The notes: generated by a model from the sequence alone, not told the origin. 64,000 nt of DNA from Malacoraja senta (GCA_038087875.1 CM075990.1:9984001-10048000); one strand, 5' to 3'. Positions 1 to 64,000 are shown, counted from the stretch's first letter. Numbers and translations: made by a program.

Positions 1-1881
1 ACTTTCCCCTTTACCGACCACCACTGACATCTTGAGTGAAGGCCATTTTGTTAAAAACATTTCAGCTTGACAATACCTGGGCAAATTTATTGATTGCAAC
101 TATCTCTGAATCTATAACTGCTAAATATTTATGTGACAATGATTTATTATCAAGCTTTGTTTTGATTTGATTTTAAACTCTGTTTAGCCCACTTAAATAT
201 CAAGGCTAACATAATATCTGCTCAGGAGACCCTTTCAATGATAGGAGATTAAACCTATCCAATTTAATATCCATTAGTTTTAAAATATTGAATAGACAAT
301 CATAACTAATCCAACACATTTGTCCTTTAATTGGCTGGTTACAGACTTTATCATCTCATTTATGGGAATGGGTCACGTGAATGACACAGACTACAGAATA
401 TTGTAGTCGATTTTACAGGACAAAACACTTCAAATGTTCTTCAGCAATAAAGAGTAATCTAACATTCCAGAAACTCAGACAAAACTTAAACACAATTTAA
501 ACAGACAAACAAATAATAATGTTACAGAATTATAGAAAAAATGTGTCTTAATAGTTCAGAAAACAGAGATGTTGAGTTGTGCAGTGCAGAAACAGGTTCT
601 TCAGTCCACCATGTCTATGCCAACTGTTGCATCCATCTTGACTGATCCCATTTACCCACATTAGGTCACAGACATCCATGCCTTGGTGGTTCAACTACTT
701 ATCTTGATGATTCTTAACTCTTGAGAGAGTACCTGCCCCCACCACCATCTCTCAAAGGGCTTAAAGTCTGAGATTTGATTTACACACTAGTTGATACGTG
801 CTGCAAGGAGCTGGGTTCAGTCCAGACCTCAGGTTCAGTCTAAGTGCTGTTTGCTCTTGCTGCTGTTTAGTCCGTGGGTTTCCACTGCTGACTTCAGTTT
901 CCATCATATTCCAAACTGCGCTGGTCGGTTTATCGGCTGCTGAGTCTGATTCGATTTGATTTGCGTTTGAGTTTGATTTAGTCACATGTACCGAGGTACA
1001 GTGAAAAGCTTTTGATGCGTGCTAATCATTCAGCGTAAAGACAATACTTGATTACAATCAAGCCATCCGCTGTGTACAGATGCATGATAAAGGGAATACC
1101 GTGAATATAGTTTATTGCAAGGTAAAGTCCAGTAAAGTGCGATGAAAGGTAGTCCGCGCGTCCCCAATGATGTAGATAGTAGCTCAGGATTCAGGACTGC
1201 AAGTTATCCCAGAGTGTACCTTAATAGCAAAAACTCATCAAAGGGAATGCTGATGGACATGTGAAAGAGTAAATTGCTGGAATAAAGGAAGTAAAACAAT
1301 GGGAATAGGTCATTTAGGATTACTCACTGGGAGATGTCATGGGCCCAATGGGCTGAATATCCTTCTTCTGTATGATTGTATATAAGATTAGGAATGATGC
1401 CTGGGATTCATTTCGCTTGTTCCATAACCTCAAACACTTTACAATCCATGACGTACATTTTGAAGTGCAGACCGGGGGAACAGGGCAGTTAAATTGTACA
1501 TAGCCTGCTCCCACAGTGATAACAATCAGATAATCTGTTTAATGAGATTGATTGCTCCATGGATTATTATTGATCAGGGCACCAGGGATATCGCCCCTAC
1601 TCTCCTTTGAAGTAGTGCCATGGGATCTATTTGAAAGGCCAGATGGGACCTCGGTTGATATTGTCTCTGAAACAGTGCTGTGTTCCTTCATTAGTACACT
1701 GGAGCATCTGATTCTCTGCTCTAGTTTTGAAACTAGGATTCATATCCATTACTTTCCAACTCAGTTGTAAGGATGCGACTGACACTGGACGAACTTATTA
1801 ATTCTTTTTTCCAATGAAGATATGTCTGAGGTCCACACACAGGATGAATGATGATTTCCTGGATCGTGCATTTACTGCTAG

Positions 1882-2178
1882 TTTAGTTTAGTTTAGAAAT
1901 ACAGCACGGAAACAGGCCCCTTCGGCCCACTGAGTTTGTGCCGACCAGCGATCCCCGTACACTAGCACTATCCCACACACGGGACAATTTACAATTCTTA
2001 CCAAGGCCAATCAACCTACAAAGCTGCATGCCTTTGGAATGTGGGAGGAAACTGGAGAAAACCCACATGGTCACAGGGAGAACGTGCAAACTCCGTACAG
2101 ACAGCACCCGCGGTCAGGAATGAACCCGGGTCTCTGGCGCTGTAAAGCAGCAACGCCACTGCTGTGCCACCGTGCAGC
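1882..2178 (-). mobile_element. tRNA-derived SINE (chondrichthyan family)
   Basis: (TTTAG)n tail and tRNA-like head, shared with many copies in the window. Confidence 0.8.
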
Positions 2179-3112
2179 CCTACATGGTAGCTTAACGGGA
2201 ACACTGTCTGATGTGTTCAGACATCAGCGGTAAGAGCAGAATGTTCAAACAAGGGTGGTGTGATTGGGTTTAACATCTACCATTGACTGTGTGGACGGAC
2301 TGTCCAGTTAAGTAACAAAGAGAAAAGCAGCCCACAATAAGTTAATTTTTTTCCTTGGCTCCCCCAGCTACCCCTCATCACTCCACTAACCACAAATGGT
2401 GCTTGAATAGAGAGCTCCAGTCCTGTCCTATTAAACCTTGGGCTCCAGCTGTGACTATCAGAAGCCACTTGTGTATATACAGAATTGGTAGAGAGGGACA
2501 GGGATTAAAATGGATTAGAATGTCATTGATGCGAAGGGGGAGAATTGGCCTTAAAAAATGTACATAATTAGATTTAGACCATATTTAAGTTGAAAATAAA
2601 TTGATTATGGGCGCACTGCATGCATCAAATGATTAAATCATTATGTCAGTGGGTGAATATTATTACTCAGAAAAACCATTATGTAGAAATGCAAGCTCCT
2701 GGAATTAAATAAAGATAGTGGTTAAATCAAATAAGGAAAACTATTGAAACCAGTGGAAAATAATGAAAACATTTCAGATTGTGAGTTTAATAAATTCTTG
2801 GTCAATCAGAAACATTTTAAATGTCAATTGTCAGCATCGCTCAACACACGTCCTCATTTAAAATGGAACTGTTTACATCGGGTATTAGGTCATTCTTTGT
2901 TACATCAGTAATTCTTTAGATAATCAGAGTTTTAAAGGGTGGTCTGAGGGAAATGCTTTAATCTTGGCTCTAATGGTTACAGCGACAGAGGCTCGGAGGC
3001 CATAAACTGCACTTGTGCCTTGGGCAATCAGCAAGAACATATTCTCTCATCTAAAGCCTTAAAGTGATCATGCACCTGTAATAATTCTAGTTTTACTGAA
3101 CTATGAAACAAA

Positions 3113-3426
3113 GGGGTGGCACAGTGGCACAGCAGGAGAGTTGCTGCCTTACATTGCTCACAGCGCCAGAGACCCAGGTTCGATCCCGAACACGGGTGCT
3201 GTCTGTACGGAGTTTGTACATTCTCCCCATGACTGCATGGGTTTTCTCCGAGATCTTCGGTTTCCTACCATACTCCAAACACGTACGGGATTGTAGGTTA
3301 ATTGGCTTGGTATAAATGTAAATTGTCCCTAGGATAGTGTTAATGTGCGGGGATTGCTGGTCGGTACGGACTCGGTGGGCTGAAGGGCCTGTTTCTGCGC
3401 TGTATCTCTAAACTAAACTAAAACTG
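3113..3426 (+). mobile_element. tRNA-derived SINE
   Basis: Head GGTGGCACAGTGGCACAGC..GGTTCGATCCC (A/B-box-like) and (CTAAA)n tail. Further copies at about 20383, 29585, 38680, 43560, 49150, 54385, 55400 and 60455. Confidence 0.85.
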
Positions 3427-3562
3427 ATAAAACTTACATCTTCTTGCCAATTTATTACACATCAATGTGCTGCATGGAAGCTGTGTAGAATGCAGCCAAT
3501 GTTGTGCACCTGATTTTGAATTATATTCACAGCAATGGAACATTAAGCTCTTTCCCCAGAAG

Positions 3563-5770
3563 GCAGATAGACACAAAAAGCTGGAGTAACTCGGCAGGAC
3601 AGGCAGCATCTCTGGAGAGAAGAAATGGGTGACGCTTCGGGTTGAGACCCTTCCTCAGACTGGTTAGGGATAAGGGAAACAAGAGATATAGACGATGATG
3701 TGGAGAGATAAAAAAACAATGAATGAAAGATATGTAAAAAAGTAACGGATAAAGGAAACAGACCATTTGTAAGCTGTTTGTAGGGTGAAAATGAGAAGCT
3801 AATGCGACTTGGGTGGGGGAGGGAGAGAGAGAGAGGGAATGCTGGGGCTACCTGAAGTGAGAGAAATCAATATTCATACCACTGGGCTGTAAGCTGTTCA
3901 AGCAAAATATGAGATGCTGTTCCTCCAATTTGCGTTTAGCCTCACTCTGACAATGGAGAAGTCTGAGGACAGAAAGGTCAGTGTGGGAATGGGAAGGAGA
4001 ATTAAAGTGTCCAACAACCGGGAGATCAGGTTGGTTCAGGCGGGCTGAGTGAAGGTGTTCAGCGAAACGATCGCCCAGTCTGCGTTTGGTCTCGCCGATG
4101 TATAAGAGTCCACATCTTGAACAACAGATACAGTAGATGAGGTTGGAGGAGGTGCAAGTGAACCTCTGCCTAACCGGAAAGGTTTGTTGGGGGTCCCTGG
4201 ATAGAGTTAAGGGAGGAGGTATTGCGACAGGTGTTGCATCTTCTGCGGTTGCAGGTGAAGGTACCTGGGGAGGGGATAGTTTGAGTGGGAAGGGATGAGT
4301 TAACCAGGTTGTGGAGGGAACGGTCTCTGTGGAAGGTAGAAAGGAGTGGAGATGGGAAAATGTGGCTAGTGGTGGGATCCCGTTGGATGTTGCGGAAATT
4401 TCGGAGGTTTATGTGTTGTATGTGACGGCTGATGGGGTGGAAGATAAGGACTGGGCCCACTAGGGGGCTCTGTCTCTGTTGCGACTAGCGGTAGAGGGAG
4501 CAAGGGCGGTGCTGCGGGGTAGCGAGGAGACACGAGTGAGGGCCTCATTTATGATGGGAGAGGGGAACCCCCATTCCCTAAAGAATGAGGACATCTCGGA
4601 TGTTCTAGTATGGAACACCTCATCTTTGGCACAGATGCGGTGTAGACGGAAGAATTGGGAGTAGGGGATAGAGTCTTAGCTGGAATCAGTGTGGGAGGAA
4701 GTGTAGTCGAGATAGTTGTAGGAGTCAGTGGGATTGTAATAGAAGTCAATAGTCTATTTTTTGTGATGGAGACTGTGAGATCAAGAAAGTTGGAGGAAGG
4801 TGTCGGAGATGGTCCAAGTAAATTTGAGTGCAGGATGAAAATTGGTGGTGAAGTTGATGAAGTCCACGAGTTCTGCATGGGTGCAGGAGGTAGCATAGAT
4901 GTGGTCATCAGTGTAACAGAGATAGAGTTCGGGGATAAGACCAGTGTACGCCTGGAACAGAGATTGTTCAACGTACCCTACAAAGAGGCAGGCATAGCTG
5001 GGACCCCATGCGGGTGCCCAATGCTGTGCCTTGGACTTGGAGGAAGTGGGAGGAATTAAAGGGGAAGTTGCTGATAGTTCTGCAGTTGAGGAAGAAACGG
5101 AGGGCTTTAAGGCCTTGCTGGTGGTGGATGGAGGTGTAGAGTGACTGAACGACCAAAGGAAAGATGAGGGAATGGGGGCTCGGAAAGCCGAAGTCATTAA
5201 AGAGACGAAGAGCATGTGAGGTATCTTGGACTTAGATCGGGAGAGATTGGACCAGGATGGATTTCCGTGGGACAGGAGCAGGCAGAAACAATGGGTCTGC
5301 TAGGGCAATTGTGTTTGTGGGTTTTGGGGAGAATGTAAAAATGGGCTGTGTGGGGCTTGGAAATGATAAGGTTGGAGGCTGAGGAAGGCAGACAGCCAGA
5401 AGTGATGAAATCTGTAATGGTGTTGAGATTAAGGCCTGGTGCTCATCTGTGGGCTCATGGTCCAAGGATAAGTAGGAGAAGGTGTCTGAGAGTTGTGGCC
5501 TGGCCTCAGCCCAGTAGAGGTCAGCGCACCAGACTACCACGGCACCTCCCTTGTCGGCGGGTTTGAATATAATGTCAGGGATGCTGCAGACTGAGCGTAG
5601 GGCTGTACGTTCAGAGGGCGTGAGGTTGGAGTAAGTAAGGGGAGCGGAAAAGTTAAGATGGTTGATGTCATGCCAGCAGTTAGTAATAAAGAGGTCTAGA
5701 GAGGGAAGAAGGCCGTTCTGGGGAGTCCAAGAGGAGGGGAACCGGTGCAGATGGGAGGGGTCATCACTGG
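3563..5770 (-). mobile_element. Degenerate Penelope-like retroelement (RT and GIY-YIG region fragments)
   Basis: Frameshifted minus ORFs contain GTALGTRMG, GPSYACLFVGYVEQSLF, YTDD, FLDLTVS and CNRRRCNTC, plus the typical Penelope terminal segment (gacacaaaaagctggagtaactc). Ends approximate. Confidence 0.85.
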
Positions 5771-7819
5771 GTGGTGAGGACTCCTTCCCATAGAAAAAGG
5801 CACAGAGGCGGATGCAATGAAAGAAAAGCTTCCCCCAGAAGGCAGATTACTTGTCATGGTGCCTCTGGGCTCAACAGCAGGGTTATTTATCCACCACTGC
5901 ATGAACCACCAGTCCTGTTCAGTCCATTAGATACAATCACAGATCCTCCAGCATCCCCCGGGACTCCAGTAGCATTTCCCTTTTGAACTGAATGTGGTTT
6001 TTATACATTTCAGACAATTGTATTAATACATCAGTAAAGAGATCTCAGATATTTATAGCTCTCAGCCTTTTTAATATTTTGAAATGTTCTGCAAATTTAA
6101 AATTTGTGTTTTCAATTCATTTGCATCCTTCTTTAAATACAGAGCCCAATACTGCCCAACTTGACCAGAGATCCAGGGACAATCTGAAGAAGGGTTACAA
6201 CCCACAACATCACCTATCCTTTTGTTTCAGAGATACTGCCTGATCCGTTGAGTTACACCAACACTTTGTGTCTATCTTTGGTATAAACCAGCATCTACAG
6301 TTGTTTGTTTCTACTAGAAGACTTGGACAACCTGGTATGATCTTCCAAGCCCAGTCTTCCAGAGTCAATTCCCTATCTCACTCAAGAACCCGGGATACTG
6401 AACTGCTAGGTTCACTCACAAATATCTGGATTGAGATAAAAATATCTTCACCCAGAGGTTAGTAAATCCTTGGAATTCTCTGCTTGAAAGAGCTGTGGAG
6501 GCTTTGTCCCTGAGCGTATCAAGAGAGGTCTTTAGATATTCAGTGAATCACATAATATAAGGTTAGTGCAGAAACACAGCTTAGGGGGCAGAATGGCATA
6601 GCAGGGACAAATGGCCTACTTCTGCTTCTTCTTCTTACATTGGCAGCTTCTGGCATGAACCAGGCAGTAACACCTCAAACTCTCTCAGGTCCACTTATTT
6701 AGGCTTCCAACATTAAACACACTGTATATCTTTCCAAGATTCTCCTGGAGAGAGAAATGCACCACCAAAAATCCCAAAATACGATTAACCCAGGCAAGTT
6801 ATGATAATGTGTTATCTGAAAGTATCTTTGTGAAGAAATTCCTAGGGACTTTGAATTCACCCAATGGCTATAGTGGTTTACTATTTGAAAATCCTCAAAT
6901 TCACTGTTCAGACATTATATACATTATTGCCCGTCCAATAAATTACTTTGGAGAAACATGTTTTTTGTTATTTTTCCAATTCTTTTAATCCACATCATTT
7001 TATGTAGTGATCTTGATCTGTTTGCAGGTTTCACAGCATGCTCAGCTCAATGGTTAAATAAGGTGCCACAGATTATATTTTGCCAATATATCCTGACAGA
7101 GACAGACATACACTCAATATTTCTGAGAATAAACTGTATGAATTTGTGATTCATTCTACATTTACCTGAAGCAAAGATATTTCTGGATATTTGGGGGGCA
7201 TGATGCATACTTTTCATCTCCGATCTAATTTCAGTCATGTACTGGAAGAGAAATCCATTAAAAAAAATCCATGCTAGCATTTATTATCATTGTCATTATA
7301 GTCCGTGTATTTTAAAAATCTCTGCTTGGTATAGTGCCAGATTTTATGGAAGTTTTCCGGGTTGAGAGTGCAGGGAAGACCAAAGCAGTGCTACTCTGTA
7401 ACTGACCACGGAGAGGTGTACAAGAGCAGCATCAAAGTCTGTCCAAGCTGTGAGAGAACAGATCCTTACAACCTCTTTAACAAAGGCACTTCAAGCAGGC
7501 AGACCCTGTTGTCTCTCTCACCCTCCAACAATCAGCAGAAAAATGCACCAAAGCTGGAAAATAAAGCTCTGAGCTACAGTATGTCTTACAAGTGAATGGC
7601 TCTGAGATTTTGTCTGATTAATTTTAAAATATGATTTTCTGGCATTAGCTCGAAATCTCAATTTGTCTGATTGAAATATATGACATTATTTGTGGACGTG
7701 TCGGTTTCCTGGATAGATCCCTATTTTTGAAATGTATTTTGGACAAGTAAAATATTAATATTAATAAACCTGCTTCTATTTAAGTTCAGACAGCAATGTT
7801 ATGAGCATCATTGACTTGG

Positions 7820-8062
7820 TGCACACACAGACAGACTCACATACAGGTAAATGTACAAATACTGAATACACAAATCACAAATTCACAAAAAGGGCTACAT
7901 AGAAAAGCACATACAAGTGGACCGATACTTACTAAAGCACATACACGTGCACATACACATACATTCATATGGATACATAAACATAGAAATATACACACTC
8001 ACACACACACACACAGATGTAATCTGGTATACACACACCCACAAACATCTAAGTACACATAC
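7820..8062. repeat. Degenerate (CA)n-rich tract
   Basis: CA/TACA-rich composition. Confidence 0.7.
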
Positions 8063-8290
8063 TGATATATAAATCCAGGTTTAACCTCTCTGGGTTAAGA
8101 ATAACCTGACTTATGGACATTTGACTATGCAAATTCTCCTGTATATTTTCAAAGCATTTTTTAAGCTAATGATATTAATAATAAGTTTTCATGGTATAAA
8201 ATGATGGTATTTAGTATTTGTTCCATTAGTTTAACTATGGGTACTGTTAGGGTGATTACTGAATGAAATGAAACAGTTATAATAAGTGTA

Positions 8291-8463
8291 GGACGGAAGG
8301 CAGATGCTGGTTTAAACCGAAGAAAGACACAAAAAGCTGGAGGAACTCAGCAGAACAGGCAGCATCTCTGGAAAGAAGGGTGATGTTTCGGGTCGGGAAC
8401 CTTCTTCAGACTGAAGATGCTGCCTGTCCTGCTGAGTTACTCCAGGTTTTTGTGTCTTTCTGA
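8291..8463. mobile_element. Short palindromic Penelope-derived element with 16-bp TSD
   Basis: AGTTATAATAAGTGTA occurs at 8275-8290 and 8464-8479, flanking an internally inverted Penelope terminal sequence. Confidence 0.75.
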
Positions 8464-10349
8464 AGTTATAATAAGTGTATGTGAAGTGATATGATGTGGA
8501 TTACTATAGAAAATTGATATTTTAGACTTAGGGGGAAATCATCTTAAGGACAGCACCCGCGAGTAGAACCTTATGTAAATTGGGCACTGGCAATGTATTC
8601 AAATAAACACAAATATACAGTTTCACAAATACACAAAGTTATGAACTAATGAATGGATTAAAACCTTAACACAAGCAAAATTATTTGCTGACTACATCAA
8701 TATATTTTGGTGCAGATGTTTAGGGTCAATAAGGAACTTGGATATTGATTTCACACTCCTAGAAAATAATCTTCAGTTGCGTTTCATTTGCCTGTTTAAT
8801 GAACTGAGGGAACCACAGCAGCTGATGTTTATTTAGTACACAGATATTATTTTTAATAGTCTTCTGATAATGAGTCGTGATTAATTTCTGCATTAGAGAT
8901 AAAAATTAAAAGCAGCAAAGAACAAATTCCATCTGAGGTCTATCTTCACCGAAACACAGGGCAGGTTCTGAAACATGGACAGGTGCAGCCTCTTCAGAAC
9001 ATTCCCATTTCACCTAGAAATGCTTTTGCTTTAAGTAGAATCCCTGAGTTCATTAACCAGACAAAATTTACCAAGTGACAACCAAAGGTGACTTCAATCA
9101 CGGCACTGACTATTTCAGTTTTAATTTAAAAAAGTAACAATAGATGTAACTCCCTGTCCCATTTGGAACTTCTCTGGCATTGTAAAGCATTCCACTGAAA
9201 TTTAGCACAATACCCAAAGCATGGCACCTCATCCCTCCTTTTTGCCATGTTACCAGAGACTAAAGATTATAATCACCACAAAAGACTAAACAGCTCAGAT
9301 TCTTTATTTAAGTGGCGCAGTGTCCTCCAAAAGGGTACAGTATATAGGGAAACAACTTTCATATGAGATCATGAGTACAAAACAGTCAATAATGTTAAGT
9401 TTTAAACATAGAGCAGGTTGAGTAGTTGAAAGGTTTAAAGAAAACCTGGACATGTATATAGGGGAAATGGAATAGAGATACCTGGTGAAAGGGTGACATG
9501 ATGTAAGGTAGAAGGGGGGGGGGGGGGGGGGTTATCAATTTTTGCATGGTCCTGATGGTTCAATAGCCTGTTTCTTTGCTGTGGATTTGATGTAACCATA
9601 GACCTTCCATCTGTTTGTGATCAATGAAAGTTGAACTCATCTCATCCCTGACACCAAAAGGGTTTGTAACATGATTGATAGACGTTTATGAGATCTGTTC
9701 ATATGTCAGAAAATGGGCAAAGGTACCAGGGAAATATCCACTGAAAAGACAAAATAATGTTATGAACTTGATTCATTCTGCACGCGCTTGCCACTGTGTC
9801 CAGGTCACTTAACTAAGCGAGGCAGAGGTAGGGGTGGTGTAGAGAGGAGGTGGCGGGAGTGGGGCTTCAAAATAAATATTTGCTGATTGAAGCAAATTCA
9901 ATGTAAGCCAGAAAAGAGTGAAAATACAGGCAATTGTTAAATCATGACAGGAGAACATGCTCACGGGGGGTTTATTACTAGTCTTCGAGATTGTGAATAA
10001 TTTTGACTGAGTAATCTCAGAGAAGGATTTGCATTGGGAGATGGTTTGTATTCATAGACTTAATGTAACTTGGGAAAAAACAGGAGGAGAGAGGAGGCAG
10101 TAATTTTTACCTAGTGAATAGTGATCTGGAATAGGTTTCATGAATATGGTTCAGTGGCGATTTTCAAAGAAGTATTACATAAGTATTGGTACGGGTGTTA
10201 ATTGCAGTTTAATACGGAAAGAGCAGAGTGGGCATTGAACAAGTGGGATCATTTTTTCCAATGAGCTAATATAAGAATGATGGGCTGGACTTTGCAATTT
10301 ATCATACAGTGATTCCTCAACTCCAACGCATTACTCTGCCAGAGAGATA

Positions 10350-10955
10350 ACCATATAACCATATAACCATATAACCATAACAGCACGGAAACAGGCCATC
10401 TCGGCCCTTCAAGTCCGTGCCGAACATTTTTTTTAAATTAAAAATAAATACTTCCCCCTAGTCCCATCTACCTGCACTCAGACCATAACCCTCCATTCCT
10501 TTCCCATCCATATACCCATCCAATCTATTTTTAAAGGATAACATCGAACCTGCCTCCACCACTTCCACTGGAAGCTCATTCCACACAGCTACCACTCTCT
10601 GAGTAAAGAAGTTCCCCCTAATGTCCCCCCTAAACTTCTGTCCCTTAATTCTCAAGTCATGTCCCCTTGTTTGAATCTTCCCTACTCTCAATGGGAAAAG
10701 CTTATCCACGTCCACTCTGTCTAACCCGCTCATAATTTTAAAGATCTCTATCAAGTCCCCTCTTAACCTTCTGCGCTCCAAAGAATAAAGACCTAACTTG
10801 TTCAACCTTTCTCTGTAACTTAGTTGCTGAAACCCAGGCAACATTCTAGTAAATCTCCTCTGTACTCTCTCTATTTTGTTGACATCCTTCCTATAATTAG
10901 GCGACCAAAATTGTACTCCATACTCCAGAATTGGCCTCACCAATGCCTTGTACAG
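10350..10955 (-). mobile_element. CR1 LINE 3' fragment
   Basis: ORF 10458-11012 contains LYKALVRPILEYGVQFWSP..ERVQRRFTR..LYSLERRRLRGDLIE. (CCATATAA)n tail at 10350-10380. Confidence 0.92.
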
Positions 10956-12664
10956 TAAAAGGAACTGCAGATGCTGGAATCTTGAGCCAAACACAAAGTG
11001 CTGGCACAGCACAATGGGTCAGGAAGCAGCTGTGGAAGAAATGGACAGGTAACGTTTTGGGTCAAGTTTCCAGACCATTCCCTTTATAGATGTTTACTGA
11101 CCCACTGAGTTACTCCAGTACTCTGTGTTTTGCACACTACTCTGCTACAACTATTAATTTTGGCCGTATAATTTGAGCCTAATCGATCTCTGCCCTAAAT
11201 CGCTTTCAGATTTGTTCTCGTATGGACTTAATGGGTTTGGTAATGCTGTTGATTTGTAGATGCAGCCCCACTCCAGCATTACAGTGGATTTTTCATAATT
11301 TGCCCAGGTTTAGAAAGGAGCAAGAAACAAATCACGAGCAGAAGCCTCATCATTTGCGTATTCTGCAAAATCTCTTGCAATTCAGATGGACTAATTACAT
11401 AAGTGTGGAAGTTTCCAAAATACAAACATTTCAACAACTGGTGCAGTTTTCACTTTAGATTCAGGCAAATCTTTGCTAATCCAGCCTTGCTGAATGGTGA
11501 CCGAAGAATGTGTTGCTCGATCTTTACAGAGTGCTGGTTATGTTTCATATTTCTAACTGGCCATTAACTATCCATGACAACTGTCTTCAGCCTGACTGCA
11601 CCATCCCACTACTACCTGGGATCAAGGCAATAAATATTAATTAAAAGGTGATCAACTGGTCCTTCATGACACTAATTAAAGGATGTAAATAATAATTAGC
11701 TACGTTGCCTCTTTGCACCTGGCTTCTGTAGTCAATCAGAACTTGCTGTTTACAAATTGTATTGGATCACAGCGGCCTTAGACCCCCCTTATGTTGCTTA
11801 GCTTCTTTCAATTAAGAATTATTAATCAGTGTGGGTACCCGAATGTTGGTTCGATACACTGGAAACATCTTTGGTGCAGGCTTGATAACTGACCTTGTGC
11901 ACTGTTAATGATTTAACCAAGTAACATACAGGTTGGTAAATATCTCAGTGGACTAGCAGCAGATGGCACTCCACCGTCGCTAATCACTGTGTGTTAAAAT
12001 GTTCTTAAACCAAATACTGACCTAAATGGAACTGCCACCTGGTTGCTGTCCAACCATCTGTTGCTAAAAACCTGTATTGATCAGGAGCCAGTCAATATTC
12101 CATCTCTCGCTAGTTCACCTTGAAGTAGGTGCTGATAATAATCTCGGTGGACCATTGCCAATGCATTAATTAAAGCAATGCTCTCAACTTGTTAGACTTT
12201 CAGCTTTGCAAAACAAATTGCTTTTGAAAAGCATGTTTTCATTTTCAGTTGCAAAATGTACTGGACAGTCCGGAATCTAACAAGACATATACAAAAGGAC
12301 ATATTATTTATTTTCTCCAAACAAAAAACTCCCGAAGGAACTCAGAAGGTCAGCCGCATCTGTGGAGGAAAATGACAGATGACATTTCAAGTCTAAAGAA
12401 GGATCCCGACTCAAAACATCATCTGTTCATTCTTCCTATAGATGCTGCATGATGTATTTCACTGTGCCTGGTACACGCGACAATAAAGAAACCATTGACC
12501 ATCGACCATTGACCAGCCGCTGGGTTTCTTCAGCATTTTGTTTTTTGCTCGCAATTCCAGCATCTGTAGCCTTGTTCCCCATTTCACTTCATCCCCCATT
12601 GGATTCTCACCCCAGTATGATATGCAGGAGAGCCCTGACATCCCCTGGTGCTGTCTACATCTTG

Positions 12665-13182
12665 CAATTCAAGAGAGTTTATTGTCATGTGTCCCAGATT
12701 GGACAATGAAATTCTTGCTTTGCTTCAGCACAACAGAATATGGTAGGCATGAATACAGAACAGATCAGTGTGTCCATATGCCATTATATAAATATATACA
12801 CACATGAATAAATAAACAGATAAAGTGCAAATAAACAGATAATGGGCTATTAATGTTCAGAGTTTTGTTTGACTTGAGTTTAATAGCCTGATGGCTGTGG
12901 GGAAGAAGCTACTCCTGAACCTGGTCGTTGCAATCTTCAGGCTCCTGTACCTTCTACCTGAAGGTAGTGGGGAGATGAGTGTGTGGCCAGGATGGTGTGG
13001 GTCCTTGATGATGCTGCCAGCCTTTTTGAGGCAGTGACTGCGATAGATCCCCTCGATGGTAGGGAGGTCAGAGCCGATGATGGACTGGGCAGTGTTTACT
13101 AATTTTTGTAGCCTTTATCGCTCGTGGGCGCTCAAGTTGCCGAACCAAGCCACGATGCAACCGGTCAGCATGCTCTCTACTC
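12665..13182 (-). mobile_element. Rex1/L2-group LINE 3' fragment
   Basis: Sequence is similar to other Rex1-like tails in the window. Ends approximate. Confidence 0.65.
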
Positions 13183-13309
13183 TCACTGTCATTCGAAAAT
13201 AAAATACAGCAAATGGGCGATGAATGCTGGCAAAGCCGATCTCTGGTCAATGAGCGAAACTGCCCCACGCACATTCGATAATTATGAACGAGGAATCCGC
13301 TGATTTCAG

Positions 13310-13585
13310 GGAAGGGAAGAGCAAAGAAAAAAAGGGAATGAAGTGGAAAGAGAAAGGGAGGAACAGGAGGAAGAAACCAAAGGAAGGGAAAGAGGAAAGA
13401 GAGAGCAGGAAGGCAGGAAGGAATGGTGAAGGAAAGGAACTGCGGCTGAAGAAGGAGATAGAGGAGAGGAAAAGGGGAAGGGAAGAAAAGGAGAAAGCAG
13501 GAAGAAGGAGTGACGGCACTTCAGAAACAGACAGGAAGATGAAGAGGGTAGGAAAGAAAGAGAAAGGTGACCGAGGTCCAGAAAG
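13310..13585. repeat. Purine-rich (GA) low-complexity tract
   Basis: Nearly pure G/A composition; explains the K/E/R-rich and F/L/S-rich ORFs here. Confidence 0.85.
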
Positions 13586-15359
13586 GACAACTACTCTCCC
13601 TTAAAAAATACATCCTGGATCAATGCACAGAAATACTGAAATTAGTATGCCAAGTGTCAACCCTTCATAATTTCAGTCTATTTCATCTTGCAATGTTGGA
13701 TTGAATCTGCTTAGACACCTACTACAACAAATTTCCACGTTCAAACTCCATTGTTAAACAAGTATACCTAATAATATTCTCAACAGTTTAACCAGTAACT
13801 TCATCAGAGAACTGAAGGAGGTATTGATCAACATACCACCTAGAGAATGGATGACAATATCTTGAGTCATTCTCTGACTTCACATCTGCATAACTGTATT
13901 TCAGTCATGAGTAGCAATACTGTGCACTAACTGCCCTAGACTCCCACACGTTTAGAACTCTCTGCAGTCAATAGGCTATCCATAATGTTTGCCGACAATT
14001 ATCCCTCAGACTAAAGCTCTCCTGGAAATCTTGGAACCAAGCGGATTTTAATATCACCACAAGGTTGCTCTGTGCCAACTCTGTGCAGGAATTAAAGGCA
14101 GCCAAAGGAGAAAAGTAAATCAGGTTTATCAGAGCGATGCTACGGATTTTAAAGCAGCCTTTTCAATTCCTTCTGCTGAATATTCAACAGATTTTTTTTT
14201 GCTCTTGGGTTCAACTCAATTAATTGTGTGAGTAAACTGCAAAGGGATTAAGAAATTATTTACAAACATTAGGTGTTTAATTCACAAAGATCTGGTTCCC
14301 AAGTTGTCTCTTCAAGCTGCAATTAAACTGGATGTTGAAAAACATGTACTTAATGAGGAATGGACCCATTTGTTATATAGGGGACCTCTCCAGCACTGGA
14401 CTCAATGGAGATTCTTTTCCTGCACTTATGTTGATAATAGGCTTGACACTTGCTTTTAAAGCCTGGCCAAGGGCTTACAAAGCACTGCCTCAGGGCATGG
14501 CATCGGTGCAGAGACAGGAAATAATACTCTTGTCTTGCATCATCTGTGCGGAGCCAGATAGCTGGAGCTTGTGTGGTAGAAGAGTTGTTCTTATGTGGGT
14601 GGTCAGAAGATATCCTGAGGTCAATATTTCAACCATTACGGTTAAGAGAATTTGATGTTAGTTACCTGGGCAATTAATACACACTGCTGCTAAAGTAGTG
14701 GCTATCAACACAGAAATGAACATGAATCATATGATTGATTCCAGGCAGAGGATAGATAATGGCAGTCATGTTCAGCATTGCTGCCATATCTGTCCTGAAA
14801 CAGATTCCTGACAGGATCTTCCTTCAACCTAGCTGCAACTCATTTTTTATAAAACCATAGAGGGGTTAGGTTGTGGCTTTGAAACAAAAACAGAAATTTC
14901 AGATGAACTCGGCATATCAAGCAGCATCTGTGGGGTGAGAAACAGATAATGTCTTGGATCAGCGACTCTGCCTCAAGAACTAAAGAAGAGTTTTGAGGAA
15001 AGGTCACCGACCTGAAATGTTGACGCTTTCCGCAGTTGCTGTTTGACTGGCTGAGTTCTTCCAGCATTTCTGTTTTTGTTTCAGGTTCCAGCTTCTGCAG
15101 TTTTATTTCTTTTCCATTTCTGGGTCCACTTTCAGGTTTTGTGTCTGATGGAGCTTGAAGGCGATTCAGTTCCGCACAACCAGAAAACTGTGATGTCAAT
15201 GTAAAGTCTATTAAAATCTCACCCTGAAATGACAAAACAATGTAAAACGACAATTATTTGCCTTTTGGAACCATCAATTTGCTTTGAAAATTACTGTCAA
15301 TAGTTTTATCTTAAAAAATTGGCTCCCTGTTGTTGCCTCAGTTTGGAGGAAAACATTTC

Positions 15360-15848
15360 CCAAATGCGGAGTTATGCATTTTGGAAATAAGAATAAAGGT
15401 GTCGATTATTTTCTAAATGGAGATAGAATCCAGAAATCGGAGGTGCAAAAGGACTTGGGAGTGCTGGTGCAGGACTCCCAAAATGTTAATTTGCAACTCG
15501 AATCAGTAGAAAGGAAGGCAAATTCAATGCTTGCATTTATATCAAGAGGACTGGAATACAAAATCAGAGATGTAGTGCTGAGACTCTATACGTCGCTGGT
15601 TAGGTTGCATTTGGAAAACTGTGAGCAAATTTGGGACCCATATCTGAGGAAGGATGTGTTGGCTCTGGAGTGGGTCCAGAGGAGAATGATTCCAGGAACG
15701 AGTGGGTTAGCATATGATGAGCGTTTGACAGCCCTGGGCCTCTACTCACAGGAGTTTAGAAGGTTTAGGGGGGACCTCATTGAAACTTACAGAATAATGA
15801 AAGGCATAGATAGAGTGGATGTGGAAAGGATGATTCCACTGGTGGGAG
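15360..15848 (+). mobile_element. CR1 LINE ORF2 fragment
   Basis: KCGVMHFG..DLGVLV..LYTSLVRLHLE..FRGDLIETY in ORF 15284-15952. Confidence 0.9.
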
Positions 15849-16105
15849 GGTTGTATTATGCTGTGGTTGGGACAGTAGTGATGTTATCCTGCCAGATATT
15901 TCATCCCTCAAGTATCATCAGTAAAAATATATTTTACCAATATTATGTTTAAGAAGGAACTGCAGATGCAGGACAAATCGAAAGTAGACAAAAACTGCTG
16001 GAGAGACTCAGCGGGTGAGGCAGCATTTATGGAGAAAAGGAGTAGGTGACGTTTCGGGTCGAGACCCTTACCAATATTATGTGCCTGCAAAAATTGCGCA
16101 AGTAA

Positions 16106-17250
16106 TGGGCCTGTCCCACTTAGGCGACTTTTTAGGCGAGTGCAGGAGACTCTGCGCTCGCCACATGTTCGCCGATGGTCTCTGATGAGTCTCCTTCATG
16201 ATGGTGAGGAGTTCCCGCATTCTGGGAACTAGTCGCGGCCTCAGTATGGTCGTCGCAATTTTTTCAACATGTTGAAAATTTTTCTGCAACCAAAAATTGG
16301 CAGCCTTGGAGAAAATCAATAATCCTGTAGTCGTAGGTGCAGTTGTAGTGGGGTCGCCATGTAGTTATTGGTAGTCGAGGTAGTCGTAGGTAGTTTTAGT
16401 TAATCGCCTTTGCTGACCAGTATTTTCATTGGCTCATTGGGAAAAAAACGTAAGCAGGAGTTTTCAGAACCAAGGATAATGTCAAAATGCTAAATGTCCA
16501 CCGAACTTCACAGCTGTGTATCTCTGGCTTATTAAAAGTTGTCTGGCTTCTTGAAAGTTGTCTCCACTCCTTCTCCCCCCTTATCCCCCATTCTCCCCCC
16601 TTCTCACCCTCTCTCCCCCCCTCTCCCCCCTTCTCCCCACTTTTAAAGGACTTAAAGCCCTGTCCCACGGTACGAGTTCATTCCAAGAGCTCTCGCGAGT
16701 TTAAAAAAAATCAAACACGTGGTAAGCACAGAGAATGAACGTAGCGGGTACGTCGGAGCTCGGGGACGTCTCTTAGCGCTAACGGCAGGTACTCGGGAAG
16801 ACTCGCTAACGGCAGGTAAGCGCGGGAAGACTCGTGAAGATTTTTCAACATGATGAAAAATGTCCACGAGAGCCCCGAGTACCGACGAGCGGCCATTACC
16901 GTAAATCTCCGAGTTCGAATCAGGGCAAACTCGGGAGAACTCTTGGAATGAACTCATACCGTGGGACAGGGCTTTTACCGTACACTCTGCTAGCCGTCTT
17001 AATTACAGCGCCAACCTGCCTGTTCATCGCGGTGTGTGTCTGTATCACCTTGGCTTTGTACCGTGTGAATTTCAGACAGCGCTCCCCCGCTTGCCCTGGC
17101 CCCTGCCTTTGCGATGTGCTTGTGTTTGTGTGTGTGTGTGTCTGTTCCACTCTGACAGTCGCCGTTCCAGTTCCAAGTTTTCAGGCACCTGCCGGCGAAT
17201 TGACAGTCACCGGCAGTCTGCTGAAAAATCGCCTAAGTGGGACAGGCCCA
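16106..17250. mobile_element. PIF/Harbinger-type MITE
   Basis: Terminal inverted repeats (TIRs) TGGGCCTGTCCCACTTAGGCGA..TCGCCTAAGTGGGACAGGCCCA. TAA TSD at 16103-16105 and 17251-17253. Confidence 0.88.
16655..16974. mobile_element. Second Harbinger-type MITE nested in the first
   Basis: TIRs of about 40 bp (AAGCCCTGTCCCACGGTACGAGTTCATTCCAAGAG..). TTA TSD at 16652-16654 and 16975-16977. Confidence 0.88.
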
Positions 17251-17589
17251 TAAGAATTTCATTGCTCCAATCCCGGTACCCATGACGATTAAGCACTCTT
17301 GGCTTGTTACTTGTGGGATCCCGCTTTGCATAAATTTGGGATTAAGAATTTGTACATCCTGAGGCTGGGAATTCCATGCCAAGTAGTTCTGAAGCCCCAT
17401 TTGCCTGTTTACTTCTAACTGTTGCACGAGGCAGGTTCGAAACATTGGATACTGGGCAAAGTTTTTCAATACATAAATCCTCAAAGCCTACCGACAGATG
17501 GGAATAATCACCTAAATCAGTAGTCTGCGGAGTGTTATATTAATTAAATATGACCAAAGAGAGCCCTTCTTGTACCTACTTGCATGCAC

Positions 17590-17987
17590 AGTGAAAGTTC
17601 GATCAGCTGAGAAGGTTGTTGGCTGCAACCGTCCCCACATTGATGAACTGTACACTGCAAGGGCCAGGAAGCGAGTGGGTAAGATCATCTCTGACCACTC
17701 TCACCCTGCCCACAAACTCTTTGAAGCATTTTCCTCTGGAAGGCGACTCCGGATTGTCAAAGCCGCCACAGCCAGACATAAAAACAGCTTTTTTCCATGA
17801 GCAGTAGCTCTACTCAATAACCAAAAGTCTGTAGCCTTCTTTAATGTTTTATTCTTAATGTTTTAGTGTGATATGTTTTATTCTTAATTGTTTACTGTAT
17901 GTCGTGTGTTACTTGTGAGCGGAGCACCAAGGCAAATTCCTTGTATGTGTACATACTCGGCCAATAAACTTATTCATTCATTCATTA
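17590..17987 (+). mobile_element. Rex1-like LINE 3' end
   Basis: RSAEKVVG..KIISDHSHPAHKLF..SGRR..KNSFFP, with a (CATT)n tail. Confidence 0.8.
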
Positions 17988-18029
17988 AAACAACAGAGAA
18001 ATGAAATCCCTTCATCCCTTCTTGCACTC

Positions 18030-18230
18030 CCTGAGCCATGCCATTGACACTGCTGTGCTCCATCATGTAGCTCTTTGGAAGTGCAGTGGTCTGTTCTCCT
18101 GGGCTGAATGCCTGCTACTTTTTTGGGCTTATGTCCCTGCCCAGGTGTCCCTGGAGATAGAGCACACGGTGTTCACGGGCACCTTGGCTGCTTTCCGGGA
18201 CTGCTGGTCATCACCAGGTCTTGAGTACTT
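18030..18230 (+). mobile_element. Old Tx1/L1-clade ORF2 C-terminal fragment
   Basis: VSLEIEHTVFTGTLAAFRDCW is similar to the SLEREHAVPTGTLEAFRER copy at 18920-19105. Confidence 0.6.
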
Positions 18231-18404
18231 CTTAGATTAAAGTAATAACGGTTGGCTTTGATACATATGTATATTCTTTTATTTGGATTGACATTGCCTT
18301 GGAATAATGTTTTAGTTGTCATTTTGTACGTGTAAATATACTTTTTTCAAGTGCAGTTGTCTGTCAATGTAGCTGCTCTGTCAGTGTAGCACATCTTCAC
18401 AGGT

Positions 18405-19130
18405 TTTTTTTTCCTTAACAAGGAGACTTTATTTCATAATCACAGATCAATACTGCCAAATAGCAGTTCCCAAACATCAATCAATCAATTATCAAATTAC
18501 ATTATCATCCGTGTACACTGGACCCTCTAGGCCAAAGATAGACCACTCCTGCTAAATACAATGGGCTGACGTGTAGTACGCAACGGAACGGAACGTGGGC
18601 CTTTTTTTCATCCATTTCTGTAACCGGACCTGACCCGACTTGCAGTGTAATCAACGTTGCGGGGGAACAGTTTGTGTTAATAAATTAAAATTCTGAAAAT
18701 GAGGAGAAGATTTTTCCCAAATAACTTTTATTTTTACGAGGATGTTTCCGTAACCGGCTTCCGTCTCCGCACTATTATCCTATGGGATCTTTGGTGTGGA
18801 GATGGAAGCCGGTTACGGAAATGGGGCCTATAATTACCCATGAATCTGCCCATGACCGTACTACGTCTTCTTCGTCGAGTGGACTATCTTGCTCGCTATA
18901 GGATCTTTGCTCTCGGCGACTAGCGTTCACGGAAGGCCTCCAGAGTACCCGTGGGCACCGCGTGTTCCCTTTCCAAGGACCCGGAAGAGGGACAGGCAGT
19001 TGTCTTAGGCAGGACTCTCGCTGCCCGTTGCCTGGACCCTGGAATAGCCACCATGGCCTGGCCCAGGAGCAAACCGACAGGGAAAGAAACTTCACAGGCT
19101 TGCAAATTCTCTCATGGGTTCAGTGCTTAG
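18405..19130 (-). mobile_element. Tx1/L1-clade 3' fragment interrupted by a hAT MITE
   Basis: SLEREHAVPTGTLEAFRER motif; poly-T (reverse A tail) near 18405. Confidence 0.6.
18533..18909. mobile_element. hAT-like MITE
   Basis: Termini CAAAGAT..ATCTTTG. 8-bp TSD CTCTAGGC (18525-18532) / CTCTCGGC (18910-18917), one mismatch. Confidence 0.75.
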
Positions 19131-19459
19131 GGCAGAACCTGTGTCAAAAATCATTCAGCAGATTAAAAGAAAGGGGCTTGTGCTGTAGGGAGAATAAACA
19201 TGATGGAGGCTTCTTCCTTGTGTTGAGTCCAAACAATGCAATCTGAAGAAGGCTCTCGACTTGAAACATCATCCGTTCATTTCCTTCCACAGATGCTGCC
19301 TGACCCGCTATGTGTATTGTTCCTCAAGATTCTTGCATCTGCAGTCTCTTGGTTTGCCAGAATAAGCTGGTTGGGCTGATTTCAAGTCATAACCATGGAA
19401 TTGTAAATGTTGGTCTGTGCAATAAATTTTTTCATAAGACAGTACAAGATAAAATTGAC

Positions 19460-19920
19460 TAGAAAAGAACTGCAGATGCTGGTTTACACTAAAGATAGAC
19501 ACAAAATGATGGAGTAACTCAGCGGGTCAGCAAGCATCTCTGGATAAAAGGAATACGTAACATTTTGGCTTGAGACCCTTTTTCAGATCGAGTCGGAAGA
19601 AGGGTTTCGACCCGAAACATCACCTGTTCCTTTTTACCAGAGATGCTGCTTGACCCGCTGAGTTACTCCAGATAAAGGTAGACAAAAATGCTGGAGAAAC
19701 TCAGCGGGAGCGGCAGCATCTATGGAGCGAAGGAAATAGGCAACGTTTCGGGCCGCAACCCTTCTTTAGTCTGACGAAGGGTTTCGGCCCGAAACGTTGC
19801 CTATTTCCTTCGCACCCTAGATGCTGCCGCACCCGCTGAGTTTCTCCAGCATTTTTGTCTACCTTTGATTTTCCAGCATCTGCAGTTCCTTCTTGAACAT
19901 TTTGTCTACTCCAGATAAAA
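19460..19920. mobile_element. Two tandem Penelope-derived palindromes
   Basis: Inverted arms at about 19510-19670 and 19674-19866; direct repeat TACTCCAGATAAA around the second. Confidence 0.8.
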
Positions 19921-20692
19921 TTGTCTGGCAGGTTCATTTTTTAAAAATAATTTGAATAGTATACTTAGAAAGGCCAATTTGTTAGTATTTATATCTCCTG
20001 AGGAAATGATCTCAAAATCTCATGAATCAATTACGGTCAGCCCCATTAGTGGGTCATAAATCATGGGTGACTGACCCATTTCTCACCTGCCGTCCGTCCA
20101 CTGTGTAAATCTGCAGTCATCTTTTTCTGTGGACAGGTTACAGCTGTTGTTGGGGACAACAGAATGAGAAGGGAGCAAAAACAGCTGTTAATCTCACAAT
20201 TTATGAGAGTCAGATGTGATGGGAACTTGTCAGCCAAGTTCAGGGCTGTACTCGGGTTAGAAAGCCTGATATTATGAGCGCTAATTGCAACAGGTCACTT
20301 TTAACAAATGATTCCTTTTCTTTTGCTCTATAAATTATGCAGGAATATTGTAACCTTGCCAGAGTCAATACTGTTTAATGGGCAGCACAGTGGTGCAGCT
20401 GGTAGAGCTGCTGCTTCACAGCGACAGAGATCCAGGTTTGATTCGATCATGTACTGTCTGTGTGGAGTTTGAACATCATTCTCCCTGTGGGTGTGTGGGT
20501 TTCCTCCGGGTGCTCTGATTTCCACCCACGTCTCGAAGACATGTGGGTTTATAGGTTAATTGGCCTCTGTAAAATTGTCCCCAGTGGGCAGGGAGTGGAT
20601 GTGAAAGTGGGATGATGTAGTTGTGAGAGAAGTAGAATGGTAGTGACATAGAAAAAGACAATTCACTCAATTTCTGGAACCATGTGATGTAA

Positions 20693-21940
20693 TCAGTTTC
20701 AATTCAGTTTCAGTTTAGTTTATTGTCATGTGTACCGAGGTACAGTGAAAATCTTTTGTTGCATTCTAACCAGTCAGCAGAAAGACAATACATGATTACA
20801 ATCGATCCATTTACAGTGTATAGATACACGATAAGTGAATAATGCTGAGTGCAAGATGAAGCCAGCAAAGTCCGATCAAGGATAGTCCGAGGGTCTTCAA
20901 AGAGGTAGATAGTAGTTCAGCACTGCTCTCTGGTTGTGGTAGGATGATTCAGTTGCCTGATAACAGCTGAGAAGAAACTGTCCCTGAATCTGGTGGTGTG
21001 TGCTTTCACACTTCTATACCTTTTACCTGATGGAAGAGTGGTGAAGAGGGAGTGGCCAGGCTGCAACTTGTCCTTGATTATGCTGCTAGCCTTGCCAAGG
21101 CAGCGTGAGGTATGAATGGAGTCAATAGAAGGGAGGTTGGTTGGTATGATGGCTTGGGCTGCATCCATAATTCGCTGCAATTTCTTGCAGTCCTGGATGG
21201 AGCTGTTCCCAAACCATGCTGTGATACATCCTGATAAAATACTTTCTACGGTGCATTTGGAGAAGTTGGTGAGAGCTGTAGGGGACATTCCAAACTTCCT
21301 AAGCCTTCTAAGGACATAGAGGCGCTGGTGTGGCTTCTTGGTCTTTGCTTCAATAGGGTGGTCCAGGAGAAGTTGTTGGTGAGGGTAGACACAAAATGCT
21401 GGAGTAACTCAGCGGGGCAGGCAGCATCTCTGGAGAGAAGGAATGGGTGACGTTTCGGGTCGAGACCCTTCATCAGACGGATGTCAGAGGAATGGACGGT
21501 ACAGAGATTAAATTGTAGTCGGTGACTGAAAGACTGGGAGGAGAACTGGGATGGGGGTGGGTATAGAGAGTGAGGGAAAGCAAGGGCTACTTGAAGTTAG
21601 AGGTTAATGTTCATACCGCTGGGTTGCAAGCTTCCCAAGTGAAATATGAGGTGCTGTTCCTCCAATTTGAGCTGGGCTTCACTCTGACAATGGAGGAGGC
21701 CCAGGACAGAGAGGTCAGTGTTGGAATGGGAGGGGGAGTTAAAGTGTTGAGCAACCAGGAGATCAGATAGGTTTAGGCAGACAGACCGGAGGTGTTCAGC
21801 GAAAAGAAGTTGTTGGTGATATTGACTCCTAGGAATTTGAAGTTTTCGACCATCTCTACTTCGGCACCGTCAATGCAAACTGGGGTTCGTGTACCGCTTC
21901 GCTTCCTGATGTCGATCACTATCTCTTTTGCTTTGCTGAC
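20693..21940 (-). mobile_element. Rex1-like LINE split by a Penelope fragment (21383-21804)
   Basis: ORFs 20917-21288 (ESILSGCITAWFGN..FRDSFF) and 21773-22000 (FKFLGVNIT). 15-bp TSD AGAAGTTGTTGGTGA at 21368-21382 and 21805-21819. Confidence 0.85.
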
Positions 21941-24900
21941 AATCCATTGTGGCTTTTCAATTCCATCCATCGAGATGTGAATCCCATGGCTGTGCAGCAA
22001 TGATCTTGGTAGAATTCTGTCTGCTCAGTGCACTAGATGGGGTGGGAGATTGCAACCTTCACGTGGTCCGCCCTGTTTCGACGAATGCAATCAACCCGGC
22101 GTGCACAATCAAATAAGATCAAATAGAACAAGTTGTCCTACAACTTTAGGCTGTGCACGCCATACGCAAGAAGAAGAAGTGCACAAAATGTTTCTTAGAA
22201 CTTATTTTTCGTAATGAAATGTGAATGTATCTTGTAACAATGGGATACATAAGTGTCATTACAATAGATATTTGTGTGGGTTGGCTATGGGGTGGTGGGT
22301 TCTCTCCGTGATTTGCCAATTCATTGGGGAATGTAATCACATTGATCAATTCCCTCTGCAACTCCACAGGAACTGATGCAGCACATACCTGTTGCAGCAT
22401 GAGCTAGGCTGATAAGTGGCACGTTACGTTTGTGTTACACAGGTACCAAGCCATAATCATTACCAACAAGAAGGCTTAGGCACCTATATCTGGCTTTCAA
22501 TAGTACTATATCAACAATGTTCCTACTCTGTGGCCGGTCACTCATCTGGATCAACCACATAAAAATATAATAACCATAAAAGTAAGTCCAAGTCACTTAC
22601 TTTTGTAAGCACCTCCCTTCCGAACACCGTCCCTCTTGCAAGTTACAAAATCAGGAAGTCTGAAGGAATTTTGTCATTTTGCCTGGATGAAAGCAGTTAC
22701 AACAACACTCAAGGAACTCAGCAATATGCAGGACAAGCATTGACATTCCATCTACCACACATAGCCATCAGTTCTCCATTATGCAGTGAGCAGTATCTAC
22801 AAGATGCACTGCAGCCTCTTGCCTCTCCTACTTTGATAGTAGAGGCACGCCTTCCCACAACCTCTCACAACCTACCTACAACCTCTCCGATCAAGAAGGC
22901 CAAGGGCAGCAGGTGCATGAGAACACCACCACCACCAGATTGCTCTCCAAGTCACACACGACCTTATTTGGAAATGTACGGGTCTTCCTCCAGCAATTCG
23001 ATTTTTTTTCCCCAAGTCTTTTGTAATAACTCTAAATCCTGGAATACCCTACCCACCAGCACTGCAGAGATTCAAGAATTGGTGGCTCTTGACTTTCTCA
23101 AGAGCTTTTCAGGATGGGAAATTACTGCCATTGATCACATCCTGTAAATTTTACAAAAGACTAACGGTGACTCTCATATATCTATCAATTGATTGATCAC
23201 TGTTAATTTTACATTGAATTACATGGTACTTGGAGCAGAAATATGGAACATTACACCAAACAAGTCAATGCTGACTTTCAACACAAACACAAGCTTCATT
23301 TAGATCTGAATATAGTCTTATTAAATAAGCATGACTGCCTGTTCCTTCCTCCTTCGTTTACATATTTAATTTGAATATGAATTATTCGATGAATTATGCT
23401 TTATTTGAATACATTTCTACTATTTGCCTCAAGTATTTTCTGTGTGACAATCTTCTATAGGTGTGCTGTAGAAAGCAGCTTTGGTAACAGCTCCATCCAA
23501 GACCGCTAGAAATAGCAGAGAGTTGTGGAAACATCCCAGACCATCATGCAAACCAAACTCCCTTCCACTGATTCCATCTACACTTCACGTTGCCTCGGCA
23601 AGGCCATCAGCATAATCAAGGACCAGTCTGACTCTCGTCACTCCCTCTTCTTCCCTCTCCCATTAGGCAACAGGTACAAAAGGTTGAAAACCAATGGCTC
23701 AAGATTCTGGGACAGTTTCTTCCCAGCGGAGATAAAAGAAACTGAACTGTAATCTCACCAGCTGGAAAGCAGTCTTGACCTCCCATCTACCTCATGGAGA
23801 CCTTCAAACTACCAATAATTGGACATTATTCTTGGTTCTTGGTTTCTTGGTCCTCCAAAATATTCCAAATGGAATTTAAACTGGAGGTGGTGGAGGAAGG
23901 ACTTAAGCCAGAAAGGGTTTTTGGGAAGAAAGAGCTACCTTAAATTTAGTTGCATCTGGTTGGGTAACTATAGTAGGGTGGAGATTATTCCATGCTTTAA
24001 ATGTGCGGGGGAAGAACGAATTGCTGTACACATCTGTCTTGGTAGCTGGAACGTTATTGAACGTTATCTTGGACCAAATGTTATACCCTTTGTCATGTAT
24101 CTGTACAATGTGGACAGCTTGATTGTAATCATGTGTAATCTTTTTGCTGACTGGATAGCACGCAACAAAAAGCTTTTCACTGTGCCTCAGTACATGTGAC
24201 AATAATAAACTAAACTGAACTAAAACAAGTTCCACGTTTGCACCACCCTTTGAGTAATGTAGTTGCTTTTGAATTTATGGCTACATTGCGTTGATGGTAC
24301 CTGTTTAGATGCCCCATGAATAGAATTGTCTTCTCTATATTAACCTTATTAAACTCCCTGATAAAGTTAAAGACCTGTCTCGTCACCCCTCAAGCATGGG
24401 AAAATGGCAGGGAATGAGCAACGTATTCACACCTGTTAGATGGCAAGAGAATATGTAGCACTGGCTCTTTAGCCGACTCAGGATAGTTTATGCTTTGATC
24501 AATGATTTCACTCGTTGAAAACACAAATGATTGTGCTGCTGTTTTGAGTGTTCCTGCCTTGATTACTGGCACCGTGCAGGCAATTTCCATTACCCAGGGC
24601 TCTGTGTATTGTCACAGCTCCTTAAACATGCAAATAGAACTGGACCTTTCAACTCGCTGTTTGTGCTGTTACACCATTAAAGCTGCATTAACCCTAATGC
24701 TTTGATTGTTTAAGAGCGAACTTGTGGGCACAAAATGTTCCAACACATTTCACATGTTGCGGAATTCTCTCCGTGAGTGGGTTTGCTACTCTGATGAGAA
24801 TGGGCACTTTTGGCCTCCACTCCAACATGTCAATCAGGCAAGCGTTGTGTGTTTGGACATTACCTGGAACTTGGCTTGGAGTGTGCAGCTAAATTAGTGA

Positions 24901-25399
24901 ACTAATTCTTCGCCTCAAAGTTAATTCTGCCACAGTTGCACTAAACTAAAGTTTGTATTAAAGTGTTGTTGCCCTAACCTTCACTTAACCCCAACACGAA
25001 TGACCATCTCAACTCTAATTCTAACACCTGAACTCTCAAATCATGAGTCCAATATTCTAAACCCAACCCAAACTAAGTACAACCTCACTCTTACCTTAAT
25101 TCTCATGTTAAACTCAAATCCTAAGCCCTAACCGTAACCAGGACATCGCGACTATAAACACGTTATCACTAAGATTCCAGTCAATAATATTAATGCACTA
25201 ATATAGTTATTAATATAAATATCTCAAATATTACTCTTAATATTCCAACCACTAACGATAATAACAAGCTGTAAGCCAAGCACCGACACTAAAACTATCA
25301 ATCAAACTGTCAAGTAATATTTAAGCTACTGGCCCAAACACCTTTAACACAAACACATAATCCAAACACATTAACTGTGAGCATTTAATTTGCCACCAT

Positions 25400-27295
25400 C
25401 TATCTATCTATATCTATATCTATATCTATATCTATATCTATATCTATATCTATATCTATATCTATATCTATATCTATATCTATCTATCTATATATTACTA
25501 AAACTCTCATCTTGTTTGTTTGTTTGTTTTTTGTATATATGTGTGTTCCCGAAACTCCGCCAATACGATAGCGCTACAATTTTTGGCCCACCTTACTCAC
25601 CATTTTCCTGGGGTGTGTATTCGGCAAGTTTCGTTAACATTCATGTTATATTTTACAAGTTATTGCCATTTAGTTTATTTTATTAGAAGTTAATACAATA
25701 CAAAACAATACAGTGGTACCTAATTTTAGGTGCCAACTATGTCATAACGTAATACATTCTATGTACAACCTCTAGTTTTATGTTTTTGAAAAGGAGGTAA
25801 AAACAAAACAAATAATAGAGAGAAGAAAAAGAGGAAAAATAAATAGTAGAAAATAGAAAAACGTGAAGTGTGTATATAAGAAAAGAAAAAGTAGAAAGTA
25901 GAAATAGTAGAAAAAGACCCTTAAAAAAGAAATTTTCAAATCTTTGTTCGGAGATGTAAATCTATCCACGACCTGACCTGAAATCAGTAATCATTACGGT
26001 ACTGCTGCATCACATGATTCCAAAAAGTCGATGAAAGGGGACCAACTCCTTAAGAATTGGTCATATTTATCTATTAGGCGGAGTCTCATTTCTTCAAGGT
26101 GTGCTATGTCCGTCATATTCCTAATCCACATTTAGCTGTATAGCTGTATTTTTCCAAAATTTAAGTATCAATTTATTTCCAATTATTAACTCATAATTAA
26201 AGAATACTTTTTGGTCTTTGTTTAAATTGATATCTTCTACTATTATTCCAAATATAATCCATTCCGTATTAGGTTCTATTCTTGACTTGAAGAGCTTTGT
26301 AAATATATCAAATATATCGCTCCAAAATTTATTCAACTTTGTACATCCTACAAATGAATGTGTTATATTGGCATTTTGAAACAAACATTTATCGCATCTG
26401 GGAGAGATGTTTGGGTAGAATTTATTCAACCTCGTTTTTGAATAATATAGTCTATGTAATAATTTAAATTGAATTAAATTATGTCTTGCATTAATGGAAC
26501 AATTATGTGTGTTCATCAGATACTTTTCCCATCTATCTTTCGGGATCTTTATCATTAGTTCATGTTCCCAATCTTCTCTTAGTGCCTCTGTTGAGGGTAA
26601 TTCTCTATTTAATATACTATTATAAAAATATGATATTAGTTTTTGTGAATCAGCCTTAATATTCATTGCTTCTAAAGGGTCTAAAAATATAGTTTGAAAT
26701 CTATGTATATATTTAAAATATTGATTATCATTCAGTTTAAATTTTAATTTTAATTGTTCAAATGATAACAATTTGCCCAATTCATACATATCTCTTACTT
26801 TCCTAATCCCCAGTCTATCCCATTGTTTATATGTTTTGTCGATAAGAGATGGTTTGAATGCAGGATTATTCAGTATTGGGGTTAATACTGATAGATTATT
26901 TAATTGCCATTTAAAACTTAAAATTACTTAAAGCAATGCCTCCACTTGCCGGCCACGTCTGCGCAGTTGGGGGAGGCCCGTCAGTCCTGCTGGTGGGCAG
27001 TGGGCCTGGTATCCCCGCCTGCACAGTTGGGCCTTTGCCGATTTTAAGATCGCCATTTTTTTTCCCGCATGTACTTGCCTGGCCTCACAATGGGGACCCA
27101 ACGGTTCCACTGGTAAGTTTTGTTCTATTTTACAAACGGCTCCACGGGTCCTTTATACACTTTATTAACTTTAACTTAATTTCTGCCGTCAACGGCACAA
27201 CTTTGAATACTGCAGTCGCGCCTTGGCAGTGCGAGCCCGTCAGCCGTGCATGAGCAGTTTGGTGGAATATTACATTGGGGGCGGGACCCAATGTC
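25400..27295 (+). mobile_element. Helitron-like non-autonomous element (with (TATATC)n 5' array) hosting an L1 insertion
   Basis: TCTATATATTACTAAAACTC 5' motif follows the microsatellite; GC-rich hairpin-like TTGGGGGCGGGACCCAA near the 3' end. The canonical CTAG end was not seen. Confidence 0.5.
25668..26905 (-). mobile_element. L1 LINE 3' fragment
   Basis: ORF 26121-26789 contains QFKLLHRLYY..CDKC..THSFVGC..FW, an L1 ORF2 C-terminal Cys-rich region, followed by an AT-rich 3' UTR. Confidence 0.85.
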
Positions 27296-30200
27296 TTAAA
27301 TATATATCCTAACCAGTAACATTAATGGCAACTCCTAACACTAACAAATGAACTACTAAAGCATTGACCATAACATTCTAACCCTAACCTGAACATCCTA
27401 GCACTCGAATCCCTAATGGTAACACCCTAATCTTAAATCCCATTTGTCTCAATGTAAGATATTATTTAAAAATCACATAAATAAAAACCAGCTCAGAGTC
27501 AGTAATAACTCAAAGTCCCTTAACTGGAAAGTTGGAGAAGTGTTAGATTGTTTGTAAATGTTTACAAATATAATCAAGGAATTTTTGTTCAAGATTTCAG
27601 TTGCCTTGTGCGCATTATGCAGGAAGAATTTGGTCTTTGTTTGCTCTCAAGAGTGTGGGGCTAGTTGAGAGGGTTTGTGCTGTTCTGTACTGGAAGGGCA
27701 AACTATGATTTCCATAGACATCCCATTCTCCTTTTCTATCCAATTGTGCAAAGAAAAGCTTGAACAAGAGTCAGGCTCTGAGACAAAGCTGGGGAGTATT
27801 TTAAGAATAGCGGGGCACCATGGGGAGAAGGGGAGGGGCTGGGACTGAGACTGCAGCTGAATCCATTATCCTCTCTCACACTAATTAGACTTTTCTCCTG
27901 ACCATTCAGCTTGTTCATCGAGCCGTCCACTGCCAAATTCTATCCCCCTTAAAAAACTTTTACGGGTAAATTTGCATTTGTTTGCCTATCCCTCTGGTGA
28001 GCAAATCAACACTTCAAAGGAGTCAAGGACAGAGTGATCACAAACATTATGAATTATTGTTTTGTCCTTTCAGCTGACAGACGACTGAACTAATTGAGCT
28101 GCCTCTGTCCTGAATGTATCGGCTTTGCTTTCAAGCAATAGAATGATGGATGATCTGTGCTTCAGAGGGCAGCACAGGGTCAGTGGATCGGAGTGCTGTT
28201 CTGCCACTCAACGCCGGAGAGCGGGTGCAGTTAAATGAGCCTGTTGCCTATACTGTGATGCCAAGCACAAGGATGTTTTGTCTTTGGCCAGACCACTGAC
28301 TGTTTATAAAATAAAGAAAAGAGGGTCAGTCCTCAGCAATCTGAATCTGGTTCCTTTCATGGAACGACTGCTTCTCCACAGTCTTAATAGGGCACAAAAT
28401 AAATTCTGCAATTCATTCTAGTCAGGCCTCCCACACTTGGCGGGGTGACTCAGAAAGAACGCTTCCTTGATTACCATCTTTATACCTAACTAATTGTTGA
28501 CAAATTGCAGCTGGACAATGGCACACTCTCCAATTCAGATGAGGGGAGGGATGCGGGTCGCCCTTTGTTGAGTGCAATGCAGCATTGTACCCAACGCTAA
28601 TGGGATTCATAGGGTTAAGACTGAGGTGCAGAACAGATACCTTCGAACGGAGGCCTTCAGTTCAGTGCTCAGAGAAGGTTCGAGGCTGAAGTGTTTTTTG
28701 TGCGGTAGTTCCAAGGATGAACACACTTCCATTAATGGAGAACGATCCGAACAAGGGAAATTGTTTCCAACTGTCATTAAGGATTGTGGAGGAAGGAACT
28801 GCAGATGCTGGTTTAAATTGAATTGAGACACAAAAAGCTGGAGTAACTCAGCGGGTCAGACAGCATCTCTGGAGAAAAGGAATAGATGACGTTTCGGGTC
28901 GAGACCCTTCTTCAGACGTTAAGGATTGGTTGCCAATCAGTGATATGAATTCAGATTTAAATTGATGATCACATGGAGATTTTCTGTCACTATAAAATGA
29001 AAAGGTCTGGACCCAGCACTAGAGTGTGTTGGGTTGGGATGTGGTGTTGGAAATAATGTGGCTGAAGGCATTTGGGAGGAGTAGGTCATCCAGAAATTGG
29101 CCATTACTGCATCTAAAGGACACAAAGTGCTGGAGTAACTCCGCAGGTCAGGCAGCATCTCTGGAGAACATAGATAGGAGACATTTCGTTTCGAGACGCT
29201 TTTTCAGATTATCTGAAGAAGGTTCCCGACCCGAACGTCACTTATCCATGTTCTCCAGAGATGCTGCCTGACCCGCTGAGTTACTCAAGCACTTTATGTC
29301 CTTTTGTGTGAACCACCATCTTGTCTCTTGTCCTTGTTCCTTGTCTCTACATCACTGTATCTGTAATTCCATTAACTTTGATCATCACCAGTCTCTTGAA
29401 GCACTTCCTGAGGGTGGATGTCAGAGCCACAGGACAGTTGCCATTAAGGCCCTGTGCTCTATGACTCTATGACTTTATTTATATGAAAAGTGCATCGGAG
29501 TACAGTTGGAATAACCTCGAATGGTCTGGAAAATCTGCCAGTCCAGCACCATCACAGTCGGATTAATGAATTAACGATCATTTTTAGTTTAGTTTTAGTT
29601 TTAGAGATACAGAGTGGAAACAGGCCCTTTGGCCCACCGGGTCCGCGCCGACCAACGATCCCCGCACATTAACTCTATCCTACACGCACTAGGGACAATT
29701 TTTACATTTACCAAGCCAATTAACATACAAACCTGTACGTCTTTGGAGTGTGGGAGGAAACTGAAGATCTCGGAGAAAACCCACGCGGGTCACGGGGGAG
29801 AACGTAAAAACTCTGTACAGACAGCACCGGTAGTCGGGATCGAACCCATTTAAAAATGGCTTAACAATGATATGTCTTTGGTGTGTGGGAGGAAACCGGA
29901 GCACCAGGAGAAACCCCACTCAGGTCACGGGGAGAACGTACGTCTCTGGCGTTGTACTCCTTACAGATAGCACCTGTAGTCAGGATCAAACCCGGGTCTC
30001 CGACGCTGCATTCGCTATAAGGTAGCAACTCTACCGCTGCGCCACCATTCGAAAATTCAAAAACGTCAATCGAAAGGGAAATGTTGACATCTGTAATTAA
30101 GGAGGTAGAACTGGGGCACTTAGGAAATATTAACAGGATTGGGTGTAGTCAGCATTGATTTATGAAAAGGAAATTACTGGATGTTTTAAAAATTGGCTAG

Positions 30201-30479
30201 AGTTTCATGAACTAGCGGAATAGATAAGGGGGAAACAATGAATATTATTGAATGTGAACGTGCCACGCACAATGTTAGTAAACTAAATTAGAACATATGG
30301 GGGATAGAGACAATATACTGCTGTGGTTTAAGGATTGGTTACTGGATAGAAAATAGATAATAAGAATAAATAGATGTTTTTTGAGGTCTACAATCAACAT
30401 CAATGATATGGATGTGGGAAATTACTGCAATGTATCCAAGTTTGGTGATGATGAAAAGTCAGGAGGGAACTTGTACAGT

Positions 30480-31228
30480 AATCAGAATCAGAATCAGAAT
30501 CACACTTTATTCGCCAAGTATGTTTTGCTACATATGAGGAATTTCATTGGCCAGGTCAGTCATACAATTAAAAACAATAGATCACCCAAAACACATTTTA
30601 ACATGAACATCCTCCACCACAGTGACTCCTACACATTCCTCACTGTGATGGAAGGCGAAATAAAGTTCAAGTCTCTTCCCTTTGTTCTCCCGCGGTCGGG
30701 GGCCTCGAGCTTCCTGTTGACGGGACGATCTTGACTGCCGTAGCCGGCGGCGTTTGGGCCCTCTGCGTCAAGGCGATCAGCTCCTGCATCGGGGGGATGT
30801 CAGTTCCTCCGTGCCGGGCGATCGAACCTCGCGTCGAGGCTGGTCGAACCTTTCGCTACGTTGGAGCTCCCGACTCGGCCTCTCCCGAGACTGGGAGCCT
30901 TTGATGGTAAGTCCGCAGGCCACGGTTGGAGCGATCCCAGGCAAGGATTCAGCTCCGATGTTAAGTCCACGCCCCGCGGTAGGACTCAAAGTCAGTCTGA
31001 GGAGGCCTCCAGCTCCATCGTTGGTAGGCCGCAGAGCCCGGAGAATGTGATCTGAAAATCAATCGCATCTCCGGGAAGGTAGGAACTTGAAAAAAAGTAT
31101 TCCCCATCCCCTCCCCCCACCCCCCACACATAAAACAAACCGAAGAACATTAAAACCAACTTTTAACAAACTGAAAAATAACAAAAAGAAAGAAAAAACG
31201 AACAGTCTGCCGGCAGGGCTGCCATCTT
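30480..31228 (-). mobile_element. GC-rich non-autonomous non-LTR element inserted in an old CR1
   Basis: CpG-rich body with an (AATCAG)n tail. Degenerate CR1 sequence lies on both sides (about 30060-30478 and 31230-31610). Confidence 0.6.
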
Positions 31229-34200
31229 AAGGAGGAGGAACTGAGGATTCAGGAAGTTGTAGATATGCTACGTGGATGGGTGACAACAAAGCATCTGGTA
31301 TATGATGAGTAAATATTAAGTCATCAACTTGGGTAGAATAAATAGAAGGGTGGAATATTTTTTTTAATGGTGAGAGATTGAAATTTGTATTGAATAGGAC
31401 CTGGGTGCCTTGTACATCAATCAATTAAATGTTACATGCAAATACAGGAGGGAAAAGAGATGGTATGAGGAACTGGGCAGATGTAAAGGGTTCTGGTAAA
31501 ATGGTATCTTGAATATGTTTGATCAGGACCAGTCTCCCCACCTAAGAGAAGGCATCTTTACAATGGAAGTTGTACAACAAAGGCTCGCCAAATTGATTCC
31601 TGGGATGGGAGTTTAGTTTAGTTTAGTTTAAGTTATTGTCACGTGTACCGAGGTACAGTGAAAAGCTTTTGTTGCATGTTAATCAGCCTTCGGAAAGACA
31701 ATACATGATAACAATCGAGCCATTCACAGTATGCAGATACATGATAAGGGAATAACGTTTAGTGCAATGTAAAGCCAATAAGATCCAATCAAAAATAGTC
31801 CGATAGTAGTTCAGGGCTGCTCTTTGGTTGCGGTAGGATGGTTCAGTTGCCTGATAGAGGGTGTAAGAAGGAACTGCAGATGCTGGTTTAAACCGAAGAT
31901 AGACACAAAAAGTGGGAGTAACTCAGCGGGACGAGCAGCATCTCTAGAGAGAAGGAATGGGTGATGTTTCGGGTCAAGACCCTTCTTCAGAGGTCTCGAC
32001 CCAAAACGTCACCCATTCCTTCTCTCCAGAGATGCTGCCTGTCCCGCTGATTTACTCCAGCTTTTTGTGTCTAGCCTGATAGAGTGTTTTCCATGTGAGA
32101 AGGTAAGCAGTTTGGGTGAGTGAATTGAAATGTACAGAATTGTACAGACATGGTTGAGACAGAAGATAGACACAAAATGCTGGAGTAACTCAACCAGACA
32201 GGCAGCATCTCTGGACAGAAGGAATGGGTGATGTTTCGAGTCGAGACCCTTCTTCAGACTGAATATCACAGGAAAGGAAAACAAGAGATATAGACGATGA
32301 TGTAGAGTGATATAGAACAAATGAATGAAAGATATATGCAAAAATGTAATAATGATAAAGGAACTAGGGCATTGTTAGCTGTTTGCTAGGTGAGAACGCA
32401 AAGCTGGTGTGACTTGGATGGGGGAGGGATGGCAAGTCACACCTGATGTGTCTATCTTCGGTTTAAACCAGCATCTGCGGTTTCTTCCTACACATGGTTG
32501 GGACAGAGTCTGAAGAAGGGTCTCGACCCAAAACATCATCTATTCCTTTTCTCCAGAGATGTTGCCTGACCTGCTGAGTTACTCCAGCTTTTTGTGTCTA
32601 TCATTAGTTTTCTTAATATGCATCAGTGATTTTGTGTCTATTCTTTGATATTCCCATAAACTGCATTGCTTGGAGTCTGTGGTCGCAAAATAACGGGGTG
32701 TCCATTGAGAAGATGATAAGTTTTCCCCGCTCGGTAGGTAACAAATCTATGGAATTCTCTATGCAAGTGTGATGTTGTCTCAGTCCCTACATTCCTGCAG
32801 CCTTCTGAGATTATGTTTCTCCAGTTCTTGAAAATCTCTGAATCACTAGTTACATCTTCAGTTGCCAAGATCTTAAACTCTAGAATTTCCTTCCCTACAC
32901 CTGCCAGCCTCTGTAAGATGCTTCTTCTTTTGCTAAAACTTGTACTTATCTATTTTTCTATCTCTTAAAATGCATTGAAATTAAATTCTGTTTGATAACA
33001 CTGCTGTGGAATAGTTTTACCATGTTAGAACTACTGTACAAACCACAGCTTATCGAATTTATCACCAGAATTCCAACCTGACAATGACTTGTAGGGATGC
33101 ATCCCATGATAGCAAGGTGATAAATTCAGGCTTAATTTTAGCCGCCACAATGTAATAACATGATGCTGGTTTATAGTAAAGATAGACACAAAATGCTGGA
33201 GTATCTCAACGGGACCGGCAGCATCTCTGGTGAAAATGGATCGGTGACGTTTTGGATCAGGAGGTTTCTTCAGTCTCTTAATTTTAGCAGAGTGCTTTAA
33301 CTTAATATATCTTTCTCTGTAATCATCATGCCTCATTTATTTAAGGAAAGAGATTTAGGGGAAAATGTAACCCCCACTCAACAAATAGAGATATTTAGAG
33401 AATACGTGAGAGATTGCAATTAAAATTGTTGCTAGTGCTTTTCATACCAGAAAGTTTTTGTGGAGAGAAAAACAGAGTTAATGCTTTCATTGCTCAATGG
33501 GATGCTGGGCTGTCAGGTTGATGAACATTTGGTGACCAGGATAAGAGTACATGGGAAGAGCAAGTGTACTTGGAGGCCAAATGTTGTGTGATGAAGCTCC
33601 ATGAAAATTCCCCGTTAGAGTTGGCAAGTTGGACCAGTTGGACCAGTTGCACCATGGAACAAACATTTGGTTTTGTTTAAAATCACCCCATTTTACACAA
33701 GATTTATGGTGTATTGAGCAGTGCAGTGTACTGGAAAGGTGGGCAAAGACCTCGATTGTCACTCCTCTGTGTCCAAATAGTTGGGAGGTTCGACCAGCTT
33801 TAATCAGATGAGTGAACAATGTTACTCCATCTGTGCTCTTGCCTTTATCCAAATTAAAGTCATAAGTGATAGGAGCAGAATTAGGCCATTCGACCCATCA
33901 AGTCTACTCCACCATTCAATCATGGCTGATCTATCTCTCCCTTCTAACCCCATTCTCCTGCCTTCTCCCCGTAACCCCTGACACCTGCACTAATCAAGAA
34001 TCTATCTATCTCTGCCTTAAACATATACATTGAATATCCATCAACTTAAATAATGAAGTTCTAAGGCATGACAATCAGTCTGCACCAACCAACCAAGTAG
34101 CCGAAAGCTTAAAGTCCCCGACCTCAATGATCTTAACAAGAGAAAATCCTGCATTACCTCGCAAACATAAATCTGAACATTATTTGATTTTATTAAAGGA

Positions 34201-34485
34201 AAAGGTTGCTATAAATAGTACCATGGTAAGTAATTTTATCTTTTCTAAGTAGGCAGGGCCATCAGACTACCTGGTTCTTCTCCTCTTTCCTGAGAGGAGC
34301 AGTCCCTTTAAAATGCGAGGCAGGTTTAATCTTCTTCTGAGGAGTTCCTTTAAGAATCTGAAGAGCGTATATCATTCCCTGTTGAAACTAAGAGAGTTGA
34401 ACAGTCTGTAGACAACTTGCAAAAGTTAAAAAAATTACAAAGGGGTTGGGGGCTTTAATTCTGTGTTTTTTCATGTGGAGAATTA

Positions 34486-35166
34486 AAAATATTTCCTTTG
34501 CATTCTGTGTGCCCTGATGGATGGTCTGGGTGGCTTTTATATGCAAACTAATTTGGATACAAACCAGAGGGGGAACCCCATTAGAAAGAAGCTTTCAGGC
34601 TATAATTGAATTTCTTCACTTGTTAGTTTGCAATGAAAATGTCATATTTTTCCGTGCCTCTATTCAGTGCAAATTAGATCTCGTTAGAAAGAAATGGTTT
34701 CTTGGCAAGGCATGAAACTCCTTGGAGTGGGCCTGTAACTATGCAGAGCAGCTGGAGACGGCTCCTCGACACACATGTGCTCCAGTTTGTCGAAGATGTA
34801 TAGACTTGTGAATTGCTATTCAGTGTGGCCTCCCCTCTCTGTCACAGGGGGTTAAGTCTGGGCCTTCTCCAGGGCAGCCATGCCGAAAATTTAGAGTGAC
34901 ACTTGAACAGGCTGCAGATAAGGGCCGGAGTTGTACACGAGCTTTATTGTGCACCGTTCCATTTTGTGAGCACACAAATCCAGTGTGTCGCGATGTGGGC
35001 AAGATACCTTTTTCTGCAGCAGGAGCTTATTCTCCTGCCCAGGCTGCGGGAACAATCTACAAATGCGATTAGCTTCGTATTTCAGAGGGTGAATGGAAAC
35101 CGCCGGCATTGATTTCCACTCTCTGCCACTGCACATCTCGCACAACCACTGTCACTCAGTCAGAAG
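34486..35166 (+). repeat. Long inverted repeat, arm A (681 bp)
   Basis: Reverse complement of 56575-57252. Manual alignment found about 15 substitutions and 2 small indels. Mirror ORFs appear in the track (34521+/57023-, 34891-/56596+). Confidence 0.97.
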
Positions 35167-38100
35167 TGATCCTACTTACCTAATGAATCACTGTGATAAA
35201 GAAACAACACCATGCTTAAACTAAATGAGACAGAAATGAAACGTTAGAAGCATCTTCTCTATTCTCGTTACACCATGATTATATTGTATGTCAACACTAT
35301 TGGTCAACTGAATTTTTAATAGTGAGGTATAGGGGGCCACTGACAAACATCAAATTCACAAAGTTAAATCTATGCACCTCACCTCACCCAAAGTGTTTGT
35401 CATCCAGATAATGATTGCATTCGCCAATTTATTTGTTCAGTGAACAGAGCGAAAGATTGTCATTGTATTTGCCATAAAACCCAAATCCTTGAAACGGTTT
35501 CAGCTGATAAACAGCTCAGAAGGGATTTTGAGAGTTGATCTGCAGACTGAGATTGTCTTTGAAGGCAAAACTAACACGTAATTGCCCAGGGAGGCGATAA
35601 CAATAATCGATTTCAGGACTCCCTTTATGCCAACGGTGTTCATGACATAACTGAACCCATTTGACCATGAGGTTCTGATCTTCGTTAGTTTGGCCAAGAT
35701 CATTCATGGCCATTTTGGACCTTGCAACCAATTTCTTCTCAAATGGTCTCAGACCTGATACATTACTCTGTCTCTTTTTCCACAGATGCTGTCTGTTCTG
35801 CTAAATGTTTCTTGCATTTTCTCTTTTTACTTCAGTTTTCTAGCATCAATATGCAGGAAATCTGAAACAAAATGCTGGCACCATCAAGGAAAGAGTTGAG
35901 TTTATAAGATCATAAGGTTATAAGGAATATGAGTAGATTTAGGCCATTTGGCCCATCAAGTCTACTCCGCCATTCAATCATGACTGATCTATCTCTCCCT
36001 CGTAACCCCATTCTCCTGCCTTCTCCCCATAACCTCTGACACCAGTACTAATCAAGAATCTATGACATATAAGTCTCTTTGTTTTGTGAAATTTTAGGTG
36101 TAATTTATGTGGAATTTACATATAATTTAATTTTGTGTGTTTGTCTGAGTTTGTTGTACTGCTGTAAGCAAGATTATCTTTGTACCTGTACCTCACCGCA
36201 CTTGTGCATATGACAATAAGGTCATCTTGACTTGACTTGACTTAATTATTCGAGTGTATCTGCAAGAAATAACATAGTACCATCAGCATTAGGTTACAGG
36301 ACATCATATTACAAAAGATTGTATCAATCACATTGTTAAAGGCTGATATATAAGCGGTATCTTTCATGAATTCAGAAAATTAGCAGGTAATTTACAGCCA
36401 ATGAAGTAATTTCAGTAATAGAAGGAAATGTAGCAGGGACATTATGTATAGTAAACCCCCACAAAAGGTAATTAAATATTCTCTATTGGACACATTTTCC
36501 AAAATATCAGCATTGATTAAGAAGCTAGAAGTAAGTTATTGAAGCATTGCAATGGGATATTTTACCTTCACCCAAGGAATCATCGGCAGCTTGGTTTAAA
36601 GTTTAATGTGAGCAGAAGCATTTGGGACAGCACAACATTCCCCTAGTGTCTTGCTGGAAATGATAGCAAGTCAAACTTGCTTTCCCTTTGTAGAATCAAG
36701 TAACTATAGATGCTCACAAAAAGCTGGAGTAAATCAGTGGGACAGGCAGCATCTCTGGAGAGAAGAAATGGGTGACGTTTCGGGTCGAGACCCTTCTTCA
36801 GACTATAGATGCTAGTTTACCAACAACAGACGATGGAGCCCGACCCAAAACATCACCTATTCATATTCCCCAGGGAACACTTTGTGTAATACAGCACTTT
36901 GTGTCCTTCCCTTGCTTTCACTTTTTCTCAATTCTGATGAAAGCTCTTTGAGGTGAAACTTTATCTGTTTCGCTTTTCCTCAGATGCTGCCAGACTGGTT
37001 GGGTTCTTCCAGCATTTCTGCTTTTGGCTCAGCTTTGCAGCTAATGTTTACATTTTTTATGGAATTTTAAAATTGCTTGGCTAATTCTAAAAAAAAATCA
37101 CAGACCACATATTTTTTAATGCAGAAAACAAAAGATCTCAATTGTATTTATTTGTGCTTCTGAGAGAAGTTCTGGAAAAGCTGGTACGTTTTTTAAATCT
37201 AAATGTGGGCAGAGACAGAGTTGTTGGATTTTGAGTCTCGCGTCTGAATCTTTACAGGGGGCTCCGATTGAAAGTGATATCATGGGGAGGGTCATTGATT
37301 TTTGATGAGGGTTTAATCTGAACCCAATAGAGGCTGAGAGCTAAATCCCAGGCTGCAACAGATGGGCTTTATCATGTGTTCATCGGTAAACTGAGGAGAC
37401 ATCTGCACACGAGAGGCACTGGTGGTCCAGACCACTGCAAGGGGATTGAGGGGGGATTTGTGTCGGCTCTTTGCAAAAGAGAACACTTATTAGGCAGGGT
37501 TCAAAATGGCTCATAAATCCTCTCACTCGTTGACGAAAAAATAAGCTGAAGACAAAAAAGCAAAATCAAGGGTCAAGGTAGATGTTCTCTTGCTGGTGAG
37601 TCAGCGTGGATGAGCTCAAACCTTTCCTTTGTGTGAGGGCTCTCTAGGTTTTGTGTGTGTGAGAGGGGTGCTGTAAGATCGGATCTGTCGATTGCATTCA
37701 AATCATCACCCCCAGCATCCAATCCATCATTAAAAGGACAGGAGGGTAAAGCACCACTTCAGCTAATTGGAATAATCCTGTGTAGAGTCATGTGACAATA
37801 GGGCCAGGACTGGAAGGCGTTGATAATTATGGTAATTCTAAGCTATTCAGAAAGCTGGATAAACTCGAACGCTTTGGAAGGTGTGAGGAAATGGGCAACC
37901 CACATGGCTATTAAGCATAGTTCCACGCAGCTACTCAGTGAAAAGGTTTGCAAGCATTAGTTTGCTATCAAACATACTTTGTGTGGTATTGTGGCGGTCT
38001 GTACTCTCAACACCACAAAACACTGGGGCCTCGTGAGGGAATCTGCGCTGGTATAAATTTAATCAAATAGGTTTTAATTTGAATACACAGAATAAAAAAT

Positions 38101-41100
38101 GGGCTCAGACAAACTTTAATAAGCTTTACGGGGAGATGGCTTTCTAATAGACATGAAGTCAGTAACTCATTTTGCCCTAGGACTGAATTCAATCTTTCCC
38201 ATGTGCATATTATAATACAGAATGGATAATAAAGAATGAACTGTTTACACTGCTTTACAAAAGTATAATTGTCATGTACAAAAGAAAAATTATCCACAGA
38301 GGTGTGAACTTTTGTTTTATTACATTGATAATGGAATTTCACTGCTGATTTAGGAAACGCATTCCATAATCCCAGTGACCAATCCATGACTGATAGTGAG
38401 TGCATTAATAGATCATATATCGCAGAAGGAGGCCATTCAGCCCATTATGGAGACACAAGACATTGCAGATGCTAGAATCAGGAGCTAAAACATACTGCTG
38501 GAGGAACTCAGTGGGTCGAGCAGCATCTGTGTCTCGATCCACAATAATTCCTTTCCCCCAACTACCACCCCTCCCACCACCCAGATATGCTCAGCCCACT
38601 GCGATCCTCCAGCAATCTGCTTTTTGATTCAGCTGAGTATGTCTGCACTTTACTTTGCTAAGAATGCCTCCGTTTAGTCATGGTGGCACAGCGGTAGAGT
38701 TGCTGCCTTACAGCAAAATGCAGCGCCAGAGACCCTGGTTCGAACCCGACTATGGGTGCTGTCTGTATGGAGTTTGTACGTTCTTCCCGTGGGTTTTCTC
38801 CGAGATCTTCGGTTTCCTCCCACACTCCAAAGACGGACAGGTTTGTAGGTTAATTGGCTTGATAAAAATGTAAAATTGTCCAAGTTGGCGATATGCAGAG
38901 TACTACCCTGCCGACTACAAAATTCAGAAGGTTCAGAAGGTTTACTCAACTCTTTCACCCTCTCTCTGTAGTTCGGTCATTTACACTATTCTCTCTTGAA
39001 AGTTAAAAATTTGAAAAAAAACCTGGCAGATGCTGGAAATCTGCAAAATAAAATTAAACTGCTGGAAATGCTCAGCAGATCAGGCAGCATCAGTGAAAAA
39101 TGAAACAAAGTTAATGTGTCAGATTGAAGTATTTTCTTCAATTTGCAGCATTATCTGTTTTTGTTTCTCTGGCAGCACACAGAAGACCAAGTGACAACCT
39201 CCTGCAATTCATGACCTGTTTCAGTCAGAATTGTAAAGGTTCGGAATAGCATTCTGAATTTGGGTGAGCTTGGACTGTAAATTTTCAGAATGAAGGCCTT
39301 CCTTGTTGCTAATGGCTGAATTCAGTGACCAGTGACAGAGACTGATTCTGGAACTTTCTTGCTACCTCCTCCCCCACTCCCACACACAGCAATTCTCTAT
39401 CCACACAGTCTATAATCGCTATATCTTCATTTAAAGGATTCACACCAGCATCAGCTTTTCAACAAAGTACCTATAACAAAATTGGAACCTCCACCCATGG
39501 TCTATATCATCATTCCTCGCAGCTCCAGTTAACCAGGTTCCATTCTGACCTCCGATGTTGTTTCGATGTAAGTTCTCTCGGTGAACACATGGATATATTC
39601 CAGGTGCTCTGTCTTCCTTCCACATCCAAAAAATGTATGGGTCGATAGATTAATGGACCCAGGTTTGTTGGTGAGTGGGAGACACTGGGGTGGGATGAGG
39701 CAGGAGAGCGAGTCGGAATGTGGAAAGAATAAAATGGGATTAGTGCAGGATTAGTGTTATGGGTTGGCGCAGACTCAATGGGCCTAAGGACCTGCTTCTG
39801 TGGCATATTTCTCCGTTATATGAAGCAGATAAAAGTGAACCCAGCAATTTTTCATTAAAAGGGATTTGGAGATTTGCATAGACCGAGAGCTGATCTGAGC
39901 AGTTTTAGACGAGAGAACATGGGAGAACATGGACTGTATAGGATATGGACAAGGCGTCAGGAACTATGATTTAAAGGATGCAGGTTACATGACACCACCT
40001 GGTTTGGCTCTACTATATTCTTAGCAATTGATCAGATTATGGGCAGTTACTGGAAGGACATCGCTTAGAAATTCAATTGATCCCATGTAATTGAAAATAA
40101 TTTTGTTGTCTGGTGTATCAACCACTTTTGGGTCATTACTTGTCACTTAGAACATTTAAGTTGCTGTTTTGACTAGGGATAGGAAGTTAAGCTCATTTAA
40201 GAACTCAACACCCATTTACAGTCAGGGGAATGATCATTGGCCTTGTGGATCATATTCCCTGGTGTACTATGATCAAATCCTTCACATAAGCACAGCTTCT
40301 ATCTAATGAGTGCACAAATATTTCTGGGCGCCCTTTGTTGTAATAGAAACTGAAAATGCTGGAAACCTCAGCAGGTCAGGCAGCATCTGTGGAATGAGAA
40401 CTGAAGCAAGGTCTTCAACCTGAAACCTTAACTGGTTCTCTTTCCACAGATGCTGGCTGACCCATGGAGTTTCGCTAGCATTTTATGTTTATATTTCAGT
40501 TTTCAGCATTTTTCAGTTTTTAATTTTTTTCCTGATTTTCATTTACCCTTTAATAAATGTTATCATGACAAAAGTATTTGAATAGCTAATATCCTGCCAA
40601 TAATCAATTAAAATCATTCGACAGGAGACAAAACATATGAATTTTTAAAATAGATTTATCAGAATGCTGCGTTGATTAGAGGTTTTCCGCTACAGGGAGA
40701 GGTTGGATAGACCTGGATTATTTTCTTGTGAACATCAGAGATTGAGAGGAGACTTGATGGAAATATATGTAATTATGAGTGGCATGGACAGTCAGAACCT
40801 CTTTCCCTGGGTGAAAATGGCTAACACTAGAGGGCATAATTATAAGGCAAGAGGGGGAAAGTCGAGTGAAGATGTGTGGGTGAGTTTTTTACATGAAGAA
40901 AAATGGGGGCCACATATGCATTGTCAGTGGTAGTGATGGGGGCCGATACGATGAATCGTTTAAGAGGCTTTTAGATAGACACATGGTGTGCATGCAGAAA
41001 TGGTCAATTTAACTTGGCACAAACATGTTTGGCACAAACATTGTGGGCCAAAGAGTCTGTTGCTGTGCTGCACTGTTCAATGTTCTATTCATGCCAATTA

Positions 41101-41849
41101 TACTTTTGCAAATGTAAAGTTAGCACAAATTTAGATATGACAGGGTCATTTAAGGGACTTTTACATAGACAAGTGGATATGCACATGGATGGATATGGAT
41201 CACGTGCAGGCAGAGAATACTAGTTTAACTGGGAATCATGTATGGCAGAGACATTGTGGGTTGAATGGCCTGTTCGTGTGCTGTACAGTAACTAAAATGG
41301 CTGTAGCTTAAAAAAAAAACTATTTTGAGGTGTGATCAAGAATTAAACAGGCATGCAACAAACTTTGGGAGCTAATAGAAGATAGATAGAATATCAAGTC
41401 AAGAGTGTTTTATTGTGCTGGAGTATATGAATATGCTGGAGTAACAGCGGGGCAGGCAGCATCTCCGGAGAAAAGGAACGGGTGACGTTTCGGGTTGAGA
41501 CCCATCTTCAGATTAGGGGTTACTATCTTAATTTTGGATTAAGTTATCAGTGAAATGAATAAAATTATATATCCATTTAAAATCTCAACGGAGTTCTGAT
41601 TTTTCAGTTTGCTAATGGGGTTAGGCAGAGAATGCTTCCCCCTGGTGGAGCAGTGGAGTTATAGTAGCTGTTTAGATTTGGATAACTCTTAAATTCTGTT
41701 GCTTTATGCTACACTGAACACAGTAGTCAAAGCAAATTACTTTGAATAAGGAATTAGAAATCAATTCAAATGTAACTAAATTGTAATTTTATCATGGGTT
41801 AATATATTGCAAATACAAGTTCAAATGCCCTTTGGAATACTTCATGTAG

Positions 41850-42380
41850 GGGGACATCTTCACGTTGTACATTAATGATTTGGATAAGGGAATTGAAGGC
41901 TTTGTATGTAAGTTTGCAGATGATATGAGGTTAGGTGGAGGGACACGTAGTATAGAGAAAGTAGGGACTCTGCAGAAGGACTTGGACAAGTTGGGGGAGT
42001 GCGCAGAGATGTGGCGGATGGAAATGGAATAGAACGTAGCAAAGTGTGAGGTCATGCAACATGGTAGTAGAAATAAAGGCAATGACTATTTTCCAAATGG
42101 GCAGAGAATTCAGAAATCAGAGGTGCAGAGGGACTTAGGAGTGCTGGTGCAGGTTTCCCAAAAAGTTAATTTGCACGTCGGATCGGTAGTAAGGAGGGCA
42201 AATGCAATTCTAGCATTTATTTCGAGAGAACTAGAATATAAAAACAGGTATGTAATGTTGAGGCTTTATAAGGCACTGGCCAGACTGCATTTGGAGTAAT
42301 TTTTGGCCTCATATCTGAGGAAATATGTGCTGGCGTTGGAGGGTCCAAAGGAGGTTTACGAGAATGATCCCAGGAATGAT
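41850..42380 (+). mobile_element. CR1 LINE RT fragment
   Basis: KFADD-encoding region followed by RDLGVLV..LYKALARLHLE. Confidence 0.88.
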
Positions 42381-45300
42381 TGGGTTTTCTCCGGGTGCTC
42401 CAGTTTCCTCCCACACTCCAAAGACCTACAGGTTTGTAGGTTAATTGGCTTTGGTAAAATTGTAAATTGTCCCTTGTGTTACTTTATGGGGTGATCGTTG
42501 GCCAGTGTGGACTTGGTGGGCGAAAGTGCCTGTATCCACGCTGTATCTCTAAATTGGCTCAGCAAGAGAAGACAGAGTGCGATGGTAGAGGGGTATTTTA
42601 GATATAACAACATTGTAATATTTTCACTTTCAATTACTTGGTGTATTTCAATTACTTACACACTTCTCTTTGGTCGTGTGGTTGGGCGATAATGTTAAAA
42701 GCTGCACTTAGCGTAATTTAACATTGAATTATGATCAAGTCAAATGATCTAAATTAGGGTTACAGGTAGAGAACAATTAGGCACAGATTTAGCAGAATGG
42801 TACCAGCGATTCAAGGATTAGATTACATTGTGCGGAATGTTCCATGCAACAAAATAACTGAGAAGTGGTTTCCTGATGTGTGAGATATCTGGGTTATTCT
42901 GGTTATTGCTCGAGGTTGCCCCAAATTGGCTGCCAAAAGCAAAGGCAGCCAGTCAGGAAAACTGTTAGAACACAAATTGCTGGAGGAACCCAGTGATTCA
43001 GGCAGCCTCTATGGAGCTGTCGGTTTTCTTGCTTAACATTCCATCATCTGCAGTCTCTTGTGTCACCAAAATAGTCCTGCAAGAATTCAGTGAAGTTGTA
43101 TCAGAGTCACCTATTTTCCTTTTATTCCTTCTCTTTCCTGTCCCCTTCCATGCATATCCCTCCTTCCGGCTTTACATTTCACTCCTCTTCTCTCCTTTCT
43201 GACACTCACTTGTATCCTTTCCTTCTCTAGACTTTGTCATTTACTCCACTCATCTGCCAATCCAATCCAATCCTAATCTGTTTCTACCTATCACTTACTA
43301 AGTTTACTACTATTATCACAGGAAATATTGATTGTATAGGAATGGAACAAGGCCACAATCCTGCCCATTAATCTCTTTATTTTTTTATTTCAAAAACATA
43401 CTTTATTCATAGTATATATAGTGATATACAATTGTTACATGTGTTTCTCTATATGAATTTACCCTTAATTTAATGCATTCTCTTGCAATGTGTCGAGACC
43501 GCACATGCTTTCGCCATAAACAATGCATCTGTGTGGTGTTTGGGAGTTTGTTACAGCAGCACAGTGGTGCAGTGGTAGAGTTGCAGCCTTACAGTTTGTT
43601 CCTGACTATGGGTGCTGTCTGTACAGAGTTTTTACGTTCTCCCTGTGACCACATTGGTTTCCTCCTACACTCCAAAGACGTACAGGTTTGTGGGTTAATT
43701 GGCTTCTGTAAATTGTCCCTAGTGTGTAGGATAGTGCTAGTGTACGGGGAGATCGCTGGTCGACACGGACTCGGTGGGCCAACGGGCCTGTTTTTGCTCT
43801 GTATCTCTAAAGTCTAAAGTAATGTCTAAAGCACATCACCAGTGCCAACAGTATCCTAGACTCTGGTCCTTCCCCAGAGAGGCTTCGCAATGGCTACAGC
43901 AAGCATCAGTGTGACCCTCAACACATATTCCTACACCTAGGAATGTGCCTGTCAGCAGTCTTCACTTGCGGACATCTCCTTACACTGGAGGACCATCATG
44001 TTTTGACAGACCAAAGTGTGCGCTTCACCGAGTTGATGATCTTCCAGAAGCTTCCGATGATTGTCTCACTATGTGCCCCTGTGGTCAACCCACAGACACA
44101 GAGCTCTCTCATGCAGCCACTTAGGTCAAATCTTGACAAGAATCATTGAACCCTTTTCCAGATCTTCTTGGCAAATGCACAGACCAAAGGCTGGTGGACG
44201 ATTATCTTATCCACACCACAGTGTGCATGAAGGATATGTGGGAGGTCCCTCCCACTGTCATCCATACAAGGTCTTCGTGCTTCTTTGTAAATTCGGGTGA
44301 TGAGGCATTCTTCTAAATGTCTTTGTCTGTTCTGGAATCCATCCCATATGATCTATTGACATGATCTATCACCCAGAGAATTGTGAATCTGTGGAATTCT
44401 CTGCCACAGAAGGCAGTGGAGGCCAATTCACTGGGTGCATTCAAGAGAGAGTTAGATAATTCGTATGGCTAACGGAATCAAGGGATATGGGGAAAAAGCA
44501 GGAACAGTGTACTGATTCTGGATGATCAGCCATGATCATATTGAATGGCGGTGCTGGTTCAAAGGGCTGAATGGCCTACTCCTGCACCTACTTTCTATTA
44601 TTCTATGTTTCTATTGTCTGCTTCTCCTGTTGTTTTTGCAGGACATTCTGTGCTGACCACTGCCTCGTGCTCAAAGGTGTTTTTTTTGCACTCACTTTTC
44701 TATGAAAGACATGTAATGCAGCAATGTCCAGGAGAGGTCAAGCCCATCTTTTGCAACATTGGGATTAGGTAGAATCTCAGCACAGTGGCCTTTGGTGTTT
44801 GTGCAACCAGGCTCAAACACCTTGATGTAGCCACACATAAGGTTGTATCAGGAATGGAGCAGCGTTGAGTGCATTATTCCATCCCTTTTCTCTGCAGGTA
44901 TGTACATCACAACTCTTGGAGAATTCATCAAAGAACCTTTCTAACCTAACCTCCTGATACACCAATATGGTCCACATTAGAATCTGAGATCCTTGACTCT
45001 TCCCCATCTCTATTTTTATGAAGTTGGATTCACTGTAGGATGAGTCGATGTTTTATAAATTACAATTTCAATCTTTTCTACCATCAGAACAATGGCTTTG
45101 ATTTTAACCATTTCCACCCATCCTCCTGGGCCATCATCTCATCACCTAACTTTATGGCAGTCTTAGCCCTCCCTGATCCTACATGCCATGGACATCACAC
45201 AAGAGTTACTAGACTATTGATCCCCGACCAAGAGGTGGGAGTACAAATCTGAAAGGAATTTAAATTCAAGTAATAAATGAATTTGGAAAGTTTTTAAAAA

Positions 45301-45559
45301 AAAAGCCAATTTCTGGAAGGCTGTGGTGAGGTCTGGAATGGAGTCGTCTTGGCAAACACCCCCAAACTAATGTAGATTGTGATGTGGTTTGTAGCACTGA
45401 ACAAGAAAACAGTTTATTGTCGATGATACCATCCACTACTTTGATGATGATTGAGAGCAGGCTGATTGGGCAATAATTAGCTGGATTGGATTTGTCCTGC
45501 TTTTTGTGACTAGGATACAGATTAGCTGAGCATGGTTAAACAATTTTCCACATTGTCAG

Positions 45560-45835
45560 GTAGCATGGAGGCCTGACCTTTGAAGTGGAATTGAAAGATC
45601 CCATGACTCCTATTTTAAAGAGGACCACCCAGTGTCCAATATTTATTTCTCAATCAAATTAGTAAAACAGATTATCTGGTCATTATCTCATTGGTATCTG
45701 CTTTGTGAAAATTGGCTGCTGCATTTCCTATGTTACGATCATCTACACTTCAAAAGTACTTCACCGGTTGAAAAGTGTTTTGGCGTGTCCTGAAGTTGTG
45801 GAAGGAGTTAACGAAATGTAAATCTTCCTTTTTCT
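45560..45835 (+). mobile_element. Deu-domain SINE (SacSINE1/AmnSINE1-like)
   Basis: CAGATTATCTGGTCATTATC..AATTGGCTGCTGCATTTCCTA..CACTTCAAAAGTACTTCA Deu-domain motifs. Degenerate copies at about 1420-1700, 36380-36660 and 46500-46750 (minus strand). Confidence 0.75.
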
Positions 45836-46759
45836 TTAAGAAAAAGAACTATTGCGAGTTGCTAATACTTTAATAGATTCTAAGATTGGATTGATTTGAG
45901 CACAGTGGCTCTCACGTAGAGTTTGAAAATTGTTCTCCTCAGCGTGTAATGAAAATAACCGAATTAACTCCTCATTGGAATGGCAGCTCAGTAACTAGGG
46001 GTCAATCTGCAAAGGGCAGCTCCTTGGAGCTTAAACTAATCTTAACTGGGTTTCCAAACTAAAATAAAAGTCTCGAACAGAACCTGCAACAGGAGGAGGA
46101 GGGGGAGGGGAAATTATCGAACAATGAGCTGAAGCTAAATTTGAAACATCAACATGTCCCAGACCTGCATTAACCCAAGCCTTTATTTGCAATGTAGTTT
46201 GTAGCACTGAACAAACCCAGGCTTCTGTTCATTGAAAGGAGAGCCATTGTCTGGCGTGGGGGTCTGCACGTCTTGTCTTCCCCACTATTAATCCTTCATG
46301 TGTCCGAGTTACAGCAGCACATCTTCTGCAGAAATGTATTACTGCCAACTCTACCTCTCTACAATAAGTTCCATTCACCTGGTCAGAAAAGAAATACAAA
46401 ATACACAGTGCTAAAAAAATGCCCAGAAGGATATACTGCTTACTTTATTCATGATTGACAGGCAAGTATCAGAAGCAAGACTGCTGCGTAAAATACAGAT
46501 GAAGAAGGCACACTTATTTTGCACCCTTCACTATACGTCAGCATTCTAGCACGCTTTACAACCAAGGCAGTTTCTGAAAGGTAGTCAGCACAGCCACAGG
46601 TTTGCATGCAGCAAGATCACGTGAACAGTATTGGGATATTGACCAGATATTTGTCACGTTGAGCAAGATATAGGTATTGTCATAACACAATTAAAATTGT
46701 CCTGCGCTTCAAAGTAGTTCGAGGCTGGGAGTGCTTTAGCAGCTAAATCGGACAGATGA

Positions 46760-47010
46760 CCTCTGACAGTGCAGCACTCTCTCAGTATTACCCCCTCATA
46801 GTGTGTTTGCCCTCAGTAAAGCCCCACCCACAGTGCGCTTCAGGCCCATTGCGGCCCCTCCACAGTGCAGCACTTGCAAAGTATGACCTCTCCCACAGTG
46901 CTACACTCCCTCAGTACCTCCCTCCCACAGTCCAGCTCCCCCTCAGTACTGCCCCTCCCTCAGCGTGGCACTCTCTCAGTGCAGCACTCCTTCAGTACTC
47001 CCTCAGTCCA
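46760..47010. repeat. Degenerate tandem repeat of about 30 bp (CAGTGCAGCACTCCCTCAGTACTGCCCCTCCCA-like)
   Basis: Several imperfect units are visible. Confidence 0.7.
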
Positions 47011-48009
47011 GTTCATTGTCTCTTAGGTAAACCATTAACCTGTGGCATTCTTTTTCATGAGGTCAGTGTGTTTCCCCCTCACCCACAACTGACTTCAATA
47101 AACAGCAAGCTCTGAACAAGCTTAAATGGTACACTTGAGTCCTTGTTGGTAAGTGAGATTCATGGGACTTAGATATGAAAGGGCTGGAATGGGGAATGGA
47201 ATGGGAAGTATGACGCAGTGTAATCTATACCCATTTCATCTGAGGCAACGTGTATTGGTCGCTAATACAAGAGCCACAGGAGTCCAGGATTCTGAGAGCG
47301 CGGACACCAACTGCAGAAAGATTCTAACTAAAACCGAAAATGATGAAAAATACTGGCAGTTTCCTCCAGTAGCCATCCTCTGGGGAAAAAACCTTTGTTT
47401 CAGATCTCCCTTAAATTCTCTCCCCGCCACCCCCCATCCCTCACCCCCCATCCCCCCTCCTCCCCATGCCCCCAACTATAAACCTGTTCCCTCTAGTTCT
47501 AGGCTCTCCTGATTTGGCTTTTTTAAAATTATATCTATGCCCCTACAAATCTATACAAGGTCAGCCTCTTACGTTCAAGTAAGAATAAACTTAGTTGACA
47601 CAATCTTCCCTTATAATTAGAGTCATAGTCATAGAGTGATACAGTGTGGATACAGTGTGACCCAACTTGCCCACACCGGCCAACATGTCCCAGCTACACT
47701 AGTCTCACCTGCCCGCGTTTGGTCCATTTCCCTCCAAACCTGTCCTATCCATCTACTTGTCTGCTTCTTAAATGTTGGGATAGCCCCTGCCTCAACTTCC
47801 TCCACTGGCAGCTTGTTCCATTCATGCACCACCCTTTGTGGTGTTTACAGCCTTCCATTCCAGGCAACATCCTGGTGAATCTGTTCTGCATTCTCTCTAT
47901 TGCTGCATTCCACATTATTCGTGTAACGTGTGACCAGAACTGTACATCATAGTGTGGTCTAATGAATGTTTTGTACTGCTGCAACATGATGTCCCAACTG
48001 TTATACCAA

Positions 48010-48695
48010 ATAAGTTGGCGTGCAGGTACAGCAGGCAGTGAAGAAAGCTAATGGAATGTTGGCCTTCATAACAAGGGGATTTCAGTGTAGGAGTAAAGAG
48101 GTTCTTCTGCAGTTGTATAGGGCTCTGGTGAGACCACATCTGGAGTATTGCGTAGAGTTTTGGTCTCCTAATTTGAGGAAGGACATCCCTGTGATTGAGG
48201 CAGTGCAGCGTAGGTTCACGAGATTGATCCCTGGGATGGCGGGACTGTCATATGAGGAAAGATTGAAAAGACTAGGCTTGTATTCACTGGAGTTTAGAAG
48301 GATGAGGGGGATCTTATAGAAACATATCAAATTATAAAAGGACTGGACAAGCTAGATCCAGGAAAAAAAATGTTCCCAATGTTGGGTGAGTCCAGAACCA
48401 GGGGCCACAGTCTTAGAATAAAGGGGAAGCCATTTAAGACTGAGGTGAGAAAAAACTTTTTCACCCAGAGTTGTGAATTTGTGGAATTCCCTGCCACAGA
48501 GGGCAGTGGAGGCCAAGTCACTAGACGGATTTAAGAGTTAGATAGTGCTCTAGGGGCTTGTGGAATCAAGTGATATGGGGAGAAGGCAGGCACGGGTTAT
48601 TGATTGGGGACAATCAGCCATGATCACAATGAATGGCGGTGCTGGCTCGAAGGGCCGAATGGCCTCCTCCTGCACCTATTTTCTACGTCTATTTC
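48010..48695 (+). mobile_element. CR1 LINE 3' fragment
   Basis: ORF 48020-48319 (LYRALVRPHLEYCVEFWSP) plus CR1 3' UTR. Confidence 0.92.
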
Positions 48696-49843
48696 TAAAT
48701 GCCTTGGTGTACGAAGGCAAGCATACCAGATACCTTTGCCTCGACCCAAGCCACTTGTGTCAATACTTTCTGGAGCTATGAACCTGCACCCTGAGATCTT
48801 TCTGTACAACAACTCCTAAGGTTCCTGCCATTTACATAGCATAGGGGAATGAGATGAAAGCAGCCAATTTAATATGAAAGTGCCCATGTGGTAGCAGCTC
48901 CCACAAATAACCAGCTAATGATTGAGCAGCAATGAATTTTGTTCCATCAGTCTGAATTTGATTCTAACCCAGGATTAGATATCGATGCTCCAACATCATT
49001 TACACCATACAAGCATCATTCTAACTCTAACCATTGTCTTTGGTTGGAACCTGACCTCCCAGCCATGAGTCCTGTCTGGAATACTGGTTCTAGAGAATGA
49101 ATGGGAAATAATGAAATTGTACCAGGTTTTAGAGAGATATATGGCACAGATAATTGCCCCACCAAGTCTGCGCCAACCAGCGATCCCCATACACTAGCAC
49201 TATATCACACATTCGGGATAATTTACAATTTTACCAAAAACAATTAACATACAAACCAGTATGTCTTTGGAGTGTGGAAAGAAACTGGAGCACCCGTAGA
49301 AAATCCAGTCATGGGGAGAACATAGCATCCGTAGTCAGATTGAACCAGGGTCTCTGGCACTGTGAGGCACCAACTCTACAACTGCGCCACCATAACCATG
49401 AGTGCGCAATCGTACTGAGGATGTTTCTGCACCAACCAAAGACTACCGTGCTGTACACATAGAGCTGGAGGAACACAACCCAGTCAGATTCACATGCAAG
49501 ATGGACGGTGAAGAGAGAAGAAGATGATGTGACTGAATTGTTGAACTTCTCTAACTTGGGTGACTGTTAGCTTGAAATTAATGCCCGACAACATTACCCA
49601 TGTCCAGGAGTATTTTTTACAGTATGGACATTGCAAATATGGAAAACTCTCGCTATCACACTATACTTGCCTGGAGTTAACTGGAGCAAGGCTGATGCTC
49701 TTGAAGAAGATAATTGACACAATGTCAATGGCAGAGTGTTTAAACTGCACATCTGCCATAATTTAAATTGAATGGCAGCACAGGTTCCAGCAATGGTTCC
49801 TCCAGCTTGAATGAAACAATAACCAGTGAATAAGTATAATAGA

Positions 49844-49864
49844 TTTATTGGTAATAATTTTATT
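49844..49864 (-). terminator. Probable FAM241B polyadenylation signals (two AATAAA on minus strand)
   Basis: TTTATT at 49844-49849 and 49859-49864, at the end of an apparently TE-free stretch of about 830 nt downstream of the stop codon. Confidence 0.55.
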
Positions 49865-50689
49865 TCACACTTGTTTTAGTGCACAGAGAAATTGGCAATC
49901 GCCTCCCAATTCTTCCACCTTCAAAACACAAAATCCATTAAATCACAAAATCCACTCATTCAATGATCACATTGAGACTTGCCATTGTTTTGGTCCAGGT
50001 TTATTTAGTTAAATTTGATGTCTCCTGCTTTAATAGAACAGGCCACCAGATACTAATCCAGTAACTTCACCATGATCCACTGGTTAACACTCCCTCAAAA
50101 TGTAACAGTTATCTTAAAGTCCCATTCATTAACACAGGCATGAACAAAAGGAAGCTGTCGCCAAGATCTTAGCACCAGGCTGGCATGAATATTTGTCATT
50201 TGAGGTGACGACTCCTTCAGTAGAGATGGTTTGATGACGTGGAGAGGTATTGCATTCCTCTGCTCAGTCTTAGCTGAGGTGCACTGCTGACTGCTAACCA
50301 CAATGACGTGAGACACCGCACACGCCAGGCGGATCTCCCTCCAGGTGAGCCAGTTGGATTTTTAAGACAATCTGCTAACTTTTTGTTCAATCTTTTGTGT
50401 CACAGCTTCTTTTATTTTAAGTTTTGGTTGGCTGATTTGAATGAACTGGAAGATCAGCACTTGATGAATTTTAAAAGTAAAGATGCCCCTGAATGCACAC
50501 AAATTGAGCAGTGATTCCATCATCCGACAATGCACCAAATATTGCAGGAATCAAGCTGCTGATGGCTAAAACAAACTATTTTCCTTTGTAGAGTTAAAAT
50601 TGTAAGTGTATTTTCTTAAACGGTTTTATAAGGGGAAGGAGAAAAGAGTCATTGTACAGTCAGATATAAGTGCACCGCAATTCTTTCAG

Positions 50690-50935
50690 TTACCGTTGAC
50701 TAAACCGAGAGAAGAGGTATAGCCCACCGATAAGTACAAGGCCGCGCATTCCAAAAAACATTAGCATCAACACCACAAGGACGGACATGATGGGTTCGAT
50801 GACTTGATTTCCCAGATTCCAGCGTGGAAAGCCCATGTTGATCAAACGTTGATTCGCATCTGCAAACAGCGATTGCCCTTGGTTGACAGGCCCCATGTGA
50901 GGCTGGTTCGCATTGTCCGCATTACGGGTGAAACC
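50690..50935 (-). CDS. FAM241B: FAM241B last coding exon (C-terminal hydrophobic/TM region)
   Basis: Acceptor ttttgttag|G at 50935, phase 0. Reads GFTRNADNANQPH-MGPVNQGQSLFADANQRLINMGFPRWNLGNQVIEPIMSVLVVLMLMFFGMRGLVLIGGLYLFSRFSQR*. The MGFPxWxLGN..EP..S motif and terminal SQR* are typical of FAM241B. Joined CDS is 114 aa. Confidence 0.93.
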   Translation of the reverse strand, partial: GFTRNADNANQPHMGPVNQGQSLFADANQRLINMGFPRWNLGNQVIEPIMSVLVVLMLMFFGMRGLVLIGGLYLFSRFSQR

Positions 50936-53399
50936 CTAACAAAACAGAATGGAACGAGAGAAAAATCAGCATTCTGCCACGTTTCAAACTGATTCCAGGA
51001 ATTCACTCCCCATCCCTAATGAGCCCAAGGAAGCTATCTGGACCAGTTCAAATGGCAGTGAGGAACCAATCACAGTAGCACAGGCTGAACCTGGGGCGAG
51101 AGGCCTCAATCTATCCAGCATTCTCAATCCAGCATTCAAAGAGCTCATGGATGAACATCTGCACCCTTTTACTCAATTTCCTTCCCTCAGTACCTGTGCT
51201 AAATCAGAATCTGTCTATCTCTAGGTGTCATTGTGGGGATCTATGCCAGGGAAATAACACCTGTTTTAAGATAATAGAAGCAGTAACAGTGCATGGATCT
51301 CCACATGATACCCGAGTTACTGTTGGCAATGCCAGCACTGGGCCACAGATCCCAGTACATCAGCAAGTTCCCAGTAACTCAACTTTAACAGGAACACTTC
51401 AATTGCAGAAGATGGGACAAAGGGTCTGTTTCAGTGCTATATGATTTTACAACACTAAGATGGCTGCAATTTTATATCATCTTATGTTATGTTACCTAAT
51501 AATCCCGATGGCTTGCCTCCAAGTTGCAGTCAATGTCCCTTGGACTTATACTCCAGCAATTGGATTAGCTTTCCTCAGCCCACAATGAACTACAACCAAA
51601 ACATTCTTCCTGTATTAGTCTTACAGCTATATATGGAACAAGACAGCAGTTCCTAGCTATTAGACCCATTTGCATCACTATTCAATACAAATGTTGTGAT
51701 GAACAATATAAGTCAGGAATGTGCACTGAGAAACGGTAGTGTTCCTATCAGGAATGATCTTAATGTGGATGTAATTTCTGCAGATTAGTTACATCAGACA
51801 TTGATCATTTGTTAAATGAAATATTATCAATAGATCACAACATGTGAGCTTTGTTATTAATTCATAATTCAACAAGGAAATCAGGATAACTGTAGTCCAT
51901 GATCTAAAGTGCTTTAGCTGGCACATAGTTTTTAGAATTTATTAAAAATGCATAGTAGCAGTTTGCAGTGTGAACGGAGGAAGTGGAAAGAGGAGAGAGA
52001 TTTAAAGTATCCACGATTTCTTAAGGCATCTTCTCCCACTCAATGTTCTCTTGGGGACCGTTAGATTGTGGTGGATGGCACTTGAACATGGGTAGTTTCT
52101 CAGAATAAGGAATAGGTCATCTATACTGAGATGAGGAGAGATTATCACTCGAGGATGGGGAATCGTTGGAATGTTTAACCTCGGGAATTCTTGGACATTG
52201 CATTCATTCAAAATTTGTTCGATTTCTGGATTGAGAGGATGAAGAGATACGGGGATAGTGCAGAAAAATGAAGTAGAGACAGAAGATCAGCCATGATCAC
52301 GATGAAGAGCTTGAAGAAGGATATGGGCCAAAGGCAGGTCGGTGGGACTAGTGTAGATGGGAGATGTTGGCTGGTGTGGGCAAGTTGAGCCAAAGGTGTA
52401 GAAAGGAACTGCAGATGCTGGTTTAAACCAAAGACAGTCCCAAAATGCTGGTGTAACTCAGAAGGACAGGCAGCATCTCTGGGGAGAAGGAATGGATGAC
52501 GTTTTTGGTCGAGACCGAAGAGCTTGTTTTCACGATGTAAGACTCTATGACTCTAAAATAGGGCAAGCTCCTACGGTAGAGTGGCTCCTGCTCTCAATTC
52601 TTACATTCTCATGCATGGCTTGGTAATTAATGGTTTAAAGCTGTAGGATAGAATTGTGAACTGATTTTTATTTACACGGATTTGTGATTTCAATACATGG
52701 CCTGAAGGGATGATAGTACGATACGATAGAATAGATAAAACTTTATTCATCCCCGGAGGGAAATTGGTCTGCCGACAGTCACAACACACAAGGTACACAG
52801 AAACTTGAAATTAAAAGTGAAAACAAAAAGAAAAAGACTGTTGGCTGGCTGTTGTATGCACAGAGCCTTCACCGAACAAACAAACACAACCCTGGTCAGA
52901 GGATTCTAAACTAGAGTGCCCCCCTCCCTCGGGTTCTCCTTTGTTCTCCCACCGTCCCTCTACGCTGGGTCCCCACTGTCTTGAAACAATTCAAATACAA
53001 CTTGCAAAAAAAAAAAACAGGATAAATATTTGACAAGGAACCATTTGTTGTTCTTCAACTGGGATCTCCTCTGTCAGGAACTTTGTTGGTTATCCAAGAG
53101 AGCATGGACTTGCTGGCCATACCACAGAGTGAAAGGGTGCATCACAGATAGATGCAAAGAGCAAGCTTTTGAAGGAATACCTTGTGTTGGAATGGGGATT
53201 TCCTAGTCTCCTCTAACTAGAATGTCAGCAGTCACGGAGACAGACCTGTGACCCTGAAGTTGGGGACGAGGGAAGGCAGGAAGAATAATTGGTGTCAACC
53301 TCAAGTGATGTCAGGATCCCATGAATTTATGGGGTTCTTGTTTGAAAGCGTTAGGACACCAAATGTAACAATTTAAACAAGAACTTATAACTTGTTCAT

Positions 53400-54350
53400 T
53401 CGGGCGAGGCGGGAAGTGGGCAGGGGTGGAAGTGCAACGTTGCATTTTGTGAGCGCCATTCGATGCTAGTAAACAAGTTGTGAGGGCCTGGTCGCACTAG
53501 GATGGGCAGGGGGGTGACCGAGAAAAGCGCTCCCACCCTCCTCCCCAGTGTTGTGCACCGACCTGCCGGCCCCTGTTGAGCTCCTCTCGGCGCGGAGGCG
53601 CCTTCCTGACCCGGGGGTCGTCATCCTGCACAATGTCTCCGTTGGCCAGGATACGAACCATCCTCCCGCACCGAGGCCTGGGGAGGGGATGGGATGGGAG
53701 GGGAGGCGAGGGGGGGTGGGGGAAGGAGAGGAGAGAAGGGGAGAGTTGTTAAGGGAGCCGCCCGCAAGCGCTGCAGCGGACGGACGCGTCTGAAACAAAC
53801 AAGCTCCTGAGACCAGGCGCCGGGCGAGTCCTCTCCGCTGGCAGCGAGCGAGCGGCTTTGGCTGTGCCCAGCCACAGAGAGGAGGGCGTAGAGGAAATGC
53901 GAGTCATCGCAGGGGTGTTACAGGGAATAAACTCCCAGCGAGCTGTTGTGTTCCCTTCCGCAAACTCTCCGCTAAACCCAGTGTGTGTGGGTTAGCGCTT
54001 AGCGGCGGCAACAGACAGAGAGACAGAGAGACAGAGCCATCCCCTTACTGCACGGACCCCCACCCGCAACACCTTCAACCTGGTCTCTTTTAACTAAAAA
54101 TGCATACACAAGGGTTGCTAAATGAAACACGGAGGTTCATTTTATTCAGTTCCAAACCCGGCCCGGTTCACAGGGACAGGAAGGGAGGTGAGGCTGCGAG
54201 AGGGAGTGTTTTGCTCCTCTGGTATCGTTGGTGTTTTCCCCCAGAAATTCAATCACGCCGTTCAAGGCGCTCGCCTCAAATGGAGAGCCAGGAAACTGAC
54301 TTTCAACTGCATTCCTGGTGCAGGTGCCCTGGTGCGTTTCGCCCACCCCT
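53400..54350 (-). promoter_or_regulatory. CpG-island-like promoter / 5' region of FAM241B
   Basis: Locally GC- and CpG-rich, non-TE sequence overlapping and upstream of the first coding exon, within an otherwise CpG-poor window. Confidence 0.7.
53563..53661 (-). CDS. FAM241B: FAM241B (C10orf35-like small membrane protein), first coding exon
   Basis: Manual minus-strand translation gives MVRILANGDIVQDDDPRVRKAPPRREELNRGRQ, matching the FAM241B N-terminal motif MVRILANGxIVQDDDPRVR. The exon is 99 nt and ends in a CAG|GT donor (phase 0). A pyrimidine-rich acceptor (ccccag) puts the likely exon start at 53677. Not in the ORF track. Confidence 0.93.
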
Positions 54351-54595
54351 GTACCCCATCCTTTAAGCACCTTCCAAGTCAATGTTTTTAGTTCAGAGTT
54401 ACAGCATGGAAACAGGCCCTTTGGCCCACTGAGTCTGTGCTCACCAACAATCACCTGGACACTGGTTTTATACTACACACTAGGGACAATTTACAGAAGG
54501 CACTCAGAGAAAACTCGTGCGGTCACAGGGAGAACGTACAAACTCCATACAGACAGCACTCGTAGTCAGGATCGAACCTGGGTCTTGCGCTGTAA

Positions 54596-55104
54596 AAGGC
54601 CTGTCCCACTTGGGCGACCTAATCCGCGAGTTTGCCCTCGACTCATACTTGCAGCATGGTCAACAGGAGGTCGTTGGAGGTCTTCGTAACTCTCCTTCAT
54701 GCTTGAGAGTGGTCTCCGCGTACTCGAGGCCTCAGCTAGGTCGCGGCATTTTTTTCAATATGTTAAAAAATGCCCGCGAGTAAAAAAAGGTCGTCATGGA
54801 AATAATCAATACTTTTTTAACTCGTAGGTTTAATTGTAGTAAGTCGTAGTAGGTGGCATGTTAGTCGTAGGTAATCGACAGTAGTCGAAGGTAGTCGTAG
54901 ATAGTCTTCATCATAGTCGAAGGGAGGTCGAAGGAGGTCGTCTTCACTTTCCACTATTCGGTGTCCAATTTTCCGGAAGTTAGTCGTAGCTAGTCATAGC
55001 TAGTCGAAGCTGGTCTTCAACATAGTCGAAGGAGGTCTTCAACATGTCATTTTTTCAAACTCTTCTAAACTCGCCAATTAGGTCGCCCAAGTTGGACAGC
55101 CCCT
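54596..55104. mobile_element. Harbinger-type MITE inserted in a SINE
   Basis: TIRs AAGGCCTGTCCCACTTGGGCGACCTAAT..ATTAGGTCGCCCAAGTTGGACAGCCCCT with TAA TSD. The SINE sequence resumes at 55108. Confidence 0.85.
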
Positions 55105-55658
55105 TAAGGTAGCAACTCTACCACTGTGCCGCCCCCAGTTTGGAAAAGTCAGTATGGGATCGGGAATTTTAGGCAGCTGTCCCCCTGTGTGAGGTGTACT
55201 TCATTAGCTGACTAGCATTTGGAGATGTTATGAAAGAGAGATGGAAATGTTTTACAGAAAGGCAAGTCTTTCTTTGAGCATTTTATCTGTTTGTATTTAT
55301 CTACTTCATTTATTGTGGATTTCAAGCACGCACAGGTACATTAAAAGCACCAGTGCAGGAAAACTGCTGATGGTACTCCCTCGAGGTTTGTGCAACCTGA
55401 TTTAGTTTAGAGATACAGCGTTGTAACAGGCCCTTCAGCCCACCGGGTCCATGCTGATCAGCAATTGCCTATGCACCAGTTCTATCTTACACACTAGGGA
55501 CAATTTAAGAAGCCAATTAATCTACAACCCTGCACGTCTTTGGTATGTGAGAGGAAACTGGAGCACTCGGAGAAAACCACGCGGTCACAGGGAGAGCGTA
55601 CAAACTCCATGCAGACAGCACCGGTAGTCAGGATCGAACCTGGGTCTCTGGCATTATA

Positions 55659-56478
55659 AGTCAAGTCAAGTCACATTTATTTATATAGCACATAAAAAAC
55701 AACTCTCGTTGGCCAAAGTGCTTTACATTTGTTATAAGAATAGCACAAACAAAACAAACTACATATATATATATATACATGTAGCTCTCACTCAGAGGAC
55801 GTCAGGAAAGGCTTGGGAGTATAGATAAGTCTTTAGTCTTGACTTAAAAGAGTCGATGGAGGGGGCAGTTCTGATGGGAAAGGGGATGCTGTTCCACAGT
55901 CTAGGGGCTGCAACCGCAAAGGTGTGGTCGCCCCTGAGCTTATGCCTAGACCGTGGGATATTCAGCAACCCCAAGTCGGACGATCTGAGGGGCCTGGAGG
56001 TGGAGTGGTGGGTGAGAAGACTTTTTATGTAGGTGGGGGCAAGCCCATTGAGGGGTTTGTAGACATGGAGGAGGATCTTGAAGTTTATACGGAACCGCAC
56101 AGGGAGCCAGTGGAGAGAGGCCAGGATCGGGGTGATGTGGTCCCTTTTTCGGGTGCCCGTCAGGAGTCTCGCTGCGGCGTTTTGGACCAGTTGCAGGCGG
56201 GACAGGGAAGATTGGCTGATGCCAGTGTAAAGGGAGTTGCAGTAATCTAGGCGGGAGGAGATGAATGTGTGGATGATCTTTTCGAGGTCATCAAACTGGA
56301 GGAATTGTTTTATTTTAGCTATCGTCCGAAGCTGAAAGAAGCTAGCTTTCACCACGGCATTGACTTGTTTGTCAAATTTCAGTGCTGAGTCAAATATCAC
56401 GCCAAGGTTTTTGACGTGAGGTTTAAGTAGTGGGGTAAGGCTTCCAAGGCTGCCTGCTATCATTTTGATTGAGTCCGA
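55659..56478 (-). mobile_element. L2 LINE 3' fragment inserted in a SINE
   Basis: ORF 55792-56463 contains NLGVIFD..SRLDYCNSL..LQLVQNAAARLL..HITPILASLHWLPV; (TCAAG)n tail. Confidence 0.92.
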
Positions 56479-56574
56479 GGCAACAACTCTACAGTTGCGC
56501 CACTGTGTTGTCCTGATGTGTTACCTGAATCTGTTGTACACCAGCTATCCTGTCCTCCATGACTTCTCTTGACT

Positions 56575-57252
56575 CTTCTGACTGAGTGACAGTGGTTGTG
56601 CGAGATGTGCAGTGGCAGAGAGTGGAAATCAATGCAGGCGGTTTCCATTCACCCTCTGAAATACGAAGCTAATCGCATTTGTAGATTGTTCCCGCAGCCT
56701 GGGCAGGAGAATAAGCTCCTGCTGCAGAAAAGGTATCTTGCCCACATCGCGACACACTGGATTTGTGTGCTCACAAAATGGAACGGTGCACAATAAAGCT
56801 CGTGTACAACTCCGACCCTTATCTGCAGCCTGTTCAAGTCACTCTACATTTTCGGCATGGCTGCCCTGGAGAAGGCCCAGACTTAACCCCCTGTGACAGA
56901 GAGGGGAGGCCACACTGAATAGTAATTCACAAGTCTATACATCTTCGACAAACTGGAGCACATGTGTGTCGAGGAGCCGTCTCCAGCTGCTCTGCATAGT
57001 TACAGGCCCACTCTAAGGAGTTTCATGCCTTGCCAAGAAACCATTTCTTTCTAACGAGATCTAATTTGCACTGAATAGAGGCACCAATATAGATGACATT
57101 TTCATTGCAATCTAACAAGTGAAGAAATTCAATTATAGCCTGAAAGCTTCTTTCTAATGGGGTTCCCCCTCTGGTTTGTATCCAAATTAGTTTGCATATA
57201 AAAGCCACCCAGTCCATCCATCAAGGTACACAGAAAGCAAAGGAAATATTTT
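56575..57252 (-). repeat. Long inverted repeat, arm B (678 bp)
   Basis: Reverse complement of 34486-35166. Confidence 0.97.
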
Positions 57253-60200
57253 CTTTATCTTTTTATACAACAAACGGGTTTGAATAATGTGACGAGATTT
57301 CCCGCACTGAACAACGCAATGCCCCTTCAGCTGTATATCTAAGGTCTTCAGTCAGTGAGGTTGAGAGCAACAGTCTTTTATACAGTGTTACAGTCAGCTC
57401 ATGTCACTTCATGATGCAGCTTAATGAGAAAGTGACATTATGGAGGAAATGTTTGTTTTCACGTTTCACTCTGGAAAACATGATCCTCAATTACATTACA
57501 AATAAAAGTATAATACACTTGCACTTCTCGACATTTAAAACAGCTGTGGGTTAAGCACACAGCCTTGAGCTGCACTGGTGTTGATGGTCAGTGAGGAGGC
57601 ATTGACCAAAGGAAAGGCTGAAGTCTCCCTCTTGTGTCTGAAGGGGGTAGTGTTGTTGATTATTGCTGATGATGTCTGAACAAGGGTCTCGACCCGAAAC
57701 GTTAACCATTCTTTCTCTCCATAGAGCCGCCTGTCCTGCTGAGTTAATCCAGCATTTTATGTCTATTACTGATGAATGTTTGGAAGGCATTCTGTGGTTT
57801 TGATGTGGAGTCCAACCCATTTCAGATGGAAGGGTGTGTGTCCGTGTTGGTTCACACTCGGAGTGATGTGCCCTTGACCAGCTGATGTGTTACATAAATG
57901 GCACAGAAATATTGAAGACAACCCAAAAGAGTTCAGAAGGATAACTTCCGATCTAAGAGGTTGTAATTGACAGGAAGCTTGGGCTGACAAGGGGGTTCTT
58001 TCCCTACAAGAGAAATCGAGAGGTGACTGTTCAAGAATATAAGATTATGAAAGGATAATGGTGTATATGGAGGAAGGATGTAAGGGATGAGATTACGGGA
58101 CATAAACATACCAATGTACATAGACATGCCAATGGTAGTTGCCAATAAATCTGAGGAATCATAGAAATCAAAAATACTTTACCACAGGGTGTCCATGGAG
58201 CAAAAGAACCAGCAGGAGAATGCCATTTGGCCCATCCCTGCTCTATCATTCAGTTAGATTGTGGCTCTCCTTTTACTTAATACCATTTTCCAGCACCAGC
58301 GCATATCCATGAATTCCCTTTATATCTAATGATCAACTGATTTTGGTCTTGAATATCCTCGGGCTGAGCTTGAGCTGCCCTCCAGTAGAGAGGTCCTCAG
58401 GTCCACATTCCTCTGAGTAAAGAACTTTATTTCATCTTCGTCCTCAATGGTTGATCCTCGTATTGTGAGGTTCAATTCCACATCCAACCTGTCAAACCTC
58501 TGAAGAATTCTGTAGATTTCAATGCGATGACTTCTCATTTTTCTGAACTTCAGAGAGTACAGGGAATATTAAGCTGAGTAAAAGATCAGCTTAATCTCTG
58601 CTCATTCAATGGTGCATTTGGGACCAATTAGCAGAGATGCATTGAAGGGGAAGCTGAAAGGAATGGAAAGATCTATTGATCCCGAGCGTGTTGAAAAGAT
58701 GTGGAACGAGGCTTGTGCAGAGTGACATACACGAGCAAGGATCTGTTGGGCTGAATGGCCTGTCTTCATACTGTACAGTTGATATAATGGATGATTTCAA
58801 CAGATGAAAGCTTTACCCATTTCTTGGCAGGGAGCCAATCTGCTCTCCGGGAAGGTTGAACATTACTCCCAGGATCTGGGGTAAATTTAAATGTAAATGA
58901 GCAGATGTTTAATATAATATAGTAAAAGGAGTCCGACTCCACACAGGAGAGACGAAACACAGGCATAAAGATATTTTGGTGGCTATTATTCCTCTCAGAT
59001 TGCATTACAGTTACGAACAGGGATGTCGGTTTCTCATGTATATTAAGGGTTAGCACTATTAGGTATCTTTAAGGTGGGCAGTTGTAGATATATGCTCATC
59101 AGCTGAGGAACATCCTGTTTAATGCGCAATAGTTTAGTTCTTTACCTTATATTTATTTGCTCCAGGAGTCAGATTCTCTTTTGTTTACTTTCAATGTAAA
59201 ATATTGCTTAGCTCTTCTCCCTTTCCCTGTTGTACTGTGAGAGGGTGGAGCCAAACCCTGACACCAAAATCCTTGGCCCCTCATATCAATGGGATAATTC
59301 ACTTCATTATCCCACCTTGTTTCACTTATCTTCGTGATCTATCTTCTCATTTCCATCGCTCAACCATACCTCGCCTCCCTTCCCCCTTCCACATCCCACC
59401 TCACCCTAACCCCCGCCCCCCCCCCAGCTCCCTCTCCACACCTCTCCTCATCTTTCTCTCTTTCTCAGCCATTTAGTACTATGTCCCAATATCCCTCTCT
59501 CCTTCCTCCTGTAACTTTCACTTAGGGTGGTTGATGGTTGACAAAGATTCAGTGGGCTGAAGGGCCTATTTTCATGCTGCATCTCTCTCTATGACTATGA
59601 CTTTCTCATCTCCATACTTTCACCAGTCCCTCAGTCCACTCAGCCCCATCCCACCAGCCTGACCTGGACTTTGATGTACTCCTGCTCTCCCCATTCTGTT
59701 CCTGTTCTTTTAGCCATGTTCTCTACCAGCTCCTTTTTCAACATTCTCCCTCTCTCCCTCCAGTATTGCCCAACAATTGGTGTTGGGACCTGTTTTCTGC
59801 CCACACATATATCAACGGTACCATGAGTGATGGGCCTATGTTTCCATCGGCAGTTGGCTTTGGTCAAGCTGCTGTTTGAAGTTGTATTGCAGCCCATCTC
59901 TCTTTCCAACACAAATACTTTTATTAAGTGTGCATTCTGAAGGTCAGAAAGAGTCTGGCAACTTTCCTGAAGCATCCCACGCCGGCATTTTTGGAGCAAT
60001 CAGAATTCCGAACCAGTCCACATTGGAAAAACGTTGTTGTGCAGCTGAGATGTTTACAGTTTAATCAGTTTTAGTAGCAGTTTAATCAGTTTTAATAGCA
60101 GCTGCAGCACAGATTCAGGTCATTCGGCCCAGGTGTCCCCTGTTTATGTAAGCCGACTCAGCCTCATCCCACGCCACCAGCAGATCCAATGACACAGTCT

Positions 60201-63118
60201 TAGTTCTAGCGTATTTGACCAGTCCAAGTATCCATTACTTCATGTAATCAAAGTGTTGATAAGATCATGAATTATTTTAATCTTTCATTGTTGACAATTC
60301 CCGGGCAGATCCTCAGCATCAAACCACATCTCCTGAATTGGATGATATTGTTACAGTTCATGTCCCTCTAAGATGAAGTTAACACTAAACTTGCAAGTCC
60401 AAGGGTGAATATCTTGCTCCAAGTCTCACTCACCTCCCACTAACATTGATTTACTTTAGAGATACAAGACGGAAACAGGCCCTTCAGCCAACTGAGTACA
60501 CACCAACCAATAGATCAAACTTGTTCTCTGATATCATACTTTTTCATCTATTCCCTACACCTTAGGGACAATTTATAGAGACCAATGAACCAACAAACAC
60601 ACATATGTCTGGCAGAAAACCAGAGCACTTAGAGGAAACCCATGTGGTCACAAGGTGAACGTGCAAATTCCACACAGACAGCACCCAAGGTCAGAATCGA
60701 ACCTGGGTCTCTAGTGCTGTGAGACAGCAGCTCTACCAGTAACGCCACCCTGGCCATCCTCTTTTAATATTGATTCCTGGTCCAATCCCTCTACCAGTTT
60801 AATCAAGTCATGGAGTCAAACAGGCCCCTCACCCACTGATCTGCGTTGGCCATCAAACACCCATTTACACTGCTTAATGGGATTCATTAAGTTAATCTAC
60901 CAAATGGCTGTGGGGTCCGCTGTCACGTAGCGCTGGGAGGCTGAGAGCTGTGTGATGACCTCTCAAATAGTCCATTGATGGAATGTTTAAGGATGAAATA
61001 TTAGTGACATCTTGCAAATATCATAAATGAATGTTGTGATATGCTTGGTACAGTGAATTAAAATGCCCTAGTTGTAGGTATATATTTATAAATCATGTAC
61101 GTATATATTGGGAACAAAAACATTCTGCTGGTTTCGACACTGGTCTCCAGCAGATGGAGCTTACAGCTCAGACAAGCAAGTGGTTTAGCTTTTAGTTAAG
61201 TGATTGTGAGTCTGGTCAATTTGTTTCTTTCATGAGAACAATCACTGATCACAAGGAGATGGTCTATGATAATGTGAATATCCTTCTCCTTTTAATGTTC
61301 AACAGAGAAGTAGCCTGATTGAAGTGAGAATTGACACGGGTATTCAAGCAGGATGCAATCACAGTTCCTGAGCCTAATTATATGGGATGTAATCACTTAT
61401 ACTTGCGATCTGGGAAGAGTCTTGAAAGGAGATCAACAGAAGTTGTACGGGAATAAATTAAGCAGCAGTTTAGTTGTATTTCTTACCATATTCATAGCTC
61501 ACTACATGGTCTTTCACAACATTTTGGAGGTCAAACATGGATTAGGTGATCACCCTATGCAATTTCTACAAAAGTGATAGAAAGCTTTTGGTCAGCTTAG
61601 ATTTTATTCTCTATCTCACCCTCCCTCTGACTGTCCTGGGCTTCCTCGTACTTTTCATTTATTTCAGGTAATGAACATGTACAGCATTTCCAGAATATTT
61701 TTATTCTAGATATGCAGCAGTATGTTCATTTTGTAATGTCAGGGAACTCAAAAATGTGCAGGTTAGTAGGTTAATTGACTACTGTAAACCGTCCCTATTA
61801 TAGTGAGTGATAAAATCTTGTGGGAGATGATGAGAATATGGGAAGAGTTGTATAGTTATGGGTTGGATCAGCACAAAATGGGTGATTGATGGTCAGTCTG
61901 AATTCAGTGGATCAAAGGGCCTATTTCTTTGCAGTACCTAATCTACCCCCAGGTTCTACGACAAGTTGTACAGATGAAAAGTGCACTAATGGCTCGCATT
62001 AAAAAAAAATCTTTATGTCTCCCAAAAAATTATTTATTACTGACAGGAATAAGATACCACAGGTTACATATGAGAAGGCTCGATTTTCAGAGAAATTATT
62101 GTGCCTTTACTATCAAGCCTGCACTTTTGGAGAAATTGGAGCAGAAATATACCATTCAGCTCTTTAAGCCTTTCCACCATTCAGTGGTATAATGGATAAA
62201 ACATTCATCAAGTTCCCTTAATCCTTGATTCCCTTGTTGAATAGAACTCTCAGCCTTAATATAAGGACTCCAGGGTGATGTAGAAACAATATGATTGTTG
62301 GTTTACAATAGAAGACAGATAGTGGTGATGTAACTCAGCAGGTCAGGCAGCATCTCTGGAGAACGTGGATAGGTGATGTTTCGGGTCAGGACTCTTCTTC
62401 AAACTTGTGTTTCAGGTTGAAATCCTTCTTCAGGCAGAGAGCTTGAGTCTGAAGAAGAGTCCCGACTCAAAACATCGCCTATCCATGTTCTCCTGAGACA
62501 CTGTCTGAGCCACTGGATTACTCCTGCACTTTGTGACTTCAGGGCGACGTATAATTTATGCAAAGATTGCAATCATTCAGGAATAACCCTCAGTGCCTGA
62601 AATTGCACAAATCTCAAGTGCGGGAGACTAGAGTTAGTGTTTCATGTTCTCTGATTTCTGACCTGTGCAGTTCCAGGGAATAATGAACTGTTGCACAGTA
62701 ATTCCACGCCCTCTTTTTTAGATGATGTCATGTAATGAGTTTGATTGAAAGACTTGAGTGATAATTCTGTTACCATGGCTTCAGCACAAAGTGCCTCCTG
62801 CCACTTACACTATCACTAAAATGTTGCGATAGCAACAGGTTTGCAATTTCTAAATGGACTAAATTTTTGGTCCAAATACAAAATAATCCAGCAGTATCAT
62901 CGCTTCTACTTCCATAATTATCAAAGTCAGCACTGCATCAAACTGTAATTAAAGATTATTTTTTCTGTTTTGTCTATCTTGCTCTGTGACTCCTTTTTTT
63001 CTCTGTGGCATATGTAATACTTGTCATAAATAATATTCAAACTCGTCAGAATCATCTTCAATGTTGCCTTCTTTGTTATCATCAGGAGAAGAAGTATGGA
63101 GCAAGTCAAATATGATAT

Positions 63119-63617
63119 TGTAGCGACACCTGCTGGTGCCTGTGGGTAGTCGAACCCTGCGGTCGGGCTACCGCGGTCATGTAAGTGTGGGGAGGGGTTT
63201 TGTTTTCGCGCGTTTTCTGGGCTAGGCCCATTCATTACTTCAACCACCGTTGTGGTAGGATCGTTTTGTGTTAGCTGTCGTTTGATCTGCGTTGTTTTCA
63301 CTGCTTTGTCAATAAAGCTCGTTTGGGAAAACAACTACCGTCTCGACTCGCTAAATTGGTGACCCCGACGCGCCCAATTTGAAATTGAACGCCGGGATGC
63401 AGGACGAGTTAGCTCCCGTTGCCGTTCCCGACGCCCATCAGAGCGCCGTCAGCCTCAAGCTGCCGGTGTTTTGGCCTGAGCAGCCACAAGTGTGGTTTGC
63501 ACATGTGGAAGCGCAGTTCCACCTGCGCCGCATCGTTGCGGACGAGACGGAATATTTTCATGTGGTGGGAGCCCTGACGCAGGAGTCAGCCTCCCGTCTG
63601 CTTCTCGACTCGCTAAA
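63119..63617 (+). mobile_element. Internally deleted Gypsy LTR retrotransposon (5' LTR 63119-63355, PBS-Trp 63357-63370, gag start, 15-bp 3' LTR remnant)
   Basis: LTR termini TGTAGCGA..TCGCTAAA with an internal AATAAA. PBS TGGTGACCCCGACG is complementary to the tRNA-Trp 3' end. Gag-like AVSLKLPVFWPEQPQVWFAHVEAQF follows. TCTCGACTCGCTAAA repeats at 63603-63617. ATAT TSD at 63115-63118 and 63618-63621. Confidence 0.88.
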
Positions 63618-63653
63618 ATATGAATAAAAAGGCAAGCCAAGAAGTCCCGGCAA

Positions 63654-63955
63654 GCCACGGTGGCAAACGTCTCCCAGGAGGCCATAGAGAAGCCAGGCGG
63701 TGGAGCCTCGCTGGTCGGTGGAGCCTCGCTGGTCGGTGGAGCCTCGCTGGTCAGTGGAGCCTCGCTGGTCGGTGGAGCCTTGCTGGTCGGTGGAGCCTCG
63801 CTGGTCGGTGGAGCCTCGCTGGTCGGGCGCCGGCGGTTGAGGATGGCCACGTGGGAGCCGGTGGATGCGCCTATGGGAACAAAGGAGGACCAAGCGGGAG
63901 GGTGGATCCACCATAAGGGTGTTGGGGGTGGGGGATTGAGGGAACAAAGGAGGTA
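63654..63955. mobile_element. GC-rich insertion with 7-bp TSD
   Basis: CCGGCAA at 63647-63653 and 63956-63962. Confidence 0.6.
63699..63824 (+). repeat. 18-bp minisatellite x7 (GGTGGAGCCTCGCTGGTC)
   Basis: Seven units, two carrying single substitutions. Confidence 0.95.
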
Positions 63956-64000
63956 CCGGCAATGGGCAAAGGCCAAGACAAGACTCTATAATTTTAGAAA

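What the first reader, a model, noticed from the sequence alone, without database searches (positions are those of the whole stretch)
34486..57252. FAM241B sits inside a 21.4-kb cassette bounded by about 680-bp near-identical inverted repeats (candidate flip-flop invertible locus)
Seen: 34486-35166 and 56575-57252 are reverse complements (about 15 substitutions and 2 indels, about 97.5% identity). I found the arm sequence nowhere else in the window. It matches none of the local TE families, has no flanking TSD, and no transposase lies between the arms. The arms enclose the entire FAM241B gene, its CpG promoter and several enhancer-like blocks. Established: inverted repeats of this type can mediate recurrent inversion and concerted evolution, as at the eutherian FLNA-EMD locus. 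In mammals FAM241B lies between NEUROG3 and COL13A1. Inference: this may be a recombinational switch or recurrent inversion that re-orients a gene and its enhancers relative to neighbouring developmental genes.
Basis: partly seen in the sequence, partly recalled or inferred. Interest (0 to 1): 0.85.

Follow-up and report, generated by a model that had tools for sequence, protein, structure and literature searches.

The report
Twin conserved elements flanking skate FAM241B
A 680-base non-coding sequence sits in two opposite-facing copies on either side of the small gene FAM241B in a skate, the pair also turns up in DNA of related organisms and changes more slowly than the DNA beside it, so it is likely an old duplicated enhancer kept by selection rather than a working flip-flop switch.

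Summary
The inverted pair is real: 34486-35166 and 57252-56575, 97.4% identical, around a two-exon FAM241B that is 95% identical to the little-skate protein. Public DNA runs show the same two copies with the same borders in a second sample of this organism and in organism B, and by indirect signs in organism I. No further long copy was laid, so it is neither a dispersed repeat nor a misassembly. B's arm contig differs from the left arm at 6 sites, while the two arms here differ at 12 sites plus 2 indels over that interval. Eight of the 17 left/right differences are shared with other organisms, so they outlived a species split unconverted. The arm changed about four times more slowly than its flanks (6/681 against 35/998, P=0.0005). 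The longest identical run is 101 bp, a poor recombination substrate. Best reading: a likely enhancer copied once in inverted orientation, both copies kept by selection. Orientation in other animals could not be tested, so rare inversion is not excluded.

The parts
34486..35166 (+). Left arm (L), 681 bp non-coding conserved element; likely the parent copy
   Evidence: slow change against organism B (6/681 against 35/998 in flanks); no Rfam family at gathering score; no Pfam family above cut-off in 12 of its 21 stop-to-stop frames of 30 aa or more
34371..35293 (+). Wider slow-changing block around L: no listed substitution against organism B in the 115 bp outside and the 127 bp inside the arm (indels occur at 34427-34452)
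   Evidence: tables 3 and 4; the inner side rests on an inference, since 8 of B's 20 inner-flank differences are not listed
56575..57252 (-). Right arm (R), 678 bp inverted copy, 2.9 kb upstream of the FAM241B start codon
   Evidence: its outer and inner flanking letters appear as loose ends at the arm borders in runs X13 and X2 (table 7 compared)
53563..53661 (-). FAM241B coding exon 1 (33 codons, followed by a GT donor)
   Evidence: translation; total length 114 aa equals P0001
50690..50935 (-). FAM241B coding exon 2 (81 codons and stop), DUF4605
   Evidence: PF15378, E=8e-24; 95% identical to a cluster named FAM241B-like of Leucoraja erinacea
53250..54250 (-). GC- and CpG-rich promoter and 5' region of FAM241B (promoter role inferred)
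   Evidence: GC 0.57-0.64, CpG o/e 0.62-0.74 in 500-bp windows starting 53250-53750
55398..56512 (-). SINE split by a LINE fragment, lying between the promoter and R; separated from R by about 63 bp of unique DNA, so R is not fused to the LINE
   Evidence: the SINE and LINE labels are from recall of such elements, Pfam gave no hit for the ORF at 55795-56520
35167..56574 (.). Interior between the arms, 21,408 bp: FAM241B plus ordinary SINE and LINE fragments

Best explanation
The two arms are inverted copies of one non-coding element that is present twice in related organisms and changes slowly, and they are likely a duplicated enhancer-type element kept in both places by purifying selection, not a recombination switch. 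Shown: two copies, the same borders in organisms A and B, slow change of the arm, old left/right differences left unconverted in A. Inferred: one template-switch or repair event in a skate ancestor copied the 680-bp core of the element at L and placed it, reversed, 2.9 kb upstream of FAM241B; both copies would then act as twin (shadow-like) enhancers on FAM241B or on a developmental neighbour outside the window (NEUROG3 or COL13A1, if the human order holds). The inverted geometry would be a by-product of the copying event, since enhancers work in either orientation (established knowledge). Arm-to-arm conversion would be rare, and crossover inversion rarer.
For: (1) Both arms with the same borders in X13 (organism A; 30 of 30 loose letters match each R flank) and X2 (organism B; 29 of 30 and 28 of 30); X18 (organism I) has contig breaks at both borders, a second short contig at the inner border, and R-type letters (compared). 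(2) Arm against flank in B: 6/681 (0.9%) against 35/998 (3.5%), Fisher P=0.0005; in I, letters found in neither A arm are 4-7 of 631 against 35/1105, P=0.0003-0.009. (3) On the branch to A, at most 9 changes in 1359 arm bases against 14 in 803 flank bases, P=0.03. (4) Orthologue closer than paralogue: over 34515-35166 B's contig differs from A-L at 6 sites and 0 indels, A-L from A-R at 12 sites and 2 indels. (5) 8 of 17 L/R differences (34627, five at 34646-34653, both indels; 4 separate events) are L-type in B and R-type in I, so they are older than at least one species split (tables 3, 4). (6) 20 of 23 listed runs, under 9 organism labels, hold 0.52-1.00 of the arm's sampled 31-letter words; L and R share only 0.57. 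(7) No coding or structured-RNA signal. (8) Slow change seems to run past L's borders but not past R's inner border (2 changes in 30 letters in B), which fits L as parent. (9) Duplication signatures are common among mouse shadow-enhancer sets, 33.9% (PMC13345019, passages).
Against: Enhancer function is inferred from constraint only; none of 17 recalled transcription-factor motifs was enriched at P<0.05 over 500 resampled sequences. Constraint on R alone is weak: at most 6 changes against 11.8 expected, binomial P=0.05, Fisher P=0.11. The baseline is 1 kb of flank beside L, not the genome. The contigs collapse the two arms, so which arm a letter belongs to in B and I is inferred, and B's two arms might be more alike than A's. 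At 34954 both A arms have one letter and B and I another, which may be a conversion. X13 shows L-type letters at 34891-34925 inside an otherwise R-type path (assembly choice or a conversion tract). X1 (organism A, depth 5.85) shows no R junction. That the B and I copies lie inverted around FAM241B is inferred from flank letters, not seen. The target gene is unknown.
Confidence: 0.58

Rival explanations
1. FLNA-EMD-like system: old inverted repeats that are homogenised by gene conversion and now and then cross over, so that FAM241B flips again and again in skate lineages.
For: The pair is old and keeps its borders across organisms. One site, 34954, is shared by both A arms against B and I. B's collapsed contig could mean near-identical arms in B. 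Recombination between matches under 50 bp is reported for repeats 5 kb apart (PMC2583991, passage). Conversion biased to the ancestral state can slow arms (PMC3723533, abstract).
Against: Within-species arm divergence exceeds between-species divergence, the reverse of primate X palindromes (<0.2% within, 0.87-5.5% between; PMC8327919, passage). 8 of 17 differences outlived a split. The longest identical run is 101 bp, below the 134-232 bp range over which recombination fell 20-fold in mouse cells and the 300-500 bp estimated for human meiosis (PMC2583991, passage). Repeats at the 22 candidate human inversions are 1.6-32 kb, FLNA-EMD 11.3 kb (PMC3961182 Table 1). X1 has one contig running outer flank, L, inner flank as in the window. 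B's contig is L-type and I's is R-type at all 4 old events, the same phase as here (weak, since the contigs are collapsed).
Confidence: 0.14
2. Scar of a single ancient inversion: staggered breaks inverted the FAM241B segment once and left an inverted duplicate of one breakpoint sequence at both ends; selection then kept both copies.
For: The geometry (unique sequence, inverted, at the two ends of a gene-bearing segment, sharp borders, no target-site duplication) is what this mechanism leaves; 17 of 29 Drosophila inversions show it (PMC1885836, abstract).
Against: It predicts that each copy keeps only one ancestral neighbour, whereas slow change appears to continue on both sides of L (0 listed substitutions in 115 + 127 bp against B; post hoc, with indels on the outer side). 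No outgroup with a single copy was available.
Confidence: 0.14
3. Only L is functional; R is a chance duplicate made shortly before these species split and is decaying neutrally or sits in slowly mutating DNA.
For: R-only constraint is marginal (P=0.05-0.11); both indels shorten R; X1 shows no R junction.
Against: I's contig carries R-type letters and differs from A-R at 5-11 of 631 sites (0.8-1.7%) against 3.2% in flanks; R keeps both borders intact in A and B; R's own flanks differ in B at 3 of 60 loose letters, like ordinary flank.
Confidence: 0.12
4. Dispersed repeat, terminal inverted repeats of a transposon that captured FAM241B, or an assembly artefact.
For: Length (about 680 bp) and spacing resemble the terminal repeats of large DNA transposons (recalled).
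Against: At 80% likeness only 2-8 contigs per run were laid and none adds a third long copy; both R junctions occur in other samples; no target-site duplication; the interior holds an intact intron-containing host gene and ordinary retro-element fragments.
Confidence: 0.02

Closest known systems
Shadow or twin enhancers born by local duplication (PMC13345019, passages)
   Same: A non-coding element present twice in one gene neighbourhood, with body similarity, no flank similarity, and both copies apparently constrained.
   Different: Enhancer activity is untested here; the copies are inverted and bracket a whole gene; 97% identity over 680 bp comes from slow change rather than a recent origin.
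FLNA-EMD inverted repeats, human palindrome P24, inversion HsInv0389 (PMC3961182 Table 1 and passages; PMC8327919 passages; Caceres et al. 2007 seen only as cited there)
   Same: Inverted repeats flank intact genes and persist across related species.
   Different: Arms are 0.68 kb against 11.3 kb and 97.4% against above 99% (the palindrome criterion in PMC8327919); here orthologous arms are closer than paralogous arms; no second orientation seen.
Inverted duplications at staggered-break inversion breakpoints (PMC1885836, abstract)
   Same: Unique sequence duplicated in inverted orientation at both ends of a segment.
   Different: No inversion is shown here, and the weak evidence puts both ancestral flanks at L.
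Site-specific invertible switches (Hin, Fim, shufflons; recalled)
   Same: Inverted sequences bracket a gene and its promoter.
   Different: Those use short recombinase sites and a dedicated recombinase; none was recognised, and gene and promoter would flip together here.

Membership tests
FLNA-EMD-type recurrent-inversion palindrome | Inverted repeats flank the gene(s) | tested here: met
FLNA-EMD-type recurrent-inversion palindrome | Both arms persist across species | tested here: met
   both junctions in organisms A and B, indirect signs in I; arrangement around the gene inferred
FLNA-EMD-type recurrent-inversion palindrome | Arms more alike within than between species (concerted evolution) | tested here: not met
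   6 sites and 0 indels (A-L against B contig) against 12 sites and 2 indels (A-L against A-R); 8 of 17 differences shared across organisms; B and I contigs are collapsed
FLNA-EMD-type recurrent-inversion palindrome | Long, near-perfect identity fit for ectopic crossover (kilobases, above 99%) | tested here: not met
   681 bp, 97.4%, longest perfect run 101 bp; compare PMC3961182 Table 1 and PMC2583991
FLNA-EMD-type recurrent-inversion palindrome | Both orientations occur among individuals or species | not testable with these tools
   Only assembled contigs were served; they break at the arms. X1's single contig has the window's arrangement at L
Duplicated conserved element / twin enhancer | Low copy number, local duplicate | tested here: met
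   two copies in the window; no third long piece among 2-8 contigs per run at 80% likeness; no whole genome to search
Duplicated conserved element / twin enhancer | Non-coding, no known structured RNA | tested here: met
   Rfam 0 hits at gathering score, best E=0.59; fold z -1.48 and -0.93; Pfam nothing above cut-off in 12 of 21 frames
Duplicated conserved element / twin enhancer | Slower change than neighbouring DNA | tested here: met
   P=0.0005 for B's contig; P=0.03 for both arms on the A branch
Duplicated conserved element / twin enhancer | Second copy (R) constrained on its own | tested here: inconclusive
   binomial P=0.05, Fisher P=0.11 in the worst case; I contig against A-R 0.8-1.7%
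Duplicated conserved element / twin enhancer | Enhancer activity on a shared target gene | not testable with these tools
   needs chromatin or reporter data; motif scan not significant
Staggered-break inversion scar | Outgroup has one copy and the opposite orientation of the interior | not testable with these tools
   all three organisms laid show signs of two copies
DNA transposon with long terminal inverted repeats | Target-site duplication, element-encoded enzymes, dispersed copies | tested here: not met

The most novel reading that the evidence does not exclude
A non-mammalian counterpart of FLNA-EMD in which the inverted arms are themselves a conserved enhancer: selection on enhancer function preserves a recombination substrate for the whole skate radiation, and occasional conversion and crossover flip FAM241B and the 21-kb interior independently in different lineages, rewiring contacts with developmental neighbours. 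Site 34954, the L-type tract in X13 and the possibly homogenised arms of organism B leave this open.
Probability: 0.14. Interest if true: 0.7.

Novelty: new member of a known kind. Interest (0 to 1): 0.36.

Why it matters
If the best reading holds, this is a clean, datable case of an enhancer-type element duplicated in place and kept twice in a slowly evolving vertebrate group, with a short list of fixed differences between the copies that can be tested in a reporter assay. It would be a lineage-specific regulatory gain near, if the human order holds, NEUROG3 and COL13A1. It also shows that 97% identity between inverted arms can come from selection and need not mean recent duplication or gene conversion. 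If both orientations were found, it would be a rare non-mammalian recurrent-inversion locus.

Tried and rejected
No whole genome is held, so no genome-wide BLAST and no synteny. Earlier findings of the scan: 0 by place, by sequence and by words. Rfam: 0 at gathering score in the window, 2 chance-level hits near the arm. Folding of either strand not unusual. Pfam on 12 of 21 arm frames: nothing above cut-off. Internal repeats at the arm ends: no terminal inverted repeat of a MITE. Idea that R is a LINE-chimeric retrocopy: rejected, 63 bp of unique DNA and a SINE 5' piece lie between R and the LINE. Idea of convergent CTCF sites: best match to the recalled core has 3 mismatches, no better than resampled sequence. 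Motif enrichment: 0 of 17 recalled motifs at P<0.05. Similarity between the four flanks: only a known repeat in the two L flanks. Collagen-triplet and bHLH scans of the window: no exon of COL13A1 or NEUROG3. One exact 30-letter arm pattern in metagenome contigs: 0 matches. No RNA holder listed; this says nothing on expression. Contig depth over the arm was 1.4-2.0 times flank depth, but the tool states it is no copy number and X13 overshoots the expected 1.57, so it was not used to estimate arm identity or orientation. A 3-letter match at R's junction is within chance and was not used. The exon-1 stretch was in the wrong frame and its blank is ignored.

Full report
Observation. The pair is real. 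Self-BLAST gives 34486-35166 against 57252-56575, 97.36% over 681 columns, 15 mismatches and 2 gaps, far above any other repeat pair in the window. Borders are sharp, no third copy exists in the window, and the longest identical run is 101 bp. Between the arms lies a two-exon gene on the minus strand (CDS 53661-53563 and 50935-50690). Exon 2 matches DUF4605 and is 95% identical to a protein named FAM241B-like of Leucoraja erinacea, 78% to Narcine and 69-75% to sharks and Callorhinchus (11 hits of 12 candidates). The window is therefore from a skate. R lies 2.9 kb upstream of the start codon and L 15.5 kb beyond the stop codon. No exon of NEUROG3 or COL13A1 was found in the window. The human order TSPAN15, NEUROG3, C10ORF35, COL13A1 appears in one passage of PMC5612749; that C10orf35 is FAM241B is recalled and agrees with the names. 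Synteny in the skate is untested.

What the arm is not. Rfam gives nothing at gathering score, neither strand folds unusually (z -1.48, -0.93), 12 of 21 reading frames scanned give no Pfam family above cut-off, and there is no target-site duplication. R is not fused to the nearby LINE: 63 bp of unique DNA and the 5' piece of a SINE lie between them (element names recalled).

Other samples. No genome is held, so I used public runs. 20 of 23 listed runs, under 9 organism labels, hold 0.52-1.00 of the arm's 67 sampled words; L and R themselves share 0.57 of their 31-mers. Four of the 23 runs were laid on 34060-35740 at 80% likeness; all are assembled contigs. X13 (organism A, a second sample, identical to the window in L's flanks and so possibly its source) has loose ends exactly at 34486 and 35166 whose 30 letters match R's outer and inner flanks in full. 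X2 (organism B) has the same two loose ends, matching at 29 and 28 of 30 letters. Only 2-8 contigs were laid per run and none adds a third long copy. So the pair is not an artefact, not a dispersed family, and older than the splits between these organisms, whose flanks differ from the window by 3.2-3.5%. Against this, X1 (organism A, depth 5.85) gives one contig through outer flank, L and inner flank, and no R junction; low depth can explain that, loss of R in that animal cannot be excluded.

In converting palindromes arms differ less within than between species (<0.2% against 0.87-5.5%, PMC8327919, passages). Here it is the reverse. Over 34515-35166, B's contig differs from A-L at 6 sites and no indel, while A-L and A-R differ at 12 sites and 2 indels. 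Four separate L/R differences (34627, the cluster 34646-34653, and both indels; 8 of 17 differences) are L-type in B and R-type in I. Whatever the tree, they are at least as old as the youngest split and stayed unconverted in A. Differences that look new in A (34525, 34815, 34925, 35105) also sit in one arm only. One site points the other way: at 34954 both A arms differ from B and I, which is either one conversion or one change on a B+I stem. Because contigs collapse the two arms, B's arms could be more alike than A's, and X13's L-type stretch at 34891-34925 could be a conversion tract or an assembly choice. The table of differences also left out 28 rows, mostly those of X18; I bracketed the unknown sites.

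Why the arms stay alike. They change slowly. Against B: 6/681 in the arm, 35/998 in the flanks (P=0.0005). Against I: 4-7 of 631 letters found in neither A arm, 35/1105 in the flanks (P=0.0003-0.009). On the branch to A: at most 9/1359 against 14/803 (P=0.03); L alone P=0.002-0.015, R alone P=0.05-0.11. Unbiased conversion does not lower the substitution rate (established theory), and conversion frequent enough to do so through an ancestral-state bias (PMC3723533, abstract) would have erased the old differences. Purifying selection is the simpler cause. Slow change seems to extend 115 bp outside and 127 bp inside L, while R's inner flank differs at 2 of its first 30 letters in B. This suggests L is the parent and R a trimmed copy; the test is post hoc, the outer side has indels, and the inner side assumes the 8 unlisted B differences lie further on.

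Mechanism. Most likely one copying event placed an inverted copy of a conserved cis-regulatory element upstream of FAM241B, and both copies were kept as twin enhancers (0.58). Origin, enhancer role and target are inferred; no motif was enriched (0 of 17). As a recombination substrate the pair is poor: 101 bp of perfect identity is below the range where recombination drops 20-fold in mouse cells and below 300-500 bp estimated for human meiosis, though much shorter matches work at close range (PMC2583991, passages); repeats at 22 candidate human inversions are 1.6-32 kb (PMC3961182, section 6 with Table 1). Rivals are recurrent inversion with conversion (0.14), a one-off staggered-break inversion (0.14; PMC1885836, abstract) and a neutral R (0.12). 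Orientation could not be read in B or I.

Novelty. [quoted passage not shown] I found no paper on this locus in skates in four searches of the open library (one search matched 2,359 papers, of which 12 were listed, none naming FAM241B; one search matched 206, 12 listed). Subscription papers are missing from the library and no supplements were read; genome-paper supplements could list the element. Verdict: a real, shared, constrained inverted pair, a new member of a known kind, with a small chance of being a non-mammalian recurrent-inversion locus. Interest 0.36.

Noticed in passing
run X1, window 34060-35740: The run holding 100% of L's words shows L in one contig with both L flanks, all L-type letters and no trace of R's junctions; low depth, or R missing in that animal.
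   Followed up: partly
window 34646-34653: Five of the 15 L/R substitutions lie in 8 bp. The L form is complementary to the arm's own outer end (inverted pair I1), which suggests one template-switch mutation. L form seen in B, R form in I.
   Followed up: partly
window 34129-34156 and 34416-34435: Two short matches (28 and 20 bp) fall, 783 letters apart, on one other contig in X1, X13 and X18 (table 5). Possibly chance, possibly a distant paralogous region.
   Followed up: no
window 34889-34920: A 32-bp stretch of the arm matches another contig in X13 with 2 differences; not seen in the other three runs.
   Followed up: no
window 55398-56512: A SINE interrupted by a roughly 820-bp LINE 3' fragment with an open frame of 242 codons, between the FAM241B promoter and R; a nested insertion useful for dating.
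   Followed up: partly
window 63355-63830: LTR-retrotransposon-like start: DUF7041 ORF (E=2.8e-13) followed by a tandem array of an 18-bp unit.
   Followed up: no
window 11200-12250 and 27800-28780: Repeat-poor stretches that look like further conserved non-coding blocks by eye; conservation not tested.
   Followed up: no
Several shark proteins of this family and length are named FAM241A by their sources and others FAM241B-like, so public naming of the two paralogues in cartilaginous fish is inconsistent; orthology here rests on the nearest hits.
   Followed up: no
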